From: an uncultured Pseudanabaenaceae cyanobacterium
GTDB lineage: Bacteria > Cyanobacteriota > Cyanobacteriia > PCC-9006 > JAAUQQ01
Direction of reading: 5' to 3'
Assembly: GCA_938021205.1 (NCBI GenBank)
Contig: CALIGI010000151.1
Span: 2,818 to 66,817 of the forward strand
DNA length: 64,000 bases
Notes under the pieces: model-generated
The model's input: only the letters and a program-made list of their open reading frames with translations
Told to the model about the DNA's origin: nothing
Databases searched by the model: none
Position numbers and translations under genes: made by a program
In this document: positions 1 to 64,000 of the stretch, in pieces
Layout of the letters: each line of letters starts with the position of its first letter
Position numbering within the stretch: position 1 is the stretch's first letter

Positions 1-157
1 GGGTTTGGGCGGGCTGAACCACTTCAGCCATCAAAATGCATTGGTTCATAGCACTAGGTCAGCGGTCAGTTGAATCTATCTAATACAGCTGATCTTACAA
101 CGTGTTTACCCAGCCCAGGGGTAGCTCAAATGGGGATTGCACCACAGAGCTTTGTTC

Positions 158-2782
158 TCAGCGAATTTCTTGGCTCAGGTCAATGAAGGCCTGAATCTTG
201 CTGCGGTAATCCTGGAGGCTGCGGTCTACCCAATCGCGATCGTCGCCGTCAGCATAAATATGCACTAGGGGCTCCCCTGCATCCGGAAGAATCAGCACCC
301 AGCGATCGTTGGGATAGTCAACAATCTTGACCCCGTCAATCAGCTCCACCTGGTCCGGTGGCGTAATTTCGATCAGGTGGCGCATCAAGCGACCCTTGGC
401 ATTCCAAGGGCAGCGCAGGGGATAGCGTCGATGGAAAATGGTGGGCAGTTCTGAACGGATTTGGCCCAGGTTACGCTCCTGAATCGTCAACATCTCCATT
501 AGCTTGGCAATGCAGAACATGGAGTCAAAGCCGGGGTGGAGCTGGGGGAAAATGAAGCCCATGTCCCCGCTGCCCCCCAGAACGACGTTGGGATGGCTGT
601 TGCAGGCTTCCATCAAGGCGGTGGGATTGGCCTTGGTGCGAATGACCTGACCGTCGTGGCGGCGGGCAATCTGCTCAATGGCGCTGGAGGCGTTGACCGG
701 CACAACCACCGTGCCTCGGGGCCTTGCAGTGAGAATGGTGTGCACCATCAATGCGGTCAGCTGTTCGCCTCGGATGGCGACGCCGGATTCATCGACCAGG
801 ATTAACTGCTCACCGTTGGCGGAGACTTGCACGCCGAAGTTAGCTCGCAGGGCTTCCACGACATGGCCCAGTTGTCCCAGCAAGGTCTCCCGCTCGATCT
901 CCGAGAGCACGGTTTGTTGCAAGCTGGCGTTGAGAACCACTGCATCACCGCCAAATTTTGCCAGGAGCAGGGGCAAGACTGCGCCGGAAACGGAATAGGC
1001 GTAGTCAATTACGACCTTGGCGCGGCTACTGGCGATCGCGTTGGTATTCAGGTTCGCTTCAAAGGAAGCAGTGTAGGTATCGATGACCTGGCTGGGGTAA
1101 ATGATGTCCCCAATCTCATGGATCTGCACCCGTCGCAGATCTTCTTTGAAGAAGGCTCCTTCAATCTTTTTTTCACGGCTTTTAGAGAGGTTGATGCCTT
1201 GGGTGTCAAAAAACTCGATCAGTAGATGGTCCGGGCGATCTGGGTGGATGCGCACATGGATGCCACCTTCCACATCCAGCCGAGAGACAAAGGTTCGGGC
1301 GATGGGAATAGCAGTGGATTCAAGATCCTGAATATTGATACCCACGGACATCAGCCCTGCGATGAGCGATCGCAGCAACATACGAGAGATACTGCGCTGA
1401 TCCCGAGAGACCGCGACCTGGGAGCCCGATGCCAGGGTCGAGCCAAAAGCCGCGCCTAACTTAACGGCAAATTCCGGTGTGATATCCACATTGGCCAGAC
1501 CGGACACACCTCGCTGGCTAAAGAGATTGCGATAGGCCGTATGACCCCAAATGAGGTTGATATTGAGCGTTGCCCCAGATTCCACCTGCTTGCTGGGCCA
1601 AATGCGCACATTGGGACTGATCTGCGCTTCCTCTCCCACGGTGGACAGTGACCCGACGACCACCCCTTCCAGTACATGGGCGCGGCGTTCAATATGAGCG
1701 CCCCTGGCCACAATGCAGGCTTCTAGACTGGCTTCTTCTCCCACCCGCACGCCATTCCAAATAATGGGCCGGGACAAATTGGCATCAGCCCCCACGGTGA
1801 CGTTGTCGCCCATAACGGTATGGGCCGAGATCACCACACGGGGACCAATGCGGCAGTTATTGCCAATTAGGACGGGAGCCTCGATCCGGGCGGTGTCATC
1901 AATATAGGTGTCTTTACCCACCCAAACCCCAGCCCGTCGCTGCTCGTAGCCTGCATCGGCCACCATGGCTCCTGAAAGGCAGTCGTACTGGGCCTGACGA
2001 TAGGACTCCAAGTTGCCCACATCGCACCAATAGCCTTCGGAGACATAGCCATAGATGGGCTCTCCTTCCGCTAACAGGCGAGGAAATAGATCGGTTGAAA
2101 AATCACTGGCGCTGCCGGATGGCAGATAATCCAGCACCTTGGGTTCCAGGATGTAGACCCCGGTATTCACCGTGTCGGAGAAGACTTCACTAGTGGAGGG
2201 CTTTTCCAGAAAGCGGTAAATGCGATGGTCACTGTCGGTAATCACCACACCAAATTCTGTGGGGTCCGGGACGCGGGTAAGGATTAGAGTCGCTTGGGAT
2301 TTTTTCTCGCGGTGGAAGGCGATCGCCGCGCTCAAGTCAAAATCTGTCAGGCTATCCCCGCTGATCACCACAAAGGTCTCGGTGAGCAGCTCAGCACAGT
2401 TCTTCACGCAGCCCGCCGTCCCTAGGGGATGCTCATCTTCTACCTCATAGGTAATTTGGACGCCTAAATCCTGACCATTTTGGAAATACTCCTGGAGCAC
2501 CCCCGGTAGAAAATGCAGCGTCGTAATGATCTCGGTAATGTCGTGGCGCTTAAGCAGATCAATGATGTGGTGAGCAATGGGCCGGTTGAGAATCGGCACC
2601 ATCGGCTTGGGCAAGTCATAGGTCAAGGGACGCAAGCGCGTTCCAGACCCTCCTGCCATCAACACTGCACGCATACCGATAGGGTCCTGAAGCGATGGGA
2701 ACCGGGCACGGTCTCCAGTAACCGCCTGTTTCAGCCTAGCGTAGGCATTGGGCACTGGTGGCGGAGAGTATTGGGATGTCAC
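158..2782 (-). CDS. Sugar-phosphate nucleotidyltransferase (mannose-1-P guanylyltransferase-like) fused to a hexapeptide-repeat region and a phosphohexomutase-like C-terminal half
   Basis: 874-aa ORF. The N-terminal motif [14 protein letters not shown]...GTAGC is typical of NDP-sugar pyrophosphorylases. A left-handed beta-helix-like region lies in the middle. The C-terminal ~450 aa align with PGM/PMM-type mutases. The start may be M37. Confidence 0.8.
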
Positions 2783-3048
2783 GTAGCTGTTACAACTCTC
2801 TAGAGACCGCGTACAAATCGTAAAATTAAAACTGCAAAAGCCGAGGCATATCTGGTTAAGCTGCGAGCAACGGATTCTAGTTGAGTCACCTTCTGCTTGA
2901 GCCGCCTGATGTCTATGGCAATTTCAGGGATAAATCTAGTCACTCTGGCAGGATCAACGCTAGGCGCTAGGATATAGCCGCAGCATCCTTGCGAGCCGTC
3001 GCAATCGCAGTGGGTTACGCCAGACCGTTTAGTCACGACAGAAAAATT

Positions 3049-3231
3049 ATGGAATACATCGTCTTATTTATTGTTGTAGGCGTCTACCTCTGGGGCGCAT
3101 CGAAGTTTTGGGCAGGCTTCCGCCGGACAAACTTCACTAGCAACCGACTGATCCTCACCGCGATGTGGCCTGCTTTGCTCATTGCCAATCGCGCTTACCG
3201 TCAAAACTTCCAAAAAGCCTTAAAGGGTTGA
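3049..3231 (+). CDS. Small two-helix membrane protein (hypothetical)
   Basis: The internal ATG of the 80-aa ORF gives MEYIVLFIVVGVYLWG...ILTAMWPALLIA. The ORF ends 7 nt before the methyltransferase start, so the two are probably co-transcribed. Confidence 0.4.
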   Translation: MEYIVLFIVVGVYLWGASKFWAGFRRTNFTSNRLILTAMWPALLIANRAYRQNFQKALKG

Positions 3232-3237
3232 ACCGTT

Positions 3238-3945
3238 ATGACTGCCTGGAATTTGCCCGATGGATTCAGCGAAGCCGATCGCCTGCCCGAACAGCTCTCG
3301 GCAGTAGCCCAGCGTTTTAACCAGGAGTACGAGGGGAAGCCCTTTGATTTGCCTGAGGAAGTGGAAGCCATGCCGGTATTCCAAGACTGGGCTGCGGGTT
3401 CCTTGCAGGCCAAGGTTGCTTCAACCTTTTGGGATGTGGCCCAGCCTAAGAAAAATCAGCATTGCCTGGATCTGGGCTGCGGTCTCAGTTTCTTGGTTTA
3501 CCCCTGGCGGGATTGGAATGCTCGGTTCTATGGTCAGGACATCAGCAGTATGGCGGTTGATGCGCTGAAGGCTCGGGGACCGCAGCTCAACTCCAAATTA
3601 TTTAATGGCATTAAAAAAGGCCCCGCCCATCTGCTGGACTATGAAGATGTCCAATTTGATCTAGTGATTGCCACGGGGGTGAGCTGCTACTACTCCTTGG
3701 ACTATTGGAAGAGTGTGATGACGGCGGTGAAGCCGTTGCTTAAGCCTGATGGATTCTTTGTTTTTGATGTGATCGATCCCGATGCTCCCCTGGCGGAGAA
3801 TTGGCAAATTCTGGAAACCTATATGGGAGCTGAGGTAATTGATCATCCTCTGTCTGATTGGGATGCACTGATCAAGACCATGGGGGGACGTACGGTGAAG
3901 CAGCGGAGTAATGATCTGTTTAGGCTGTTTAAGGTGAAGTTTTAG
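3238..3945 (+). CDS. Class I SAM-dependent methyltransferase
   Basis: 235-aa ORF with motif I 'CLDLGCGLSF' and the post-I/II spacing typical of the Rossmann-fold MTases. Confidence 0.75.
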   Translation: MTAWNLPDGFSEADRLPEQLSAVAQRFNQEYEGKPFDLPEEVEAMPVFQDWAAGSLQAKVASTFWDVAQPKKNQHCLDLGCGLSFLVYPWRDWNARFYGQDISSMAVDALKARGPQLNSKLFNGIKKGPAHLLDYEDVQFDLVIATGVSCYYSLDYWKSVMTAVKPLLKPDGFFVFDVIDPDAPLAENWQILETYMGAEVIDHPLSDWDALIKTMGGRTVKQRSNDLFRLFKVKF

Positions 3946-3988
3946 GGGTCGGCTGAGGCGGGTCTGGTGGGCTGAGGCGGGGCTACGC

Positions 3989-4804
3989 ATGACAGCACAA
4001 ATCTGGTTGATTGGGGGGACGCAGGAAAGCGCTGTCTTGGCGATCGCCTTAGCCCAAGCCGCAATTCCCTTTGTGGTGACCGTTACGACGGATGCTGCGA
4101 AAGCGATGTATGGAAAAGCTTTGGAACAGTTTTCCCAGGCTAAAATCCATGTGGGTCCCATTCCCTTAGACAGCATGGCCACTTGGCTGAACCGCCAAAG
4201 TATTGCTGGCGTGATTGATGCCAGCCATCCCTTTGCCACAGCGGTCTCTGCGGGGGCGATCGCTGCCACTATCCAAACTCAACTGCCCTACCTCCGCTTC
4301 GAACGCTCTGTTGTACAGTCATCTGTTTCGAGCGAAGCAGAACATGTCACCTGTTCAGCTTCGAACGTCACCCTAGTCCCTCAGCTCGAGACATTGCTCA
4401 CACCTGGGCAGCTAGTAGGCCAACGAGTCCTGTTAGTTCTGGGTTATCGAATGCTGCACCACTTCCAGCCCTGGCAGGAGCAAGGTACCCTCTTTGCTCG
4501 CATTCTGCCCTCTCAAACGGCCTTGGAAGCTGCATTCCAAGCGGGCTTTACGAGCGATCGCCTCATCGCCCTACGTCCCCCCATTTCTCCTGACCTGGAG
4601 CGTTCCCTCTGGCAGCAATGGGGGATTACAAAAGTCATTGCCAAATGCTCAGGGAAAGCTGGCGGTGAAAACACCAAGCGGGCGATCGCCGCAACGCTAG
4701 GCATCCCGCTCTGCTTGATTCAGCGTCCCACCCTGGATTATCCGGCCCAGACCCACGATGTAGCGGAGGCGATCGCCTTCGCCCAACAGTTGCTGTGGCC
4801 TTAA
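3989..4804 (+). CDS. cobK: Precorrin-6A / cobalt-precorrin-6A reductase
   Basis: 271 aa. Contains 'IWLIGGTQES', 'VIDASHPFA' and 'KCSGKAGGENTKRAIAATLGIPLCLIQRP', which match the CobK/CbiJ family pattern. Confidence 0.85.
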   Translation: MTAQIWLIGGTQESAVLAIALAQAAIPFVVTVTTDAAKAMYGKALEQFSQAKIHVGPIPLDSMATWLNRQSIAGVIDASHPFATAVSAGAIAATIQTQLPYLRFERSVVQSSVSSEAEHVTCSASNVTLVPQLETLLTPGQLVGQRVLLVLGYRMLHHFQPWQEQGTLFARILPSQTALEAAFQAGFTSDRLIALRPPISPDLERSLWQQWGITKVIAKCSGKAGGENTKRAIAATLGIPLCLIQRPTLDYPAQTHDVAEAIAFAQQLLWP

Positions 4805-4936
4805 GAAGTTGGTTGAGAAAGGCATCTCGTTGTAGTAGGGTACTCCATCGATCTACCCAAATTAACGAGATTACGACGTTTCATTGCTGGTCAAGGTCTC
4901 AAGTTTGGTGCTTGGCCAAATTCTCAAACAACCTCT
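4804..4936. mobile_element. 133-bp MITE-like element, copy 1 (14-bp terminal inverted repeats)
   Basis: The left end AGAAGTTGGTTGAG (4804-4817) is the near reverse complement (12/14) of the right end CTCAAACAACCTCT (4923-4936). The interior is about 80-85% identical by eye to copy 2 at 59219-59351. No coding frame is shared between the copies. Confidence 0.55.
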
Positions 4937-4982
4937 ATGCAGGATATGCCTCAGGCGCTAATCATGTTTGGTGCTTTTCTGC

Positions 4983-5228
4983 TTACTTGGGTCGACGAGG
5001 CACTAATAACCAGGACCCCAGGGTGAACAGCAAACTCCCGCCTAAATGCAACCCGGAGGAAAGCGTGACCTCTGCTAAATTTTCTAAGATTGCGTCCACA
5101 ACTAAGACAAGTGACCCAGTCAAAAAGAACCAACTGGCCCAGGTGGCATGATTCAAAGACACCTTGGGCTTGGTCCCTGTAACCTGCTCTTTGCCCGATG
5201 GGGAGTTCGTGTTTTTTTTCTTTGGCAT
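4983..5228 (-). CDS. Small membrane protein, YrhK-like (two GS-containing helices)
   Basis: This frame of the 101-aa ORF gives MPKKKNTNSPSGKEQ... followed by two hydrophobic helices, 'WFFLTGSLVLVV' and 'HLGGSLLFTLGSWLLV'. The start is uncertain (5228, 5240 or 5288). Competing ORFs in other frames lack any recognisable features. Confidence 0.45.
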   Translation of the reverse strand: MPKKKNTNSPSGKEQVTGTKPKVSLNHATWASWFFLTGSLVLVVDAILENLAEVTLSSGLHLGGSLLFTLGSWLLVPRRPK

Positions 5229-5277
5229 AGAAGACTCCATAGCCGCGATCGCAACAACAAAAGTCCATTTCTCGACC

Positions 5278-5688
5278 ATGGCCATCACATCCCTAGATCA
5301 TCTCGTTCTCACCGTGACAGATATTCCCCGAACCCTGGCCTTTTACCAGGAAGTTTTGGGCCTGGAAGCCCAAGCCTTTTCCACCGTGACTGGAGAACAG
5401 CGTTGGGCAATTCATTTTGGCCAGTGCAAAATCAACTTGCACCCCGCAGGCCAGGAGTTTGAGCCCAAGGCCCAGCGACCCACGCCCGGTTCTGCGGATC
5501 TATGCTTACTCAGCAACAGTCCCGTGAGCCAGCTCGTAGCGCAACTGAGTCAAGCTCAGATTCAGATCCTGGAAGGGCCGGTCACACGCACGGGTGCAAC
5601 TGGCCCCATCTGCTCCATCTATTTTCATGACCCCGATGGCAATCTCATCGAAGTCTCAAACCCACTTGAGCTGCAAGTAAATCTCTAA
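5278..5688 (+). CDS. VOC (glyoxalase/bleomycin-resistance/dioxygenase) family protein
   Basis: From the internal ATG the protein reads MAITSLDHLVLTVTDIPRTLAFYQEVLGL...DPDGNLIEVS, a typical VOC fold signature. The upstream part of the 174-aa ORF looks non-coding. Confidence 0.8.
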   Translation: MAITSLDHLVLTVTDIPRTLAFYQEVLGLEAQAFSTVTGEQRWAIHFGQCKINLHPAGQEFEPKAQRPTPGSADLCLLSNSPVSQLVAQLSQAQIQILEGPVTRTGATGPICSIYFHDPDGNLIEVSNPLELQVNL

Positions 5689-5758
5689 ACTTTTAACTCA
5701 AAAGCCAAAAAGACTAATACCCATGACCGCAGTGATGACCACTGGTTTTGGATAGAAT

Positions 5759-5992
5759 CTAGAGACCAATCCAGGACCAGAAATCCTGGCGAGTAAAAAG
5801 CTGGGTAATGAGCAATGCAGCAAAACCAAGCATGGCAAAACGACCATTGAGGCGCTCCGCATAGTCATTCCAGCCAAAGGAAGGGGCATCGGCTGAACTG
5901 TCTTCGGTTTCAGCCACTTCAGCTGAGTCAGGCAATAGGTCAGCACTTGGCTTTTCGCCTTGAACAGTCGCTTCGGAAGGTTGGGTCGTCAT
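5759..5992 (-). CDS. High-light-inducible protein (CAB/ELIP/HLIP family)
   Basis: The C-terminal 'AERLNGRFAMLGFAALLITQL' is the chlorophyll-binding helix motif ExxNGRxAMxGF. The start is either 5992 or 6067. Confidence 0.8.
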   Translation of the reverse strand: MTTQPSEATVQGEKPSADLLPDSAEVAETEDSSADAPSFGWNDYAERLNGRFAMLGFAALLITQLFTRQDFWSWIGL

Positions 5993-6567
5993 GGAGTAGG
6001 GCTTATCAAAATCTGGTGTTGAGTGTATCGCGTTTCCCTTGGCCATTGTCGATTTTAGGAATGCCACCTTTTCCCACCACTATCGTCGATCAGAATCATC
6101 AGTAGAATTCTGCGCTTTTTTTTATGGTTTACATTGTTTTCTTAAGGTCTACAACAAAGCACCTGAAAGGCCAGAGGCCAGATGACAGAGAAAAACACAG
6201 CGCCCCAGAACAGCCTCCTCTAATCTCCAGGGCAAGTGGCTCTAATGGGTCTAGTCTGCGAAGGATGAGCAGATGAACAGCTTTTCGAGGGTTTAAGCTC
6301 TGCAATTAGGCTGGCAATGCTCACAGCGAACATTTGCATATTGCTCCTCGGAGAGACAGGCAAGTTCACCTAAATATGAATTTGGGAATTCTAGCAATAA
6401 GCCTTCGCGAGAGAGGCAAAGACTTGCGGACTGAGTCACACCGCAAGCCCTTGTGATGCAGCTACATGTAGACGATTGTATCGATTCTTCCCATGCCTGT
6501 ATCAGCATCGCTCGGTGGATTTTTGCAACCTAGGACAACTCATCCAAGGCTTAGTCCGCATTGGCTC

Positions 6568-8652
6568 ATGCAGGGAGTCTCTGCATTGTTGGGGTTGGGG
6601 ACAATCTTTTTAGGCACATCGGCCAGCCTCGCTGACATCATTGAAGATGGCTCTACACCCAGCCGCGTTATAAACTCGAGTTGCTTAGGATTTATTGGCT
6701 GCACCATTATCGGAGGTCATCAGCAGGGTAATCATCTCTTTCACAGTTTTAGTGAATTCATCATTCCTCCCGATGGTGATGCACTTCTAATCCCCCCTTT
6801 TATCCCGGAGAAAATCTTCATTCGGGTTGTAGGACCTGCAACTGAAATACACGGGAGCTTCAGAGTTCCAAATATAGGCATTCCGACGGACATCATATTT
6901 CTCAGTCCCCAAGGAATTAGGATCAGCGAAAATGCTCAGCTAGCCTATCCAGGCAACTTTTTATTTAGCACCGCAGAACGCTTAGACTTTGCGAATGGTG
7001 CAATCTTTGATGCAACGGACAGTAGCATTCCACTGCTCGATATTTCCGGACTCGATAATTTACCCCAAGCTCTACAGCTAGGCAACTCCTCAGGAGTGAT
7101 CACGCTCAATAGTTCAATAGGTCTTGAGAATATTAAACTCCCTCAAACCCAGCATCAATTCTCCGTGATCGGTGGAGAAATTAATTTTAATGCTGTTGAG
7201 CTTTCTACAGTAGGTGAGCTTCATCTTTCATCAGTCGGTCAAAATCAAACCGTCGGTTTAGATTTTTTAGAATCTGGTATTGATTTTGACTACAGCATGG
7301 TTTCAAGCTTTGAAGATATTTCCCTCAATAACGCTAGGCTTTCCACAAGCTCATTGGCCAACTCGAATGGCGATGCAGGTAATATCGAGCTTGAGGCACG
7401 AAATCTAACATTAAATAATGCGAGTGAAATTCTTGCTGAAACAGCGAGTAGTCAAGGCAATATTACAGTCGAGCTAAGGGGAGACTTATTCGTCATTGGA
7501 GATGCTTCAAAAAGGAGCCAAATCATGACTCAAATCGCGGATACAACGGGAGCCGCAGGGAACATCTCTATTTCTGCTAATGACATATTTTTTGAAAGAG
7601 GCTTACTCTCTAGCTCAACCGATCAGCCTGGTGGTGCAATTGAGATCAATGCAGCCAATACGATTCAACTGAATCAAAGCGAAATCAGGCTGAGCTCCAA
7701 GACTGGAACGGGCCACACCGGCAACCTCAACTTAACGGCCCAGTCAGCCGTGACACCCATCGGAATTTCGCTCACCGAGACGGATGTCCTCAGTGAAGCG
7801 ACCAATACAGGCGGTGATGTACGCTTCTCCACACCGGGAGAAGTTGAACTGCGGGATGGTAGTTTTATTTCGATTGATTCATCCGGCACCGATGGCAACT
7901 TTACGGTTACAGCCAGTGCTTTCCGGAGCAGTGGCATCGCTGATGACAATGACGTCCAGCTAAATCAAGGGACCTTGGGGCAGCTCTCGCTGCCTGCGGA
8001 TGTAACAGGCTTTGACGTTCTAGCCAGTCAAATAATTCGCTCCAATGGAAATAGTGAACTGTTACCCAACCCCTTTCCAGTACCAGTCGCACCCAGCCCA
8101 CCCGTACTTCCAAGTCCTATCCTCCCAGTTATTCCTTCGCCGCCGATTGATCCAATCGTGGAACCTTTGGAGACCCCAGCGAACCCAGTCATTCCGTCCC
8201 AGGCTGAAGACAATGATCTGCCAACTTCTTTAGCCTTGACCTATCCCCAGAGCAATGGAGAAAACTTACAAACTATAGAAAGCCTCTTGTCGTTCTATGG
8301 CTCTGCCTCCTTAGTCGGGGGCGAGCCGCCCTGGAGCTGTTCCGTAGCAGCAGGCAGCAGTTATTGGAAGATCAGTGGGCGTGGTGGCATTAGCAGCCCC
8401 CCGAGTAGTCTCAATGGCAACAGTGCCCCCCTCGCGGATTTGGGATCACGAGAGGAAAGTCTGGTGTCTGCCCGCACGAGTTATGTGCCTAGGCTGGTTG
8501 CTCCATTATCTGCCCGATCTGTTGCTCCAAGCCAAAACTGGCGCGAGGCTCGGAGTTGGAAGCAAGCTCATCAGGGGAAAATTGAGCTTAGAGCCGAATC
8601 AGACTTAGTCCTGACTCACGCTAAAACAGATCATTGTCAATCCCTTCAGTAG
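6568..8652 (+). CDS. Filamentous-haemagglutinin N-terminal (TPS) domain exoprotein 1
   Basis: A signal-like segment MQGVSALLGLGTIFLGTSASLA is followed by 'GGHQQGNHLFHSFSEF...IRVVG...IFLSPQGI...FSTAE' (TPS domain). Then come beta-helix-like repeats, a Pro-rich linker, and a C-terminal GRGG module. The ORF opens at 6493. Confidence 0.8.
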   Translation: MQGVSALLGLGTIFLGTSASLADIIEDGSTPSRVINSSCLGFIGCTIIGGHQQGNHLFHSFSEFIIPPDGDALLIPPFIPEKIFIRVVGPATEIHGSFRVPNIGIPTDIIFLSPQGIRISENAQLAYPGNFLFSTAERLDFANGAIFDATDSSIPLLDISGLDNLPQALQLGNSSGVITLNSSIGLENIKLPQTQHQFSVIGGEINFNAVELSTVGELHLSSVGQNQTVGLDFLESGIDFDYSMVSSFEDISLNNARLSTSSLANSNGDAGNIELEARNLTLNNASEILAETASSQGNITVELRGDLFVIGDASKRSQIMTQIADTTGAAGNISISANDIFFERGLLSSSTDQPGGAIEINAANTIQLNQSEIRLSSKTGTGHTGNLNLTAQSAVTPIGISLTETDVLSEATNTGGDVRFSTPGEVELRDGSFISIDSSGTDGNFTVTASAFRSSGIADDNDVQLNQGTLGQLSLPADVTGFDVLASQIIRSNGNSELLPNPFPVPVAPSPPVLPSPILPVIPSPPIDPIVEPLETPANPVIPSQAEDNDLPTSLALTYPQSNGENLQTIESLLSFYGSASLVGGEPPWSCSVAAGSSYWKISGRGGISSPPSSLNGNSAPLADLGSREESLVSARTSYVPRLVAPLSARSVAPSQNWREARSWKQAHQGKIELRAESDLVLTHAKTDHCQSLQ

Positions 8653-8727
8653 ATTTTATTGAGCAAGCCCATTCTCTTAAGGGACTTCCTATTTTTAAAT
8701 CACCCTGAAATCTTGCCATTTATAACC

Positions 8728-8884
8728 TGAGTTCGGCAGCCGACAAATCGACCTCATCCCCTAACCCCTTCTCCCTTAGAAGAAGGGGAACCGAACGCCA
8801 GCAGTCTGTTTCAGAGCTTTTCATGTTCCCCTCTCCCCAGGGAGAGGGGCTAGGGGTGAGGGCAGCGTCGCTTTGTCGAACTCA
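8728..8884. repeat. Nested palindromic MITE-like intergenic element
   Basis: The outer arms are TGAGTTCG..CGACAAATCGAC..CTCATCCCCTAACCCC and GGGGCTAGGGGTGAGG..GTCGCTTTGTCGAACTCA. There are two inner hairpins (CCCCTTCT/AGAAGGGG and CCCCTCTCC/GGAGAGGGG). It shares AGGGGCTAGGGG with the hairpin cluster near 23.95 kb. Confidence 0.55.
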
Positions 8885-9220
8885 TCAAACATGGCTAAAC
8901 AGTGCAAGGTTCAGAGGCTGAAAGAGGATGATTAAATCCTGGGAGGTCCCTAACTTGCTTAAATTTTTATCGGCTCAACTCGCTTTTATGCAATAGATGT
9001 CATCAGCGTAAACTCTAGGAAAAACAAACATTATTGACTTGAAAAATACTTAGTCGAAAAAGGGTAATCTTGCAATTTTCACATTCAACTTTATCTATAT
9101 CTGTAACTGTTTTTCATTCCTGAGAGCTGGGCAAGATGAACATGTGTGAGTGACTCAGTTGTAATGTAACTGCCACTAGGTCGTTATTTCTGGAGGCCCA
9201 GCAGCCTTTCTGTCATCGAT

Positions 9221-11713
9221 ATGTTAGGTCACTTTGTCTACGCGGAAATCGTTTCGACTCTCCCTCGAACGAAGCAGAATTTTGGGGTGTCGATAGACAA
9301 GTTGGCGATCGCCCCTAGCATTCTTGCAACCTTGGGCTGTGCCGCTAGCTTTTGGTTAAGCATGGCCACTACGGCGATCGCCAGCCCCGTCATACTAGAT
9401 GGCTCCACCAACAGCACTGTTCTTGATGCAGCCACAAATCTGCCCTCGGACTGTAGCTCAAGCTGCGTGATTACAGGCAACGATCAAGCAGGCAATAACC
9501 TATACCACAGCTTTAGTGAATTTCGTATTCCCCAAGGTGTGACCGTCACCCTGGATGGGCAAGGTCTAGAGCGCATTCTCGTCAGGGTCACGGGGGGTCA
9601 ACAAACCGAGATTGACGGCTTGTTACAAGTTCCAGGGCAAACGGATCTCTTTCTACTTAATCCTGCTGGGTTCGTCATTGGCAGTGAAGGGCGGTTGGAT
9701 CTGCGCGGTTCACTGATTGGCAGTACGGCGGAAGCAGTCTTGTTTGAGAATGGTGATGTCTTCTTGACGAAAACGACCAATCGCCCGCTGCTCAGCGTAT
9801 CTGTCCCGAGCGGCTTGCAGTTTGCTGCCAACAACACTGGGAGATTTTCGGTTCAAGGCGATGCCAATCTGCCTCCGCTATGGCAACCCGGTAGGCTGGG
9901 CCAAACCTTTGCCCTAGTGGTAGATAGCTCTATAGCAGCAAGCTTTTCGCAGCGCTCCCACGCCGTGACTGCCGGAGGTTTCGTGTTGGCTAATGTGGGC
10001 TTTGGCCCTCAACAGGTTGACTTAGCTAAAGCGACGGCAGGATGGGACTTTGATTTTTCCAATGTTGCTCAGGTCAGGGCTGTAGAACTGGATCGGGCGG
10101 TGATCTCTACCTCTCTCTCTAGCCCTGGAGGCCTGATTGAACTCGATGGAGAAGTGACGTTGACTGATAGTGAGGTCCTTCTTCAGTCCCAAAATGGCAT
10201 CGCTGCAGGTAATTTCCTATTGAGGGGTGGGTCACTCACGCTTAACCGAAGTCGATTGCTGACCCAGACGGATGCGGGTGGGGGTGAGATTAATCTCCAA
10301 ACGGCTCTCCCGACGGAGGCCGGTGATCCAGGAGTATTAGTCCTAAAGAACAACAGCCAAATTGTCACGACTTCAGTACTGGGTCCTGCTGGAAATATTA
10401 GCTTCGCAGGTAATTCGGTCACTCTCAGCAATAGCTCTATTGCCACGGAGTCCCATGATGGCGGGGGAAATATTTCCCTCCGTGCCAGCGATGCGATCGC
10501 CTTAAATGCTGATAGTCTTCTATCTGTGCAATCGAATGGTGCTGGCCAGGTTGGAGATATTACGATTGAAGCGCTGGGGCCTGAAGGCTTTCGACTCAGA
10601 AACAGCCAAATTCTTTCGACGGTAGAGACAGAAGGCGGTGATATCTCCATTGTCGCGCCTCAGCAGTTGACCTTCACTGGAGGAGAATTGATCGCCTCTA
10701 CAGCCCTCGCGGGAGCCAATGTGAGCTTGCGCACCGATGGGGATATAGAACTAGATAACGATGATTTTATCTCGCTCAACTCAGGCAATGGCATCTATGC
10801 CGGAACAGGAGGACAGCTGACGATTGAAGCGCAGCAGGTGGATAGTGTTGGGGGCAATACCGATATTCAAGTCGTGGGTCTTGAGGGAAGTCTCAATATA
10901 GAAGTCCCTCAATCTAGCCTGTTTGAAGGGTTTGCAGGCTTTCGAAATGTGAATCGGAATAACCGGAGTAGCGAAATTCAGATCACACCGCTACCGCCGT
11001 TTCCCTCTCCTCCACCTGTCATTCCACCCTCTCCTCCACCTATCATTCCGCCCTCCCCTCCACCTGTCATTCCGCCCTCCCCTACGCCTCCCGTCGTTAT
11101 CCCTGAGCCGCCGCTGGTCGTCACACCTGAGCCGCCGCTTCTTGAGCCAGTCCTACAGCCTTCACCGAACGTATTGCCAGTCATTAGTCTTCCAAGCGTT
11201 GATGTTGTAGCCCCCACTGAACAACCTGTTGGAGCTGAAAAAGAACGTCTGTTTACCTCGATTTCGATCGCTCTAGGGCTCAATCGCGACGACAGTGAAG
11301 CAATGGCGATCGCCTCCGGTTCTTCTCCTGCTTTTGATTCGGCCTATGATGCTCGACGCCCAGGCTGTGAACGTCAGGCGACCAGAGCGAATGGCGGAAG
11401 GCTGCGACTGATGGGGCGAGGCGGTCTGCCGAAACAGCCAGGAAGTTTAGTCACCTCCAGCCAGCTCTTGGCCGATCTCGGTCAACCCGGTTTTGCCCTA
11501 GGACGTCATATCAATGGGACTGGACTGGGGGACTGGCCCATCTCAGTTGGGAACAATGCAGTAGAGACGGGGAAACAACCCAAGCTCCAGGAAGCCCAGG
11601 GGTGGAAAATCACGACTGCTGGCAAGGTTCAGTTACTGGGCAGAGTTCAAGCTCCTGTCATCGGCGCAATCAAGCCCTGTCGCATCACACCTGTGACTGC
11701 TGGAGAGGAATAG
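9221..11713 (+). CDS. Filamentous-haemagglutinin N-terminal (TPS) domain exoprotein 2
   Basis: 830 aa. The TPS domain reads 'GNDQAGNNLYHSFSEFRIP...LVRVTGG..TEIDG...LFLLNPAGF...GSTAE'. It continues with a long Gly/Ser/Asn-rich beta-helix region, a PPSPPP(V/I)I repeat linker, and a C-terminal GRGGLP module. Confidence 0.85.
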   Translation: MLGHFVYAEIVSTLPRTKQNFGVSIDKLAIAPSILATLGCAASFWLSMATTAIASPVILDGSTNSTVLDAATNLPSDCSSSCVITGNDQAGNNLYHSFSEFRIPQGVTVTLDGQGLERILVRVTGGQQTEIDGLLQVPGQTDLFLLNPAGFVIGSEGRLDLRGSLIGSTAEAVLFENGDVFLTKTTNRPLLSVSVPSGLQFAANNTGRFSVQGDANLPPLWQPGRLGQTFALVVDSSIAASFSQRSHAVTAGGFVLANVGFGPQQVDLAKATAGWDFDFSNVAQVRAVELDRAVISTSLSSPGGLIELDGEVTLTDSEVLLQSQNGIAAGNFLLRGGSLTLNRSRLLTQTDAGGGEINLQTALPTEAGDPGVLVLKNNSQIVTTSVLGPAGNISFAGNSVTLSNSSIATESHDGGGNISLRASDAIALNADSLLSVQSNGAGQVGDITIEALGPEGFRLRNSQILSTVETEGGDISIVAPQQLTFTGGELIASTALAGANVSLRTDGDIELDNDDFISLNSGNGIYAGTGGQLTIEAQQVDSVGGNTDIQVVGLEGSLNIEVPQSSLFEGFAGFRNVNRNNRSSEIQITPLPPFPSPPPVIPPSPPPIIPPSPPPVIPPSPTPPVVIPEPPLVVTPEPPLLEPVLQPSPNVLPVISLPSVDVVAPTEQPVGAEKERLFTSISIALGLNRDDSEAMAIASGSSPAFDSAYDARRPGCERQATRANGGRLRLMGRGGLPKQPGSLVTSSQLLADLGQPGFALGRHINGTGLGDWPISVGNNAVETGKQPKLQEAQGWKITTAGKVQLLGRVQAPVIGAIKPCRITPVTAGEE
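11009..11104 (+). repeat. 24-bp in-frame tandem repeat (3 good copies and 1 degenerate) encoding a PPPVIPPS proline-rich linker
   Basis: CCTCCACCTGTCATTCCACCCTCT / CCTCCACCTATCATTCCGCCCTCC / CCTCCACCTGTCATTCCGCCCTCC / CCTACGCCTCCCGTCGTTATCCCT, read directly from the sequence. Confidence 0.85.
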
Positions 11714-11844
11714 GTTGCTTGATCTGAGCTCTTGAACTGAGATATCTATCAGCTTGTTCTTCGTGACGTATCTCAAGTCGCTAGAACTTGAGATAAACCA
11801 GTGCAACTCACCTAAGCCATTCGCGCTCTTCATTAGATTCAGAT

Positions 11845-14502
11845 ATGAAACTCTTCAGATTGAAAAGCGTGATGCATCGCTGGTTGCAGTCTCGCCGTCG
11901 AGGGGTAGCCTTCTGTTTGTTGCTAGGCTTTGGTCTCAGTTTCTGCTCCCCGATGCTGGTGGTGAAGGATGCAGTAGCAATAATGCCTCAGCCTCCCTTG
12001 CCACAGGTGCAGGTGAACTCGCTTGAGGGCTCTCTCGATCCTGTTGAGGCAGAACAGCAGGGCAATGCGGCCTATCAAGCCGGGGCCTATGAGCAGGCCA
12101 CTCAACTGTGGCAACAGGCGGCCCAACGCTATCAACAGCAATCTGAACTGGCTGGCTACAGTCGCAGCCTGAGCAATTTATCCTTGGCCTATCAAGCCTT
12201 GGGCCAGTGGCCTGAGGCAGAGCAGGCGATCGCCCAAGCACTTCAGCTAGCATCAGGCCAGCCTCCTGCCATTGCAGCCCAAGCCCTGAACACCCAGGGG
12301 CAGCTGCGCTTTGCCCTGGGCCAGTCTCGCGAGGCTTTGAATAGCTGGACCTTGGCAGAGATCGCCTATGGGAAAGTCTCCGACGAATTGGGTCTGATGC
12401 GTAGCCAACTCAATCAAATTCAAGCGCTGCGCAGTCTGGGATTCTACCGCCGGGCGCTGAATCAAATGGAGCAGTTGGAGCCTCGGTTTTTGAATTTGCC
12501 CGAAACGCCCTTTAGGGTTGCAGCTTTGACTCAAGCCGGAGAACTGCTGCGCTTGGCTGGAGATACAAATCAAGCCCAGGCATATTTAGAAGAAGCCATT
12601 GAGCTAGGCGATCGCCTCGGTCAAGCCAGCGAAACAGCCCAGGCCCTGATGAACCTAGGCGCCTTGGCCCAAACCAGCCGAGAGCCGAATCAAGCCTTGT
12701 CTTATTACGACCGTGCCCTCGCCCTGGCGCTAACGACCCAAAAGCGCAGCTCAATCCAGCTTGCAAAGTTGAGCCTGCTGATACAACAGAAAAATAGCGT
12801 GGCGGCAGAGCAGCTATCGAGCCAAATCCAAACTGAAATTGAGCGCCTTCCCAGTAGCCACCAATCCAGCTACCAGCGCATTGATTTGGCCAATCAACTG
12901 ATGTCGCTCAAGGGACTGGATCGGTCGAGCTTGGACTGGAACGTCATCGAGAAGCTGTTACAACAGACCCTAACTGAAGCCCAAGTGCTGGAAGACTCCC
13001 AGGCTGAGTCCTATGCTCGAGGCAATCTGGCCCAGGCCTATCTCCAACAAAATCGCCTGGAGGCAGCAGAGGCGCAGGCAAGCCAAGCGCTTCTACTTGC
13101 CCAGGACCTCTCGGCCAAGGAGATGACCTATCGCTGGCAGTGGACCCTAAGCCAAATTCAAATGCAGCAGGGTCACGGGGAAGAGGCGATCGCCAATTGT
13201 GGCGAAGCTGTCGCAACCCTTCAAACCCTGCAAGATGACTTAGTGGCACTCAATCCAGATGTTTTATTCTCCTTCCGTGAGGACATCGAACCCATTTATC
13301 GAGGCTACGTAGACATGCTGCTCCAGGCGGACAATCAGTTAGAGCAGCATCAGCAAACGTTGCAGCAAGTCCAGACGGTGAGCCAGAGCTATTTGTCTCA
13401 AGCACAGCAAGCGACTCGCAGTTTACGCCTCTCGGAGATGACAAATTTTTTGGGAGCAAATTGCCTCCCAGATGCGACGGCGAATCAAACAGTTTCCATT
13501 GGCCAAATTGATCCGCAAGCTGCCGTGATCTATCCCATCGTTCTCAAGGATCGCTTAGAAATCTTGCTGAACTTGCCGGATCAATCTATACGACATTTTA
13601 CGGTGCCGGTGGCCCAAGAAAAAGTAGAATCCCTGATTAAAGAGTTGCGCTATTACTTGGTGGTGCGCAGTCGTCGTCGCTATTTGCCCTTGTCTCAGAA
13701 GCTCTATGACTGGATGATCCGTCCCTTAGAGCAGGAGCTAGAGGGTATTGAGACGCTCATCTTTTCGCCAGATGGCGTTTTTCAAGGCATTCCCATGGCG
13801 GCTCTCCATGATGGCGAGCAGTTTTTAATTGAGCGTTATCAAGTCGCTTTGAGCCCTAGTTTGGACCTGTTTGAGTCTCAGCCTTTAGACAACAGCAAAA
13901 TCTCGGTCTTAGCCGCAGGGCTGAGTCAAGCACGCCAGGGCTTCTCAGCTCTACCATTTGTTGAGGAAGAAATTAGCAATATTCAGCAGCGCATTGCGGA
14001 AACTACGGCCCTAGTAGATGAGGACTTTACCCAAGCGGCTTTGCGCGATCGCATCACCCAAAGCAATGCTCCCATCATCCACATTGCCACCCACGGTCAA
14101 TTTGGCTCTCGCCCAGAGGATACCTTCCTTTTGGCCTGGGACCAATCGGTCAATGTTCAACAAATTGACCAACTGCTCCAAAGCCGCAACCTGTCTCAGG
14201 GCCAAGCACTTGAACTGCTAGTGCTCAGTGCCTGTGAGACTGCTGCGGGGGATAGCCAAGCCATGTTGGGGCTCGCTGGCCTGGCCATTCAGGCTGGGGC
14301 AAGAAGTACCCTGGCGACGCTGTGGAGCGTGAACGATGCGGGCACTTCCACGCTGATGGAAAACTTTTACACCGCCCTATCTCAACCGGGAATGGGTCGT
14401 GCGAAGGCGCTGCGTCAGGCTCAGTTGGAAATGCTGAAGGATCCAGTTTACCAACACCCGCTCTATTGGGCGTCCTATGTGATGGTGGGCAATTGGTTAT
14501 AG
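11845..14502 (+). CDS. TPR-repeat + CHAT-domain (caspase-fold) protease
   Basis: 885 aa. It has an N-terminal hydrophobic anchor or signal ([14 protein letters not shown]) and about 450 aa of TPR-like repeats ([15 protein letters not shown].. pattern). The C-terminal CHAT domain carries the dyad contexts '[10 protein letters not shown]' (His) and '[13 protein letters not shown]' (Cys). Confidence 0.9.
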
Positions 14503-15630
14503 GTTGCTGCTGGTTAGCGATCGCTCATTGACCAACACACCGCTTTGGCGAAGAGCCGAGACCTGGGCGCAGTCGGTGCAGAACATGACGGTTTTGAGTT
14601 CTGCCAGCAACAGTTTTGTTTGCGCTTGCAGGGCTTCTTCCGACTGGCAAGCAGCTTGGAGAAAGGGGCGGGCGAGGCCGACGAGGTCTGCGCCCAGGGC
14701 GATCGCTTTGGCCACATCCACCCCATTACGAATACCGCCGCTGGCAATCAGCGGAATCTCAGCATTCACCTCTCGCACCTGCACCAGGCAATCCGCTGTG
14801 GGAATGCCCCACTCTGCAAAGGTGAGACCCAGTTGCTGTTGCAATTTATTGTCGGCCCGCTCTGCTTCTACCATGGACCAGGAGGTGCCCCCGGCTCCAG
14901 CCACGTCGATTGCTCCCACTCCGGCCTCAATCAGTTGCTGAGCCATTTTCCCTGAAATGCCATTACCGACTTCCTTGGCAATGACGGGGACTTCAAGCTG
15001 GGCGCAGAGGGTTGCGACTTTGTCCATGAGGCCACGGAAGTCTGTATCACCGCCGGGCTGAATGCATTCTTGTAGGGGGTTGAGGTGGAGAATCAGCGCA
15101 TCGGCTTGGAGGCCATCGATGAGACGGCGGCATTCGTCCACGCCGTAGCGGTAGTTGAGCTGGACGGCTCCGAGGTTGGCGAAGAGGAGGATATCGGGGG
15201 CGATCGCTCGTACGTCAAAGGTCCCCATGAGCTCGGGGTTCTCCACGGCGACTCGCTGGGAGCCGACGCCCATGGCCAGCTTGTATTCCTGGGCGATCGC
15301 GGCAAGGTGGTGGTTGATCTGCTGGGCCTGCTCGGTGCCGCCGGTCATGGAGGAGATCAAGATGGGGGAGCCGAGCGGTTTGCCTAGGAAGGTAGTGGTG
15401 AGGTCCAGGTCGCTGTAGTTGAGGTTTGGCAGGGCGCTGTGCGTGAAGCGGTAGCGCTCTAGGCCAGTGGTGGCGGTTTGGCACTGGCTGCGATCGTCCA
15501 GGCAAATGCGAATGTGGTCGGCTTTGCGGGACTGGGTTTGGGCAGCAATGGCGAGGTCAATGTTGGTGTTGGCGCTGCCGTTTTGGCTACTGGGAGCGGC
15601 AGGGGCAGTATTGGAAAGATTATCGGCCAT
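14497..15630 (-). CDS. fni: Type 2 (FMN-dependent) isopentenyl-diphosphate delta-isomerase
   Basis: Contains '[10 protein letters not shown]', '[13 protein letters not shown]', '[11 protein letters not shown]' and '[21 protein letters not shown]'. The ORF opens at 15675, and the ATG at 15630 (MADNLS..) is an alternative start. The stop overlaps the CHAT gene stop by 6 nt (convergent). Confidence 0.9.
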
Positions 15631-15738
15631 CGTGAGTTGCCAGGGAATGAGGGTGAAGGTGAGGGGCTTTAGCAATGCTAAACCCGAATCTGGCCTTAAC
15701 CACAGGTTTTGGTTGGGGAATTCCTTTGGGCTTGGCGA

Positions 15739-15798
15739 TATCCGACTAGATTCCCGACTTGATTACCAACTTTAGATCCGACTTTGGTCCGACTCAAT
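15739..15798. repeat. Five tandem ~12-bp units (consensus TCCGACTTnGAt) upstream of fni
   Basis: ATCCGACTAGAT TCCCGACTTGAT TACCAACTTTAG ATCCGACTTTGG TCCGACTCAATG, read directly. They lie between the fni start and the stop of the upstream RmlD-like gene. Confidence 0.6.
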
Positions 15799-15826
15799 GC
15801 TGCCCATGGCAAACCGCGCGGTGAAC

Positions 15827-16747
15827 TTAATGTTTGGCTAATTGTTCTGCAAGGCTAGGTGGGGTGAAGCCTAGGCTGTGGGCGAGGGAGCAGTCAATGC
15901 AGACATTTTTGGGGCGGGGCATGGTGAAGCTGACATCATCTTGGCTACAGGCTTGGAGGTGGCTGGGGTCGTAGCCTTGGGCTTTGGCGAGTAGAACACC
16001 TAGGTCGTAGCGGGAGACGGCTTCGGGTCCACCGAGGTGGAGTAGGCCTTGGTGGCGCTGGTTAATGGCTAAATCGACAGCGAGGAGTAGACCTTGAGCT
16101 GCCATTTTGGCGCTGAGGGGATTGCGAATTTCGTCGTGGAATAGGCTGATGGGTTCGCCTGCTTTGAGGGCTTCTAGGAGGCGGGTCATGAAGTTGTTAG
16201 GGGCAGTTTTGGGGCTGTCCGAGTGACCCATGCCGAACATGAGGGGCATGCGGGCGACAATTGCCTGGGGCCAAGCGGCCATGACGCCTGCTTCAGCCTG
16301 GGCTTTTTGCTGACCGTAGGCGGTTTGAGGATTTACGGGGGCGTTTTCTTTGTAAGGAGGAGCAGTTTCTTTATTGGGTGAGTTTTCGCCGTCGAAGACT
16401 AAATCTGAGGAGGTGAAGATGAGGGGGATTTGTTGTTGGGCACAGGTTTGGGCGAGGGCGATCGGTGCGTCCACGTTAAGCTTGGCGGTTTCTTCGGGAT
16501 GGGCCTCGCAGTAGGGCGTGTTGGAGAGGGCGGCGAGGTGGATGACGGCTTCGGGCTTGAGGCGGGTGATGAGGGGGGCTAGCTGCTCTAGCTTACAGAG
16601 GTTAGCTTGTACCCAGTTGACGGTGGCATCGCTTCCAGGTTGACGGCTATACAGCCCTGTCACCTGCCATTGAGGCTGGGCGGCTTCGCAAAGCCAGCTC
16701 CCGAGAAAACCGCTGGCTCCGGTGATGAGTAGGTGGGGCTGGGTCAT
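15827..16747 (-). CDS. NAD(P)-dependent sugar-nucleotide reductase/epimerase (RmlD-like SDR)
   Basis: 306 aa with 'LLITGASGFLGSWL' (Rossmann fold), 'VIHLAAL' and 'YGQQKAQAE' (the YxxxK catalytic motif). Confidence 0.75.
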   Translation of the reverse strand: MTQPHLLITGASGFLGSWLCEAAQPQWQVTGLYSRQPGSDATVNWVQANLCKLEQLAPLITRLKPEAVIHLAALSNTPYCEAHPEETAKLNVDAPIALAQTCAQQQIPLIFTSSDLVFDGENSPNKETAPPYKENAPVNPQTAYGQQKAQAEAGVMAAWPQAIVARMPLMFGMGHSDSPKTAPNNFMTRLLEALKAGEPISLFHDEIRNPLSAKMAAQGLLLAVDLAINQRHQGLLHLGGPEAVSRYDLGVLLAKAQGYDPSHLQACSQDDVSFTMPRPKNVCIDCSLAHSLGFTPPSLAEQLAKH

Positions 16748-17003
16748 GAGATTTCCGCTTCAGAATCACCTATTTATTGTTACAGCGCGATGGGCGATCG
16801 TTGAGGTAGAGGCTGCAATCGGATTTAAGATCGCTTACGTTCAATCGATCGCTAATTCGACATATTCATCGCAATCCCCCGTCTATCAACGAAACATCCC
16901 AATCATCATCACCAGGCTGATCCAAAACCAAAATCACCTTCCAAAGACTCTGGTACACCACTCGCTGGGCTTGGCTCATGCGCCCCTTTTACCCCAATAG
17001 ATT

Positions 17004-18293
17004 CTAGCCCTCAACCTGAGATTGCTTGACTCGACTAATCCAACCCTGGGTTTGCTCTAAAACCTCACCATAGGACTGCTCTCCATTCATCAATAGAGAC
17101 ATAGGCGTAACCAATTGTGGCAACCAACGCCCCAAACTTTTATCCAACATCATGCGCAGACCAAACTCCACCGAGAGAGCTTTGGAGCGAGGGAAACTGA
17201 AATCCGATAGCTCACGCAACGCATGGACATCCGGCAAGCGTTGAGTCGTGAAAACAGGCAGAGCTTGGGACCAGTCATCTTTGAACTGTTCCAGAAGTTG
17301 TGCAAACACCTCAACATCTTGGAGAGAGGCATTACAGCCCTGGCCAATAGAGGGAGAAACCGCATGAACTGCATCTCCGATCAGCAAAACACGATCGCCC
17401 CAATGCATGCGATCGCACTTCACTGTCAAAAACGTCGCCACAGGCCGTAATCGCAACGCCTCCGCCTCCTCCAACGTCATCAATTGCCCTAAAGCAGGAC
17501 AACGCTCCTGGAAAAAAGCCAGCACCGCCTCCGCTGTTTCCAAAGATTCCAACGGATTATTGTCAGGCGGAAAAATCAGCGTCCCATGGAGCCAATCATC
17601 GGGCTGCGGAGCCATAATCAGCCGGATTCCATTCCCCAAACTCCAGGTGTGATTGCGATCGCCATCCAGCTGCGTGGCACCATCCGCACTGATGCGAGGC
17701 ACAAACAGGGATTTATAGACATCAGCAATAATCTCCTGGTCACATTGCATCTGCCCTGCTGAAACAAGACAATCCCGAACCTGGGAACGAGCACCATCCG
17801 CAGCGACGAGGCGATCGCACTCCGCCACAAAAGCTTCACCATTTTTCGGCTGAAATGTCACCGCTTGAGAGACCTGTTCAGTTGCCACATCAACAGAGAC
17901 ACAAGCACAGTCAAAATGAATCGCAAGTCGCTCGTCGCCATAACGCTGAACCAGTTGCTCTAAAAGCACCCGCGTCAGTCGATTGCGATCTATCAGCAAC
18001 GTCGAGAGCTTGCGCGTAATCCTGCGAGGTTCGCCCTTGGCACGGTGGATCGCTAATCCTTGGGAGCGGCAGCTTTGTGCCGTAATCGCTGCTTCCAGGC
18101 CCGGAATGGCTCGAATGGCCCTGAGGCCACGGGACTGGAGCACAATGGGGAAGGTGCGATCTTGGGCCAGTTTGACCTGACGAGGATCAGAACGGCGTTC
18201 ATAGATCGTGATCTGGTCATTACCCTGAGCCAGGAGGGTGTGGGCTAGCAGTAGCCCCGTTGGTCCAGCACCCACAATGATGATGTTTTGCAT
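17004..18293 (-). CDS. FAD-dependent aromatic-ring monooxygenase (kynurenine 3-monooxygenase-like)
   Basis: 429 aa with 'IIIVGAGPTGLLLAH' (the GxGxxG dinucleotide fold), 'ADGARSQVR' and 'LLIGDAVHAVSPSIGQGCN' (FAD-binding motifs). Confidence 0.8.
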   Translation of the reverse strand: MQNIIIVGAGPTGLLLAHTLLAQGNDQITIYERRSDPRQVKLAQDRTFPIVLQSRGLRAIRAIPGLEAAITAQSCRSQGLAIHRAKGEPRRITRKLSTLLIDRNRLTRVLLEQLVQRYGDERLAIHFDCACVSVDVATEQVSQAVTFQPKNGEAFVAECDRLVAADGARSQVRDCLVSAGQMQCDQEIIADVYKSLFVPRISADGATQLDGDRNHTWSLGNGIRLIMAPQPDDWLHGTLIFPPDNNPLESLETAEAVLAFFQERCPALGQLMTLEEAEALRLRPVATFLTVKCDRMHWGDRVLLIGDAVHAVSPSIGQGCNASLQDVEVFAQLLEQFKDDWSQALPVFTTQRLPDVHALRELSDFSFPRSKALSVEFGLRMMLDKSLGRWLPQLVTPMSLLMNGEQSYGEVLEQTQGWISRVKQSQVEG

Positions 18294-18722
18294 CTGAACA
18301 TAGTCATGAGTAACAACGCTGCCTCATTTTGTCATCCTCGCCTCTATCCCAGACACAAGCTTGAAAAGAATTATAAAAGCAAGCTTCCGTTGAGCCTATC
18401 CTTCATCCACTTACCACGCGATCGCCCTCTCAGTCTCATCATTTAGCGCCGACCTCACATCCCCCCTGTTGCCTCAATCAACGCATCCACCGTTGTTCAA
18501 AACTCTCCAGCCTAAACGCCCCATCGTTGTCTTTGTGACTGGCTGTATTGACAGCCCCATCGCTTCCACGGCCATGCACTTCCGTAAAAACAACGAAATA
18601 TAGGCCCCAATCCCGGACATAAATCTCTATCTGTGTAATAGGTTACCGGGAAGCTGTATGTTGCTCGGCAGCTTCAAACGAGCGATCGCAAAACCCTTAA
18701 TTCCACTGCGTTTGCAACCTCC

Positions 18723-20006
18723 TTGGCGGGAATACTCACTAGTGATAGGTATTCATCCCCCGCCCCGCGAGGAGCCCTAACCTTGAACGCCCAGCCGATT
18801 AGCGCCAAGACCACCAGCAATAAAGCGCTCAACATCACCATTCTCGTCAGCGACCTCTCCGACAGTGGAGCTGGACGCTGGGGCGATGCCGTGCGGCCTT
18901 TTCTCCTCACCAAGGCGCTCCATAGCCTGGGGCACCGAGTCAAAATCCTTGGCTTTAATAAGGATGGCAGCGGCAATCTCAAAAGCTCTGAACAGCTACC
19001 TATCCAGCAAATTCCGGGTGGGATTTACCCCAATTTTTTTAGCTCAGCTCGCCAGCTTCTCAAAGCACTCAAGGATGAACCGGCGGACCTGCTCTATGCC
19101 TACAAGCCCAAGCCCAGTAGCTTTGGCCTCGGTTTGCTCCATCGCATCAGTCGTAAAACACCGCTGTTTCTCGATATCGACGACTGGGAGCTGAGCTGGC
19201 ATGGCGGCGATGCCTATCGTTACCAGACCAGCCCACGCCAATTCATCCGCGACCTTCGCTCCGACTGCGCCCTGCGGGAGCCGGACTACCCAGCGTATCT
19301 CAAGCAAATGGAAAAGCTGATTGACCGGGCAGACCATGTCACGACCCACAATCAGTTTTTGCAAAGCCGTTTTGGCGGGACTTATATCCCCAATGGCAAG
19401 GACATTCACGCCTTTAATCCGGCGAACTATATTACGGAAGATAGTCGCGATCGCTTTAACCTCAGTGGCTTCCGTACCCTGATGTTCCCCGGTGCCCCTC
19501 GCCCCTACAAAGGTGTGGAAGATATTCTTGCCGCCATAGAGCAACTCAACTGGCCCGACCTACGCTTGGTCATTGTCGGTGGCAGTCCCTACGACCAGTA
19601 CGATCAGCAACTCAAGTCGCGCTGGGGCCAGTGGATTATTAAAATCCCCAAGGTGCCCTACAGCCAAATGCCCGAAGTCATCAGCGCGGCCCATGCCGTA
19701 GTGGTCCCCCAACAGGATGTACCCGCAGCCCAGGCTCAATTCCCGCTCAAGCTCACCGATGGCATGGCCATGGCGAAGCCTATTTTGGCGACGCGGGTGG
19801 GCGATATTCCTCGCATTGTCGATGACACCGGGGAGCTGGCAGACCCCAGTAATGTGACCCAGCTTGCCCAGGGCATTGAAGCCATCTTTCGTGACTTGGA
19901 TGCAGCCAATGCTAGGGGGCTACGAGCCCGTGAGCGATGCATTGAGCATTACAGCATTGAAGCCATGGCTCGGACGTTGGCGGAGATACTACCGATGAAG
20001 ACTTAG
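18723..20006 (+). CDS. Glycosyltransferase, GT-B fold (GT4-like)
   Basis: 427-aa ORF starting at a TTG. There is an alternative in-frame TTG at 18783. The C-terminal half 'VVVPQQ......FPLKLTDGMAMAKPILATRVGDIP' resembles the GT4 EX7E region. Confidence 0.75.
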   Translation: MAGILTSDRYSSPAPRGALTLNAQPISAKTTSNKALNITILVSDLSDSGAGRWGDAVRPFLLTKALHSLGHRVKILGFNKDGSGNLKSSEQLPIQQIPGGIYPNFFSSARQLLKALKDEPADLLYAYKPKPSSFGLGLLHRISRKTPLFLDIDDWELSWHGGDAYRYQTSPRQFIRDLRSDCALREPDYPAYLKQMEKLIDRADHVTTHNQFLQSRFGGTYIPNGKDIHAFNPANYITEDSRDRFNLSGFRTLMFPGAPRPYKGVEDILAAIEQLNWPDLRLVIVGGSPYDQYDQQLKSRWGQWIIKIPKVPYSQMPEVISAAHAVVVPQQDVPAAQAQFPLKLTDGMAMAKPILATRVGDIPRIVDDTGELADPSNVTQLAQGIEAIFRDLDAANARGLRARERCIEHYSIEAMARTLAEILPMKT

Positions 20007-20173
20007 AGATGCAGATTTAGAGCTTGAGGCTGTGCTGGCAGAATAAGCCGAAGTTGCATCACCACAACGGATTGCTCGGCCTTTTCCCTGGCACCAGCCA
20101 TGAATGACATCGCTAGCCCATGTTTGAGTTCGTTTCTTGAGTTCGTTTCTTGACTTCCTCTTCCCCGCAACCC

Positions 20174-22315
20174 ATGGCCTCCTCCTCTAATCAACTCCTG
20201 ACTAGCGTTGCGAAAAAGTATCCCCTGCGGATTGCGGCTAGCATTGTGCTAGGCCTCTCGGGAGCTGTTTTCAATGGCATTGGCACAACGCTGATTGTGC
20301 CTGTCTTGCTTTCATTGATTGGCCAGGAGACCACTTTGGATGGGGGGCCACCGCTGCTGCAAAAGATTTTGTCGCCCTTTGATGCGATCGCCGGGGACTA
20401 TCGCATCCAAGCCATGACCGGCGTCATTATTCTGCTCATCTTCCTCAAAAGCGCCACCAACTATGGCAGCACCCTCGTTTCTACGACCCTGGCTCGCCGC
20501 GTCACCTCGGACTTTCAAGAACAAGGTATTAACCTCATCCTGGATGTGGATGTGGACTACTTCGCCAAAATGCGGGTCGGTGACTTGATGAACCGCCTCG
20601 GGGGCGAAATGAATCGAGCCACTCTGGCCATCACCGGAGCCGTTCAGCTCTTTGTGGCAGCCTCAACCGTCTTCGTATTTTTGGGGATTTTAATTGCCAT
20701 TTCTCCGGCGATCAGCATTGCCACAGTGCTAATTTTCCCTCTATCGATCCTGATCAACCGGGGCTTGATCATCAATTCAAAGCGGTTTGGAAAGCAACTC
20801 TCCCTCGTTAACAATCGCTATTCCAGCGGCCTTGTAGAACTCATTGGCGGGATGCGCCTGGTGCGGGCAACAGGTAATGAAGGCAGAGAGCATAAGCGTT
20901 TCATTGACTTAATTAAAGAACGGGAACGGATCGACTTTTTCGCGAAGGCCAATACTGGGGTGATTGGTCCCCTAGCTGAATTTTTCAACATCATGGCGCT
21001 GTTTGCGATCGTCTTTATTAGCCGCGCTATCTTCGCCAACAACTTAGAGCTGCTGGGCACGATCCTGCCGCTCTACATGATCTTGATCTTCCGCATGTTG
21101 CCCTACATCAGTCAGATCAATACAGCGCGGGATGTCCTGGCCATGTCTTCTTCTCCAATGGAAGTGGTCAACGACATGCTGCGTCGCGACAACAAGAGCT
21201 TTATGCCCCGTAACCATGAGCCTTACCCCGGCCTACAGAGCGACATCGAATTCCAAAACCTACATTTCGGCTATCCCGGTGGCGATGATCTGGTCTTGTG
21301 CGGCATTGATTTAACCTTGCCCAAAGGCACCACCCTGGCCTTAGTCGGTTCATCCGGTGCAGGCAAATCCACCCTAGCAGAGCTGCTGCCTCGCTTCTAT
21401 GACCCCAGCGGCGGCCAAATTATCATTAACGATCGCGACTTACGCGACTATGATATTGCCTCCTTCCGCCGCACCATCGGCATTGTGAGCCAGGAAACCT
21501 TCCTGTTTAACAACACCGTGCGCTACAACCTGGCCTATGGTCGCCCCGAGGCCACGGATGAGGAAATCAACGCTGCCCTGCGCCAGGCCAATGCCTATGA
21601 GTTTGTTCAAGAGATGAGCGAAGGGTTGGACACCGTTGTGGGCGATCGCGGCATCATGCTCTCTGGTGGCCAACGCCAGCGCCTTGCCATTGCCCGCGCC
21701 CTGGTGCAAGATCCCGAGATTCTCATTCTTGACGAAGCCACCAGCGCCTTGGATACGGTGTCGGAGCGATTGGTGCAAGCAGCGATCGATGAGTTGAGTA
21801 AGGAACGCACCACCTTGGTCATTGCTCACCGCCTTTCCACGGTCCGCAAAGCCGATCAAATTGCCGTGCTGGATCAGGGCCGCGTGGTGGAGCTGGGCAG
21901 TCACGATATGCTACTCAAGCAAGGTGGCCTCTATAGCGAATTGCACAATATGCAGGCCGCGAAGCAGAGTGAAGCAGTAGAAGACATTGAAGCTGGAGAT
22001 ATGGAGCCAGCCGCTATTCTGGAGCCAGCCGCTATTGCAGCCCAAACAACCGTTCTGGAGCAAACAGCCATTTTGGAGCAAACAGCCATTGCCCGTAAAG
22101 CCGAGCAAACGGTGATGGCTCAGCTCAAACTCGTTCCCATGTCCTATGAAACGCGATCTATCATGACGGCAATGATTGGCTCTCTGGGACTGCTCGCCGA
22201 TAATTTGGTTGAGACCGAACAGGAACGCAGTGAGCTGTCTCGCGATGCTTATGATTCAGCATTGGAAGTCTTGAAGCGCCTGGAGCGTTTGGAAGAAAGC
22301 GGCCTAAGCTCGTAA
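20174..22315 (+). CDS. ABC exporter, fused permease/ATPase (MsbA-like) with an atypical ~120-aa C-terminal extension
   Basis: A six-helix TMD is followed by Walker A 'GSSGAGKST', the signature 'LSGGQRQR', Walker B 'ILILDEATSALD' and the H-loop 'IAHRLS'. The ATG at 20174 is preferred over the TTG at 20150. Confidence 0.9.
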   Translation: MASSSNQLLTSVAKKYPLRIAASIVLGLSGAVFNGIGTTLIVPVLLSLIGQETTLDGGPPLLQKILSPFDAIAGDYRIQAMTGVIILLIFLKSATNYGSTLVSTTLARRVTSDFQEQGINLILDVDVDYFAKMRVGDLMNRLGGEMNRATLAITGAVQLFVAASTVFVFLGILIAISPAISIATVLIFPLSILINRGLIINSKRFGKQLSLVNNRYSSGLVELIGGMRLVRATGNEGREHKRFIDLIKERERIDFFAKANTGVIGPLAEFFNIMALFAIVFISRAIFANNLELLGTILPLYMILIFRMLPYISQINTARDVLAMSSSPMEVVNDMLRRDNKSFMPRNHEPYPGLQSDIEFQNLHFGYPGGDDLVLCGIDLTLPKGTTLALVGSSGAGKSTLAELLPRFYDPSGGQIIINDRDLRDYDIASFRRTIGIVSQETFLFNNTVRYNLAYGRPEATDEEINAALRQANAYEFVQEMSEGLDTVVGDRGIMLSGGQRQRLAIARALVQDPEILILDEATSALDTVSERLVQAAIDELSKERTTLVIAHRLSTVRKADQIAVLDQGRVVELGSHDMLLKQGGLYSELHNMQAAKQSEAVEDIEAGDMEPAAILEPAAIAAQTTVLEQTAILEQTAIARKAEQTVMAQLKLVPMSYETRSIMTAMIGSLGLLADNLVETEQERSELSRDAYDSALEVLKRLERLEESGLSS
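22004..22093 (+). repeat. 18-bp in-frame tandem repeats (x5) encoding E(P/Q)(A/T)AIL hexapeptides in the ABC exporter tail
   Basis: GAGCCAGCCGCTATTCTG GAGCCAGCCGCTATTGCA GCCCAAACAACCGTTCTG GAGCAAACAGCCATTTTG GAGCAAACAGCCATTGCC. Confidence 0.85.
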
Positions 22316-22815
22316 TTCAATATCTCAAGACCTAGCTTCAATACAACGAAGTGCAAAGAAATGAGGATTAATTAAAATCGCATTAATACTCGATAAATTG
22401 ATTTGAGTTTTCCGACCCCCAATCATGTCAAAGTTCGAGTTTTTCCTTATTAAGTTTCAGGCTTCAGTCCAACCTAAAAAGTTCCTATTACGGTCTAATT
22501 AAATCCTCATTACCTTAGAGTTTTAGCCATACTTACTAACCAGAAAGGCTCAAAATTCTGAATTCAAATTAGAGTCATAGATTACACTTTTGGCAAAAAA
22601 TGAGTCGCCAGACCTCAGGGATAGACTGATTTTAGAAAGGTAAGACCCAGCCCCTCCTCAAAAAGGCTTGAAATGGTCTGTGATTGAACCGTGTACCTGG
22701 GCCAAACCAACACATATCTCCTCCTAATAGAAGGTAGAATTTGCCTTGGCTAGGCCCAAAAGAGTGGGCTTGCTTAGCCTAGCGACTCAAGTCATTGCAA
22801 ACCCACCCTGGCCCC

Positions 22816-23706
22816 TTACCGAAAGGTCAGTAGCTCAGACGTGGCAGTAATTAGATCAGATTGTATGACATAGGCATTCTGCGCCGTGGCTATTAAATCA
22901 CCCCTTAGCAAAATCTTAGTGCTCACTTGAGAACCAATCGTACTGTATTCCAGTGAATAGTTGCTAGTGCTTCCATTAACTACAATCTGATCTCGCTCTT
23001 GCCATGTGAAGTCAGTAATGAGGACATCACCGGTGCCTCGATAGAAACTAGCGCCCGTATCACCTAAAACAAATAGGTCAGCACCACCTCCACCTGTGGC
23101 AAGATCGAGTTCCCCAGTATTCCCAGAAAATGTCTGCCCTGAGCCTCGAAGAATATCTCGTCCTGTTCCACCGTAGAGTGTGTCATTACCGAAAGCAGAA
23201 CCTATGAGTTCATCATTGCCTGATCCACCATCGAGTCTGTCATCGCCAGAGCGACTGAAGAGTCTGTCATTGCCTGGACCTCCATATAATTCGTCATTGC
23301 CAAAGGCACCAGAAATATGGTCATCGCCAGAGCCACCTTCTAGAATGTCACCGTTTTGGCTCCTTGTGGTAATTGTGTCATTACCGGAGCCACCAGAGAC
23401 ATAGTTATCACCAAAGCCAGCAGCCAGGGTGTCATTACCTGGACCTCCATATAACTCGTCATTGTCATCAAACCCAAAAAGACGGTCATCGCCGGGGCCA
23501 CCCGAAAGAAAGTCATCACCATCACGACCTGAAAGAAAATCATTACCAGAGCCACCAAAGATACTGTCATCTTGGATGCTACCTGTCAGATTATCATTTC
23601 CTCCCTTTCCGTTGATTGTCCAAGACTTAACAAAGTCAGGGACTCTAAAGACATCATTCCCATCGGTTCCAATATAGCGGCCTTCGTAAACTTCCATTGT
23701 GATCAT
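22816..23706 (-). CDS. RTX-type (haemolysin-type) calcium-binding repeat protein
   Basis: 296 aa with more than 12 nonapeptide GGxGxDxLx repeats (GGSGNDFLSGRDGDDFLSGGPGDDRLFG...) and a non-repeat C-terminal beta-rich domain. Confidence 0.85.
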   Translation of the reverse strand: MITMEVYEGRYIGTDGNDVFRVPDFVKSWTINGKGGNDNLTGSIQDDSIFGGSGNDFLSGRDGDDFLSGGPGDDRLFGFDDNDELYGGPGNDTLAAGFGDNYVSGGSGNDTITTRSQNGDILEGGSGDDHISGAFGNDELYGGPGNDRLFSRSGDDRLDGGSGNDELIGSAFGNDTLYGGTGRDILRGSGQTFSGNTGELDLATGGGGADLFVLGDTGASFYRGTGDVLITDFTWQERDQIVVNGSTSNYSLEYSTIGSQVSTKILLRGDLIATAQNAYVIQSDLITATSELLTFR

Positions 23707-23911
23707 CCTGAATTGAGCTATCTGATTAACGACTTAGTGAGCATGAAGTGAACTGTTTTAGTTGGATCTTTCCATCTAAGTGGGTCGGCAGAAATAAAAG
23801 TGCCACCCTATTCTTTAAAAGCCTGACTGGCTGGGGAGATTGTTCACAGAAATCACGCTCGCTGACTTAAGAACGAGGATTGATTAATCCCACAATTTGA
23901 TGAGCTTCCTC

Positions 23912-24012
23912 CCATTGCCTTCGGTAGACTCAGGCAATGGAAGGGGCTAGGGGGATCTTTGGGTGGTAAGGCAAACAGCTGATCCCCCTCCCCCCCCTTA
24001 AGAGGGGAGAGC
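23912..24012. repeat. Cluster of three adjacent hairpins, G/C-tract palindromic repeat
   Basis: The hairpins are CCATTGCC..GGCAATGG, AGGGGGATC..GATCCCCCT and CTCCCC..GGGGAG. The cluster shares AGGGGCTAGGGG with the element at 8728-8884. Confidence 0.4.
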
Positions 24013-24801
24013 CTAATTTAATTCTCGTTCCTTAGAATCGTGATTTTGAGTTAGAAACACTGATTCATCTGCTAAATCATCTAGATTCACGACATTAAGT
24101 ACAATCCCAGAAAGCATCTACATGAATGATTTCATGAAACTTTACTTCCCGAAATTCATCATCTAATTGCTCTCTAAGAAGCTTAATTTTGACTTTAGTT
24201 GAATTTAGAGATCACAGATCAAAACGGCGATTTTAATCTCAACAACTGATTCACTACCCTGACAATCTAAGTTGTTTGTTTTGTCATGGTACAACACTCT
24301 AAAATATTTTTATAAAAGTGATTTAAGCCAGAAAAACAAGAGTGAGTATATAGTTTAGCTAGTGGTAAGTTATGAAACTTATGGAAGGGTATAAACCCTG
24401 AAAAACAGAGGAATAATATATTATTTTTCTGATAGATTAAAAAATAAATAGCGTAGACTTCAAGGCTGAGACCCTATCGCAAACATGCTTTTAGCGTGGC
24501 TTTTTTTCGTGATTGTGGCGATTTATAGTTCTTTTACACTTCTTCCTGTGTTTCTTTTAGTACATCGAAAGACAGTTTGAGAATAGTTGTTAAACATCTC
24601 CTTTTGAAGCAAATAGACTCAGTCAGCGTTAGTTAATTGAGGGATGTATTGACGAAGCAATGAATTCTTCAAAGCATTCGAATCTAAGGAGTACAGCGTT
24701 ACCTGCTATTTTGAAAACCTCCCCTATTTCAGCAACACCGGAATTTCCAGAACTGTAATATGTCCCAGGCCCTGGTGGGCAGGGCCCTAAGTCGCTAATG
24801 C

Positions 24802-26970
24802 CTAGCGTCCTGCCACAGGTGACAGATTATTGCCGTACTTTGCCATCAGTTGAGACATCTCAGGGTTATACAACCGCATGTAATTCCAGTAATTCTCAAA
24901 CACATGCTCCACATAGCCCCGAGTCTCCGGGAAGGGAATCTTCTCCACAAAGCTATCCACATCCTCATTCTTAAACCGCTGCACCCAGTCCGCCACATTG
25001 CCTGGCCCAGCGTTATAGCTCGCCACTGCCAGCATGGAATTCCCATTCCACTCCTCATGAGTATAGTTGAGATACCAAGTCCCCATCTTGAGGTTATCTA
25101 GCGGGTCCGTCAGCTCAAATTCATCGATCCCTGCATTGGGTGCAACCCAGTCCGCCGTTGCTGGCATGACCTGCATCAGCCCGCGTGCACCAACGACTGA
25201 GCCAATACTCGGCATAAAACGCGACTCCTGGCGAATCAGGGCTGTTACGAGTAGCGGATTCAGCTTCTCATTCTTGGAAGCCTGCTGAATATCTTCAAAA
25301 TAGGGCAGGGGGTAGAGCGCATACCAATATTCAGCCTGGCGGCTCAGGGCCTCATATTCAGCCTTTTCTTTGGGGTCATCGCGGAAGGCCAAGCTACCAA
25401 TCATGTAGATACCATCCAGGTGGTCACCCACGCCCAAACGCAACAGTCCATCGGTGAACTGCTCTGCCACACTGGGGTCCTGGCGATTGATGAATTCGGT
25501 TTGCCACAGCTCCCAAGCCGCTTGATCTTCGCCGATCGCATACAGTTCATTCACTGCCTCAGAGCCCGCAGGCAGGTTACCTCGCTGGGTGTGGGGCACC
25601 ATCTCCGGGGAGAGGTCTTTCACCGAGAGGAAGTCACCTACAGGTAAACCCAAAACGGCCGCTGCTCGCCAAGCATAATAAGAATCGGGATAGTCCTTCA
25701 GCAAACTGTTAAAGGCCTCAGCAGCTTGCGGGTTTTGCTGGAGCTTTTGCTGCCAGCGACCCTGCCAAAAGATAGCTCGGGGAGTGTTCTCATGGCCGAC
25801 ATTGAACTTTTGGATATCTGAAGTGAGCTGGACTGCTTCTTTGAAGCTATTGACCTCGGCATATTTCTCCGCCAGTTCCCAGCGCAATTCCGCCGCTGCA
25901 TCGGACTTGGGATGCTGCTGAAGCAGGAACTGCCGCATCTGAGAGGCCGAGTCTTGGCTACTGAGCTTGTCTAGCAATCGCGATTTTTGCAATAGCGCTT
26001 CCGGCGCATGGTCCGGGTAAGCCTGAATCAACTGCTCCCAGTAGGGCAAGGCTTTTTGGCCTGAGCTCATTTCTGCCAAGCGCTTGAGGGATAGGCCCGC
26101 TTCTTCTGTCCCAGCAAAGGACTGAGCGACCTGGATATAGATCGGCTTGGACTTGCTTTGTTGTTCGCTGAGCTGGAGGCTACGGGCTGTGCGGTAGAGA
26201 TGCTTGGCATTGGCGGGAGCCTTGGCATAGGCCTTGGCTCCGCCTTTGAAGTTGAGCTTTTCCCAATGGGCAAAGCCAACATCCGCCCAGTCTTCGGGCT
26301 TAAGCTGAATATCTTGCTTCTCGACGAGGTCAGTCAAAACCTGATCTAGGGTTTCGGTGTGGAGGCCGTGGCGCACGACCTGCATCATGAGGTTGGTGTT
26401 TTTGGGTTCTTTTTTGAGGCGGGCGATCGCCAGTTCCACAGTCTTTGGATAGCTGGGGAAGCGAGATAGCGCTTGACTCCCATAGCTATCGTCTTTCTCC
26501 GCCAACGTGATGAGAGCTGCCGCAATCACTGGGCTATCGCCCTCCAGTGCAGCTAGTTCCTGCCAAACCGCTTCAGCCTGATTGACATTGCCCAGCTTTG
26601 TCAGCGCCTGGGCCCGCATAGCCAGTACCTGAGGAGCCAATAGTTTGTAATCTGTATCCAAGCCCTGAAGCCAATCCAAGGCTACCTGGGGCTGCTCTGC
26701 CAGGGCACGATGGGCAAGGATATAGCGAGCCCGATTGCGAGCTTGATCCGCGTTGGGCCGCTTGGCAATGAGCTCAAGCTGGAGATCATTGAGCTGCTGT
26801 AAGCCTTTTGCCTCGGGTGACTGGGGAGATCTGGCCAGGGTTTCGACCCTCGGGCGGTCCTCCCGCAGGGACGAAGCGAGGGGAATGAGAATGCCAGCGG
26901 CAGCCCCCAGCGTCATGGCCGTAATAGCGCTGGCTAAGAGAATAAAATTGAGCCTGGGATTTTTCGGCAT
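24802..26970 (-). CDS. Soluble lytic murein transglycosylase (Slt70-like, superhelical N-domain + SLT domain)
   Basis: The C-terminal 'ALIRQESRFMPSIGSVVGARGLMQVMPATA...AVASYNAGPGNV' is the SLT catalytic domain. The N-terminus has a signal anchor after M25 (MPKNPRLNFILLASAITAM). The ORF opens at 27042. Confidence 0.85.
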   Translation of the reverse strand: MPKNPRLNFILLASAITAMTLGAAAGILIPLASSLREDRPRVETLARSPQSPEAKGLQQLNDLQLELIAKRPNADQARNRARYILAHRALAEQPQVALDWLQGLDTDYKLLAPQVLAMRAQALTKLGNVNQAEAVWQELAALEGDSPVIAAALITLAEKDDSYGSQALSRFPSYPKTVELAIARLKKEPKNTNLMMQVVRHGLHTETLDQVLTDLVEKQDIQLKPEDWADVGFAHWEKLNFKGGAKAYAKAPANAKHLYRTARSLQLSEQQSKSKPIYIQVAQSFAGTEEAGLSLKRLAEMSSGQKALPYWEQLIQAYPDHAPEALLQKSRLLDKLSSQDSASQMRQFLLQQHPKSDAAAELRWELAEKYAEVNSFKEAVQLTSDIQKFNVGHENTPRAIFWQGRWQQKLQQNPQAAEAFNSLLKDYPDSYYAWRAAAVLGLPVGDFLSVKDLSPEMVPHTQRGNLPAGSEAVNELYAIGEDQAAWELWQTEFINRQDPSVAEQFTDGLLRLGVGDHLDGIYMIGSLAFRDDPKEKAEYEALSRQAEYWYALYPLPYFEDIQQASKNEKLNPLLVTALIRQESRFMPSIGSVVGARGLMQVMPATADWVAPNAGIDEFELTDPLDNLKMGTWYLNYTHEEWNGNSMLAVASYNAGPGNVADWVQRFKNEDVDSFVEKIPFPETRGYVEHVFENYWNYMRLYNPEMSQLMAKYGNNLSPVAGR

Positions 26971-27388
26971 AGTGCGATGCAATGCAGGTCCTAAGGGTCT
27001 CAAAGGGGGCAGACGAGCTGATGAGCTGAGCCATAATGCCACGGCATCATCTAAATGTCGTTGACCAAGATAACGTGCCCCAGAAAATTTGCGTAGGGGG
27101 GGATAGCGCTAAATGCTACGAGTCATTCCCCAGGCTTTTGTTCCACGTGGGAGCTTCATTAGAGGGCGGGGCTATGGGCTGAAACAATTGTCGCCAGATT
27201 GATCCAGATAAACCAATAATAGAAGATGCATAGCCTTGGCAACATCACCTAGGACGATCACCGCCTGTCCAATCTAGAAGATGACAGGCGGCGATGTAGA
27301 TAGCAAGCCTCCGAACCAGTGAGACCGTGGCTATAAATCTATAAAGCATCGGCCTGTTTCGCATTACTCCCTAGAGTCCCCAATTCCC

Positions 27389-27562
27389 ATGTCCTCTCGT
27401 CTGAGCCTCTTTCTTGTTAGCCTCGCAGTCACCTTCGCCTTCTGGATCCTGCGAGGGCTTGGCATCCTCAGCTTTGTTCCCGGACTAGTACTGTGGATGC
27501 TCATCGTCATCTCGGTAGCTTTTGGCATCCTTGCCACGACCCGACCGCGTCGATCGTCCTAG
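27389..27562 (+). CDS. Possible 57-aa two-helix membrane peptide (below the ORF-track cutoff)
   Basis: Hand translation gives MSSRLSLFLVSLAVTFAFWILRGLGILSFVPGLVLWMLIVISVAFGILATTRPRRSS. It overlaps the 3' end of the convergent YihY gene by 78 nt. Only hydrophobicity supports it. Confidence 0.3.
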   Translation: MSSRLSLFLVSLAVTFAFWILRGLGILSFVPGLVLWMLIVISVAFGILATTRPRRSS

Positions 27563-28462
27563 GCGATTCTTGGCCGACTTTCCGCTGCCTCGGGAGGCTG
27601 TAAAGCTTCCCGCTACGTTACCTACGGTGACATTAAGCTGGTTACCAATGAGCATGACCAGGCAGCTCAAGTAGAGCCACACCAACAAAATAATCACGGT
27701 ACTGAGGGTGCCATAGGTGTAGTTATAGTTGACCACCTTGAGAATATGGTTACGGAACAGCAGTGAAATACCGGCCCAACAAAAAGCAGCGATCACCGCA
27801 CCGGGGAAAATTGGAGTACCGGGTCGCCAACGGCTGGGTCCCCAGCGGTAGATGAAAGCAAAGGCGATCGCCACTAAGCCCAGCGCCATGGGCAGGCTAA
27901 ACCCCTGCCAAATCCGCAGCAAAAACACCTCAAAGGTATCGCCGCTATTTTGAGCGACCAGGTTGACGATGAGCCCACTGACAAAAATCAGAAAGATCGC
28001 CCCGAGCAACATGGCAACGCTGCCCACTGCCAGCAGAATGGCAATCATGCGATGTTGCCAAAAAGGGCGACGCTGCTTTGGCGGCACCTCATGAATTTGA
28101 TCCATTGCCACCATGGCAGATCCCACCACACTGGACGAAGCCCAGAGCACACCAAAGGATGTTAGAGACAGCAGGCTTTGATTACGGCCACTAATATCCT
28201 GGAGAAATTCTTCTAGTAAGCTCGTGACTGGCAGGGGAGCTAGGAACTGAACCTGCTGTGCCAGTTGGTTCACCGCCGTACGGGGCGCATCAAAAATCGT
28301 GATTACTGTCAAGATCGCAAACAGGCCTGGAAACAGTGACAGCATTGAATTGTAGGCCATTTCTGAAGCGAGGCCCATGAGCCGCTGTCGCCCCGAATTA
28401 CGAATGACCTTCACCAGGGTTGAGCCGGTCAAACTGCGAAGAAAAGTAACGAAATCGATCAT
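27485..28462 (-). CDS. YihY/BrkB (ribonuclease BN-like) family membrane protein
   Basis: 325 aa. 'ASEMAYNSMLSLFPGL' and the six-helix layout are typical of the YihY family. The C-terminal tail is basic and low-complexity. Confidence 0.85.
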   Translation of the reverse strand: MIDFVTFLRSLTGSTLVKVIRNSGRQRLMGLASEMAYNSMLSLFPGLFAILTVITIFDAPRTAVNQLAQQVQFLAPLPVTSLLEEFLQDISGRNQSLLSLTSFGVLWASSSVVGSAMVAMDQIHEVPPKQRRPFWQHRMIAILLAVGSVAMLLGAIFLIFVSGLIVNLVAQNSGDTFEVFLLRIWQGFSLPMALGLVAIAFAFIYRWGPSRWRPGTPIFPGAVIAAFCWAGISLLFRNHILKVVNYNYTYGTLSTVIILLVWLYLSCLVMLIGNQLNVTVGNVAGSFTASRGSGKSAKNRLGRSTRSGRGKDAKSYRDDDEHPQY

Positions 28463-28774
28463 TATCGCTGCCGGGTCGCTAGCTTCACTGCCAATATCAC
28501 CGTCATACAGGTCACCGTCTGGGTCAGCCGGAAAATGCTATGCTCCAGCAATAAGCATTTGTACGCAGACAGAGTATTTTGCACGGATGACACCAGCTTT
28601 AAGCTCGGGCCACACTGGTGAAATCACGGCAACATGGCTCACTATACAGGGCCTACGCAGGTGTGTTTGGAGTTAAACATTCGACTTATGATTTCTTCTG
28701 TATCAAACGGTTTACGGGCATCAGTATTGTCATCTAGGACTTTTAACGGACGGCAACCTGAGGCGAAGCAAGCT

Positions 28775-30163
28775 ATGGCTTCTATCTGGACGCGTCTTGA
28801 CTTGCCCGCTAGTCCGCTGTTTGGAACCGATGGGATTCGAGGTCGCGTGGGGGATATTCTCACGGCTCCCTTGGCGATGCAGGTGGGCTATTGGACGGGG
28901 CAGTTACTCCAGCGTGAAGCCGGTCGGGTTGGCCCTGTGATTGTTGGGCAAGACTCCCGTAATTCTGGTGATATGTTGGCTACGGCCTTAGCCTCGGGCC
29001 TAACGGCGGCGGGTTTGGAGGTGTGGAATTTGGGACTATGCCCTACGCCGGGGGTAGCTTACTTGACTCACCGCACTGAGGCGATTGGCGGCGTGATGAT
29101 TTCTGCTAGCCACAATCCACCGGAAGACAACGGTATCAAGATTTTTGGTCAGAGCGGGCATAAGGTTGCCAAGGTGCTGCAAGAGGAGATTGAGCAGGGG
29201 ATTCGTGGGTTGTGGCAGGGTGAAATTGCCGAGCCAGGCTACGGTAAATATCGTCATTGCCCCGAGATGATTGACCAGTATGTACTGGCCATGCGCGATT
29301 CTCTCAATACGAGTTCCCTCAAGGGCTTGAAGGTTGTATTGGACTTGGCCCATGGGGCGGCAGCTAAGCTTGCTCCAATGGTGTTTCGGACATTAGGCGC
29401 GGATTTGGTCTGTTTGCATGATGAGCCCTGTGGCGATCGCATCAATGTCAACTGCGGCTCCACTCACCTCAAGCGTTTGCAAACTGCCGTGCTGCAGCAC
29501 AATGCGGACTTGGGCTTTGCCTTTGATGGCGATGCCGATCGTCTCCTAGCGGTCAACCACGAAGGCAGCATTGTGGATGGTGATGGCATTCTTTTCCTTT
29601 GGGGGAAGCATCTGCGAGAGCAGGGCCAGTTGCCTGATGACACGATTGTGACGACGGTGATGTCGAACCTAGGTTTTGAGCGGGCTTGGGAAGCCCTGGG
29701 TGGCACCTTTGTGCGGACCCCCGTGGGCGACCAACATGTTCAGGCGGAGATGGCCAAGCGGGGGGCAACCCTGGGCGGTGAGCAGTCCGGCCATATCCTT
29801 TGCAGTCACTACGCTTTGACCGGCGACGGTCTGCTGACGGCGCTGCATATTTCAGCACTGGTTCATCAGGCCCAGGTGAGCTTGGCGGAGCAATTGTCTA
29901 GCAGCTTTACGCCTTACCCTCAGCTACTGCGCAATGTACGGGTTGAGGATCGGGAGAAGCGTCGCTGCTGGCAGGATTGTGCGCCTTTGATGGCGGTGAT
30001 TGCTGAGGCGGAAGCAGAGATGGGCGATCGCGGTCGCATTCTGGTTCGTCCTTCCGGTACGGAGCCTTTGATTCGCGTCATGGTTGAAGCCGCTGAGGAG
30101 TCTCTGGTAGAAGAGTGGACGGCGCGTTTGGCAGATGCGGTGACGGAGCATTTGGTCGCTTAA
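28775..30163 (+). CDS. glmM: Phosphoglucosamine mutase
   Basis: From the ATG at 28775 the protein reads [17 protein letters not shown], with the active-site loop '[16 protein letters not shown]', the metal site 'FDGDADR', and 'GGEQSGHI'. The ORF opens at 28634. Confidence 0.9.
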
Positions 30164-30333
30164 AGCTACTGGGGCTAGGGCCTGCTCAGCTTTTTATTTG
30201 AGATTAGGTTGGCTTCTCGATGGAAGTTGATGGAAGTTGATGGAAATAAGCTGACTTTTCATCACATTGGTGTGAGTGAGCGTATCTCCTCTATGGTGGT
30301 GGCAGAACCATATTCTTCGCTGCGCAAGCATTA

Positions 30334-30951
30334 CTAGAGGAATGTGATTGTTCGATAGTTACGATGAATAATTCCCTCTGTCTGGAGATCTCGGAGTGTT
30401 CTGGATAATGCTTCGGGGCTTAAGCCGAGCTGCTCAGCGACCTCTCTAAAGGAGATGTCTAACTGGTAGGTGTTTCCGCTTGAGATCTCTAAGTTACGAA
30501 GGTATTCCAAGACCCTTGTCCGAGCAGAATTGAGGCAGCGTAGGCCCAGCAAGCTTCTGGTGGACTGTAGCCGTTCGATTAGCTCGGTGATGAAAATTAT
30601 GGCTAGGTCAGAATTTTGATGTAGCTGTTCTAAGACAGCTTGGCTGGAGATTTCGAAGAGCTGGGACGTTGTTGCCGCGATCGCTGAAGAACGATGAGTA
30701 CCATTAACGAGGGAAATTTCACCAAAACATTGTCCTGCTCTCACTAAATCTTGATGGGCAACCTGGCCATCGTTGGCATAGTAAACCAGCTTGATTTTGC
30801 CTGTCTTAACGCAGAAGAAACTTGAAGCAGGGTCCTGGGAGTGGAAGATGATTTCGCCGGACTTCAAGATGCGAGAGCTGGATGAATTGCGCAGGACTCC
30901 TGAATCAATGAGAGATTCAAGTGTTTGCGTAAAGGTCTCAGGTGAATCCAT
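30334..30951 (-). CDS. Crp/Fnr-family transcriptional regulator
   Basis: 205 aa. A cNMP-binding beta-roll ('FFCVKTGKIKLVYY...GQCFGEISL') is followed by a C-terminal HTH ('SFREVAEQLGLSPEALSRTLRDLQTEGII'). Confidence 0.85.
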   Translation of the reverse strand: MDSPETFTQTLESLIDSGVLRNSSSSRILKSGEIIFHSQDPASSFFCVKTGKIKLVYYANDGQVAHQDLVRAGQCFGEISLVNGTHRSSAIAATTSQLFEISSQAVLEQLHQNSDLAIIFITELIERLQSTRSLLGLRCLNSARTRVLEYLRNLEISSGNTYQLDISFREVAEQLGLSPEALSRTLRDLQTEGIIHRNYRTITFL

Positions 30952-31122
30952 AGGGGCAAGACCGGAACTACAAAATGATGTATTCCAATCTAGTGATGGA
31001 TAGTAAGAGCTCGATTAAAGGACTTAAAGCTTAGACCTAGATTTGCTGAGTATAGCCTGAAAGGTTTGATGACACATTCTCATTTTATGCTCAGCTCCTA
31101 ATCACTAGAATGGTTGTGCCTG

Positions 31123-32589
31123 CTATTTCTTCTTGTGAAGTTGAACCTGATAATTATCCTTAATCTTCCGTAGCGGAAACTGCACAAACTCAGCCTTGCC
31201 CAGGAGTGTCCAGTCAAATGATTGGAGTAGATGTATCGCAAACAGCTTGTTGCTAACCATAGCCATCTGTGCGCCTAGGCAAGCATGAACCCCACCGCCA
31301 AAGGGAATGAACTCATAGGCCCGACCTTCGCCTTGTTCTGGCAAGAAGCGTTCGGGATTGTAGGTGTCAGGATTGGTGAAGTGCTCCGTCATCGCGTGGG
31401 CAATCCGGGGTTCGGCGATGATGTTCCAGCCCTGCTTAAATAACATGCCGTCGAGCATCACAGATTTTATGAGGGTACGGGTAGCGGTGGAGCTGGGAGG
31501 CAGGATGCGAAGGGTTTCTTTGATAGTGGCGTCTAGGAAGGTGAGCTGTTTGAGCTGATCTAGAGTGGGCAGAGTGGCTGGGAGATTACGACCCAGGATT
31601 GCACCTTGCTCTGCTTGTAAGCGCGCAATGACCTCAGGATGCTCTCCGAGTTGATATGTCCAAGATGCGAGTAAACCGGAGACTTCGTAGTAAGAAGCCC
31701 AGAGTTGCAGAAGGCACTGGTTGGCAATGAGTTCATCGTTGAAGACACCACTAGGAGCATCTTGTTGTGCCATCAACATCATCGAGAGGAAGTCTGGCGT
31801 GGCGGCAAAGTCAGATTGCCGCTGCTGGGCAATGACAGCTTTCATAAAGTCCATCAGCTTGGCTCTGGCTCGCTTGCCTCGCCCAAAGGTGGTCAAGGGA
31901 TTGTTCCATTTGACCAGGCCGTAGAAGCCATCGAAGAAGGTTTTGTATTGCTGTTTGAGTTCTGCTTTTGTGGTGATGGGTAACCCAGCGAGGATAGAGT
32001 CGCCTTGGTCCAGGCGAATGCCGAGGAGGAGGGGGGCGAGGATGTCGAAGGTGACTTCTTCGATCATCGTCATCAGGCTGACGGGTTGGTCTGTGGGCCA
32101 GGTTTGCAGATGTTCAGTTAGGACTTGGTGCATGTGGGGCATGTAGTCGGCGAGCATGCGTCCGGTAAAGCCGGGGCGGAGAGCGCTTTTGCGATCGCGA
32201 TGCAAGTCAGGTCGCTGGAACAAACTATGCTCACCAAACATTTCCATCGTTGTGGCGGGCAGGCCAATTTGGGTATAGCTGTTGTCGCCGTTGAAGGCCA
32301 TCTTATTGGCTGGGGCAGAACCGACAAAAATAGTGGTGCCACCAAAGACGCTGGTTTTGAAGATGGGGCCGTATTCGGCGAGGTTGTCGCGACAGAATTT
32401 TTCGGGTTTGGCGATGTATGTCAGGGTGTCAGACCATTTGGGGTGACGGGGGGGCTCGCGATGGTTTGCGGGAGCTGCTTGGCGATCCGCCAAGATCACC
32501 AAGCTATCTGGAGCTGGATCCATAACGCAGTCTGACTCTGAGAGATACCTTTGCAGTCTAGGTGAAAAGTTAGTTGCTTGCGGAGCCAC
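31123..32589 (-). CDS. Cytochrome P450
   Basis: Contains the heme-thiolate loop 'FIPFGGGVHACLGAQMA', the ExxR motif 'ETLR', and the I-helix 'ASYYEVSG'. A later start (MDPAPD..) is possible. Confidence 0.9.
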   Translation of the reverse strand: MAPQATNFSPRLQRYLSESDCVMDPAPDSLVILADRQAAPANHREPPRHPKWSDTLTYIAKPEKFCRDNLAEYGPIFKTSVFGGTTIFVGSAPANKMAFNGDNSYTQIGLPATTMEMFGEHSLFQRPDLHRDRKSALRPGFTGRMLADYMPHMHQVLTEHLQTWPTDQPVSLMTMIEEVTFDILAPLLLGIRLDQGDSILAGLPITTKAELKQQYKTFFDGFYGLVKWNNPLTTFGRGKRARAKLMDFMKAVIAQQRQSDFAATPDFLSMMLMAQQDAPSGVFNDELIANQCLLQLWASYYEVSGLLASWTYQLGEHPEVIARLQAEQGAILGRNLPATLPTLDQLKQLTFLDATIKETLRILPPSSTATRTLIKSVMLDGMLFKQGWNIIAEPRIAHAMTEHFTNPDTYNPERFLPEQGEGRAYEFIPFGGGVHACLGAQMAMVSNKLFAIHLLQSFDWTLLGKAEFVQFPLRKIKDNYQVQLHKKK

Positions 32590-32950
32590 TGAAATTTACA
32601 GCCTCTTAAATAGGGGAAGCACTGTCCTCTTCAAGGGAGATGCTTGCTTAAACCCAGTAATCTTATAGGTTTCAACCACGCAATTTGATTAATCACCCTT
32701 AGGAAGGAAAGACGGTGCCCCAGAGAGAGCTCCCCCATTGTTCGGTCTCTACCCTAACTAATACGGTTTCTACGCCACCGATTCAATTGATAAAGATTTG
32801 AGCGCTAGGGAAATAGGTGGGACAAACCGTACCAAAGGTGAGGTTGCTACACCAACTTTTAGTAATTGCCTCACCTTTGTGGGATAGAAGCAACACCAGA
32901 GATTTTTGCGCAGGTTTGAGATGATGAATTTGTCGAACAGAGAGCGATGA

Positions 32951-33214
32951 ATGAAACCTTTTCTCCAGCCCCTTTATAACCTCTACAAGACTGTTCTTAA
33001 GAACCCTAAATATCGCTGGATTGCGATCGCTGGTAGCATTATCTATCTCCTCAGCCCTGTGGACCTCGTCACCGATTTTCTCCCCATTGTGGGGTGGATT
33101 GATGATGGCCTAGTTGCCACCCTGTTGGTCACAGAACTATCTCAGCTTCTCATGGAAAAGCGTAGAAATCAGCCCGATGAGAGGGTAGAAGACGAAACCA
33201 CAATTACCGTTTAG
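32951..33214 (+). CDS. YkvA/DUF1232-family membrane protein
   Basis: 87 aa. 'LSPVDLVTDFLPIVGWIDDGLVA' matches the DUF1232 core motif. Confidence 0.75.
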   Translation: MKPFLQPLYNLYKTVLKNPKYRWIAIAGSIIYLLSPVDLVTDFLPIVGWIDDGLVATLLVTELSQLLMEKRRNQPDERVEDETTITV

Positions 33215-33336
33215 TCTTCTATTCAAGTTCACCTTGTGATGGCCAAGGTGGGGATGCTCCCAACTACAGTCCATCGATATCGCTCTCTGCAATAAAGGAG
33301 AGCATCTCCCACCTAGTTGTTCAAAGGAGTCGAGTC

Positions 33337-34062
33337 ATGGCTAATACAATTAAACAGCAGCTCGCAACAGACTTGGAAAAAGTGAAGAGCCAAAGTGGCG
33401 ATCGCGTCAAACGCATCAAAACAATCGTAAAAACAGCCTTTACCGAAGCTGTTGCCGAAGTCAAAGACGGAACCCAAGAGGTCAAAACAACGTCACAGGA
33501 ATCCTTTCATAACGTCATTCAAACAGTCGCTCCCAAAGATCCAGCTCAAGCTGTGGTAACGGTTGTGGCCATGGAGGAGCATCCCGAAGTTTTTGCCCAA
33601 GAAGGCAATGCCCCGGAGGTTTTAGCAGCAGATGTCGCGCCAGAAACAGTTCCAGAAGTCACAATCGAGAATGACAAACTGACGATTGTTCAAGCGCTAT
33701 TAAAAGCGGCTAGCCTCAAGGCCAAATCCCTAGCGGGAAAGCAGTACAGCAAACTCAAAGAAGAGTTACCGGAACGTTTGGAACAGGTTAAGGAAAAGAC
33801 GACTGTTTGGGATGAGCAATTGAGCGATCGCTATGGCGATGACTACGCTGGTATTAAACAGCACTGGAACAAAGCCTTGGCTTGGTACCAAACCAAGCTA
33901 GAGGAGGGCAAAACCATTAATGCCCAGCCTCTGGAGCGCAAGCAAGCGCAAAAGGCTGAAGAGTTGAGTGACTTAGGGATAAAAGTTGCTCAAAAAGAAG
34001 AAGCTGTGAAACAACAAATCGGTCAAGCTCTCAGAACAATTACCGTGAATGCTCAGTCGTAA
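33337..34062 (+). CDS. Hypothetical Lys/Glu/Ala-rich, probably helical protein
   Basis: 241-aa ORF with no competing frames. I recognised no motif. Confidence 0.5.
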   Translation: MANTIKQQLATDLEKVKSQSGDRVKRIKTIVKTAFTEAVAEVKDGTQEVKTTSQESFHNVIQTVAPKDPAQAVVTVVAMEEHPEVFAQEGNAPEVLAADVAPETVPEVTIENDKLTIVQALLKAASLKAKSLAGKQYSKLKEELPERLEQVKEKTTVWDEQLSDRYGDDYAGIKQHWNKALAWYQTKLEEGKTINAQPLERKQAQKAEELSDLGIKVAQKEEAVKQQIGQALRTITVNAQS

Positions 34063-34207
34063 TCACGAGTCCTAGGCTAGAGACTTAAGATAAGCCCTAT
34101 TGCTTCCTCAGAAAATCAATTTGGATTTTTAAGTCTTGAAGTCGGTTTAAGTCACGCTGCAACAAAATCGAGTCAATCTTTAATTCTTTGAAACAAAGGA
34201 GTAACCT

Positions 34208-34393
34208 ATGTCTAGTCTATTGCGTTACGTTCTAGGAATCGCGGTTCCACCAGTGGGTATTTTCTTGACCTACGGCGTAGGCAGCCAGTTATTCATCAAT
34301 CTTGGTCTTTGCCTATTGGGTTGGGTTCCTGGCATCATCCATGCCCTGTGGGCCATTCCCAAGTTTACCGGTGACGATACGCTCACGATCTAG
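34208..34393 (+). CDS. Pmp3/YqaE (UPF0057) family small proteolipid
   Basis: 61 aa. 'AVPPVGIFLTYG...LINLGLCLLGWVPGIIHALWAI' fits the Pmp3 family pattern. Confidence 0.8.
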   Translation: MSSLLRYVLGIAVPPVGIFLTYGVGSQLFINLGLCLLGWVPGIIHALWAIPKFTGDDTLTI

Positions 34394-34462
34394 GTCTGAA
34401 CCCTCGGCAGCTTAGATTGCCCTGTTTCGAGTACAGCAAGTTAATAATTTGGAGCACATTCC

Positions 34463-34861
34463 ATGATTGGTTTTGCAATTACGACCCTAGTTACGGCCCT
34501 CAGCCTCTTTGTGGTGGACCTTGTAGTACCAGGGGTAACTATCGCCACCGTGACAGCCGCCATATTGGCAGCCATTTCCCTCGGATTAGTCAATGGCTTT
34601 GTTAAGCCTGTTCTGTCGATCCTATCCCTGCCTGTAACCTTTCTGACGCTAGGAGGCTTTTCCTTGGTGGTCAATGGTTTCTGCTTCTGGCTCGCTTCCT
34701 TGTTTGTACCTGGATTTATCGTCCATGGCTTCCTGGGTTTCATCCTTGGCCCCATTGCCCTCTCCTTCGTCAGTACTTTCCTAAGCAAGTATTTGGCTGA
34801 GAAAGGTCTATTCCCATCCCTCACAGGCCAAGACACCATGGCTATCGATGCGGGTGAGTAA
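34463..34861 (+). CDS. Phage-holin-4_2-like (YvlD-type) membrane protein
   Basis: 132 aa with four hydrophobic helices. 'FVVDLVVPGV...LVNGFVKPVL..LSLPVTFLTLGGFSLVVNG' resembles the PF04020-type family. Confidence 0.65.
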   Translation: MIGFAITTLVTALSLFVVDLVVPGVTIATVTAAILAAISLGLVNGFVKPVLSILSLPVTFLTLGGFSLVVNGFCFWLASLFVPGFIVHGFLGFILGPIALSFVSTFLSKYLAEKGLFPSLTGQDTMAIDAGE

Positions 34862-34923
34862 AGCGTAAAGAGATCGCCTCGTTGAGCGATTGCTAGCTTG
34901 TCGGCTAGCGTATTAATAAAAAA

Positions 34924-34956
34924 GCGACAGACCTTCAAACAAGGTCTGTCGCTTTT
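34924..34956 (+). terminator. Rho-independent terminator (A-tract upstream makes it potentially bidirectional)
   Basis: GCGACAGACCTT-caaac-AAGGTCTGTCGC forms a perfect 12-bp stem and is followed by TTTT. AAAAAA precedes it. Confidence 0.8.
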
Positions 34957-35310
34957 CGCCTTTAGTCTCAGCTTTTAAAAATTGGTTTCGCTGGCTTGAG
35001 GCAATTTCCCTGAGGGAAGTCCCAGAAATAAAACATCCCAACCTTAGTCTGATAGCGCTAGGAATACCTCCCCGGAACGCCTGGGGATAAATCCCCAGGC
35101 TAAGAGCTCAAGCTCAAGCTCACTAAAGTGGGCTGAAATCCAATAGCTTAGGGCTGTTCAGCCTAGGCTGTTTGATGGGCAAGGACGGACTTGAGCTTTG
35201 AGCTGTGAACTTTAGCTCACAGCAGCCAGACGAAGCCAAACTGGCAAGAGGTGAATGCAGAGCTGTTCATAGAACTGTCTTACTTCGGATGCTTTATTCC
35301 TAGGGAGTCC

Positions 35311-36249
35311 CTAAGTCACTCCAGCCGCTTTCAGCATGTGATAAGTAATCAATAATTGGGTAATCGCTAAGGGGAAACTTTGCAGCGCTTCTCCTGTGGT
35401 ACCTACGACTTTACCAATGTCTTCATTGCCATTAAGGCTACAAAACTGACCGAGGTGGGAGACTTCATTGCACAGCATGCGCTCCAAAGCTTGAACCTGA
35501 TCTGCGGTGGCATGGCCATCAATTTCTAGCAGGTCGGCGGGTTGGCCCATGTCTCGGGTCAGGCCCAGGCGAACAGCCGATTGCACCTGACTCACCCGGC
35601 TTTCCAAAACCTCGCTCAAATCAGGTTGGGAAATCGTGGGCCGCAGAATCAAACGTGCATCCAGGAGCAAGTCATTCTGATTCGCTTCATCCTCAGAAGG
35701 GCAGAAGCTCACGATGATGTCCGACCATTGGCGTTGGGGGCGAATAAAATGCTCCGAGTCATATTCTCGTTTGCGCATTTGCTCCATCACCTGCTCTTCA
35801 GTGTAGCCGCGCTTGCGAGTGTCTCGCTTGATCTTCCAAGAAGCTCGTAGATCTTCTGGAGGGGCTAGGTAGATTTTGACGTCATAGCAGTCCCGAGCCG
35901 TACGAGTCGAGTAGCCTAGCAAGCCCTCTACGATTACGAATTTCTTGGGCTGAATGTACTCAGGCGCATCAAAATCACCGCTGTGGTGGTTGTAGATCGG
36001 CTTGAGGATAGACTTTCCAGCCCGTAGCAGAGCTAAATGTTGCTCAATAATATCGAGGTAATTGCAGTCGGGGTGCAGGGCAGAAATGCCCATTTCGGCA
36101 CGCTGCTTACGGTCATAGCGATGGTAGTCATCGGTACAGATGACGGTAACTTCATCTTCGCCTAGGACCTTGGCAATGCCTCGGGTGAGCGTAGTTTTAC
36201 CGGCAGCACTGTCGCCAACGATACCCAGGATAATAGGGCGAGGACTCAT
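35311..36249 (-). CDS. Phosphoribulokinase/uridine-kinase family protein (divergent PRK-like paralog)
   Basis: Contains the P-loop 'GIVGDSAAGKTTL', 'VICTDDYHRYDRKQR', 'KPIYNH' and 'VIVEGL'. The ATG at 36249 (MSPRPIILG) is preferred. The ORF opens at 36303. Confidence 0.85.
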   Translation of the reverse strand: MSPRPIILGIVGDSAAGKTTLTRGIAKVLGEDEVTVICTDDYHRYDRKQRAEMGISALHPDCNYLDIIEQHLALLRAGKSILKPIYNHHSGDFDAPEYIQPKKFVIVEGLLGYSTRTARDCYDVKIYLAPPEDLRASWKIKRDTRKRGYTEEQVMEQMRKREYDSEHFIRPQRQWSDIIVSFCPSEDEANQNDLLLDARLILRPTISQPDLSEVLESRVSQVQSAVRLGLTRDMGQPADLLEIDGHATADQVQALERMLCNEVSHLGQFCSLNGNEDIGKVVGTTGEALQSFPLAITQLLITYHMLKAAGVT

Positions 36250-36558
36250 GGAAGTAGCTCTTGTAGGGGATTCAGCACCGGCACCAAACGGAAGGTTTTC
36301 CAACAGAATGGAATGGAACGGCGGCGTTTATGCATTATCTAACGAATTGAGCGAGCCCACACCTTAAAGATAAATCAAGGCATTTGACGGCGGATGAAGA
36401 TTAAGCAGCTTTCATAAGCCCGTGCGATCGCAAGACCTTCTGAGCAAGGATATGTTCAGAATTTTGTGTAAACCCGCTAAACTCTAACGAGATTATAGGG
36501 AATTAGTTTAGTCTAGCCCGATTTTCTAAATCCTCTCGCATTCCCCATAGGGGCTTAT

Positions 36559-37893
36559 ATGACACCCCTAGAACAACTCCGCACTGGCCAGCTTGCCGGT
36601 AGCAAACACTTTCAACTCGCCAGCGGCGTGACCGATTTTCCTTCAGAAATTTTTGACTTGGCTGACAGCCTCGAATTTCTCGACCTCTCCCATAACAACC
36701 TGAGCGCACTGCCAGACAACTTTAGTCAGCTTAAGCAGCTTAAGATCGTCTTCTTCAATAAAAATCAATTTGAGGAATTTCCTCCTGTCTTGGCAGATTG
36801 CCCCCAACTGTCCATGGTTAGCTTTAAGGGCAATCAATTGAAGGCGATCGCCCCCCAGGCGCTCTCTCCCAACTTCCGCTGGCTCATCCTCACCAACAAC
36901 CAGCTCACCTCACTTCCTAGCAATATCGGCCAACTCAAAAAACTACAAAAGCTAATGCTAGCCGGGAATCGGTTGCGATCGCTCCCTCCTGAATTAGCCA
37001 ACTGCCACAACCTTGAACTCATTCGCATCGCAGCCAACCAGCTGACGGAGTTCCCCACCTTTCTCCTAAAACTTCCTCGCCTCGCTTGGATTGCTTACGC
37101 GGGTAACCCGTTCTGCCAACCTGACATCACCTCTAAAACTGAATTACCCGTTGTTGATTCAGCGACCTTGAAAGTCGGCGAGATCTTGGGCCAAGGGGCT
37201 TCTGGCGTGATCTATCAAGGGAGCTGGAAGCCTCACAAGGGTGAGCAATCCCAAGCCGTCGCTATCAAAAAATTCAAAGGCGAAATCACCAGCGATGGCT
37301 CTCCCCTAGACGAAATGCGCGCCTGCATTGCCGCAGGTAGCCACCCAAACCTCGTCAGTGTCCTGGCGAAGTTAAATGAAAAAGCCGATAGCAATGGTCA
37401 AGCTGGTCTCCTGTTTGACCTGCTTGCCAAGGACTATCAGAACCTAGGTGGGCCACCTAGCTTAGACAGTTGTACCCGAGACACTTACAGCGATGAAACC
37501 CGCTTTACCCTGGAACAAATCCTCACCATCGCCAAAGGCATCGCCTCTGTCGTTGCCCACCTGCACCAGCGGGGTATTCTCCACGGCGACCTCTACGCCC
37601 ACAACATTCTTGTTAATCCTCAGGGTCACAGTATTCTGGGTGATTTTGGCGCGGCATCCTTCTACAACCCAGCGAATCAAGACATGGCTCAACCACTAGA
37701 GCAGCTAGAAGCTCGTGCCTTTGGCTGCTTGCTGGAAGACTTACTGGATCGCTATATCCCAGATGAGAACGAAACCAGTGCAGCGCAATCTAGCCTACGC
37801 AGCCTACGCCAACTCCAGCAAAACTGCATGACCAACAACCCTAGCGATCGCCCCAGTTTCACAGATATTTGCCAACAATTCTCCCACCTCTGA
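36559..37893 (+). CDS. Leucine-rich-repeat + protein kinase fusion
   Basis: The N-terminus carries about 7 LRRs (LxxLxLxxNxLxxLP, e.g. LEFLDLSHNNLSALPDNF). The C-terminal kinase domain has 'LGQGASGVIY', 'VAIKKFK', 'HGDLYAHNILV' and 'LGDFGAA'. Confidence 0.85.
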   Translation: MTPLEQLRTGQLAGSKHFQLASGVTDFPSEIFDLADSLEFLDLSHNNLSALPDNFSQLKQLKIVFFNKNQFEEFPPVLADCPQLSMVSFKGNQLKAIAPQALSPNFRWLILTNNQLTSLPSNIGQLKKLQKLMLAGNRLRSLPPELANCHNLELIRIAANQLTEFPTFLLKLPRLAWIAYAGNPFCQPDITSKTELPVVDSATLKVGEILGQGASGVIYQGSWKPHKGEQSQAVAIKKFKGEITSDGSPLDEMRACIAAGSHPNLVSVLAKLNEKADSNGQAGLLFDLLAKDYQNLGGPPSLDSCTRDTYSDETRFTLEQILTIAKGIASVVAHLHQRGILHGDLYAHNILVNPQGHSILGDFGAASFYNPANQDMAQPLEQLEARAFGCLLEDLLDRYIPDENETSAAQSSLRSLRQLQQNCMTNNPSDRPSFTDICQQFSHL

Positions 37894-37932
37894 AGCCAGC
37901 CAAACAGTCCTGACCTGCTACAATATATCCCC

Positions 37933-39321
37933 CTATCTTGACAATTTTTTTCCCCGAATCGCCATATCCAATAACTGCATTGGATGCAACACCGGTATTA
38001 CCTTTCCTTCTAATTCCAAGTGCTTGGAAATCTGCACAAAGCAGCCAATATTGGCACTGGCAATCAGACTCGCCCCCGTATTCGTCAGGTTCGTCACCTT
38101 CTTTTTGCCTAGCTCTTGGGCAATCTCCGGCTGCAAAATGTTGTAAATACCTGAACTGCCACAGCACAAACCTGCATCCATAGACTCCTTAAGCTTTACC
38201 CCAGGGATTTGCCGCAGCAACTGTCGAGGCTGAACGCTAATTTGCTGACCGTGGATCATGTGGCAGGCATCTTGGTAAGCGATCGCCAAGGGCTCTTCCT
38301 GCAACGCCGACATCTCCGCCGTCAGCCCCACCTCCGCCAAGAACTCCTGCACATCCTTAACCTTGGCTGCAAAGGCTTTGGCCCGCTCCGCGTAGGCCGG
38401 ATCATCCGCCAAAATGTGGCCGTACTCCTTCAGGCTATGGCCACATCCTGAGGCATTGATGGCAATAAAATCTAAATTATGCGGCTCAAAAGCATCAATC
38501 ATTTGGCGCGCGAGCTGCCGCGTCTGCTCTTCCTGCCCCTGGTGATGGGTCAAGGCTCCGCAACAACCTTGATTTGCTGGCACAACTACCTCGCAACCAT
38601 TGGCTGCCAAAACCCTTGCCGTCGCATCGTTGACATCTGGGTTAAACAGTCGCTGTACACAGCCCAATAGCATCCCGACGCGGTAGCGCGTTTCTCCCTG
38701 GGCAGGCGTGACCCCAATCAAGTCATCGCGAAAAGCCTTCTCCGGTAGCTGATCTGGCAGTAGCGCCTCCATTGCTTCTAGCTGGGGCGAAATCTTCTTA
38801 AACATGCGCAGGCTCCGCAGCCGCTTCTGGAGCCCTGTCTTTTGATAGAGCCCCACCGTAGGCCACATCAGCAACCGCAAGCGATTGGGATAGGGAAATA
38901 GACTAAAAATCAGCTTCCGCAGCGCCTTCTCTGCAAAGCTGCGGGGCTGATTACGCTCCACCTGGGACCGGGTTGCCTCAATTAACTGGTCATAGCGCAC
39001 CCCTGAAGGGCAGGCCGTCACACAGGCCAAACAGCCCAAGCAGGTATCAAAATGCTGACTCGCCGTCTCACTAAAAGGCACCTCTCCCTTATTAATGCCA
39101 TCCATCAGATAAATCCGACCCCGAGGGGAATCCATTTCCTTGCCCAGGACCCGATAGCTGGGGCAAGTGGGCAAACAAAAACCGCAGTGGACACAGGAAT
39201 CAATGACTTTAGAGTCCGGCGGATTCTGCTTGTCAAAGCCAGGGTTTAGGTTTGGAATCGCAAATTTCTCACGCAAAACAGCGCGGTCATCGCTACGGCT
39301 AGAGGAGTCGGTGGTCTGCAT
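37933..39321 (-). CDS. glcF: Glycolate oxidase iron-sulfur subunit ((Fe-S)-binding CCG-domain protein)
   Basis: Two 4Fe-4S motifs, 'CVHCGFCLPTCPSY' and 'CLGCLACVTACPSG', are followed by two CCG-type cysteine-rich domains. Confidence 0.85.
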   Translation of the reverse strand: MQTTDSSSRSDDRAVLREKFAIPNLNPGFDKQNPPDSKVIDSCVHCGFCLPTCPSYRVLGKEMDSPRGRIYLMDGINKGEVPFSETASQHFDTCLGCLACVTACPSGVRYDQLIEATRSQVERNQPRSFAEKALRKLIFSLFPYPNRLRLLMWPTVGLYQKTGLQKRLRSLRMFKKISPQLEAMEALLPDQLPEKAFRDDLIGVTPAQGETRYRVGMLLGCVQRLFNPDVNDATARVLAANGCEVVVPANQGCCGALTHHQGQEEQTRQLARQMIDAFEPHNLDFIAINASGCGHSLKEYGHILADDPAYAERAKAFAAKVKDVQEFLAEVGLTAEMSALQEEPLAIAYQDACHMIHGQQISVQPRQLLRQIPGVKLKESMDAGLCCGSSGIYNILQPEIAQELGKKKVTNLTNTGASLIASANIGCFVQISKHLELEGKVIPVLHPMQLLDMAIRGKKLSR

Positions 39322-39494
39322 CAGAAGGCGACGGGGCGAGGTGCTTCTCTAGGATACGGTGATTCCGCAGGGAAATTGCTGGGGCGATCGCCAAGCTTTT
39401 CTGTATCTAGGGTTACTTCGTGAGCTGAAAATCAGCCTCTGCGACGTATCTCAAGCAAGGGATGAACCGGGTGATTCAGCTTTCATCAAAAGCC

Positions 39495-40088
39495 CTAATC
39501 AGGAACATAAGCCTGACCGGGTTCGCGATACACGCCATAGGCTGCAAACATCCCCAACAAAAAGCCGTAGAGATGCCCCCACCAAGCCACACCGGGCTGA
39601 GTGGGCAGCGTCCCCCAAATAAAATAGCTGTAGTTCAGCAATATAAAAATCGACATTAGCAGCGGCACAAACCGCTTCTCCAGCCAGCCAATCAGCAACA
39701 AATAGCCAAACAGCGTGTACACCACGCCACTGAGACCATGGACGGGGCTCAAGCCAAATAGCCAGCAGGCCAAGCCGCCCCCCAACCAGCCAATCATAAA
39801 CGTTATCCAAAAGTCCTTGCGACTCTTGGTGAGGATGATCCAGCTAAAAATTGCAAAACCAATGCTGTTGCCAATGAGGTGGGCAAAGTCAGCATGGGAA
39901 ATGGCAGAAAGAAAAATACCAGGAATTCCGATAATGGAGCGAGGAATGAGCACAAAGGGCAAACGGCCCTTAAAAAATAATTGCTCAACAATCTCCACAG
40001 CCCATGGAATCGCCAAGAGCTGAAGCGGTAGGAAAAAATTTCCTTTTAGCCGCTGGAGACTGCCATCGGAACGCACTTCGGTTGCCAT
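39495..40088 (-). CDS. Rhomboid-family intramembrane serine protease
   Basis: 197 aa with six helices. 'HLIGN', the catalytic 'GLSGVVYTLFGY' (GxSG) and a distal 'WGHLYGFLLG' (His) are present. Confidence 0.85.
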   Translation of the reverse strand: MATEVRSDGSLQRLKGNFFLPLQLLAIPWAVEIVEQLFFKGRLPFVLIPRSIIGIPGIFLSAISHADFAHLIGNSIGFAIFSWIILTKSRKDFWITFMIGWLGGGLACWLFGLSPVHGLSGVVYTLFGYLLLIGWLEKRFVPLLMSIFILLNYSYFIWGTLPTQPGVAWWGHLYGFLLGMFAAYGVYREPGQAYVPD

Positions 40089-40268
40089 AGTTTGAGCCTT
40101 GGTCTGAATCCAGCAAAATCAGCTTGCGATCGCCCCTTTTCAGTGCGGCAGCATCGCCCTCTCCAGCGTAGCCTCAGCTTCAAAAATTGCCCAGGTCACC
40201 CAGGAAAGCATGAAAGCTTGCCACCCTTGCCTCAGGCACCACTGAGGAAAGGGCGGCAGAACAATTCC

Positions 40269-40640
40269 CTAAGCGGCCTGTGAATCATTGACTGCCAAAT
40301 GCCGCAGGACCTCGGGACTAATATCCACCGCCTTAATCTCCCACTTACAAGCTGTTAAGCGCCTGGCCTTGCGAATCTCCAGCTCATTGACCAATCCCTG
40401 ACGGTTAAGAGCCCGAGCGCATTGCTGGGCCTTCCGCTTGGTCGCGAAGCCCAAGTAGCCAATCTGCTGCCAACCGTGTCGCTGCTGGGGGTCATAGAGA
40501 ATGCCCAGGCGATCGCCCAGCGCCTCCCAGTCAAACCCTTGTTCTTGAGAAGCAAGAGAAATCAGTAGACCTTTCTGCACCGCAACTTGGTCTTTGAGAA
40601 ATGAAATATTGGAGCGCAGAAGTTCCTTTGCAGTAGCCAT
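40269..40640 (-). CDS. Hypothetical protein
   Basis: 123-aa ORF in a clean intergenic slot. No motif recognised. Confidence 0.45.
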   Translation of the reverse strand: MATAKELLRSNISFLKDQVAVQKGLLISLASQEQGFDWEALGDRLGILYDPQQRHGWQQIGYLGFATKRKAQQCARALNRQGLVNELEIRKARRLTACKWEIKAVDISPEVLRHLAVNDSQAA

Positions 40641-40741
40641 TCAAAAAAGCTCCATTACTTCGTTTTGCCTACCTCTATTTTAACTTTTATTTTTCTGACT
40701 AAAATTCTACGAAAGGTCTTCTACATATCTTTAAATGAGCT

Positions 40742-41614
40742 TCATTCAGTTGCTTCTAAGGTCGGGGTTTCATAGAGTTTTTCTAGGTATTCAGTACCGC
40801 CCAACTGATACATCTGCTGCAAGATCCAATCCTGCTTAGCATACATCTGCCCTGAAGGCTCAGCTACCCGGTATAGCTCAGGATTGGGAAGGGATGCAGC
40901 CAATAATGCTGCTTCTTCATTCGTTAATTCCTGGGGCTTCACCCCAAAGAATTGACGACTCGCTGCATCTACGCCAAAGGTGCGATCGCCCATTTGCGCC
41001 ACATTCAAATACACCGTCAGAATCCGTTCTTTACTCCACAATAATTCAATCCAATAAGTGAACCAAACCTCCATTCCCTTACGAATGGCACTACGCCCCG
41101 GCCAAAGGTAGAGATTCTTCGCCACCTGCTGAGAAATTGTACTGGCCCCTCGCAGACTTCCCCCCTGCTGATAATCCCGCAATGCAGCACCAATCTCCTC
41201 AAAATCAAAACCATTATGGGTGGGGAATCGTTGATCTTCCGCTGCGATAACCGCCAAGGCCATTTCCGGTGGAATCTTGCGATAGGCCGTCCAACGGTAG
41301 CTATAGGGGCGTCGATTCTGCCAGGCGCTTTGCAACATGAAGCTGGTGGTGGGCAGAGGCAGATAACCCCAGGGCAAAACCAGAGCCATGGTGAGCACTA
41401 ACCACAGCACCACCAATGCCACCGTTCCCCGCACTAGACGCATGGGCCACGAACGCCGCCGCCGACTTCGCCTGGGTCGTTCAAATACCTGGGGAGCCGG
41501 ATTGTAGAGCGGATCCTGACTTGGGTCTGGGTAAGCAGCAGGCGTTATCTCAACCGGCTGGGCCGGGGGAGAGACTCTACGAGAACGTTTGCGGCGCAGC
41601 AATGGAAGGCTCAC
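40742..41614 (-). CDS. mtgA: Monofunctional peptidoglycan glycosyltransferase (GT51)
   Basis: Contains 'VIAAEDQRFPTHNGFD', 'GASTISQQVAKNL' and 'RKGMEVWFTYWIELLWSKERILTVYLN', with an N-terminal membrane anchor. Confidence 0.85.
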   Translation of the reverse strand: MSLPLLRRKRSRRVSPPAQPVEITPAAYPDPSQDPLYNPAPQVFERPRRSRRRRSWPMRLVRGTVALVVLWLVLTMALVLPWGYLPLPTTSFMLQSAWQNRRPYSYRWTAYRKIPPEMALAVIAAEDQRFPTHNGFDFEEIGAALRDYQQGGSLRGASTISQQVAKNLYLWPGRSAIRKGMEVWFTYWIELLWSKERILTVYLNVAQMGDRTFGVDAASRQFFGVKPQELTNEEAALLAASLPNPELYRVAEPSGQMYAKQDWILQQMYQLGGTEYLEKLYETPTLEATE

Positions 41615-41659
41615 AGCAGCAAATCCTAAGGAAGCTGAATATCCCCTCTAGGATGGCGA

Positions 41660-42973
41660 TCAAACCAAAAAACGTCCAGGGTTGAGGATCCTGCTGGGGT
41701 CGAATTGCTCCCGTAGACGGGCCATCGGGCCCAAGGCGTTACCGCCATAGCCCCAAATATCAAAGTCACGCTTCAGGCTTTCCGGAGCTTCCAGTAGCGT
41801 TAAGAAACCTCCATGCTGTTCGCAGTGCTGGCGTAGTTGGGCTAGCTTCGCTCGGTCCCAGGCGAGGGGGCGATCGCAAAGCTGACCCAAGCCGCTGGAA
41901 TGGTGAATTCTAACCAAGGCTCCCTCTGAAGCATCAGCGAGTTGCCTCATCAGCCCAGGCACCTGGACAGGCAACAGCCCCAACTTACAACGCAGATGGC
42001 TATTATCAAAGTAGACCGGCATATCCTGCCACAGGGATTGATCAGGCCCGTTAACCAGAATTTGAATACTCAATCCCAATTGTTGTCCCAGCAACCGAAC
42101 TTCATTGGTTTGTTCTGTGGTGCTCGCTGCCACATTGCCGAACCGTAGGGCAATGGCAGGGGTCTCTCCCAGGTTCAGTGCTTGGGTGCAGCGAGCTGAA
42201 AACCAGTCAAAGGCAACGGGGCTGAGAGTGGATGGGGCGATCGCTTCTGCTGCCCTGGCTAACTGATCGAGATCTCCTGTCAGTACTACCGTCTTAAAAT
42301 CCTCAGGAATGGGGTAGGTCTTCAAAGTCACCTGACTAATCACCCCCAAGGTACCAAAAGCCCCTGTGAATAACTTCATTAGATCGTAGCCTGCGACATT
42401 CTTAACCACTCGACCACCAGCCTTCGCCACTTGACCATCAGCTCGGACAAACTGAATCCCCAATAGCATGTCTCGCAAGCCACCATAGCGATGGCGTAGG
42501 GAACCTGTATCCGCCGTAGCAATAATGCCTCCGATGGTTGCTTTGCCCGAGTAGCTCGGTTCCACAGGGACAAACTGGTTATACTTCGCTAAATGAGCTT
42601 GGAGCTGATGCAGAGTAATACCCGCTTCGCAAGTTACCGTTAGATCAGCTGCTGCATGGTGAACCACGCGATCCATCCGAGCCAGGCTCACAATCAGTGG
42701 GCTCGACTCCATGGGATTGCCCCAGGCAATCTTGCTACCTCGACCGCAAATTAACAGTGGCCATTTCTGCTCATGAGCTAGGGTGATGACGGCGCTGAGT
42801 TGAGCTTCATTACTGGGTTGAATAATAAACTGGGGCTGACTCCCAGTCACAAAAGCGGTTTGGAGATGCGCTTGCCATGAGCCATCTAGCTCATCCCAAG
42901 GAGTAAGCATCTTAGGCGGCAGGCGATCGACCAGAAGCGGCGCAATCTGTTCGACAGCGGCGGAGGATGACAT
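41660..42973 (-). CDS. glcE: FAD-binding (PCMH-type) subunit of glycolate oxidase
   Basis: 437 aa. It has the FAD_binding_4 pattern 'LLICGRGSKIAWG...GGIIATADTGSLRHRYGGLRDMLLGIQFV..DG..AKAGGRVVKNVAGYDL'. Assignment to GlcE rather than GlcD rests on size and the nearby glcF. Confidence 0.75.
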   Translation of the reverse strand: MSSSAAVEQIAPLLVDRLPPKMLTPWDELDGSWQAHLQTAFVTGSQPQFIIQPSNEAQLSAVITLAHEQKWPLLICGRGSKIAWGNPMESSPLIVSLARMDRVVHHAAADLTVTCEAGITLHQLQAHLAKYNQFVPVEPSYSGKATIGGIIATADTGSLRHRYGGLRDMLLGIQFVRADGQVAKAGGRVVKNVAGYDLMKLFTGAFGTLGVISQVTLKTYPIPEDFKTVVLTGDLDQLARAAEAIAPSTLSPVAFDWFSARCTQALNLGETPAIALRFGNVAASTTEQTNEVRLLGQQLGLSIQILVNGPDQSLWQDMPVYFDNSHLRCKLGLLPVQVPGLMRQLADASEGALVRIHHSSGLGQLCDRPLAWDRAKLAQLRQHCEQHGGFLTLLEAPESLKRDFDIWGYGGNALGPMARLREQFDPSRILNPGRFLV

Positions 42974-43115
42974 AGGTTCAGCAGAGAGGCGGGAGGCTAA
43001 CGCATTGTAATTCTAGAAGGCTTTCGCAGTATCCCCTAATCCAGACGTTTCTCAGGCTAGAAAAGAATCCCCTAAAGCCTTGACTCACAAAGCTTTAGGC
43101 TGAATACTACAACCC

Positions 43116-43583
43116 ATGAAAGCCCAACATGCTGACCCCCTCAATGACCCGCTATTCATGGATTCTTTGTCAGAGCGAAATGCTGCTTTGGTGAGACTGA
43201 GTCCTCAGATTGAGCGCTGTGCCTTTTGGGCAGTTGCCCATGGAGTCGATGCTCTGGAGTTGCTGGAGATTCTAAAGCAGCTTGGGCTCGACATTGCAAC
43301 TTGGCAGCATGAATCTTGGCACACGACGCCATTAGCCATGTTGTTTGAGCAGTATGTTGCCACGTTGCGGCTGACCAAACTTAGCCATGTTTTGGGTCAT
43401 GCTGTGGTGATGCATCTAACCGCGCTACTCGAAAATACAGATCAGAGCAACAAGCTACCAACCCCAGAGCAACTAGAGGCCATTTCCCAGCTTGGGATTG
43501 AATATCGAAAGCGTTGCGTTGGAGCAGGTGAACTCTCGCTGGATGAAATGGCTAGCGCAGTTGCAGATACAGTTTTACTTTAA
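43116..43583 (+). CDS. Hypothetical protein
   Basis: 155-aa ORF. No motif recognised. Confidence 0.45.
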   Translation: MKAQHADPLNDPLFMDSLSERNAALVRLSPQIERCAFWAVAHGVDALELLEILKQLGLDIATWQHESWHTTPLAMLFEQYVATLRLTKLSHVLGHAVVMHLTALLENTDQSNKLPTPEQLEAISQLGIEYRKRCVGAGELSLDEMASAVADTVLL

Positions 43584-43825
43584 AGACGATTTCCTGGTGT
43601 CAATACCGACACTTTTGATCCTTGGGACTTTTAATTTATTCTTATTGCAGTTCTAGGCCAGTATATTTATGGGTTTTCTTGTCAAGACTCGGCTTGCGAG
43701 CAGGACTACTGACGGTAACGATCCGGAATTTAGCTCGGGCTAGTTGAATCTCAACTTGTTCGCAACTCTAAAAAATTCTCAGGGTTTTAGAGTTGTATCC
43801 GACTATCACAAGCTGCCAATCCATC

Positions 43826-44545
43826 ATGTTTAATGTGCCAGAATCAAAGTCTATACTGGGTCGTCAACTCCTTCGCTTGGGGAGCTGCTTCGCAGGAACC
43901 TTGATGGTCAGCATTCCCCTAGCAGCGCAGGCTTCACCCAATGGCACCTGGTTATCCAAACCTCAGATTTGGTTTCATTCTTCAAATCAAACACTGGGTT
44001 CTGTGATGGAACGGATGAAGCAAGAGCATTATGACTATGTTTTCCTGGATTATCGCAATGTAGATGATGAGATGCGCCAGGAGGTGGCTCTAGCAGCGAA
44101 GGAGAATAATTTATCACCGATTGTTTGGATTCAGTCGCCTCAGCTACGCTCTATGACGGTGGAGGAGATGATTAAGGAGGCTGAACATGCAGATGGAATT
44201 CAGGTGGATGATCATTTTTTTACTCATTATTCTCAGCACGATTTCCAAGAATTGAGGGCAAAGTACGATAACAAAATCCTTTGTAGTATTCAGCCTTTTC
44301 AGGTTGCAAAGGTTCCAAAAAGTGGTTGTGATCAGCTAGATGTGCAGTGCTATACACCTGCGAGTTTTCAGAAGTGTTTGAAGCTAGCTGACAATCTCAA
44401 TGCCGTTCTAAGTTTGTCGTCAACGAGTACAATTAGCCAACAAAATCAGTATTGGAGCCGGGCGCATAATGTGTTTCTCTGGCCCCATAGTGATGATTAT
44501 ATGCAAGGCTCTACAACGTCAGTTGCATCTACTGTTCAGAAGTAA
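43826..44545 (+). CDS. Hypothetical secreted protein
   Basis: The ATG at 43826 gives a signal peptide (..CFAGTLMVSIPLAAQA). 'ADGIQVDDHFF' is faintly reminiscent of TIM-barrel GH-like families. The ORF opens with a TTG at 43793. Confidence 0.5.
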   Translation: MFNVPESKSILGRQLLRLGSCFAGTLMVSIPLAAQASPNGTWLSKPQIWFHSSNQTLGSVMERMKQEHYDYVFLDYRNVDDEMRQEVALAAKENNLSPIVWIQSPQLRSMTVEEMIKEAEHADGIQVDDHFFTHYSQHDFQELRAKYDNKILCSIQPFQVAKVPKSGCDQLDVQCYTPASFQKCLKLADNLNAVLSLSSTSTISQQNQYWSRAHNVFLWPHSDDYMQGSTTSVASTVQK

Positions 44546-44588
44546 GTCAGTTCTGGCTTGCTGAAGTGGTTAAAAGATAAATGAAAGA

Positions 44589-44626
44589 GCCGCGATCGCA
44601 CTTGGATAGGCGATCGCGGCTTTTCC
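44589..44626 (+). terminator. Rho-independent terminator built from two HIP1 palindromes
   Basis: GCCGCGATCGC-acttggata-GCGATCGCGGC forms an 11-bp stem and is followed by TTTTCC. Confidence 0.8.
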
Positions 44627-44646
44627 ATTTGGACTAGGTCCCATAA

Positions 44647-45348
44647 CTACAGCGACCAAGAAATCGGCTCAATACCATTTTCCTGTAGATAAGAATTTGC
44701 CTGTGAAAAATGCCGATTGCCAAAGAAGCCACGATGCGCTGATAGAGGTGATGGGTGAGGTGAAGTGAGAACGAGATGTCGCTGACGATCTATAAATTTT
44801 CCTTTCTTCTGGGCATAGCTTCCCCACAGCAAAAAGACTAAATTTTGGCGCTTCTGGTTGAGGTTGCTAATGATTTTATCAGTAAATTGTTCCCAACCTT
44901 GGCCTTTATGGGAGGCGGCTTTGTGTTGTTCTACGGTGAGTACGCTGTTAAGTAACAAGACACCTTGATCAGCCCAGCTTTGTAGGTAGCCATGGCTGGG
45001 GGCGGGAATACCTAGGTCTTGTTCAATTTCTTTGAAAATGTTGACTAGAGAAGGAGGTGGAGCAATGCCTTCTGGCACGGAGAAGCTGAGGCCATGGGCC
45101 TGGCCTGGCCCGTGGTAGGGGTCTTGGCCGAGGATGACGACTTTGACCTGGTCAAAGGGCGTGCTGTTCATGGCGTTGAAGATTAAGTCGCCACGGGGGT
45201 GAATGCGTTTGCCTGCTGCTTTCTCGGCTTGGAGGAAGGCTTTGAGCTGTTGCATGTGCGGAGTGGCGAAGACAGGCTCTAGGACAGCTTTCCAACTGGG
45301 TTCGAGTTTGATCTGGCTGTTGGAGGTGGGGCTGACTTCGGTGGCCAT
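44647..45348 (-). CDS. ung: Uracil-DNA glycosylase (family 1)
   Basis: Contains '[22 protein letters not shown]', 'GVLLLN' and '[15 protein letters not shown]'. Confidence 0.9.
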
Positions 45349-45651
45349 GGCTGTGCAGTGCTGAGTTGAGGAGGAGCCTTACGACAGGTGCTGTGAAGGA
45401 TAGCTATTGCGTTAAAGTTCCACGTTTTTGATCTTAGTGGTTTGCAGTCAGCGAATGGCCAGGATGATGTGATTGCTTAATGTTGTCAAGGATTGAGCGT
45501 GAATCTTGGCTACTCCCCGTGATGGTGGCTTTACGCAGCGGTTCGTAAGTCAACAGACGGAGACTATTGGAGATATTGTTCATCGGTATGAATGCCCCTT
45601 TTGCTGAACAGATGTGACAGACTGTGACGTGAGCCACGCTATCTGAGCGCT

Positions 45652-46341
45652 ATGACTGCTGCTACGCCACTAAATGTTTTTGTTGCTGGAGCCAGTCGTG
45701 GTGTGGGGTTTGAAGTTGCGAAAGGATTAGCCCAAAAGGGCTATCAAGTTGTGGCTTTGTTGCGAACTTTTGATGCGCGATCACAACTTGAATCTCTGGG
45801 GGTTAGCGTCCTGGTCGGTGATGCGTTGGATGCTGACTTTGTGAATAAAGCGATGCAATGGTTTGGCTCTGAGCCATTTGCTGTGGTGACAACCCTGGGG
45901 GGCAAAGGCTTTACCCGCGACCAACCCCGCGCCGATTATCTGGGCAATCGCCATCTTGTGGATGCGTTGAAATCACAGCCCTGTCAACGATTTATTTTGG
46001 TGTCTTCGATTGGGGTGCGAGGGAGTGCCGTTGCGCTTCCTGCACAGGTGCTAGAAACGCTGCGCCTTGCGGTCCTTGCCAAAGCCAAGGCTGAGGAACA
46101 TCTGATCGCGAGTGGTCTGCCTTTTACGATTGTGCGTCCTGGAGGGTTGCTATCCGAACCTGCGACGGGGACGGGCGTTCTTGTGGCAGATGAGAGCATT
46201 GCAGGCAGTATCACGCGGATCGATGTTGCCGAGCTGGTTGTTCAGTGTTTGGCATCGGCTAAGGCTGGGAATCAGGTGCTTTCGGCGGTTGATCGCGATC
46301 GCATTCGCAGTGAGTATCCTATCGTTCCATTCGTCCTGTAA
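45652..46341 (+). CDS. NAD(P)H-binding atypical SDR (NmrA/HSCARG-like)
   Basis: 229 aa with 'VFVAGASRGVGFEV', 'FILVSSIGV' and 'FTIVRPGGL'. Confidence 0.8.
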   Translation: MTAATPLNVFVAGASRGVGFEVAKGLAQKGYQVVALLRTFDARSQLESLGVSVLVGDALDADFVNKAMQWFGSEPFAVVTTLGGKGFTRDQPRADYLGNRHLVDALKSQPCQRFILVSSIGVRGSAVALPAQVLETLRLAVLAKAKAEEHLIASGLPFTIVRPGGLLSEPATGTGVLVADESIAGSITRIDVAELVVQCLASAKAGNQVLSAVDRDRIRSEYPIVPFVL

Positions 46342-46470
46342 CGTCTTGCATAACCAGTAGGTAGGCTTCGCAAATTTCTTCTGCGATGGGGAGGGAGGCT
46401 TTTTTCGGTCGGGCTGCGACTGCAATGGACGAAGCCAGGGCTGGTGAGCCTGCTGTTTGGCGGGCTGCTT

Positions 46471-46671
46471 ACCTGAGACGTCGGCCCGACCAACGAGGAG
46501 GCTGTTGAAGCCCATGATTTCGTAAATTCGCTTTTCGATATCCACTTGATAGCGTGGTAGCAGTTTGGGAGTCAGTGCGTCAGTAATGGCCACGATGAGC
46601 TTGTTGCGGACGACACGACCCCCTTCTGGATGTTCCAGATAGGGGGTCATGCCGGGGAAGGGAGCGCTCAT
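46471..46671 (-). pseudogene. DUF4058-family gene fragment (N-terminal ~67 codons only)
   Basis: It begins MSAPFPGMTPYLE..., the hallmark DUF4058 N-terminus. The remainder of the 173-aa ORF is low-complexity and runs antisense into the SDR gene, so the gene appears truncated. Confidence 0.55.
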
Positions 46672-46813
46672 GGGACGATTAAGAAATCCGCTGCTAGGGT
46701 TGAGAAGATTAGGGTTGAAGTTCTGGCTTTTAGTTTAAGCGATCTCCATCAACATACTCAGCGCAAAATTGTGATCCTGCTGAGTGACTGATATGAAATA
46801 ACTACAGATTTTG

Positions 46814-49480
46814 CTAAGAACTCAAATTTATAGTGGGTAGACAATGGGTATCCAACTTTTGAACTCTTAAGCATTGATTTATGCCACCAATTGCTTGATT
46901 ATATTCATTCACTCGACCTTGAATTTCAAGTTTTAATTGCCCTCGCTTTGCCAAATACTCACTAGCATTTTCTTTTGCAATGCCTTCTAAACGCTTGCGT
47001 GCGTGTTCATATTGATCAACGATAGAATTCCTTAAGGTTCGGGATAGTTCTACGGATAAATGCTTTTTGAGTCTTTGATTAACCGATTGGCGAAAAGTTA
47101 GTTCAATAGTTTCATAGACTTTAGGCTCAAAGTCTAGTTTGAGAAGCTGGCGAATTCCATCCTCAGTACCAGTTAAGCCCTCATGATTAGATTTTTGTGA
47201 ATGCTGCTTTAGGATTTGACGAATATGACCAATAGAGAATGTTTCCTGGTCGTATAAAGGTAATTTTTCTTTTAAAAATGGATCACGCTGAGCATCTACT
47301 TCATTTAAAACTATCTGCTTTACTTCGTTTAACAAGCGTCTTGCTGCCTCTGGATCAGGAGTTGAACCCTCTATAAAAAGATTTAAAAAAGCATCCGCTA
47401 AAGCGTCTGTTCTGAACACCTTTTCAATAAAACTAAAGAAAAGACCACTGAATGCGCGTTTTGCTTCAGCCGCTAAAAATGCATCATAAAAACTAAGACT
47501 CTCTCTAATATAGCGATCACAGATAACATTTATTTCTCGTTCAACATCATTGATTGTATCATTCTTCTTCTGTAAAATATCTTGAATTATACCAGCATCA
47601 TGACCAATTAATTCGTTTAGAGCCAGATAGGAATCTGATTTTCGAACTCTATTTAATAGGCTTTCAAAAAAAGAGTTTATGACTTCTTTCGCTTCTTTCA
47701 CGAAAACGATTTCTATCGAGCTTGAAAGGAAATAGAAAGCTTCAACTAATACTCCTAAGAATGGGGCAGTAGAATTATCTCGAACTAGAGTTGCAGACTT
47801 ATATAGTTGTTGAACTGAGAGGTTTGAAAGAAGCTCATCTAGTTTTTTGATGATAGAGCTCTTAAGTCTCTGAAAAGAATCCTCAAAATTTGAATCTTCT
47901 CCAGCAATTACCTGAGAAACTACTTGCTCAATATCCATACTTATTGAATCCGAGATATCTTGAAGCTGTTGAAAAATTTGGTTTAATTGAGCAGATTCAA
48001 TCTCTTCTATTCTCTGTGATTGATTTCCCAAATCATGAAATTTTGAGGTGTAAAAATTCCTTAGGCTGGTAGATATTGGTTTTAAGTCATTGACTAAATC
48101 TTTAAATAATTGAGGGCGTTTTTCATCTTCCAAATAACGAGTAATTGTAGAGTTAAAGCCTATTTTTTCACCTTGATCTTCAATGCCACTGTCTTGAAGA
48201 AGTTTGTCAAGTATAGGAATCTCTAAGAGACCAAGAATAGCAAGATATTTTTGATTAGAAGATAAGTTAGCTAAGTTCTTATCACCATCAAATGGATTAA
48301 GACCAGAACCTTTAAGCTTAGGAGAAGAAAGACAATACTTATTGAATTCATATACAAATTGTGGGGTCTTCTCCTCCTTGTCTAAATCTTCATTACTGAT
48401 TGAGAAAATATCTCTCAAGCCCCAAGATTTATCTCGATTATTATTGTTTTTTACTCTACTACCATAAAAGCTAAGTAGTGCACTAGTTTTAAAGAGTCTT
48501 CCTTCCTCACAAGCAACTCTAAAATCAGAATTAATTAGATTTTTTAATCGATCTGAAAGTTCATTATTGTCCCAGGTGTCATCGATTCGATTGAAGACAT
48601 AGAAAACCCTATCGCGAATGCTCGGATTACTCCTCAATTTCTCGAGCAAGTCCATTTCTTCTATAGTCGGATCACCTGTTGAAGCTGCCTTGAGCACACA
48701 AATAATTGCCGATGTGTCAGGATCTTCTTCTATCTTGTCGTAAGTGATTTTGGCATCTTGTGCGACTGGTGCATCAATACCTGGAGTATCAACTAGGATA
48801 TTTCCATCCTCTAACAAGGAATGATTCAAATAATATTCAATCTTCTCCAGAACGGCAGCATTTGACCCATATCGTGCGTATTCAGCAGCACTCTCAAGAT
48901 TAGAAAGTTTAAGCTGCTCCATTGAATAAGGTGTTGGAGTATCCTGATGAATATTCCCTTGATTTTTCTTAAAGCCTTGTATCAAAAACACGAGTGACTG
49001 AGCTTGCCTTGCGGACTCTGAATGACTCTTTCCAGGTTCTTTATCGATGATTTCCCTACACTGCTTTAGTAAATTTTCGACCTCATTTCCTTGACTAATA
49101 TTTGATACAGGCTTGATCTCTAAAATCTCACATAGTGCATTCATTCTTGCTTGAATTTTCCTACGACTCATAAACGTAAGAACTACCTTCTCCGCTCCAA
49201 TTTCAGCATATTGAATGCGGCACTCTGTGCTGGTTGTATGCCCTTCAGAGCTATACAACAGCTCTTTACCCAAGACTGCATTAATGAGCATAGATTTGCC
49301 AGCACTAAAAGCACCAACAAAAACAATCTCAAAACTAGACGAAACTACTTTTTTGAGCGAAGCCTCTAAATATGAGATATCCTGCTTTGGAATATCATTC
49401 TCTTGATTAATTAGATACAATAGAGTATCGACACAAGTTTCTATATTTTGATATTCGAGCAAACCTGAGCTATCTTTCAT
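46814..49480 (-). CDS. Bacterial dynamin-like GTPase (888 aa)
   Basis: G1 is 'GAFSAGKSMLINAVLG', G2 is a Thr in 'EGHTTST', G3 is 'LVDTPGIDAP', and G4 is 'VFNRIDD'. A long helical stalk-like C-terminal region follows. The gene is markedly AT-rich relative to its neighbours. Confidence 0.85.
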   Translation of the reverse strand: MKDSSGLLEYQNIETCVDTLLYLINQENDIPKQDISYLEASLKKVVSSSFEIVFVGAFSAGKSMLINAVLGKELLYSSEGHTTSTECRIQYAEIGAEKVVLTFMSRRKIQARMNALCEILEIKPVSNISQGNEVENLLKQCREIIDKEPGKSHSESARQAQSLVFLIQGFKKNQGNIHQDTPTPYSMEQLKLSNLESAAEYARYGSNAAVLEKIEYYLNHSLLEDGNILVDTPGIDAPVAQDAKITYDKIEEDPDTSAIICVLKAASTGDPTIEEMDLLEKLRSNPSIRDRVFYVFNRIDDTWDNNELSDRLKNLINSDFRVACEEGRLFKTSALLSFYGSRVKNNNNRDKSWGLRDIFSISNEDLDKEEKTPQFVYEFNKYCLSSPKLKGSGLNPFDGDKNLANLSSNQKYLAILGLLEIPILDKLLQDSGIEDQGEKIGFNSTITRYLEDEKRPQLFKDLVNDLKPISTSLRNFYTSKFHDLGNQSQRIEEIESAQLNQIFQQLQDISDSISMDIEQVVSQVIAGEDSNFEDSFQRLKSSIIKKLDELLSNLSVQQLYKSATLVRDNSTAPFLGVLVEAFYFLSSSIEIVFVKEAKEVINSFFESLLNRVRKSDSYLALNELIGHDAGIIQDILQKKNDTINDVEREINVICDRYIRESLSFYDAFLAAEAKRAFSGLFFSFIEKVFRTDALADAFLNLFIEGSTPDPEAARRLLNEVKQIVLNEVDAQRDPFLKEKLPLYDQETFSIGHIRQILKQHSQKSNHEGLTGTEDGIRQLLKLDFEPKVYETIELTFRQSVNQRLKKHLSVELSRTLRNSIVDQYEHARKRLEGIAKENASEYLAKRGQLKLEIQGRVNEYNQAIGGINQCLRVQKLDTHCLPTINLSS

Positions 49481-49588
49481 TTACCTTTCTTCCTTGGATG
49501 GATTGTTAATTTAGGTTATGTTTTTCTTGAAATAAAATTAATAAATTTAAATTTGACCAAGTCTCTTGTCGACTTGAAATAATAGTTG

Positions 49589-50260
49589 TCATGACGGGTT
49601 TATACCTTCCATCTTGGTTTGGTAAATAATTGCTCTAGATATATCAATACCCTGTAACAATGAGTGACTTAAATCTGCGCTGGTTAAATCAGTCTCAATC
49701 AGCGTTGCATAACTTAGATTAGAATTACTGAGATTTGAACCAACAAAACTTGTATGACTTAAATCAGCTTCCCTAAGGTCTGCTCCAGCTAAGTCAGAGG
49801 CTAAAAATGAGCTGCGGCTTAGACATGCCTTCCGTAAAACGGCTCCTCTTAAATTCACTCCAATTATATAGAGCCCTTGCAGGCTTGCTCCAGTTAAATC
49901 AACTTCATTGAAGCATCGTTCTCCTGCATTGTATCGCCTTAGAAAATCATCAGCACTCAACCGTAGCGTATTGATTTCAGTGGCACCATGCATACTCTGG
50001 ATAGAGTTGGCATAGCCTCGCAACAAGCTTTTGCCTGAAGTATTTGCATCTATCTCAACAGCATTTGATTCCTGAATATTATCTGCTGGAGAGAGTAGAT
50101 TAGAGCTGTTAACTGATTTTGAACTAACCAATTCACCGGAATCGAAAGGCAACTTTTTTTCATAATTTCCTAAAGTTTTATTATTTATTGTCACACCTTC
50201 TTGAGCCAAGAGATACCACGCCAATAGGATGATTAAAAGAGCTATTAATATGTAAATCAT
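49589..50260 (-). CDS. Membrane-anchored pentapeptide-repeat protein
   Basis: The N-terminal helix is MIYILIALLIILLAWYLLA. The C-terminal ~100 aa are A(D/N)LxX repeats (DLTGASLQGLYIIGVNLRGAVLRKACLSRSSFLASDLAGADLREADLSHTSFVGSNLSNSNLSYATLIETDLTSADLSHSLLQGIDIS). It lies 108 nt upstream of the dynamin gene on the same strand. Confidence 0.85.
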   Translation of the reverse strand: MIYILIALLIILLAWYLLAQEGVTINNKTLGNYEKKLPFDSGELVSSKSVNSSNLLSPADNIQESNAVEIDANTSGKSLLRGYANSIQSMHGATEINTLRLSADDFLRRYNAGERCFNEVDLTGASLQGLYIIGVNLRGAVLRKACLSRSSFLASDLAGADLREADLSHTSFVGSNLSNSNLSYATLIETDLTSADLSHSLLQGIDISRAIIYQTKMEGINPS

Positions 50261-50739
50261 TTATGGTTTTGCTTTCTCTGAGTTGACCAACAATAATCAC
50301 TTCTCCTAAATATTAGGGAGTATAGTATTTGGTGATGCAAAACATTAAAGAGTGAAAGATCACATCCTTTATTTGGGCGCACAAAATCAGAGTCTTTCAA
50401 GTAGTAAGTTGATGCTTTATCATGAATTAAAACTCAAAAGCTTGAATTTGTACTCAATCTACTGTTAGTTGTATTGTCTGACAGAAAATCTCGTGCTTGC
50501 ACTAAGATCTAAATTGAATCACTCCCGTCATCCTCTTCCAAAATTAAGGAGTAGATCAGAACTTAACAGTCTATTTACCTGTTAAGCCTTGTTATGACGA
50601 TGCAATTCTGCATCACAATTCTAATGTAGGTCGTTATGCAGAAAATCATCATCCTAACTAACAAAATTGTTACATTTAATCCTGCTACTGTCGCACTAAA
50701 ACTTGAACCATGGAGCTACTGCCCAATATTGAGGTTCCT

Positions 50740-50769
50740 GTAAAAGAGTTCAGAGCTATCGCCCTGAAC
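50740..50769 (-). terminator. Hairpin + T-run (array intergenic module, copy B)
   Basis: The minus strand reads GTTCAGGGC-gata-GCTCTGAAC followed by TCTTTTAC. It is homologous to the hairpins at 51798-51819 and 52467-52488, with compensatory base changes. Confidence 0.5.
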
Positions 50770-50833
50770 TTTAGTTTAAGCGATCGCCCATAGCTCTCTC
50801 AATGTCAGACAAACCAACGCTAGAATTCTAGCG

Positions 50834-51196
50834 TCAACACAAGGCCACAATAAATTTGCCCAACAGGTACGCTAAAATCAAGCAGGGGTAGGTAATGTGT
50901 TGTGTTGTGCCCTGATCTCGATGATCGCAGGTCACACTGGCATCTGGATAAACATAGTCATCTGTATTAAGAATGTTGACTCTAATATCCGAATTACCAG
51001 TGATGCAATCACCCTCTGACAGATGAGCATCAAGCATCGAAGTCAAGCGAATGGCAATGCGGCCATGGTTGACCGTCCCGCTACTCATGGCATAAACCTG
51101 ACCGTCAATATACTCATGCTTTTCGAGCTGCTGCTCTTCCCAAGCAAAGTACTCCTCAGGCGTGAGCTGTGGTGACTTATCCTTCGCAGCAACCAT
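50834..51196 (-). pseudogene. Uma2 (DUF820) family endonuclease gene with internal deletion
   Basis: The first ~107 aa are closely similar to the 192-aa paralog at 51870-52448 (SPQLTPEEYFAWEE.QLEKHEYI.GQVYAMS...YPCLI). The frame then jumps to sequence homologous to the paralog's stop region, so the core with the catalytic E/K region is missing. Confidence 0.7.
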
Positions 51197-51199
51197 GAT

Positions 51200-51775
51200 T
51201 TATCCCAAAGCCCCCCGAAATGTCCGCGCTGCCTCTACTCGCGAATTCATCAACACACAACGCGTCAATAGCTCAAAATCCAACTCAGGAAACAGCTCAC
51301 TCCTCGTCACCTGCTCATAGCCATCCCTGCCCAGGCAATGCACCGCAAACAAACCATCCTCCCAGAACCAAACCTCCTTCACGCCCAGCACCGCATATCG
51401 CGCCAGCTTACTCGGTCCCCCACTGGAAAACACCACCTCAACCGACAGATCCGGAATTGCCTTCTGTTCCCCTAAGCAGTAAGACTCATCCGCCTGTGCT
51501 GAAGCCGCCCCATCCTTCTCCTGATTCATCGAGCCCGTTGGCGTAAACTCAATCCCCTTCTCCACCAGGAAAATTTCAATCAGCATCCCAATGATGCTCT
51601 TGTAAATCTCATGCTCCGGACTGACCGTCAAAATCTCTACCGTCCCGCTCAAATAAAACAGCCGCACATTGGGGCAGCCCGCAAACCCTTCCTGAATTTT
51701 CTTAAACCGCTCCCAGGGAATGCCTCGCTGGCCAATCCACTGATCCTGCTGCTTTCGCTCTAAAAGTTGAACCAT
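51200..51775 (-). CDS. Uma2 (DUF820) family endonuclease, type B
   Basis: From the ATG at 51775 the protein reads MVQLLERKQQDQW...RLFYLSGTVEILTVSPEHE...IPDLSVEVV. The PD-(D/E)xK-like pattern is typical of Uma2. The ORF opens at 51862, but that stretch is the conserved intergenic module. Confidence 0.8.
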   Translation of the reverse strand: MVQLLERKQQDQWIGQRGIPWERFKKIQEGFAGCPNVRLFYLSGTVEILTVSPEHEIYKSIIGMLIEIFLVEKGIEFTPTGSMNQEKDGAASAQADESYCLGEQKAIPDLSVEVVFSSGGPSKLARYAVLGVKEVWFWEDGLFAVHCLGRDGYEQVTRSELFPELDFELLTRCVLMNSRVEAARTFRGALG

Positions 51776-51789
51776 GATGTTGTTGCTCA

Positions 51790-51819
51790 ATAAAGGAAGC
51801 CAGAGCCAAAGCCCCAGCT
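51790..51819 (-). terminator. Hairpin + T-rich tract (array intergenic module, copy A)
   Basis: The minus strand reads AGCTGGGGC-tttg-GCTCTGGCT (G-U pairs allowed) followed by TCCTTTATT. Confidence 0.45.
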
Positions 51820-51869
51820 TGTAGTTTTGCGCGATCGCCCATACTCCCCTCGATATGAGCAAACAAACG

Positions 51870-52448
51870 CTACGACTCTGGATTCAAAGTAAGACCGCGA
51901 TAGACCTGCTCAACCGGAAAACTAAGATTGATACTTTTCAGCTCAATCACATCCCCTGCTTGATAATTCAGAATGATCCAATCACCCGTATCTTGTTTTT
52001 GATATAGATCTATTTCAATACTGGTGGAACTAACCAACAGGTAATCCAGTAGAACTGGATTATTCCGATACATTCTGAACTTCCCCCCCCGATCATAGGC
52101 TTCCGTGCTCTTAGATAGCACCTCCACAATCAGACAGGGATAAGTGATGTATTGCGTTGTGTCTTGGTCCCGCTCATCACAGGTAACACTGACATCTGGA
52201 TAAGTGTAGTCATTCGTCCCAGCAATATTGACCCTCAAATCTGAATTGCCTGTTTCACAGCCGTTTCCCTCTAAATGGTTGGCAAAGGTCGTGATAAGTC
52301 GGACAGCAATCAGACTATGGTTTTTGCTGCCGCCACTCATGGCATAAACCTGGCCACCAATATACTCATGCTTTTCGAGCTGCTTTTCTTCCCAAGCAAA
52401 GTACTCTTCAGGTGTGAGTTGGGGTGAGTTCTCTTTTACAGCAATCAT
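51870..52448 (-). CDS. Uma2 (DUF820) family endonuclease, type A
   Basis: 192 aa. Reads '..EYIGGQVYAMSGGSKNHSLI...YPDVSVTCDERD...PCLIVEVLSKST..YDRGGKFRMY'. Confidence 0.85.
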   Translation of the reverse strand: MIAVKENSPQLTPEEYFAWEEKQLEKHEYIGGQVYAMSGGSKNHSLIAVRLITTFANHLEGNGCETGNSDLRVNIAGTNDYTYPDVSVTCDERDQDTTQYITYPCLIVEVLSKSTEAYDRGGKFRMYRNNPVLLDYLLVSSTSIEIDLYQKQDTGDWIILNYQAGDVIELKSINLSFPVEQVYRGLTLNPES

Positions 52449-52460
52449 GATTGAGCACCC

Positions 52461-52488
52461 AAAAAGGCCAGAGCCGAAGCCCTGACCT
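52461..52488 (-). terminator. Rho-independent terminator downstream of metH (array intergenic module, copy C)
   Basis: The minus strand reads GGTCAGGGC-ttcg-GCTCTGGCC followed by TTTTTGGG. It lies about 60 nt after the metH stop. Confidence 0.7.
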
Positions 52489-52545
52489 TTAGTATAAGCG
52501 ATCTACTCAGACGAGGGGCGATCGTTCAGTCTCTCGATGCCAACC

Positions 52546-55500
52546 CTACGCGCTAAAGTACTTCGCCACAGGGTGATAGGTCATCAACGCCGTCGTCGAT
52601 TCCTCAGGGAAAAGCTGCTCACTCTCATCCATCGTCATCTTGATCCGGTCAGCGCCAAGAATCTCTAGCTGCTGCGCCTGATCCGCCACATTGGGACAAG
52701 CCGGATAGCCAAAGCTATAGCGGCTACCCTGATAACGCTGCGCCAACATATCGCGAATATTATCCGGCTCCTGGTCGCCATAGCCCAGCTCCTTCCGCAC
52801 CCGCGCATGGCACCACTCCGCCATGGCCTCCGCCACCTGCACCGCGAGGCCGTGGAAGTAGAGGTAGTCCGTGTACTTGTCATCGGCAAAGAGCTTGCGA
52901 GCGTAGTCTGCGGTGATGTGCCCCACCGTCACCGCCTGCATGGGGAAGCAGTCGAATTCATTCTGCTCAATCGGGCGGAAGAAGTCGGCGATGCACATCC
53001 GACGCAGGGACTTCTGACGAGGGAAGGTCCAGGTAAACTTGGGCGTCGCATCTTTAGGCGTGAGGCCCTGCTCAATCACCTCGGGCTCGTAGACATGAAC
53101 CGAATTGCCTTCCGCGACGCAGGGAAAATAGCCATAGACCAGTTGTGGATGCATTAGGTCTTCGTCTTTGACCTTTTGCTTCCATTCCTTCAGCACAGGG
53201 TAGACCTTCTCTGCCAAGAAAGCATCGTACTCTTCCCGGCTCTGGCCCTTGGGCTTACGGAACTGCCATTGACCGGCAATCAGCGCCTGCATATCAAGAT
53301 GCCAGTACAACTCATCCATGTCGAAGTCTTCTGGCTTCAGCACCTTGCTGCCCCAGAAAGGAGGATTGGGGCGGGGGATATCGATGTCCACAGCTTCGGA
53401 GCGTTCGGTGCTGATGACCTCTGGTTCTTTGGGCTCTTTCTTGACGTTCATTTGTAGGGCAGCTTCGGCGGCGGCGATCGCTGCTTTCCCTTTCTGGTTG
53501 TACTGGGCAAATTCTCCAATAAACCCTTCTTCATCCACCCAGCTCTCCGCCTGCTTCGCAGGCATCAGCTGATCCATGAAGTTCAAATCAGCAAAGGCAT
53601 CCTTGCCATAGATCACCTGGCCGCCATACACCGCCTGACAATCCCGATAGACAAACTTCGGCGTCAGCGCAGCACCACCCAGAATCACCGGCACATTGAT
53701 GCCCTTTTCTTTGAAAGCAGACAAGTTGTCCTTCATAAAGGCCGTGGATTTCACCAACAGGCCGCTCATGGCGATGCAATCCGGCTTGTGCTTCTCGTAA
53801 GCCTCAACGATCGCATCCAGCGGCTGTTTAATACCCAGGTTGATTACCTTATAACCGTTGTTGGTCAAGATAATATCCACCAGGTTCTTGCCGATGTCAT
53901 GAACATCACCCTTCACCGTGGCAATCAAGAACTTGCCCTTACCGGAGTCATCCTGGCCTTCCACCTTCTCCATGAAAGGCTCCAGGAAGGCCACCGCAGA
54001 CTTCATCGTTTCTGCAGATTGCAGTACGAACGGCAACTGCATTTGACCAGAGCCAAACAGTTCCCCCACCACCTTCATGCCATCGAGCAAGAAGACGTTA
54101 ACGATATGCAGAGGTGCATTGCCTTCATCCAACGCCTGCTGCAAGGCATCTTCCAAACCGATACGCTCGCCATCGATGATGTGCTGCTTGAGCCGCTCAT
54201 CCATGGGCAAGTCTGCCAGGGAAGCGCTGCTACGGGCCTCCTTAGTTGAGACGCCTTCGAACATCGTCGTCAGCTTGCCCAGAGGATCGTAGGTGCAAAT
54301 ATCACCCTCAAACCGGCGATTGTCATAGATCAGATCTTTGCAAATCTGCTGATGCTCGGGGTCAATTTTGTTCAGGGGCAAAATCTTCGCCGCCGAGACG
54401 ATCGCCCCGTCCATGCCCAACTGCATGGCCTCATTCAAGAACATCGAGTTAAGGGTAATCCGCGCCGCTGGGTTCAAACCAAAGGAGACGTTGGAAACAC
54501 CCAACATGAAGTGAACCTTGGGCAGGGCCTCACTAATCATCTTGATCGATTCAATCGTCGCCTTGGCGTTCTCTCGGTCTTCCTCAATACCGGTGGAAAT
54601 GGGCAGGGCCAAGGTGTCGAAGAACAGCTCATGGGGCGGTAGGCCAAACTCCAGCGCATCGCGGTAGGCACGCTGGGCAATCTCAAACTTCTTCTGGGCG
54701 GTGCGAGCCATGCCATCTTCATCAATACAGCCGATGACCACGCCAGCACCATATTGCTTAGCCAACTCCAGCACCTTAAAGAAGCGCTCATCGCCATCCT
54801 CATAGTTAGTGGAGTTGAGGATGCATTTGCCACCTGCAACTTTCAGACCCGCTTCCATCTTCTGCCACTCCGTGGAGTCCAGCATTAGGGGCAGGGTGAC
54901 GTTGGTAACTAGGCGAGAGACAATTTCCTTCATGTCCCGCTCGCCGTCGCGACCGACGTAGTCCACGTTGACGTCGAGAATGTGGGCACCCTCTTTTACC
55001 TGAGTTTTAGCGATCGCCATCAACCCATCCCAATCATCCTCATTTAGCAGCTCCCGCACCTTGCGAGAACCACTGGCATTCAAACGCTCACCCACAATCA
55101 AGAACGAATTGTCCTGGTCATAGGGCTGGGGCGAATAAATCGACGCTGCCGAAGGCACAAACTTAAAGGGTGGGCGACCCTCATCGGTATTCATGCCAGG
55201 CTTGCGCACCTCTCGCTCTGCGGGAGTCAGCTCATTAGACAATTCTGCTAGAGCCGCAATGTGAGTCGGTCGGGTGCCACAGCAACCGCCAATCACCTGC
55301 ACCCCCAGATCCTCCACGAAATGCATCAGGTGCATGCGCAGCTCAGTGGGCGTCAAACGATAATGCGCTTGGCCACCCACGTTTTCTGGCAAGCCTGCAT
55401 TAGGCACACAGGAGACAACAAAGGGGGAGTTCTCGGACAGATATTTGATGTGCTCCTTCATTTCTGTGGGGCCAGTAGCGCAGTTCAGGCCCAAGACATC

Positions 55501-56163
55501 AATGGGATAGGGCTCCAAAATACTCAGGGCAGCACCCATCTCCGAGCCCACCAGCATCGTGCCCATCTGCTCCATGGTGACCGAGACCATCAGGGGGAGG
55601 CGATCGCCCTTCTTCTCAAACACCTCTTCAATGGCATTCAGCGCTGCCTTAATCTGCAAGACATCCTGGCAAGTCTCCACCAGCATCAGATCCACGCCGC
55701 CGTCATAGAGCCCTTCAATTTGCTCCACATAGGCATTACGCAGGGTGTCAAAATCAATATGGCCTAGGGTCGGCAGCTTCGTGCCAGGACCAATGGAGCC
55801 TGCGACAAAGCGAGGCTTCTCGGGAGTGGAGAACTCAGCCGTCACGCTCCTAGCCAGCTCAGCCGCTTTTTTATTGAGTTCATAGGCGCGATCGGCCAGG
55901 TCATACTCTGCCAATACCAATGCCGTGCCGCCGAAAGTATCGGTCTCAATGACATCTGCCCCCGCTTCCAAAAACTGGCGGTGAACCGTGGCGACAGATT
56001 CAGGCTTTGTCTCCACCAGGTACTCGTTACAGCCTTCGTATTCTGCTCCGCCAAAGTCCTCCGCTGTCAGCTCCTGAACTTGCAGGTTTGTGCCCATGGC
56101 ACCGTCGAAGACTAGAACGGGACGCTCAGGGCTGTGGAGGCGATCGAGGAACTGACTACGCAT
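52546..56163 (-). CDS. metH: Cobalamin-dependent methionine synthase
   Basis: 1205 aa. The Hcy-binding domain ('LVFDGAMGT', 'GGCCGT'), pterin-binding domain, B12-binding motif '[11 protein letters not shown]', and C-terminal AdoMet activation domain are all recognisable. Confidence 0.95.
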
Positions 56164-56429
56164 AGCTGTCTTTTTAATATGTAGAGCTAGAACTTTGTGA
56201 GAAGCGTTCTATGGATAGAAAGGAGCGCTTAGGAGATTAAATTAGGGGGAAGCAACAATCATTTACATTTTACGCAGATTCGCCGTAATTTTGCCGTAAT
56301 AGCATGGGGGCAGCCTCCTTAGGTAGCATCAATTAACTCCAATTCAACATCCACCAGCATTGCTGGATAATATAGGTTTCCCAGGGCTACGTTGTGATTC
56401 TCCTATCAATGAAAATCAAAGGCGACCCA

Positions 56430-56720
56430 CTAACGCCGAATTTTGAAATCTTCAAATCCAGTCGCAGTCGTGGGTTCAGCAATCACATCTTCAACTTTGG
56501 CTGACAGAGGCCCTCCATGACACCACCTCAGCATGCTCTGGATTGCCTTAGCTTCTCCCTCGAACCAAGCCTCCACTCGACCATCTTTCAAGTTTTGCAC
56601 CCAACCCTTGATATTCAATTGCCTGGCTTGTCGATAAGTGTTGTAGCGATAGCCCACGCCCTGAACTCGCCCTGAGATAAAAACATGGACGCAGTTGGGC
56701 AAATGTTCCGCTTCAATCAT
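56430..56720 (-). CDS. acyP: Acylphosphatase
   Basis: 96 aa with 'VFISGRVQGVGYRYNTYRQARQLNIKGWVQNLKDGRVE'. Confidence 0.85.
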   Translation of the reverse strand: MIEAEHLPNCVHVFISGRVQGVGYRYNTYRQARQLNIKGWVQNLKDGRVEAWFEGEAKAIQSMLRWCHGGPLSAKVEDVIAEPTTATGFEDFKIRR

Positions 56721-57269
56721 AACGGCCTATCCATTCATCAACATTGTCTTTCCAGACTACCGCTTAGGGCAGCCTTAGACGGTGGATGGGGCGGCTGAAA
56801 TGGCTGATTCTAACTGAAAGCTTGTCCCAGGTGCCTTGACTCATGCCAGGGTGCCTTAACATCCATGACAGTGTTGCTGAGTCAATTTTTTGGGGTAACA
56901 GCTCAACAGCCAGGTCTCTCATCACTTCGTGTTCCAATGACTCCGTTTTCCAACTAATCCGTTCTTAAATTCAGGGTGCCCGTAGAGTTAAGCCGCTATG
57001 CGACCTCCACGGGCTCTCTAAGAGGTTCAGTTAAATTGCTCTGTATATCCTTCTTTTACGAATATATACTGATTTGACAGGAAGATTTAGTATTTTTTGA
57101 TTCTTTGTTTCTAGTTCAAGATTTTATGAGGCCAGTATCATGCTCACCTTGGTGAAAACTTGGAGACTGATATCCCAGCGTCTGTCGGGTCGTTTTTAAG
57201 CCCACTCGATTAGGGGAGATACTCATTGAGTGAGTATTGGTCAAAATTAAAACGAACCAGGATCGATAC

Positions 57270-57320
57270 CCTAAAAATAGTTGACCCGCAGGGTTAGGCC
57301 ACTAAGTGGCCCCTGCGGGT
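57270..57320 (-). terminator. Strong nested hairpin with downstream T-run (ilvE terminator or 3' end of an sRNA)
   Basis: ACCCGCAGG(gtta)GGCCAC-taa-GTGGCC-CCTGCGGGT gives 15 bp in total. On the minus strand it is followed by CAACTATTTTTAG. It lies about 160 nt downstream of the ilvE stop. Confidence 0.45.
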
Positions 57321-57481
57321 ACATAAGACTTTCCGTATAGTACGTAGCTGTATTTTCCTATTGTGGCTTCTCTCTGAAGACTAGGGCTTCCGAGGTTCCC
57401 CGGATCTTTCTTTATCTAGCTGCGTCCACCTTTACGGGGAATTCACTCTACTGAGTTCACTTCTCTGTATGATCAACGCCC

Positions 57482-58399
57482 CTAATCTGTGAGGTCAACT
57501 TTAAAAACCCAGTCTTGATAGCTTGGGTCACGATCTTCAGTGATCGCAGTGATGGCTTCTCGCAATTGATGGGTGATGGGGCGATCGCTAGGCAGTTTAT
57601 AGTTCTCAATTTGATTCACAGGGGTGACTTTTGCCGCTGTGCCACACAGAAAGACCTCCTCGGCGATGAGCAGTTCTGATTTATCAATCGAACGTTCAAT
57701 CACATTAATGCCCAGATTACGAGCCACCTGCATCACACTGTCGCGGGTAATACCTTCCAGGATGTCCTGTTCCACGCCAGGGGTAACGAGTTGACCATCT
57801 CGCACCACAAAGATATTCATTCCTGTGGCTTCGCAGACTTTGTTTTGAGAGTTGAGCATGATGGCTTCTTTAAAGCCAGATGACACAGCCTCAGTTTTAG
57901 CCAAGGACGACGTGATATAGCCGCCACTAATCTTGCCCCGTAGGGGAAAGCTTACGTCCTCCTGACGGTGCCAGGAACTAATACGACAGCTCACCCCTTC
58001 AGCAGAGAGATAGTCGCCTAGCTCCAAGCCATAGATAAAAAAGTCCTTCTCAATATCATGGAGACGGGGAGCAATGCCCAGATCTGAGGTGTAAACAAAA
58101 GGACGGATGTAGAAGGATTGATCGGGACGGTTCTTTTTAATAAATTCGACGATCGCGGCCTGAATCTCTGCCGCAGGCAAATCGTACTGAAGAAAACGAG
58201 CGCTATTACTCAGGCGCTTACAGTGTCGGTCCAAGCGAAATAATAGGATTTGATTGGGATTAGCAGGATTGGGAATGCCTCGAAGTCCCCCAAAGGCACC
58301 TGTTCCATAGTGGAGCGCATGGGTGGCAATGGAAATTTGCGCGTCGGCAAAAGGGATCAACTGACCCTTGAAATGGGCAAAGGGCAAAAAGTTATGCAT
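57482..58399 (-). CDS. ilvE: Branched-chain amino acid aminotransferase (fold type IV)
   Basis: 305 aa with 'HALHYGTGAFGGLRG', 'YIRPFVY', 'GGYITSSLAKTEA' and 'EATGMNIFVVRDG..TP'. Confidence 0.9.
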   Translation of the reverse strand: MHNFLPFAHFKGQLIPFADAQISIATHALHYGTGAFGGLRGIPNPANPNQILLFRLDRHCKRLSNSARFLQYDLPAAEIQAAIVEFIKKNRPDQSFYIRPFVYTSDLGIAPRLHDIEKDFFIYGLELGDYLSAEGVSCRISSWHRQEDVSFPLRGKISGGYITSSLAKTEAVSSGFKEAIMLNSQNKVCEATGMNIFVVRDGQLVTPGVEQDILEGITRDSVMQVARNLGINVIERSIDKSELLIAEEVFLCGTAAKVTPVNQIENYKLPSDRPITHQLREAITAITEDRDPSYQDWVFKVDLTD

Positions 58400-58651
58400 A
58401 GGGCGATCGGCGCGCTGCTCAGGGGACTGTCTATGGCTGGGCAGCCTAACTAGCCCAGCGACTCATTATTGTCTCACTTCAGCTCTAAAAATAATCCCTA
58501 AAGTCTCAGTGCCCGTCTCAGTACGCTCTGATGGGTAACTCACTACCCAGTGATATTTATCTCGCTCAGTCATCCATCTAGAGGACTTTGACAACCCTCC
58601 AAAAGTGCTCATGCTCAGAACCTGAACTGGCTTGAGATGAAAATAGACAGG

Positions 58652-58969
58652 CTAGGGATCAATCTCGGATTTCATTCGTTTGAGGGTTTGTTCCATTTGG
58701 TCAAACATTTGCTGGGGGGTCATGCCAAACTGGCCTAGCTGAGTCTTGAGTTGCTCGACTGTCATTTGCGCTGAGAAGTCTTCAGAAAGTTCAAACCGCT
58801 TCATGAAAATGCGGTAGCGCTCCATCATGGCCTCCATTTGTTGGATAAACATGATCTTGCCTTCGCGATCGAATTTCCCATAGCGACCGCCGAGCTGCAT
58901 TAGAGACTGGTAGTCTTCAAACAGCGATTTGGCTTCCTTCTGAACAATTTCAGAGTCAAAAAAGCTCAT
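58652..58969 (-). CDS. Conserved cyanobacterial/plastid-lineage small protein (DUF1825-like)
   Basis: 105 aa. MSFFDSEIVQKEAKSLFEDYQSL...GKFDREGK...FGMTPQQMF. The family name is recalled from memory and has not been searched. Confidence 0.6.
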   Translation of the reverse strand: MSFFDSEIVQKEAKSLFEDYQSLMQLGGRYGKFDREGKIMFIQQMEAMMERYRIFMKRFELSEDFSAQMTVEQLKTQLGQFGMTPQQMFDQMEQTLKRMKSEIDP

Positions 58970-59218
58970 TGCACTTTCCCGCAGGTTTAAGAGGTAGCTC
59001 CCTTCAGTTTAAACGAGGGCCACGGGGGGTTCAATCGCAAAATCTCGCTTCTTCGGGGGTGGGTATCCGAACTAGGGCAAAACCGCTCTGCAAATTGAGG
59101 TAATTTGACTACCATGATCTCCAATGGATGAAGCAATGGCTAGGTTGTGGCCTCGTTTGTTGCAGTTGTGCTGCTGAATTGGGGAGTGAAGGTCAACCTG
59201 GGGTGAAGATCCAATGTG

Positions 59219-59351
59219 AGAGGTTGTTTGAGCAAGGCATCTAGCGGGAGCAGGATGACTTATGATGCCGCCAAATTTAAAGGGATTCCGACGTTTTATT
59301 GCTGGTCGAGGTTGCAAATTTGATGCTGGGCCGAATTCTCAAACAACCTCT
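59219..59351. mobile_element. 133-bp MITE-like element, copy 2 (perfect 14-bp terminal inverted repeats)
   Basis: AGAGGTTGTTTGAG (59219-59232) is the exact reverse complement of CTCAAACAACCTCT (59338-59351). It has the same length, orientation and internal sequence as copy 1 at 4804-4936. Confidence 0.6.
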
Positions 59352-59365
59352 GAGGCAAATATATT

Positions 59366-59755
59366 GTGAAAAGCCGTAAACTCGCCGCAGGGTTAGCTCT
59401 CCTAGGCGTTGTGACGCTGCCTGGCATTCATCGTTTTTACTTGGGGCAGTCCCGCTGGGGGCTAGTTTATTTGCTGTTGGCCTGGAAAACGCCGCTATCG
59501 CGCATCGCCAGTGGGATTGAGGCCTTATGGTATCTATTTTTAGATGACGACGAGTTTGAGCACACCTTCAATGCTCCCAATAGCCTAGTTACAGTAAAGG
59601 AGGAGAGAGATCAAGATCAACCTAGTTTAGACCCTGCCAAGGTAGAGCAGGTTGCCAATGCGGTGCGAGAAATGGAGAATCTGCGCCAGGAAGGCTTAAT
59701 AACCGAAGCTGAGTTTGAGCAAAAACGCCGTAAGTTGCTCGATCAAATTAACTAG
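59366..59755 (+). CDS. TM2-domain membrane protein with C-terminal SHOCT domain
   Basis: GTG start. 'LLGVVTLPGIHRFYLGQSRWGLVYLLL' is the TM2 domain and 'LRQEGLITEAEFEQKRRKLL' is the SHOCT motif. Confidence 0.75.
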   Translation: MKSRKLAAGLALLGVVTLPGIHRFYLGQSRWGLVYLLLAWKTPLSRIASGIEALWYLFLDDDEFEHTFNAPNSLVTVKEERDQDQPSLDPAKVEQVANAVREMENLRQEGLITEAEFEQKRRKLLDQIN

Positions 59756-59783
59756 TTTGCTGTCATTCTTCATTTTTGTATCC

Positions 59784-60341
59784 ATGCCTATCAAGCGCTG
59801 GCTTGCCAGCCTGACCACCCAATCCACAGCCAAGCGGGTTCCTGGGAAATTAGCCCTAGACAGTCGACTCCAGGCAAATCCCCTGATGCGCTTTGACAAT
59901 ATTGCAGACTTGCAAGCCGCCGCCGCTTTGGGCGTTCGCATTGACGTGGCTCAGGCTAGCCAGGATGACTGGCTGCGACTTCCGGGACTCTCAATCCACC
60001 AGGCCAGAACCCTAGCCCAATTAGTTCAGTCTGGGCTGCAATTTCACTGCTTAGATGATGTCGCTGCGGCCCTAGGGCTATCCGTGAATCAGATTGCAGG
60101 TTACGCACCTATTTTGCAATTTTGCTTTTATGACGAAGATGAGCGATCGCCACTCTGCAATGCCAACAGTGCCCCTGCCGCTGCATTGCACCAATTACCT
60201 GTGTTGAGCGAGGCCATGGTGGAAGCGATCGTTCAGGAACGCCAAGCCCAGGGTCCATTCTTGAATTTGGCCGATTTTCAGCAAAGATTGGTGCTGGGAG
60301 CAGATGAAATTGGGCAATTAATGCACTACTTACGGTTTTAA
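59784..60341 (+). CDS. Helix-hairpin-helix (ComEA-like) DNA-binding domain protein
   Basis: The ATG at 59784 gives MPIKRWLAS.. There are two HhH-like units, 'DDWLRLPGLSIHQARTLAQLV' and 'LHQLPVLSEAMVEAIVQERQAQGPFLNLADF'. The ORF opens at 59715. Confidence 0.55.
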   Translation: MPIKRWLASLTTQSTAKRVPGKLALDSRLQANPLMRFDNIADLQAAAALGVRIDVAQASQDDWLRLPGLSIHQARTLAQLVQSGLQFHCLDDVAAALGLSVNQIAGYAPILQFCFYDEDERSPLCNANSAPAAALHQLPVLSEAMVEAIVQERQAQGPFLNLADFQQRLVLGADEIGQLMHYLRF

Positions 60342-60441
60342 CCTGAGTTCAACAGCCTTCAAATTGACCTCATCCCCGAAACTCATCCCTTCTCAGACCA
60401 GTTAGCCCTCCTCCTCAAAACACGCTAGTGAGCTATCCAAG

Positions 60442-63400
60442 TTAGTCCAGCACTGCATTGCGATTCAAAGCAATCAGCTTCTTGAATGATTCTGTATCTA
60501 ACTCCGTCAGCCAAGCTTCATCATTACCAACCACTGTCCCTGCCAGTTTTTTCTTATCTTCGATCATCTCGTCAATGCGTTCCTCCAGCGTCCCCGTTGC
60601 CACGAACTTATGGACAAACACCGTTTTCTCCTGACCGATGCGGAAGGCACGGTCGGTGGCTTGATCTTCCACGGCGGGGTTCCACCAGCGATCAAAGTGG
60701 AAGACGTGGTTGGCTTTGGTGAGGGTGATGCCGACACCACCCGCTTTGAGGGAAAGGATGAAGATGGAGGGGTCGGTGGTGGGATCTTGGAACTGGGCGA
60801 TCATGCGATCGCGCTGGGGCTGAGATGTCCCTCCATGTAACCAATAGGTGTTGTAATAGCAAGTCTTGCGCAGATACTGCTCCAAGGCATCACCTATCTC
60901 TCGGAACTGAGTGAAGATCAACATGCTTTCCCCTTCGGCCATGACCTCGGCGGTCATCTCGGCTAGGCGTTCGAGTTTGTGCGATCGCACCGTCGAGAAA
61001 TCACTCCCGTCATGCAAAAACTGGGCGGGGTGATTGCAAATCTGTTTTAGCTTGGTAAGTGAACCCAGGATCAGCCCCCGCCGTTCCATACCCTGGGTCT
61101 CTTCGAGTTTGCCAGCAATGTCTTTAACAACCACTTCGTAGAGAGAGGCCTGTTCTTTCGTGAGGTGGCAGTAGACTTTTTGCTCTACTTTATCGGGTAG
61201 ATCTTTAATAATATTGGCGTCAGTTTTGAGGCGGCGGAGGATGAAGGGCTCGACTAGCTGCTTGAGGGTGGTGGCTTTGACGGGGTCACCATAGCGCTGG
61301 ATGGGACGCTCGAAGTTGCGGCGAAATTGGTTTTCTTTACCCAGGTAGCCGGGGTTGAGGAAGTTGAAGATCGACCACAGGTCGAGCAGACGGTTTTCTA
61401 CGGGAGTGCCGGTGAGAGCCAGCCGATGGGGGGCTTCTAGCTTGAGGATGGCTTTGGTTTGGGCTGCTTTGGGATTTTTGATATTTTGGGCTTCGTCCAG
61501 GACGATGCGCTGCCAAGTCATCGATTGCAGCAGCTTGAGGTCTTTGCGAACGAGGGTGAAGGAGGTGATGACGACATCGACGCCATTGCAGGCTTTTTTG
61601 AAGTCGGGGGATTTTTTGATGCGATCGCCCCCATGATGAACAAAAGCCTTCAACTCTGGTCCAAACTTGCCGATCTCCCGTAGCCAGTTACCCACCACAG
61701 AGGTCGGAGCCACTAGAAGCGTCGGTGGCAGGCTAGGTCCTCTCTCCGGCTGGGCCTTGACCTTGCGACTGCCGCGAACCGCGCTCGGTTTTGCGACGGC
61801 TGCTAATTGCTCTCGCTCTTGAATGAGCCGGGCGATGACCTGGACGGTTTTGCCCAGGCCCATATCATCGGCCAGGCAGCCATTGAGGCCCAGACCTTCT
61901 AAGTAGCTGAGCCAACTGACTCCCCGGCGTTGGTAGTCTCGCAGGGTGCCATTGAGGTTTTCGGGGTCGGAAATATCTTGGAGTTTCGTTTTATCTTGGA
62001 GCTGAGTGAGCATGGTGGAGAGGGCGCGATCGCGTTCCAAGTCTAGTTCAATATCCCCACCGCTATTGGCCTCGAGCTGCATCATCTCCAGCAGCCCCAG
62101 CTCTGGCTGCTTACCCTGGTTTTCCTGCCAAAAGCTCATCAACTCCCGCATTTTATCCTTATCCAGCTCCATCCACTGACCACGAAAATGCACCAGCGAA
62201 GACTTAGAATCCACGAGCTGCTCCCACTCGGTACGACTAACCTGCTCGTTGCCAATGGAAAGGTCGTAATCGTACTCCCGCAATTTGGTGACTGAAAAAT
62301 AGCTCTTAGCCGCATCGCCCCCCCCACTGGATTTGCTGTTGCCGCTCTTGGCTCGTAGCTTGACCTTGGCTCGGCGGCGACCTTGGGGCGTCCACCAGGA
62401 AGGAATGACAACGCGATAGCCCGCATCTTCCAGAATCCAAGCGGCCTCGCGCAAAAAGCCAAAGGACTCATCCAAGTCCATGGCAATGCCCACGGGCTGG
62501 TCCGTGTCCAGGGCATCCCAGATTTTGGGGTAAATGCGGGCGGCGTAGCCCAGGTTGAGCAAGAGCTGCTGCTCGAAGTCTCCCCCGAGTTGCTGACGCA
62601 AAAGCGTTTGTTCCTTGCCCCGCTTGCGCCAGTAATCCGTCAGGGGGACTTGTAAGGAGGGGTCTTGCTTAGGGCCAACTTGGAAGAGCAGTTGCCAATC
62701 ACCGTCAGCATCGGGCGGATTTTGTAGGACGAAGTAGAGGTTGAAGGGGAGGGCCGTTTGGGTGGTGGTAATGCGATCGCGCCACCCCTGCCACTGCTGA
62801 AAGGTTTCCAGAGTTGCTGGATCAACCGTAGCGGTCACAGGCCTGCCACCTTGCCAACAGCGATGGACAAGCGTGTCTTCGAGTTTCTTGGTGAAGCTAG
62901 CAGGCAATTCGGTTTGGCGGATCGCTTGGGTGAGCAGGACTTCGCAGAAGTGGCGTAGGAGGGTGGCACGATCGCGAAAGCCCGGTGCGATAGCAGCATC
63001 GGTGGGGGCTTCTTCAAAGCCGGTAGCACAGACCCAGGGCATAAGTTGGGCGGCTTGGGCAGCTTGGGTAGCTTGGGCGATTCCTCCGGAAGCTTGCGAA
63101 GCAATCGCGCTTTCATACTGAGGGCTGACGATTTCCCAGGCGTGATGAATCTCGTATTGTTTTTTGCGCGATTTGGGATTTAGAACACGGTGGCGTAGGA
63201 CGGGGATGTATTGGTCTTTGAGCAGGATGGCTTGGAGGGTGGGGCAGAAGCGAAGCCAGAATTTTAGGTCTGCACCCAGTTGGATTTCGGCGATGCCGTT
63301 TTGGGCCAAAAAGTTGAGTTCGGGGAGGAGTTGGAGGATGTAAGGGGTGCGATCGCGAAAGTCTCGCGTACCTTTGCTGTAGGTACCCACACGGAAGCAG

Positions 63401-63756
63401 TCAATCTGCCAAGCGCTCCAGCGATATTGTGTCTCACCCGCTTCGTCTTGACTCTCTAGAAAGCGAGCAAGCTCTGGCGATGGCAAAGGCTGATCCGCAG
63501 TACTGGGTAACCAAAAATAGCAGGGCTGAATGGCATCGCTGAGATCGAGCTGGGGCGAACAGCGGAAGCCGAGGCTCTCGGCCAGGAATTGAGCCAGTTC
63601 CGCTTCCGGGAGATGGCGGTTATGTTTAGCGGGCTGTTTTGATTTAGAAGCCTTGAAGCGACGCTTCTGCTCAGTTTCGATCCAGAGGTAGAAACCACCT
63701 TGCTGAACGAAGTCGTCGGTGGCGTCGGGAATCCAGGTGCCGTGGAGGATATGCAT
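60442..63756 (-). CDS. SNF2-family DEAD/DEAH-box helicase (1104 aa)
   Basis: Helicase motifs are 'CLADDMGLGKT' (I), 'IVLDEAQNIKN' (II), 'LALTGTPVEN' (III), and the C-terminal lobe 'LIFTQF...ILSLKAGGVGITLT.ANHVFHFDRWWNPAVEDQATDRAFRIGQ'. A long N-terminal SNF2-associated region precedes them. Confidence 0.9.
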   Translation of the reverse strand: MHILHGTWIPDATDDFVQQGGFYLWIETEQKRRFKASKSKQPAKHNRHLPEAELAQFLAESLGFRCSPQLDLSDAIQPCYFWLPSTADQPLPSPELARFLESQDEAGETQYRWSAWQIDCFRVGTYSKGTRDFRDRTPYILQLLPELNFLAQNGIAEIQLGADLKFWLRFCPTLQAILLKDQYIPVLRHRVLNPKSRKKQYEIHHAWEIVSPQYESAIASQASGGIAQATQAAQAAQLMPWVCATGFEEAPTDAAIAPGFRDRATLLRHFCEVLLTQAIRQTELPASFTKKLEDTLVHRCWQGGRPVTATVDPATLETFQQWQGWRDRITTTQTALPFNLYFVLQNPPDADGDWQLLFQVGPKQDPSLQVPLTDYWRKRGKEQTLLRQQLGGDFEQQLLLNLGYAARIYPKIWDALDTDQPVGIAMDLDESFGFLREAAWILEDAGYRVVIPSWWTPQGRRRAKVKLRAKSGNSKSSGGGDAAKSYFSVTKLREYDYDLSIGNEQVSRTEWEQLVDSKSSLVHFRGQWMELDKDKMRELMSFWQENQGKQPELGLLEMMQLEANSGGDIELDLERDRALSTMLTQLQDKTKLQDISDPENLNGTLRDYQRRGVSWLSYLEGLGLNGCLADDMGLGKTVQVIARLIQEREQLAAVAKPSAVRGSRKVKAQPERGPSLPPTLLVAPTSVVGNWLREIGKFGPELKAFVHHGGDRIKKSPDFKKACNGVDVVITSFTLVRKDLKLLQSMTWQRIVLDEAQNIKNPKAAQTKAILKLEAPHRLALTGTPVENRLLDLWSIFNFLNPGYLGKENQFRRNFERPIQRYGDPVKATTLKQLVEPFILRRLKTDANIIKDLPDKVEQKVYCHLTKEQASLYEVVVKDIAGKLEETQGMERRGLILGSLTKLKQICNHPAQFLHDGSDFSTVRSHKLERLAEMTAEVMAEGESMLIFTQFREIGDALEQYLRKTCYYNTYWLHGGTSQPQRDRMIAQFQDPTTDPSIFILSLKAGGVGITLTKANHVFHFDRWWNPAVEDQATDRAFRIGQEKTVFVHKFVATGTLEERIDEMIEDKKKLAGTVVGNDEAWLTELDTESFKKLIALNRNAVLD

Positions 63757-64000
63757 AGCGAGAGCAGCGAAGGCCTTGGCCTGACTGTAGCAGAGCGGGC
63801 GATTCAGCCGTAGATTAGCAGCGGGTCTGCCATCGTTGATTGCGCTCCCACAACTTCAGTGGCTATTAATAAGCCACGGGCACAGGCTTGCTGGGAGGAG
63901 TAGGTGCGGTTGGCGGATGAACCTGCAAATATCGGAGCTGCTGTTCGATGGGACAGCTTTATCTCCGGATACTAATGGGGCTGACCCGGTTCCAAGGGGA

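Follow-up and report, generated by a model that had tools for sequence, protein, structure and literature searches.

Results

Gene content of the locus

Three genes on the forward strand were examined within a 64-kb window, the whole stretch of DNA that was analysed. Two of them encode TpsA-type exoproteins with a two-partner secretion (TPS) domain, referred to here as TPS1 and TPS2, and the third encodes a protein with TPR repeats and a CHAT domain (Table 1). The public sequencing runs that contain this sequence are marine and reef metagenomes, all of them DNA only; one marine run includes 98% of its sequence words.

Table 1. Coordinates of the genes, domains and motifs of the locus, in window positions.
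Feature	Position (nt)	Strand	Basis or detail
TPS1, 719-aa TpsA-type exoprotein	6493..8652	+	ORF and Pfam TPS domain
TPS1 signal-like N-terminus
TPS1 TPS domain	6697..7392
TPS1 beta-helix-type repeats
TPS1 Pro-rich linker	8056..8136
TPS1 C-terminal module	8338..8637	+	local HMM, E 1.8e-16
TPS1 module, first cysteine			Cys616
TPS1 module, GRGG	8377..8388		aa 629-632
TPS1 module, EARSW hairpin	8545..8592
TPS1 module, second cysteine			Cys715
Imperfect palindromic, MITE-like element	8741..8880	.	inside the 568-nt TPS1-TPS2 spacer
TPS2, 830-aa TpsA-type exoprotein	9221..11713	+	ORF and Pfam TPS domain
TPS2 TPS domain	9464..10114
TPS2 Pro-rich linker	10988..11098
TPS2 C-terminal module	11366..11680	+	local HMM, E 1.2e-16
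TPS2 module, first cysteine			Cys716
TPS2 module, GRGG	11414..11425		aa 732-735
TPS2 module, EAQGW hairpin	11591..11638
TPS2 module, second cysteine			Cys820
TPR-CHAT protein, 885 aa	11845..14502	+	ORF, Pfam TPR and CHAT
TPR-CHAT N-terminal signal/anchor	11902..11964
TPR superhelix	~12034..13224
CHAT domain	13687..14493
Catalytic His	14092..14094		His750
Catalytic Cys	14233..14235		Cys797

An earlier note on this DNA had described two TPS-domain proteins, and both were recovered with matches to the Pfam TPS model (PF05860) well above its cut-off of 33.5 bits: 79.4 bits for TPS1 (E 5e-22) and 107.8 bits for TPS2 (E 1e-30). TPS2 also matched TIGR01901 (57 bits, cut-off 29.1); TPS1 reached only 19.8 bits, below the cut-off. 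The motifs quoted in the note were present in TPS1 (NHLFHSFSEF at aa 80, RVVG at aa 111, SPQGI at aa 138, STAE at aa 159) and in TPS2 (NNLYHSFSEF at aa 92, RVTG at aa 122, NPAGF at aa 147, STAE at aa 168). Each exoprotein has one hydrophobic segment (aa 28-50), followed by ASLA↓D- or AIA↓S-like sites.

The two exoproteins are collinear paralogues with 28% identity. Where the closest relatives have a single TPS gene, its orthologue is TPS1. TPS2 is of the CHAT-proximal type, with a 54% identical orthologue at locus L168 and decayed remnants at loci L085 and L086. The passenger region of TPS proteins diverges fast, and TPS copy number among close relatives was 0, 1, 1, 2 and 3.

The lower GC content noted earlier for TPS1 relative to TPS2 was borne out (0.485 vs 0.536; 0.452 over the first 420 aa of TPS1), yet TPS1 is no outlier among the other window genes (0.517 ± 0.051, range 0.36-0.60); the CHAT gene has a GC content of 0.539. 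The palindromic element and the spacer of about 570 bp were likewise confirmed. The palindrome folds as DNA at -35.9 kcal/mol (z -5.1), a value equalled in 0 of 200 shuffles. It occurs once in the window, and distant cyanobacterial loci contain several copies of its arms. The element probably lies outside the protein system.

The TPR-CHAT protein

The N-terminal anchor, TPR repeats and CHAT domain with intact His/Cys context that had been claimed for the third protein were all present. The CHAT model (PF12770) was matched over profile positions 2-289 of 289 (score 223.5 bits, cut-off 24; E 5e-66), and several TPR families in Pfam were matched as well. His750 (ATHG) and Cys797 (SACET) were invariant among 18 orthologues in two 18-sequence alignments. 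Both catalytic residues were also kept in L087, a relative whose adjacent TPS genes are lost. An alternative start at 11872, the one chosen by the gene caller, gives an 876-aa form, which was found on a single 5.9-kb Logan contig that adds no context beyond the window.

A single hydrophobic segment was seen at aa 20-40, with no further TM-like segment in the 885-aa protein. All three window proteins thus carry one N-terminal signal-like segment and are predicted to be exported, so protease and exoprotein tail could meet in the periplasm. On these sequence features we regard the 885-aa protein as a predicted exported TPR-CHAT cysteine protease.

The CHAT gene begins 131 nt after TPS2. No terminator-like site was seen in this gap; scans for promoters and terminators scored no higher than expected from shuffled sequence and carry no information. 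A gene for an FMN-dependent dehydrogenase, convergent with the CHAT gene, lies directly against it.

In the AlphaFold model the TPR arm was well resolved (pLDDT >90). The catalytic core had a pLDDT of about 30, too poor to judge the S1 pocket or Arg specificity. Because of this poorly modelled core, the fold search returned generic TPR proteins, and separase appeared only at low TM-score. A PDB sequence search with the full-length TPR-CHAT profile gave TPR proteins only; the isolated CHAT domain, searched both as one sequence and as an 18-sequence profile, gave nothing significant.

A conserved C-terminal tail specific to TPS proteins

A C-terminal module shared by the two exoproteins had been pointed out before. 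It proved to be real and far more regular than first seen, with a conserved motif, a cysteine pair and significant local HMM matches in both proteins. The consensus is a tail of about 100 aa with an F-x-x-T-G-R-G-G-L-P-x-x-P motif and an EAxGW hairpin, bracketed by two cysteines. There are 98 residues between the bracketing cysteines in TPS1 and 103 in TPS2. No Pfam or NCBIfam model covers the tail.

The same features were seen across related proteins. G[RK]GG was located 85-95 residues before the end in 58/62 CHAT-linked TPS proteins, and the basic position was Arg in 155/157 motifs and Lys in 2/157. This residue is Arg630 in TPS1 and Arg733 in TPS2. Exactly two cysteines lay within the last 140 residues in 136 of 139 tail proteins, and 126/139 had no other cysteine after residue 60. 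An exhaustive representative search recovered 9,844 representatives, with the tail always at the extreme C-terminus. Among 50 sampled carriers, 41 had the Pfam TPS domain and no other domain was recurrent, indicating that the tail is TPS-specific. Public annotations call the carriers 'S-layer family protein' or 'large exoprotein' only. AlphaFold modelled the tail as flexible and mostly low-confidence, except for one hairpin; as modelled, such a flexible tail would suit a role as a TPR ligand.

TpsB transporter genes

The earlier note had drawn attention to the lack of a TpsB gene in the window. None is present in the 64 kb: a Pfam scan of 33 window ORFs (the three query genes and a further 30 non-shadow ORFs with 150 aa or more) detected no ShlB, POTRA_2 or Omp85, and a tblastn search of the whole window with eight cyanobacterial TpsB proteins reached a best E of 0.94, so that not even a remnant was seen. 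As an oddity of this locus, however, the claim did not hold. TpsB was missing from the syntenic loci of five close relatives too, and across related loci a ShlB/POTRA_2 TpsB gene lay between the TPS and CHAT genes in just 22/160 and was unlinked in the remainder. The possibility that the CHAT protein replaces TpsB was rejected, since it matched no Omp85/ShlB barrel family and TpsB co-occurs with CHAT in those 22 loci. One TpsB can serve several TpsA proteins (PMC5422565), and most TpsBs of cyanobacteria are reported to belong to the HMW1B type (PMC4104836).

Linkage of TPS and TPR-CHAT genes across cyanobacteria

The co-occurrence check proposed in the earlier note was run, and linkage was enriched from both anchors. 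With CHAT orthologues as the anchor, a TPS gene was found directly upstream in 37/68 evaluable species-representative loci, compared to 2.9% among distal ORFs (binomial p 8e-39). Paired genes shared a strand and were separated by a median of about 40 nt, across 80 different species. For the reciprocal anchor, 65 TPS genes were found in metagenome contigs via the tail motif alone, using a 7-sequence subset of a 23-sequence tail alignment. The next gene was TPR-CHAT in 21 of these, and TpsB followed by TPR-CHAT in 9 (total 30/65); a CHAT gene was present somewhere in the locus in 43/65.

Linkage was not universal. No partner was found within 10 kb in 23 of the 68 CHAT-anchored loci and in 18 of the 65 tail-anchored ones, and in the close relative L087 the CHAT gene is intact but has no TPS neighbour. 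These partnerless loci suggest that the protease acts in trans or has other substrates.

A larger module with DUF928 and CHASE2

The full order of the module was TPS (1-4 genes), an optional TpsB as above, TPR-CHAT, DUF928 and a CHASE2 sensor. DUF928 was directly downstream of CHAT in 30/68 loci, and CHASE2 was found in 41/80. Among 37 full-length reference loci, 18 had TPS, DUF928 and CHASE2, five had DUF928 and CHASE2 without TPS, and three were TPS-only. The DUF928 protein has a signal peptide followed by an invariant GG(A/G)SR...C motif. CHASE2 is an extracytoplasmic sensor domain, and its partner outputs were cyclase, His-kinase, phosphatase (SpoIIE) or Ser/Thr-kinase.

The window has the core of this arrangement, a tail-bearing TPS gene immediately 5' of TPR-CHAT on the same strand. 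DUF928 and CHASE2 were absent from it (tblastn matches at chance level only), and neither was found at the locus in the four closest relatives, though TPS and/or CHAT were kept. Judged by its gene content, the window is a reduced TPS-TPS-CHAT copy of the larger TPS - TPR-CHAT - DUF928 - CHASE2 module. In the literature on CHAT, TPS, DUF928, CHASE2 and cyanobacterial haemagglutinin-like exoproteins, no description of the module was found.

Discussion

A proposed role for the TPR-CHAT protein

The conserved gene order, the TPS-specific tail and the predicted export of all three proteins are best accommodated, in our judgement, if the three genes form a reduced version of a conserved envelope module in which TPR-CHAT binds and cuts the periplasmic TPS tail, maturing or releasing the exoprotein. 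We favour this reading with modest confidence. The hypothesis of the earlier note, that the CHAT protein matures, tethers or regulates the TPS proteins, is thereby supported in part. TPS1 and TPS2 would cross the inner membrane by Sec, and a TpsB encoded elsewhere in the genome would thread them N-terminus first through the outer membrane, so that their beta-helical passenger would be shown on the cell surface. The tail of about 100 residues may remain in the periplasm, where its two cysteines could act as a disulfide anchor or stopper, by analogy with HMW1, HxuA and CdrA. The TPR superhelix would then bind linear motifs of the flexible tail and the clan-CD active site would cut it, most plausibly after the near-invariant Arg of T-G-R-G-G. 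The cut may mature or release the exoprotein, or otherwise alter its state. GRGG is located between the two cysteines, and cutting once at this site would leave the fragments joined by the disulfide; release by one cut is therefore not self-evident.

Further observations count against this model: the partnerless loci described above, the lack in the window of DUF928 and CHASE2, whose linkage to CHAT is as tight as that of TPS, and the cytoplasmic location of the known CHAT proteases, HetF and Csx29.

In most relatives DUF928 and a CHASE2 sensor lie beside the protease, which suggests that cleavage is coupled to signalling; the window copy would operate without this layer. A wider proposal, which we put forward tentatively as possible rather than probable, is that TPS - TPR-CHAT - DUF928 - CHASE2 constitutes a system not described so far, widespread in Cyanobacteriota, that spans the envelope and combines proteolytic signalling with adhesin release. 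A disulfide-closed periplasmic tail would hold the beta-helical surface filament, the periplasmic caspase-like protease would recognise this tail and cut it at TGR↓GG, and DUF928 and the CHASE2 sensors would couple the cut to cAMP/cGMP, phosphorylation or two-component outputs.

Alternative explanations

The same linkage could be read in the other direction, with the TPS filament as a sensor of contact or ligand that activates the periplasmic TPR-CHAT protein. The substrate would then be DUF928 or the periplasmic part of CHASE2, and its cleavage would change second-messenger or phosphorylation output. The placement of DUF928 directly downstream of CHAT (30/68) and the presence of CHASE2 in 41/80 fit this scheme, as do the 18 of 37 full-length loci with all three partners, the five with DUF928 and CHASE2 without TPS, the invariant GG(A/G)SR...C motif of DUF928 itself and the cyclase, His-kinase, SpoIIE or Ser/Thr-kinase outputs on the CHASE2 partners. 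However, the window and the four closest relatives lack both genes at the locus and retain TPS and/or CHAT, so that in the window the sensor and protease halves alone would remain. The TPS-specific tail with its invariant basic residue also goes unexplained unless the tail is the protease contact. We regard this explanation as rather unlikely.

A sortase-like reaction, in which TPR-CHAT removes the C-terminal module and joins the exoprotein covalently to peptidoglycan, LPS or S-layer, as PorU does with type IX secretion cargo, seems improbable. It draws on a C-terminal module resembling a sorting signal, which thousands of cargo proteins share, on the accompanying gene for a dedicated clan-CD peptidase, and on the public 'S-layer family protein' annotations. 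There was no sign of an acceptor or of transpeptidation, however; the CHAT enzymes characterised so far are hydrolases, and most sorting signals include a membrane-spanning segment, which this module lacks.

The variable TPS copy number among close relatives (0, 1, 1, 2, 3), the fast-diverging passenger and the caspase-like releasing peptidases reported in polymorphic toxins recall contact-dependent (CDI-type) toxins, with TPS delivering a C-terminal toxin and CHAT as the releasing peptidase or immunity factor. In the proteins studied here, however, the C-terminus is the conserved part rather than the variable one, and is about 100 residues long and mostly non-globular. It matched no toxin family, the TPS proteins contain no VENN or NxxLYN pretoxin motif, and TPS2 is followed by CHAT rather than by a small immunity gene. 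We rejected this very improbable explanation on the conserved C-terminus, the absent pretoxin motifs and the identity of the next gene.

Anti-phage defence of the Craspase or CHAT-effector type was given equally little credence. TPR-CHAT proteases are reported to act in type III-E CRISPR systems (10.1101/2023.06.23.546230), and mutation in a TPS-type protein lowers phage adsorption in Nostoc 7120. Yet PADLOC gave only a generic TPR match and a marginal BovA match (E 0.0011) and identified no system, the window holds no cas or gRAMP gene, and the export signals on all components place them outside the cytoplasm. Craspase-like defence was rejected on these grounds.

Chance adjacency of unrelated genes is hardly credible: a partner is missing within 10 kb in about a third of loci from either anchor, but the enrichment (p ~1e-38), shared strand, median gap of about 40 nt, spread over 80 species and reciprocity from an independent anchor effectively refute it.

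Significance

Two-partner secretion is classically a system of two genes, and maturation proteases are normally encoded elsewhere. The cyanobacterial phylum appears to invert this rule, with a putative protease as the operon partner and the transporter usually unlinked. This arrangement appears to be a variant of two-partner secretion not described before, and the tail marks out about 10,000 representative clusters of surface proteins in cyanobacteria that have been without a family model. If tail cleavage by TPR-CHAT is correct, it would provide a first extracytoplasmic substrate class for CHAT/caspase-like proteases and a handle on the orphan domains DUF928 and CHASE2. The wider signalling system, if real, would be the first extracytoplasmic role of a CHAT protease and would give DUF928 and CHASE2 their first ligand or function in such a setting. 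Tail cleavage would also offer a testable route to the control of surface filaments in adhesion, mats, aggregation and phage adsorption.

Comparison with known systems

As in HetF and Csx29, the CHAT domain found here belongs to PF12770 and has a His/Cys dyad, and Csx29 is also a TPR-CHAT protein. Both of those proteins are cytoplasmic, in contrast to the protein described here, which has an N-terminal export signal and no CRISPR or heterocyst context. For HetF, a protease of the cyanobacterium Anabaena, a defined substrate is reported (PMC9457339).

Proteolytic removal of C-terminal regions from secreted proteins has several precedents. In type IX secretion, PorU, a clan-CD cysteine peptidase, removes the conserved C-terminal domain of cargo. 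That pathway is another secretion system in another phylum, and its folded Ig-like domain differs from the flexible tail seen here; no homology is expected. In Bordetella FhaB, a periplasm-retained C-terminal portion is removed by the proteases SphB1, DegP and CtpA (PMC5422565, PMC8263021). The FhaB prodomain differs in its length of about 1,200 residues and has no sequence similarity to the tail, and its serine proteases are encoded away from fhaB/fhaC.

Cysteine-dependent tethering is known from HMW1 (HMW1/HMW1B) and HxuA of Haemophilus influenzae, which are held by a short C-terminal tether that requires a disulfide of two conserved cysteines; the anchor remains periplasmic or sits inside the pore of the TpsB, which is of the HMW1B type (PMC3983070, PMC5422565). 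In HMW1 the loop spans about 10 residues and falls within the last 20 aa; in the proteins described here about 100 residues separate the cysteines. The loop here also holds two conserved motifs and has a neighbouring dedicated protease gene; it is not accompanied by an HMW1C-like glycosyltransferase.

LapG is a transglutaminase-like peptidase. In P. aeruginosa the surface TpsA adhesin CdrA is held via a C-terminal 'cysteine hook' and is freed when periplasmic LapG cuts the tail, and this proteolysis is coupled to the membrane signalling protein LapD and a second messenger (PMC5422565, PMC11898600). The systems are alike in combining a TpsA protein, C-terminal cysteines and a cysteine protease, which is periplasmic in P. 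aeruginosa and predicted to be so here. They differ in the protease, which here is a TPR-CHAT protein of clan CD with no LapG-like Pfam match, and in the conserved motif, which is TGRGGLP; neither TPS1 nor TPS2 contains the LapG site TAAG. Gene order differs as well. In P. aeruginosa lapG is not part of the cdrAB operon; in the cyanobacterial module the protease gene belongs to the operon and tpsB is mostly absent from it, and the linked sensors are CHASE2 and DUF928 instead of LapD.

Two TpsA-type proteins precede a TPR-CHAT protein

By their defining domains, TPS1 and TPS2 belong to the TpsA family and the third protein to the CHAT family. Both TPS matches were well over the Pfam cut-off, and the motifs quoted in the earlier note for the 719-aa and 830-aa proteins were found in both. 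The two are collinear paralogues with 28% identity, each consisting of a signal-like N-terminus, the TPS domain, beta-helix-type repeats, a Pro-rich linker and a common C-terminal module. The third protein proved to be as first described, with an N-terminal anchor, TPR repeats and an intact His/Cys pair: it has a single N-terminal hydrophobic segment, is otherwise free of membrane-like segments, and its dyad, His750/Cys797, is invariant among orthologues. The three are flanked by housekeeping genes: CbiJ, glyoxalase and HLIP-like genes lie upstream, and downstream come an FMN-dependent dehydrogenase gene in convergent orientation and an RmlD-like gene. HIP1-type GCGATCGC palindromes and all homologues found assign the window to a cyanobacterium, and the public runs with window sequence were marine and reef metagenomes only.

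Coordinates of features in the window and in related cyanobacterial loci
Feature	Sequence	Position	Strand	Description	Tail elements
TPS1	window	6493-8652	+	719 aa; Pfam TPS domain, E 5e-22	Cys616 / GRGG629-632 / Cys715
TPS2	window	9221-11713	+	830 aa; Pfam TPS domain, E 1e-30	Cys716 / GRGG732-735 / Cys820
TPR-CHAT	window	11845-14502	+	885 aa; several TPR families, full-length CHAT domain, E 5e-66	
Spacer palindrome	window	8741-8880		140 nt, imperfect	
CHAT-dehydrogenase overlap	window	14497-14502		6 nt, 3' ends of ORFs as listed	
Fusion protein	window	158-2782	-	874 aa; nucleotidyl transferase / left-handed beta-helix and phosphoglucomutase/phosphomannomutase modules	
ABC transporter	window	20150-22315	+	ABC_membrane, ABC_tran	
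RTX protein	window	22816-23706	-	296 aa; seven RTX calcium-binding repeat matches	
Kinase	window	36559-37893	+	444 aa; leucine-rich repeats, Ser/Thr/Tyr protein kinase domain	
Dynamin-like protein	window	46814-49480	-	888 aa; bacterial; Dynamin_N, E 2e-17	
TPS1-CHAT gap	L085	8901-10000		decayed TPS2-like pieces	
TPS1-CHAT gap	L086	9678-10000		decayed TPS2-like pieces	
Palindrome-arm matches	L048	3507-4126, 6105-6459		Tolypothrix tenuis PCC 7101	
Kinase-FGE fusion	L076	3379-5331		Ser/Thr protein kinase - FGE-sulfatase (SUMF1-like)	
DUF928, PEP-CTERM and CHAT locus	L169	3929-8794		CHAT orthologue 46% identical	

The listed start of the convergent dehydrogenase (IDI-2/FMN_dh-like), 15675 (TTG), is probably set too far upstream, because the relatives' proteins align from residue 16. 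Elsewhere in the window, the adjoining ABC transporter and RTX genes resemble a type I secretion pair, which would make them a second, unrelated exoprotein system. By its predicted domains, the 444-aa protein is built like a eukaryotic receptor kinase, here in a cyanobacterium. The 874-aa fusion keeps its position in all close relatives (L085-L087).

Linkage of TPS and CHAT genes across cyanobacteria

Full-length TPR-CHAT orthologues occur throughout cyanobacteria. A CHAT scan of one genome per species gave 594 relatives, and the best 80 of these loci, all cyanobacterial and 37-44% identical to the window CHAT, were analysed by ORF calling and locally built HMM searches. Among the 68 of these best 80 that were evaluable (at least 2.5 kb upstream), the next gene upstream of CHAT was a TPS gene in 37. 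The first-pass count (33/68) showed the upstream TPS genes on the same strand as CHAT at a median gap of ~40 nt, and as many as three or four of them stood in tandem. Among ORFs at distances above 6 kb, TPS genes made up 2.9%, a background that excludes chance adjacency (binomial p ~8e-39). The reverse test was anchored independently of CHAT, on the peptide [VIM]TGRGGLPP in metagenome contigs: TPR-CHAT came directly after 21 of 65 evaluable TPS genes and after an intervening TpsB in 9 more (30/65 direct or via TpsB), and 43 had a CHAT gene somewhere in the locus. The co-occurrence that the earlier note had proposed to check is thus real in both directions.

A conserved C-terminal tail

The most regular feature of the TPS proteins is their tail, the conserved C-terminal module already noticed in TPS1 and TPS2. 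G[RK]GG lies 85-95 residues from the end in 58/62 complete CHAT-linked TPS proteins, both window proteins included, and 157 motifs gave the consensus F-[VIT]-[IV]-T-G-R-G-G-[LIV]-P-P-[NTS]-P, in which the key residue is Arg in 155 cases and Lys in the other 2. Exactly two cysteines occur within the last 140 residues of 136/139 TPS proteins, the first preceding the motif by 12-15 residues, the second 2-13 residues from the end; the remaining mature protein (700-2,000 aa) has no further Cys in 126/139. Between the first motif and the terminal Cys lies a second, EAxGW-x5-G-x-V-x-L.

An exhaustive profile search with the tail returned 9,844 representative clusters at E <= 1e-3 (2,116 at E <= 1e-30), and in all 150 best matches the tail was at the extreme C-terminus. 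A Pfam TPS domain was present in 41 of 50 sampled full-length carriers, with no other recurrent domain. Carriers are named 'S-layer family protein' or 'large exoprotein' in databases, and neither Pfam nor NCBIfam has a model for the tail. AlphaFold (53-sequence alignment) rendered it flexible, with a beta-hairpin over the EAxGW motif as the sole confident element; it thus looks more like a string of linear motifs than like a globular domain. Four proteins of 170-217 aa (P0144, P0158, P0168, P0240), on contigs of 84 kb to 3.8 Mb, contain little beyond the tail; possible readings are split genes, pseudogenes and tail cassettes that stand alone.

The transporter gene is usually unlinked

The claim that the window has no TpsB was correct: Pfam scans covered the three genes and the 30 further non-shadow ORFs with a length of 150 aa or more, tblastn compared eight bona fide cyanobacterial TpsBs with all 64 kb, and neither revealed any likeness to ShlB, POTRA_2 or Omp85, pseudogenes included. 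Genuine ShlB/POTRA_2 TpsBs were present in only 8/80 genome loci and 14/80 metagenome loci, typically between TPS and CHAT. CHAT as a stand-in for TpsB was rejected; it matches no Omp85/ShlB barrel family and co-occurs with real TpsBs.

Gene number and decay in the TPS slot

In close relatives the flanking genes are those of the window, but the TPS gene number differs from the window's two. L168 (CHAT 64% identical to the window) has three, two TPS1-type and a full-length TPS2 orthologue (54% identical) adjoining CHAT. The two closest, L085 (CHAT 79%) and L086 (78%), each have one TPS1-type gene and, before CHAT, degraded TPS2-like sequence, C-terminal module included (tblastn E 7e-17 in L085, 4e-10 in L086, and a further match at 1e-15). 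TPS2 is therefore ancestral between TPS1 and CHAT and was lost by decay in both. L087 (CHAT 68% by blastp; 72% over 92% of the query) has no TPS gene, having lost both while keeping a CHAT with intact dyad.

TPS orthologues in close relatives are 48-56% identical, in their C-terminal halves only, against 78-79% for CHAT, 76-78% for CbiJ and 91% for the FMN dehydrogenase at the same loci. The passenger is therefore fast-evolving and the gene array in flux, a pattern that exposure on the cell surface would be expected to produce. Phage adsorption in Nostoc sp. PCC 7120 is lowered by mutation in a TPS-type protein, and phage-resistant substrains carry mutations in two genes of possible relevance to the TPS-CHAT pair, one being the CHAT-domain gene all2170 in a separate substrain (PMC10811720).

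The lower GC of TPS1 relative to TPS2 was present, restricted to the fast-evolving N-terminal part and inside the window's gene-to-gene spread. The spacer element described as palindromic and MITE-like is an imperfect palindrome with a single copy in the window (DNA fold -35.9 kcal/mol, z -5.1). At 92-100% identity, its arms match several copies in T. tenuis (L048) and a single copy in a MAG of Oscillatoria (L034), which makes it part of a dispersed cyanobacterial repeat family.

DUF928 and CHASE2 complete a larger module

Clustering of neighbour genes and Pfam scans found further partners. In 30/68 loci the gene directly downstream of CHAT encodes DUF928, a secreted protein. The second partner is a membrane sensor with CHASE2, whose output domain varies between an adenylate/guanylate cyclase, a His-kinase with receiver, and a SpoIIE phosphatase. 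In 37 loci with full flanks, TPS, DUF928 and CHASE2 occurred together in 18, DUF928 and CHASE2 without TPS in 5, and TPS alone in 3. The window, from whose 64 kb DUF928 and CHASE2 are absent, is of this last type, and was classified as a reduced member of a TPS - TPR-CHAT - DUF928 - CHASE2 module.

Protein kinase-FGE proteins fall into one cluster with the CHASE2 sensors and form a further recurrent signalling partner; in L076 (neighbour cluster 2) such a fusion is directly downstream of CHAT. In L169, DUF928 and two PEP-CTERM (exosortase-sorted) proteins precede CHAT and TPS is missing, which hints that the protease/DUF928 pair can accompany other surface-protein classes.

Proposed mechanism and comparison with known systems

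All module components are predicted to be extracytoplasmic. From the observed linkage, topology signals, dyad and motif conservation, we infer that the tail acts as a periplasmic disulfide anchor, that the TPR superhelix binds its linear motifs, and that TPR-CHAT cuts it. AlphaFold modelled the superhelix at pLDDT >90 and the CHAT catalytic core at low confidence. Cleavage after the invariant Arg is plausible, since many clan-CD peptidases accept a basic P1 residue. GRGG lies inside the Cys-Cys loop, so a single cut alone would not separate the chains. DUF928 and CHASE2, where present, would couple cleavage to signalling, and a TpsB of the source organism is predicted to act in trans; several TpsA proteins can share one TpsB (PMC5422565).

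A plausible variant, which overlaps with this anchor-cleavage model, makes TPS the sensor and DUF928 or CHASE2 the target of the protease. A PorU-like sortase role for TPR-CHAT is a less probable alternative. The TPS proteins are unlikely to be CDI-type toxins because their C-terminus is conserved, apparently non-globular and free of toxin matches, with no VENN motif and no immunity gene; a TPS-CHAT defence system is also unlikely.

The anchor-cleavage model has precedents. In HMW1 and HxuA the tether is a short periplasmic region at the C-terminus, which depends on a disulfide linking two conserved cysteines and locks the TpsA in an HMW1B-type transporter (PMC3983070, PMC5422565), a TpsB type common in cyanobacteria (PMC4104836). 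P. aeruginosa CdrA is retained by a 'cysteine hook'; c-di-GMP controls its release, in which LapG, a cysteine protease of the periplasm, cuts the periplasmic tail of CdrA (PMC5422565, PMC11898600). A full-text literature search found no published description of the TPS-CHAT linkage, the tail or the four-gene module. Maturation protease genes normally lie outside TPS operons (PMC5422565), and the cyanobacterial module inverts this logic, with the protease gene linked and the transporter gene usually unlinked. The cyanobacterial system would work like CdrA/LapG and the HMW1 anchor but belongs to neither, differing in protease fold, cleavage motif, a much longer loop and its sensors.

What the first reader, a model, noticed from the sequence alone, without database searches (positions are those of the whole stretch)
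46782..50661. AT-rich ~3.9-kb two-gene cassette: membrane-anchored pentapeptide-repeat protein + 888-aa dynamin-like GTPase (candidate undescribed membrane-surveillance/defence module)
Two co-oriented genes, 108 nt apart, sit in a block whose composition differs sharply from the rest of the window.

- **Composition.** Hand counts of 60-nt lines give 21/60 G+C (47581-47640) and 18/60 (48301-48360) inside the block. Flanking genes give 27/60 (45721-45780) and 43/60 (52801-52860).
- **HIP1.** I saw no GCGATCGC octamer inside the block by eye, although they are frequent in the flanks. This suggests recent acquisition.
- **Gene content.** The upstream gene is a single-pass membrane protein with a C-terminal pentapeptide-repeat beta-helix. 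The downstream gene has intact G1-G4 GTPase motifs (GAFSAGKS, DTPG, NRID) and a ~600-aa helical region.
- **Mobility.** There is no integrase or transposase inside the block. It lies inside an array of PD-(D/E)xK-like Uma2/DUF4058 genes.

Dynamin-like GTPases have been linked to phage defence and membrane repair (LeoA/LeoBC-type 'Eleos' systems, Bacillus subtilis DynA). I am not aware of a described system that pairs one with a membrane-anchored pentapeptide-repeat protein. The functional link is inference.
Basis: partly seen in the sequence, partly recalled or inferred. Interest (0 to 1): 0.8.

Follow-up and report, generated by a model that had tools for sequence, protein, structure and literature searches.

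The report
Membrane-anchored repeat protein plus SynDLP-type dynamin
A 3.9-kb AT-rich foreign insert in a cyanobacterial chromosome carries a dynamin-like GTPase of the structurally solved SynDLP family, always paired in its small sub-lineage with a membrane-anchored pentapeptide-repeat protein; this pairing looks undescribed and its function is untested.

Summary
There are two co-oriented minus-strand genes 108 nt apart: 49589-50260 (223 aa) and 46814-49480 (888 aa). The block has GC 0.36, against 0.52 for the rest of the window, and contains no HIP1 site.

The 888-aa protein is not an orphan. It is a full-length relative of SynDLP/Slr0869 (PDB 7ZW6, E 1.8e-191), the 'KGK clade' of cyanobacterial dynamin-like proteins. 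It is a divergent member:
- about 48% identity to all canonical members;
- no KGK gene downstream;
- Cys8 of the BSE disulfide is lost;
- a 75-aa Phe-rich helical insertion sits in the stalk-tip segment that the SynDLP authors tested as a putative membrane-interaction site.

Canonical loci almost never have a pentapeptide gene nearby (1 of 80, not adjacent), whereas KGK is present in 49 of 80. The only two proteins found that share the insertion (P0246, P0394) both have the same upstream gene: an N-terminal TM helix, a linker and pentapeptide repeats, co-oriented, with gaps of 90 and 59 nt. Both also share the same low-GC signature.

So this is a conserved, rare, horizontally moving two-gene module, a new variant of a known family. 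A defence role is suggested only by context. My preferred mechanism is that the repeat protein acts as a membrane adaptor for the dynamin; that is inference.

The parts
46781..50678 (-). Low-GC island (about 3.9 kb) carrying the two-gene cassette and its AT-rich upstream region
   Evidence: GC 0.358 against 0.517 for the rest of the window. Tetranucleotide correlation is 0.23 with the rest of the window, but 0.92, 0.89 and 0.78 with the related cassettes L084, L094 and L081. No HIP1 site between 46295 and 50780.
49589..50260 (-). Gene for a 223-aa bitopic pentapeptide-repeat protein (PRP)
   Evidence: Pfam Pentapeptide E 3.8e-22. Best solved relatives are cyanobacterial PRP beta-helices such as 3du1 and 2j8k. 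One full-length homolog exists among 5.8e9 proteins: P0126, 55% identity, from a TARA marine metagenome.
50201..50260 (-). N-terminal transmembrane helix of the PRP (residues 1-20)
   Evidence: Kyte-Doolittle mean 2.78. AF2 helix 2-27 with pLDDT 80-91. There is no charged residue before the helix. K/R-rich stretches follow it in P0126 and L094, which suggests N-out/C-in topology by the positive-inside rule; this is inference.
49964..50200 (-). S/N-rich linker of the PRP (residues 21-99), probably disordered
   Evidence: AF2 pLDDT 22-39. The sequence is variable and low-complexity among the four PRPs.
49592..49963 (-). Pentapeptide-repeat beta-helix domain (residues 100-223), with an N-cap helix and about five coils
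   Evidence: Pfam and PDB matches start at residue 101. AF2 shows strands with 5-residue periodicity from 119 to 203. The motif DDFLRRYNAGERCFNEVDL is shared with L084, L094 and P0126.
49481..49588 (-). 108-nt intergenic spacer with a purine-rich stretch before the dynamin start codon
   Evidence: Sequence shown. No terminator-like site was found in it. The equivalent gaps are 90 nt in L084 and 59 nt in L094.
46814..49480 (-). Gene for an 888-aa SynDLP-type dynamin-like GTPase
   Evidence: phmmer against PDB: 7zw6 Slr0869, E 1.8e-191, in two stretches covering query residues 10-666 and 742-884. Dynamin_N E 1.7e-17. Identity to canonical family members is 47-49%.
48581..49315 (-). GTPase motifs: G1 GAFSAGKS (49292-49315), switch-I region GHTTSTEC (49220-49243), G3 DTPG (48779-48790), G4 NRID (48581-48592)
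   Evidence: Positions. These columns are invariant across the family alignments.
47258..47482 (-). Clade-specific 75-aa insertion (residues 667-741), Phe-rich and predicted helical, at the stalk tip
   Evidence: Absent from all canonical members. Collinear, similar insertions occur in P0246 and P0394. It has 9 Phe in 75 aa, against 4.6% overall, and an amphipathic helix with muH 0.54. [quoted passage not shown] AF2 predicts four helices with low confidence.
50261..50678 (-). AT-rich non-coding region upstream of the PRP gene (presumed promoter region)
   Evidence: No ORF of 60 aa or more lies here. GC is 0.32-0.37. Promoter-like hits are no more frequent than in shuffles.
50679..51196 (-). 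Right flank: degraded second copy of the Uma2 gene pair. A2 is 50834-51196, truncated. The B2 remnant is 50679-50808, with a stop after 8 codons.
   Evidence: Direct repeats D1-D4 match the intact pair at 51200-52448. tblastn aligns A1 residues 1-111 only. Sequence read.
46441..46671 (-). Left flank: N-terminal fragment of a DUF4058 gene (profile positions 1-77 of 254)
   Evidence: Pfam DUF4058 E 1.1e-16, covering residues 1-77 only. The rest of the ORF overlaps the convergent NAD(P)H-binding gene 45652-46341.

Best explanation
The block is a horizontally acquired two-gene operon, a rare variant of the cyanobacterial SynDLP (Slr0869, 'KGK-clade') dynamin module.

Shown:
- The 888-aa protein is a full-length SynDLP homolog with intact GTPase motifs.
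- It forms a small clade with two metagenomic proteins. All three share a roughly 70-75-aa helical insertion in the stalk-tip segment.
- All three lack the family's usual downstream KGK gene.
- All three have, directly upstream and co-oriented, a gene for a protein built as an N-terminal TM helix, a flexible linker and a pentapeptide-repeat beta-helix.
- The cassette keeps its own low-GC composition in different genomic backgrounds.

Inferred mechanism:
- The repeat protein is anchored in the cytoplasmic or thylakoid membrane, with its beta-helix on the cytoplasmic side.
- It acts as a membrane-resident adaptor or regulator that recruits or nucleates the dynamin oligomer, plausibly through the clade-specific stalk-tip insertion.
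- It thereby takes the place of the KGK partner, much as TM-anchored adaptors recruit Drp1 in eukaryotes.
- The assembled GTPase then remodels or repairs that membrane.

Whether this serves stress repair or anti-phage defence is open.
For: Family identity. 7zw6 Slr0869 matches at E 1.8e-191 over the whole length. More than 1500 cyanobacterial homologs of 800-830 aa were found. G1, G3 and G4 columns are invariant.

The usual partner is KGK. This is stated in the literature. Here, 39 of 75 immediate downstream ORFs hit PF08872, and a KGK-like ORF is present in 49 of 80 canonical loci but in 0 of 13 divergent loci and nowhere in the window.

The pairing is specific to the clade.
- A pentapeptide ORF lies within 6 kb in 1 of 80 canonical loci, and it is not adjacent.
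- The window, L084 (P0246) and L094 (P0394) each have a TM-PRP gene immediately upstream on the same strand, with gaps of 108, 90 and 59 nt.
- P0246 and P0394 are the only proteins that outscore canonical members against the clade profile.
- The clade WINDOW+(P0246,P0394) has 71/100 NJ bootstrap support, and is also supported by the shared collinear insertion.
- The pair is retained although the dynamins are only 42% identical and the PRPs 31-33% identical.

Insertion site. It falls inside SynDLP P648-L665, at the stalk tip. It is Phe-rich and amphipathic.

Topology hint. Basic residues follow the TM helix in P0126 and L094.

Horizontal origin. GC, GC3, tetranucleotide signature and HIP1 absence all mark the block as foreign. 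The island signature correlates 0.92 and 0.89 with L084 and L094. In L084 the cassette is again lower in GC (0.33-0.39) than the contig ends (0.44-0.49).

Precedent. MfpA-MfpB is a known PRP-GTPase partnership.
Against: - Only three complete instances and one PRP-only fragment are known, and two of the three (L084, L094) are 74% identical to each other. Independent observations are therefore few.
- No physical interaction has been shown. Co-folding could not be run.
- The AF2 models are of low confidence: pLDDT 62 for the dynamin and 50 for the PRP.
- The TM topology rests on the positive-inside rule and is weak for the window protein itself (net charge about +1). If the beta-helix faces the periplasm or lumen, as many cyanobacterial and plant PRPs do, direct contact with a cytoplasmic dynamin is excluded.
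- In SynDLP, replacing P648-L665 with a GS linker did not abolish lipid binding, so the stalk-tip segment is not a proven membrane site.
- Long-branch attraction could inflate the clade support.
- Co-transcription is assumed, not shown.
Confidence: 0.45

Rival explanations
1. Anti-phage or membrane-surveillance defence module. The TM-anchored repeat protein senses a phage component or envelope damage. The dynamin then seals, or deliberately disrupts, the membrane, in the manner of B. subtilis DynA or Eleos. This is compatible with the adaptor mechanism; it differs in the biological role claimed.
For: - The island is small, foreign in composition and apparently mobile between backgrounds.
- The adjacent Uma2 genes match PADLOC phage-defence-candidate families PDC-S03 (E 7.5e-29) and PDC-S17 (E 1.4e-66).
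- In L094 the gene after the dynamin begins like a defence-type AAA ATPase: PDC-M07A E 2.5e-22, also HEC-01A, NsnB, AriA and GajA.
- Other divergent SynDLP-like genes sit next to an integrase plus HNH plus ParA-like gene (L088), or next to DUF3854/Toprim plasmid-type genes (L085-87).
- Pentapeptide repeats are listed among predicted sensor repeats of bacterial NLR-related antiphage proteins.
- The SynDLP authors themselves consider phage-related membrane repair.
Against: - No PADLOC model matches the PRPs. The dynamins give only weak LeoA/LeoBC hits of 13-35 bits, below any meaningful level: the LeoA hits are confined to the N-terminal P-loop region, while the LeoBC hits span more of the GTPase domain.
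- The PDC families are untested candidates, and Uma2 genes are extremely abundant in cyanobacteria (my knowledge).
- The rest of the window neighbourhood is housekeeping: MetH, UDG, glycolate oxidase subunits and a transglycosylase.
- No relative was found in INPHARED phages or IMG/VR contigs.
- There is no phenotype data.
Confidence: 0.25
2. The two proteins act on opposite sides of the membrane, or independently. The repeat domain is periplasmic or lumenal, like thylakoid-lumen PRPs. It is only co-inherited with the dynamin, or it signals through its TM helix.
For: - Solved relatives include lumenal PRPs such as 3n90, thylakoid lumenal 15 kDa protein.
- The window PRP has almost no net positive charge after the TM helix.
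- The hydrophobic segment starts at residue 2, as in uncleaved signal anchors.
Against: - There is no basic n-region before the hydrophobic segment in any of the four PRPs.
- K/R-rich juxtamembrane stretches on the C-terminal side in P0126 and L094 favour a cytoplasmic repeat domain.
- Strict conservation of order, orientation and short spacing across 42%-identity divergence argues for a functional link.
Confidence: 0.15
3. Inert horizontally transferred cargo: a SynDLP xenolog and a neighbouring PRP that are decaying in this genome and have no current function.
For: - The flanks are full of gene remnants: a truncated Uma2, the Uma2-B2 remnant and a DUF4058 fragment.
- Codon composition is not ameliorated (GC3 0.28-0.31).
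- The window protein has lost Cys8 of the stabilising disulfide and altered the HPRN loop.
Against: - Both ORFs are complete, 888 and 223 codons without frameshift or stop.
- All catalytic GTPase motifs and family-invariant columns are kept.
- The identical PRP and the start of the dynamin gene are found in an independent read set, Logan ERR9287623.
Confidence: 0.07

Closest known systems
SynDLP (Slr0869) of Synechocystis sp. PCC 6803, the 'KGK clade' of cyanobacterial dynamin-like proteins (Jilly 2018, PMC5827413; Gewehr 2023, PMC10104851; PDB 7ZW6)
   Same: - Full-length sequence homology at E 1.8e-191.
- The same domain order: BSE1, enlarged GTPase domain, BSE2, stalk, BSE3.
- The same G motifs.
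- The C777-equivalent cysteine (C870) is kept.
- The host is a cyanobacterium.
   Different: - About 48% identity to every canonical member, whereas canonical members are much more alike (mean column identity of alignment A1, which includes the window protein, is 67%).
- A 75-aa insertion inside the stalk-tip segment P648-L665.
- Cys8 is replaced by Tyr.
- The HPRN loop reads VRDN.
- There is no KGK gene downstream. A TM-anchored pentapeptide-repeat gene lies upstream instead.
- It sits on a compositionally foreign island.
Eleos (LeoA/LeoBC) anti-phage system and E. coli LeoA
   Same: A dynamin-superfamily GTPase encoded on an island, and a proposed membrane-linked defence role.
   Different: - Only P-loop-level similarity: PADLOC LeoA 26 bits, and NCBIfam LeoA subfamily 20.8 bits against a cutoff of 325.
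- There is no second dynamin (LeoBC) gene.
- The partner here is a pentapeptide-repeat protein.
Bacillus subtilis DynA (two-headed BDLP; membrane repair and phage defence)
   Same: A bacterial dynamin-like GTPase with a membrane remodelling or repair role. It is the functional precedent for phage-related membrane protection.
   Different: - DynA is a fusion of two dynamin units.
- The NCBIfam DynA equivalog scores 45 bits against a cutoff of 1600.
- No accessory membrane protein of this kind is known for DynA.
Eukaryotic Drp1 with its TM-anchored adaptors (Fis1, Mff, MiD49/51). This is an analogy drawn from my own knowledge.
   Same: A fission-type dynamin without a PH domain that depends on a single-pass membrane adaptor. 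SynDLP is described as the closest bacterial relative of eukaryotic fission dynamins.
   Different: There is no sequence relationship between the adaptors. The interaction here is hypothetical.
MfpA-MfpB of mycobacteria (pentapeptide-repeat protein working with a GTPase; PMC3575795)
   Same: A pentapeptide-repeat protein encoded next to, and functionally coupled with, a GTPase.
   Different: - MfpB is a small Ras-like GTPase.
- MfpA is a soluble DNA mimic acting on gyrase.
- The window PRP scores far below the MfpA/Qnr cutoffs (28.7 against 360 bits) and is membrane-anchored.

Membership tests
SynDLP / KGK-clade cyanobacterial dynamin-like proteins | Full-length sequence homology to Slr0869 with the same domain order | tested here: met
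   7zw6_A matches at E 1.8e-191. Query residues 10-666 and 742-884 align to chain residues 8-652 and 650-790.
SynDLP / KGK-clade cyanobacterial dynamin-like proteins | Intact G1 (extended P-loop GxxxxGKS..LINA), G3 and G4 motifs | tested here: met
   GAFSAGKSMLINAV at 56-69, DTPG at 231-234, NRID at 297-300. These columns are invariant in A1 and A9.
SynDLP / KGK-clade cyanobacterial dynamin-like proteins | KGK-domain (PF08872) gene encoded downstream, the feature that names the clade | tested here: not met
   No KGK-like ORF exists in six frames of the whole window. The same HMM finds one in 49 of 80 canonical loci. Only 142 nt separate the dynamin stop codon from the DUF4058 fragment.
SynDLP / KGK-clade cyanobacterial dynamin-like proteins | Conserved cysteine pair C8-C777 forming the BSE disulfide | tested here: not met
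   The C8 column is Tyr10 in the window protein, although Cys is kept in P0246 and P0394. The C777 equivalent, C870, is present.
SynDLP / KGK-clade cyanobacterial dynamin-like proteins | HPRN loop of oligomerisation interface 3 at the stalk tip | tested here: inconclusive
   The loop reads VRDN (566-569) in the window and YRNN or YRKN in the sister proteins. Only one Arg and the Asn are retained. The effect on assembly is unknown.
SynDLP / KGK-clade cyanobacterial dynamin-like proteins | Nucleotide-independent oligomers and binding to anionic thylakoid lipids | not testable with these tools
   This needs purified protein.
Eleos (LeoA/LeoBC) defence system | LeoA-type dynamin recognised by its family models over most of its length | tested here: not met
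   PADLOC LeoA gives 26.4 bits over residues 13-85 only. NCBIfam DLP_LeoA_gen gives 20.8 bits against a cutoff of 325.
Eleos (LeoA/LeoBC) defence system | A second dynamin-like gene (LeoBC) in the same operon | tested here: not met
   The island holds only two genes, and the other one is a pentapeptide-repeat protein.
DynA-type two-headed BDLP | Fusion of two dynamin units, matched by the NCBIfam equivalog | tested here: not met
   There is one GTPase domain. NF052648 gives 45.2 bits against a cutoff of 1600.
Pentapeptide-repeat proteins (PF00805) | Tandem A(D/N)LXX repeats scoring above the Pfam gathering threshold | tested here: met
   77.9 bits against a cutoff of 20.2, in 2 stretches. PDB PRP beta-helices match at E 2e-21. 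AF2 shows strands with 5-residue periodicity.
Qnr / MfpA topoisomerase-protecting PRPs | Score above the NCBIfam family cutoffs | tested here: not met
   Qnr gives 33.7 bits against 240. MfpA gives 28.7 against 360. HetL gives 66 against 260. The protein also has an N-terminal TM anchor, which those families lack.
Known anti-phage defence systems (PADLOC-DB v2) | Both components match models of a described or candidate system | tested here: not met
   The window, L084, L094 and L085 PRPs have no hit. The dynamins give only weak LeoA/LeoBC hits.
Defence island context | Neighbours are known defence genes | tested here: inconclusive
   The Uma2 neighbours match the candidate families PDC-S03 and PDC-S17. 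The L094 neighbour matches PDC-M07A, AriA and GajA-type ATPases over 49 residues. These are candidates only, and the remaining window neighbours are housekeeping genes.
Horizontally acquired genomic island | Composition deviating from the host | tested here: met
   GC 0.358 against 0.517. GC3 0.28-0.31. Tetranucleotide correlation 0.23 against 0.78-0.91. A 4485-nt gap without HIP1.
Horizontally acquired genomic island | Mobility genes, tRNA target or target-site duplication | tested here: not met
   There is no integrase or transposase ORF. The 16-nt direct repeat at 46729-46744 and 50770-50785 is a host leader element of PD-(D/E)xK genes, lying outside the island edges.
Horizontally acquired genomic island | Empty site in close relatives | not tested
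   The host genome is not among the GTDB representatives returned. Exact look-ups of the window dynamin and MetH found no record, and the PRP look-up returned only a 1.8-kb Logan contig.

The most novel reading that the evidence does not exclude
A single-pass membrane protein with a cytoplasmic pentapeptide-repeat beta-helix is the dedicated membrane receptor of a eukaryote-like fission dynamin. It docks on a clade-specific stalk-tip insertion that occupies the position of the PH domain or B-insert. The pair travels between cyanobacteria as a self-contained cassette that protects membranes against phage or envelope damage. This would be the first bacterial dynamin-adaptor system and the first membrane-recruitment role shown for a pentapeptide-repeat protein.
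Probability: 0.2. Interest if true: 0.8.

Novelty: new variant of a known kind. Interest (0 to 1): 0.55.

Why it matters
SynDLP is presented as the closest bacterial relative of eukaryotic fission dynamins. Its in vivo role, its membrane-binding site and the function of its KGK partner are all unknown.

This sub-lineage has swapped KGK for a membrane-anchored repeat protein and gained an insertion exactly at the stalk tip. That gives a concrete, testable handle on how such dynamins are brought to membranes. It also bears on whether adaptor-dependent recruitment predates eukaryotes.

In addition, it gives pentapeptide-repeat proteins, which are abundant and mostly functionless on paper in cyanobacteria, a specific candidate partner.

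If the defence reading is right, it would add a dynamin-based system distinct from Eleos and DynA.

Tried and rejected
1. Orphan dynamin: rejected. There is a strong full-length match to Slr0869.
2. LeoA/Eleos or DynA membership: rejected on model scores and on the missing partner.
3. Pairing as a general property of the family: rejected. Only 1 of 80 canonical loci has a pentapeptide ORF, while KGK is the common partner.
4. Chance adjacency: rejected for the clade. The same architecture occurs in L084 and L094.
5. Phage or plasmid origin: no relative in INPHARED or IMG/VR, and only 25%-identity dynamins in PLSDB.
6. Searches that found little or nothing:
   - A single-protein scan of GTDB genomes found nothing.
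   - A JGI metagenome scan with the PRP alignment found only a generic 36% PRP.
   - The TARA contig with the closest PRP ends 116 nt after the stop codon, so its downstream gene is unknown.
7. The 16-nt direct repeat flanking the block was considered as a target-site duplication. It was rejected because it is a shared leader element 58-59 nt upstream of PD-(D/E)xK gene starts, outside the compositional edges.
8. Host identification failed. The collection gives no name or accession for the window proteins, exact look-ups of the dynamin and MetH found no record, and the PRP look-up returned only a short Logan contig.
9. AF2 models were too low in confidence to place the insertion in 3D. Its position was taken instead from the alignment to SynDLP and that paper's Supplementary Fig. 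14.
10. There is no Rfam family in the window or in the related contigs.
11. The promoter and terminator scan gave nothing above shuffles.

Full report
OBSERVATION

The two ORFs exist as described. A 223-aa ORF lies at 49589..50260 and an 888-aa ORF at 46814..49480, both on the minus strand and 108 nt apart.

The composition claim is correct.
- The block 46781-50678 has GC 0.358, against 0.517 for the rest of the window.
- GC3 of the two genes is 0.28 and 0.31, against 0.46-0.68 for eight other genes in the window.
- The tetranucleotide signature of the block correlates 0.23 with the rest of the window. Fifteen other 3.9-kb chunks give 0.78-0.91.

HIP1 occurs 65 times in the window, where shuffles give 0.9. 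There is none between 46295 and 50780, and the Poisson probability of such a gap is about 0.011. Two other gaps of similar size (21642-26423 and 5245-9305) also coincide with lower-GC stretches. HIP1-free patches therefore look like a general mark of atypical DNA in this genome.

No integrase or transposase ORF lies in the block.

BOUNDARIES

On the right, the block abuts a degraded second copy of a Uma2 gene pair.
- Copy A2 (50834-51196) matches the intact A1 (51870-52448) only over residues 1-111.
- A remnant of B2 (50679-50808) keeps the leader and eight codons before a stop.

On the left, 142 nt after the dynamin stop codon, there is an N-terminal fragment of a DUF4058 gene covering profile positions 1-77 of 254.

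A 16-nt perfect direct repeat lies at 46729-46744 and 50770-50785. It is part of a leader element found 58-59 nt upstream of these PD-(D/E)xK-type genes. It lies outside the compositional edges, so I do not read it as a target-site duplication.

WHAT THE GENES ARE

The 888-aa protein matches Dynamin_N (E 1.7e-17). More tellingly, it matches Slr0869/SynDLP of Synechocystis 6803 (PDB 7ZW6) over its whole length at E 1.8e-191.

More than 1500 homologs were found. They are nearly all cyanobacterial, 800-830 aa long and annotated 'dynamin-like GTPase family protein'. This is the 'KGK clade' of Jilly et al. 2018. The cryo-EM structure of its type member shows a eukaryote-like fission-dynamin stalk, and the clade is named for a KGK-domain gene usually found downstream.

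The motifs GAFSAGKS (K62), DTPG and NRID are intact and sit in invariant columns.

Matches to defence-related dynamins are negligible:
- PADLOC LeoA, 26 bits, over the N-terminal P-loop region only;
- NCBIfam LeoA subfamily, 20.8 bits against a cutoff of 325;
- NCBIfam DynA, 45 bits against a cutoff of 1600.

The 223-aa protein has four parts:
- an N-terminal hydrophobic helix (Kyte-Doolittle 2.78; AF2 helix 2-27, pLDDT 80-91);
- a low-complexity linker at residues 21-99 (pLDDT 22-39);
- an N-cap helix;
- about five coils of pentapeptide repeats (Pfam 77.9 bits; PDB PRP beta-helices at E 2e-21).

HOW THE WINDOW DYNAMIN DIFFERS FROM ITS FAMILY

- It is 47-49% identical to every canonical member, whereas canonical members are much more alike. 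The mean column identity of alignment A1, which includes the window protein, is 67%.
- It carries a 75-aa insertion at residues 667-741 that no canonical member has.
- The conserved Cys8 of the C8-C777 disulfide is Tyr10, while the C777 equivalent is kept.
- The HPRN loop reads VRDN.
- No KGK-like ORF exists anywhere in the window.

By alignment to SynDLP, the insertion lies between D652 and E653. That is inside P648-L665. [quoted passage not shown] A GS replacement did not abolish binding to DOPG liposomes.

The insertion has 9 Phe in 75 residues and contains amphipathic helices (muH 0.54, in the top 5% of the protein). AF2 predicts four helices there, but with low confidence: pLDDT below 55, and 62 for the whole model.

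IS THE PAIRING REAL?

In the family at large it is not. I examined 80 genome loci from diverse cyanobacteria.
- A pentapeptide ORF occurs within 6 kb in only one locus, on the opposite strand and 569 nt away.
- The immediate downstream ORF is KGK in 39 of 75 loci.
- A KGK-like ORF is present in 49 of 80 loci.
- Upstream neighbours are heterogeneous.

An exhaustive HMMER search of 1.8e9 cluster representatives then found divergent family members with insertions at the same site.

P0246 is the one whose insertion is collinear with and similar to the window's. It lies on a 4.9-kb metagenomic contig, L084. Directly upstream, co-oriented and 90 nt away, is a gene built as an N-terminal TM helix, a P/Q/S-rich linker and pentapeptide repeats.

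A profile made from the window protein and P0246 recovered one further member, P0394. Its contig, L094, has the same upstream TM-PRP gene with a 59-nt gap.

The four PRPs (window, P0126, L084, L094) share the TM helix, a conserved Trp, the N-cap motif and a C-terminal motif.

The three dynamins form a clade with 71/100 NJ bootstrap support, sister to the canonical clade. All three share the insertion. None of the divergent loci has a KGK gene.

The cassettes share a composition. The island correlates 0.92 with L084, 0.89 with L094 and 0.78 with L081. In L084 the cassette is again lower in GC than the contig ends.

The closest PRP is P0126, at 55% identity, on a 1.4-kb TARA marine contig that ends 116 nt after the stop codon. 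Its downstream gene cannot be seen.

A separate divergent lineage, P0255, has a soluble 412-aa PRP immediately downstream of the dynamin, on contigs that also carry DUF3854 and Toprim/DUF3991 genes. Four other divergent lineages have no PRP. Two of them have a small HNH gene downstream, one of those also sits next to an integrase, and a third lies next to a Tubulin_2 protein.

INTERPRETATION

Shown: this is a rare, conserved two-gene cassette of foreign composition. It consists of a TM-anchored PRP and a SynDLP-type dynamin with a stalk-tip insertion. It is present in at least three backgrounds, and it replaces the family's KGK association.

Inferred:
- The PRP domain is probably cytoplasmic. 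No basic residues precede the TM helix, and K/R-rich stretches follow it in P0126 and L094. The window protein itself is nearly neutral there.
- A membrane-tethered beta-helix on a long flexible linker, co-inherited with a dynamin that gained a new module at the membrane-proximal tip, suggests an adaptor or regulator. It would recruit or nucleate the dynamin on the membrane. This is analogous to TM adaptors of Drp1 (my knowledge). The only PRP-GTPase precedent is MfpA-MfpB.

I put this mechanism at about 0.45.

The defence reading is compatible with it but is supported only by context:
- PADLOC candidate families PDC-S03 and PDC-S17 next door in the window;
- a PDC-M07A/AriA/GajA-like ATPase N-terminus next to the cassette in L094;
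- mobile-element neighbours for other divergent family members;
- pentapeptide repeats listed among predicted sensor repeats of bacterial NLR-related proteins.

Against the defence reading:
- no PADLOC model matches the PRPs;
- there are no phage-borne relatives;
- the other window neighbours are housekeeping genes.

LIMITS

- There are only three full instances, and two of them are 74% identical to each other.
- Only 80 of at least 533 GTDB loci were inspected, and these were ranked in a way that favours canonical members. More clade members may therefore exist.
- The host could not be identified, so an empty site could not be sought.
- There is no co-folding, and the AF2 models are of low confidence.
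- Co-transcription is assumed.

VERDICT

The dynamin belongs to a known, structurally solved family. The module, with a TM-pentapeptide partner, a stalk-tip insertion and loss of KGK, is a new variant that I could not find described. Interest is moderate, at 0.55.

Noticed in passing
L084:159-250 and L084:4180-4270; L094:3803-3891: An imperfect hairpin element of about 95 nt (GCTAAC...CCGACCGCCG...CGGCGGGTG...GTTAGC) lies in direct orientation on both sides of the PRP-dynamin cassette in L084, and downstream of it in L094. It is absent from the window, and its core motif from all other loci fetched. It has no Rfam match, and its folding energy is not better than that of shuffles. It could be a MITE-like repeat or the ends of the mobile unit.
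   Followed up: partly
window 46729-46744, 50770-50785 and 51826-51859: The first two sites carry a 16-nt perfect direct repeat, GATCGCTTAAACTAAA on the minus strand. It sits within a roughly 34-nt HIP1-containing element, 58-59 nt upstream of the start codons of the DUF4058 fragment and the Uma2-B2 remnant. A diverged third copy of the 34-nt element lies in the leader of the intact Uma2-B1 gene, about 50 nt upstream of its probable ATG. It looks like a shared leader or promoter of PD-(D/E)xK-type genes.
   Followed up: partly
window 50679-52448: This is a tandem duplication of a two-gene Uma2 unit. A1 (51870-52448) and B1 (51200-51862) are intact. A2 has a deletion of about 200 nt, and B2 is reduced to 130 nt. 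A1 and B1 match the PADLOC phage-defence-candidate families PDC-S03 (E 7.5e-29) and PDC-S17 (E 1.4e-66).
   Followed up: partly
window 22250-24750: A second low-GC patch lies inside the largest HIP1-free gap (21642-26423). It holds an RTX calcium-binding repeat protein gene (22816-23706) followed by about 750 nt of GC 0.32-0.37 (24000-24750) without any ORF of 80 aa or more.
   Followed up: partly
window 6493-8652 and 9221-11713: Two genes encode proteins with TPS (two-partner secretion) domains. The first lies in a GC 0.46 stretch within the third HIP1-free gap (5245-9305).
   Followed up: no
L088:3594-3848, L092:3619-3864, and 5 of 75 canonical loci: A small HNH endonuclease gene (81-84 aa) recurs immediately downstream of SynDLP-family genes, both divergent and canonical. 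It is a second recurrent neighbour besides KGK. In L088 the dynamin is also next to a phage-type integrase fragment and a ParA-like gene.
   Followed up: no
L085:6001-9950 (also L086, L087): A different divergent SynDLP-like protein (P0255, 878 aa) is followed after 75 nt by a soluble 412-aa pentapeptide-repeat protein. The contigs also carry DUF3854 and Toprim/DUF3991 genes, a plasmid- or ICE-like context. It may be a second, independent dynamin-PRP association.
   Followed up: partly
L089:1413-8608 (also L090, L091): The divergent SynDLP-like protein P0256 is encoded convergently with a 533-aa protein of unknown family and a 1021-aa Tubulin_2 (PF13809) protein.
   Followed up: no
L094:4121-4268: Downstream of the cassette in L094, a gene starts with a defence-type AAA ATPase N-terminus. 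It matches PADLOC PDC-M07A at E 2.5e-22, and also HEC-01A, NsnB, AriA and GajA. The gene is cut by the contig end.
   Followed up: partly
window 36559-37893: A 444-aa protein combines leucine-rich repeats with a Ser/Thr/Tyr protein kinase domain.
   Followed up: no
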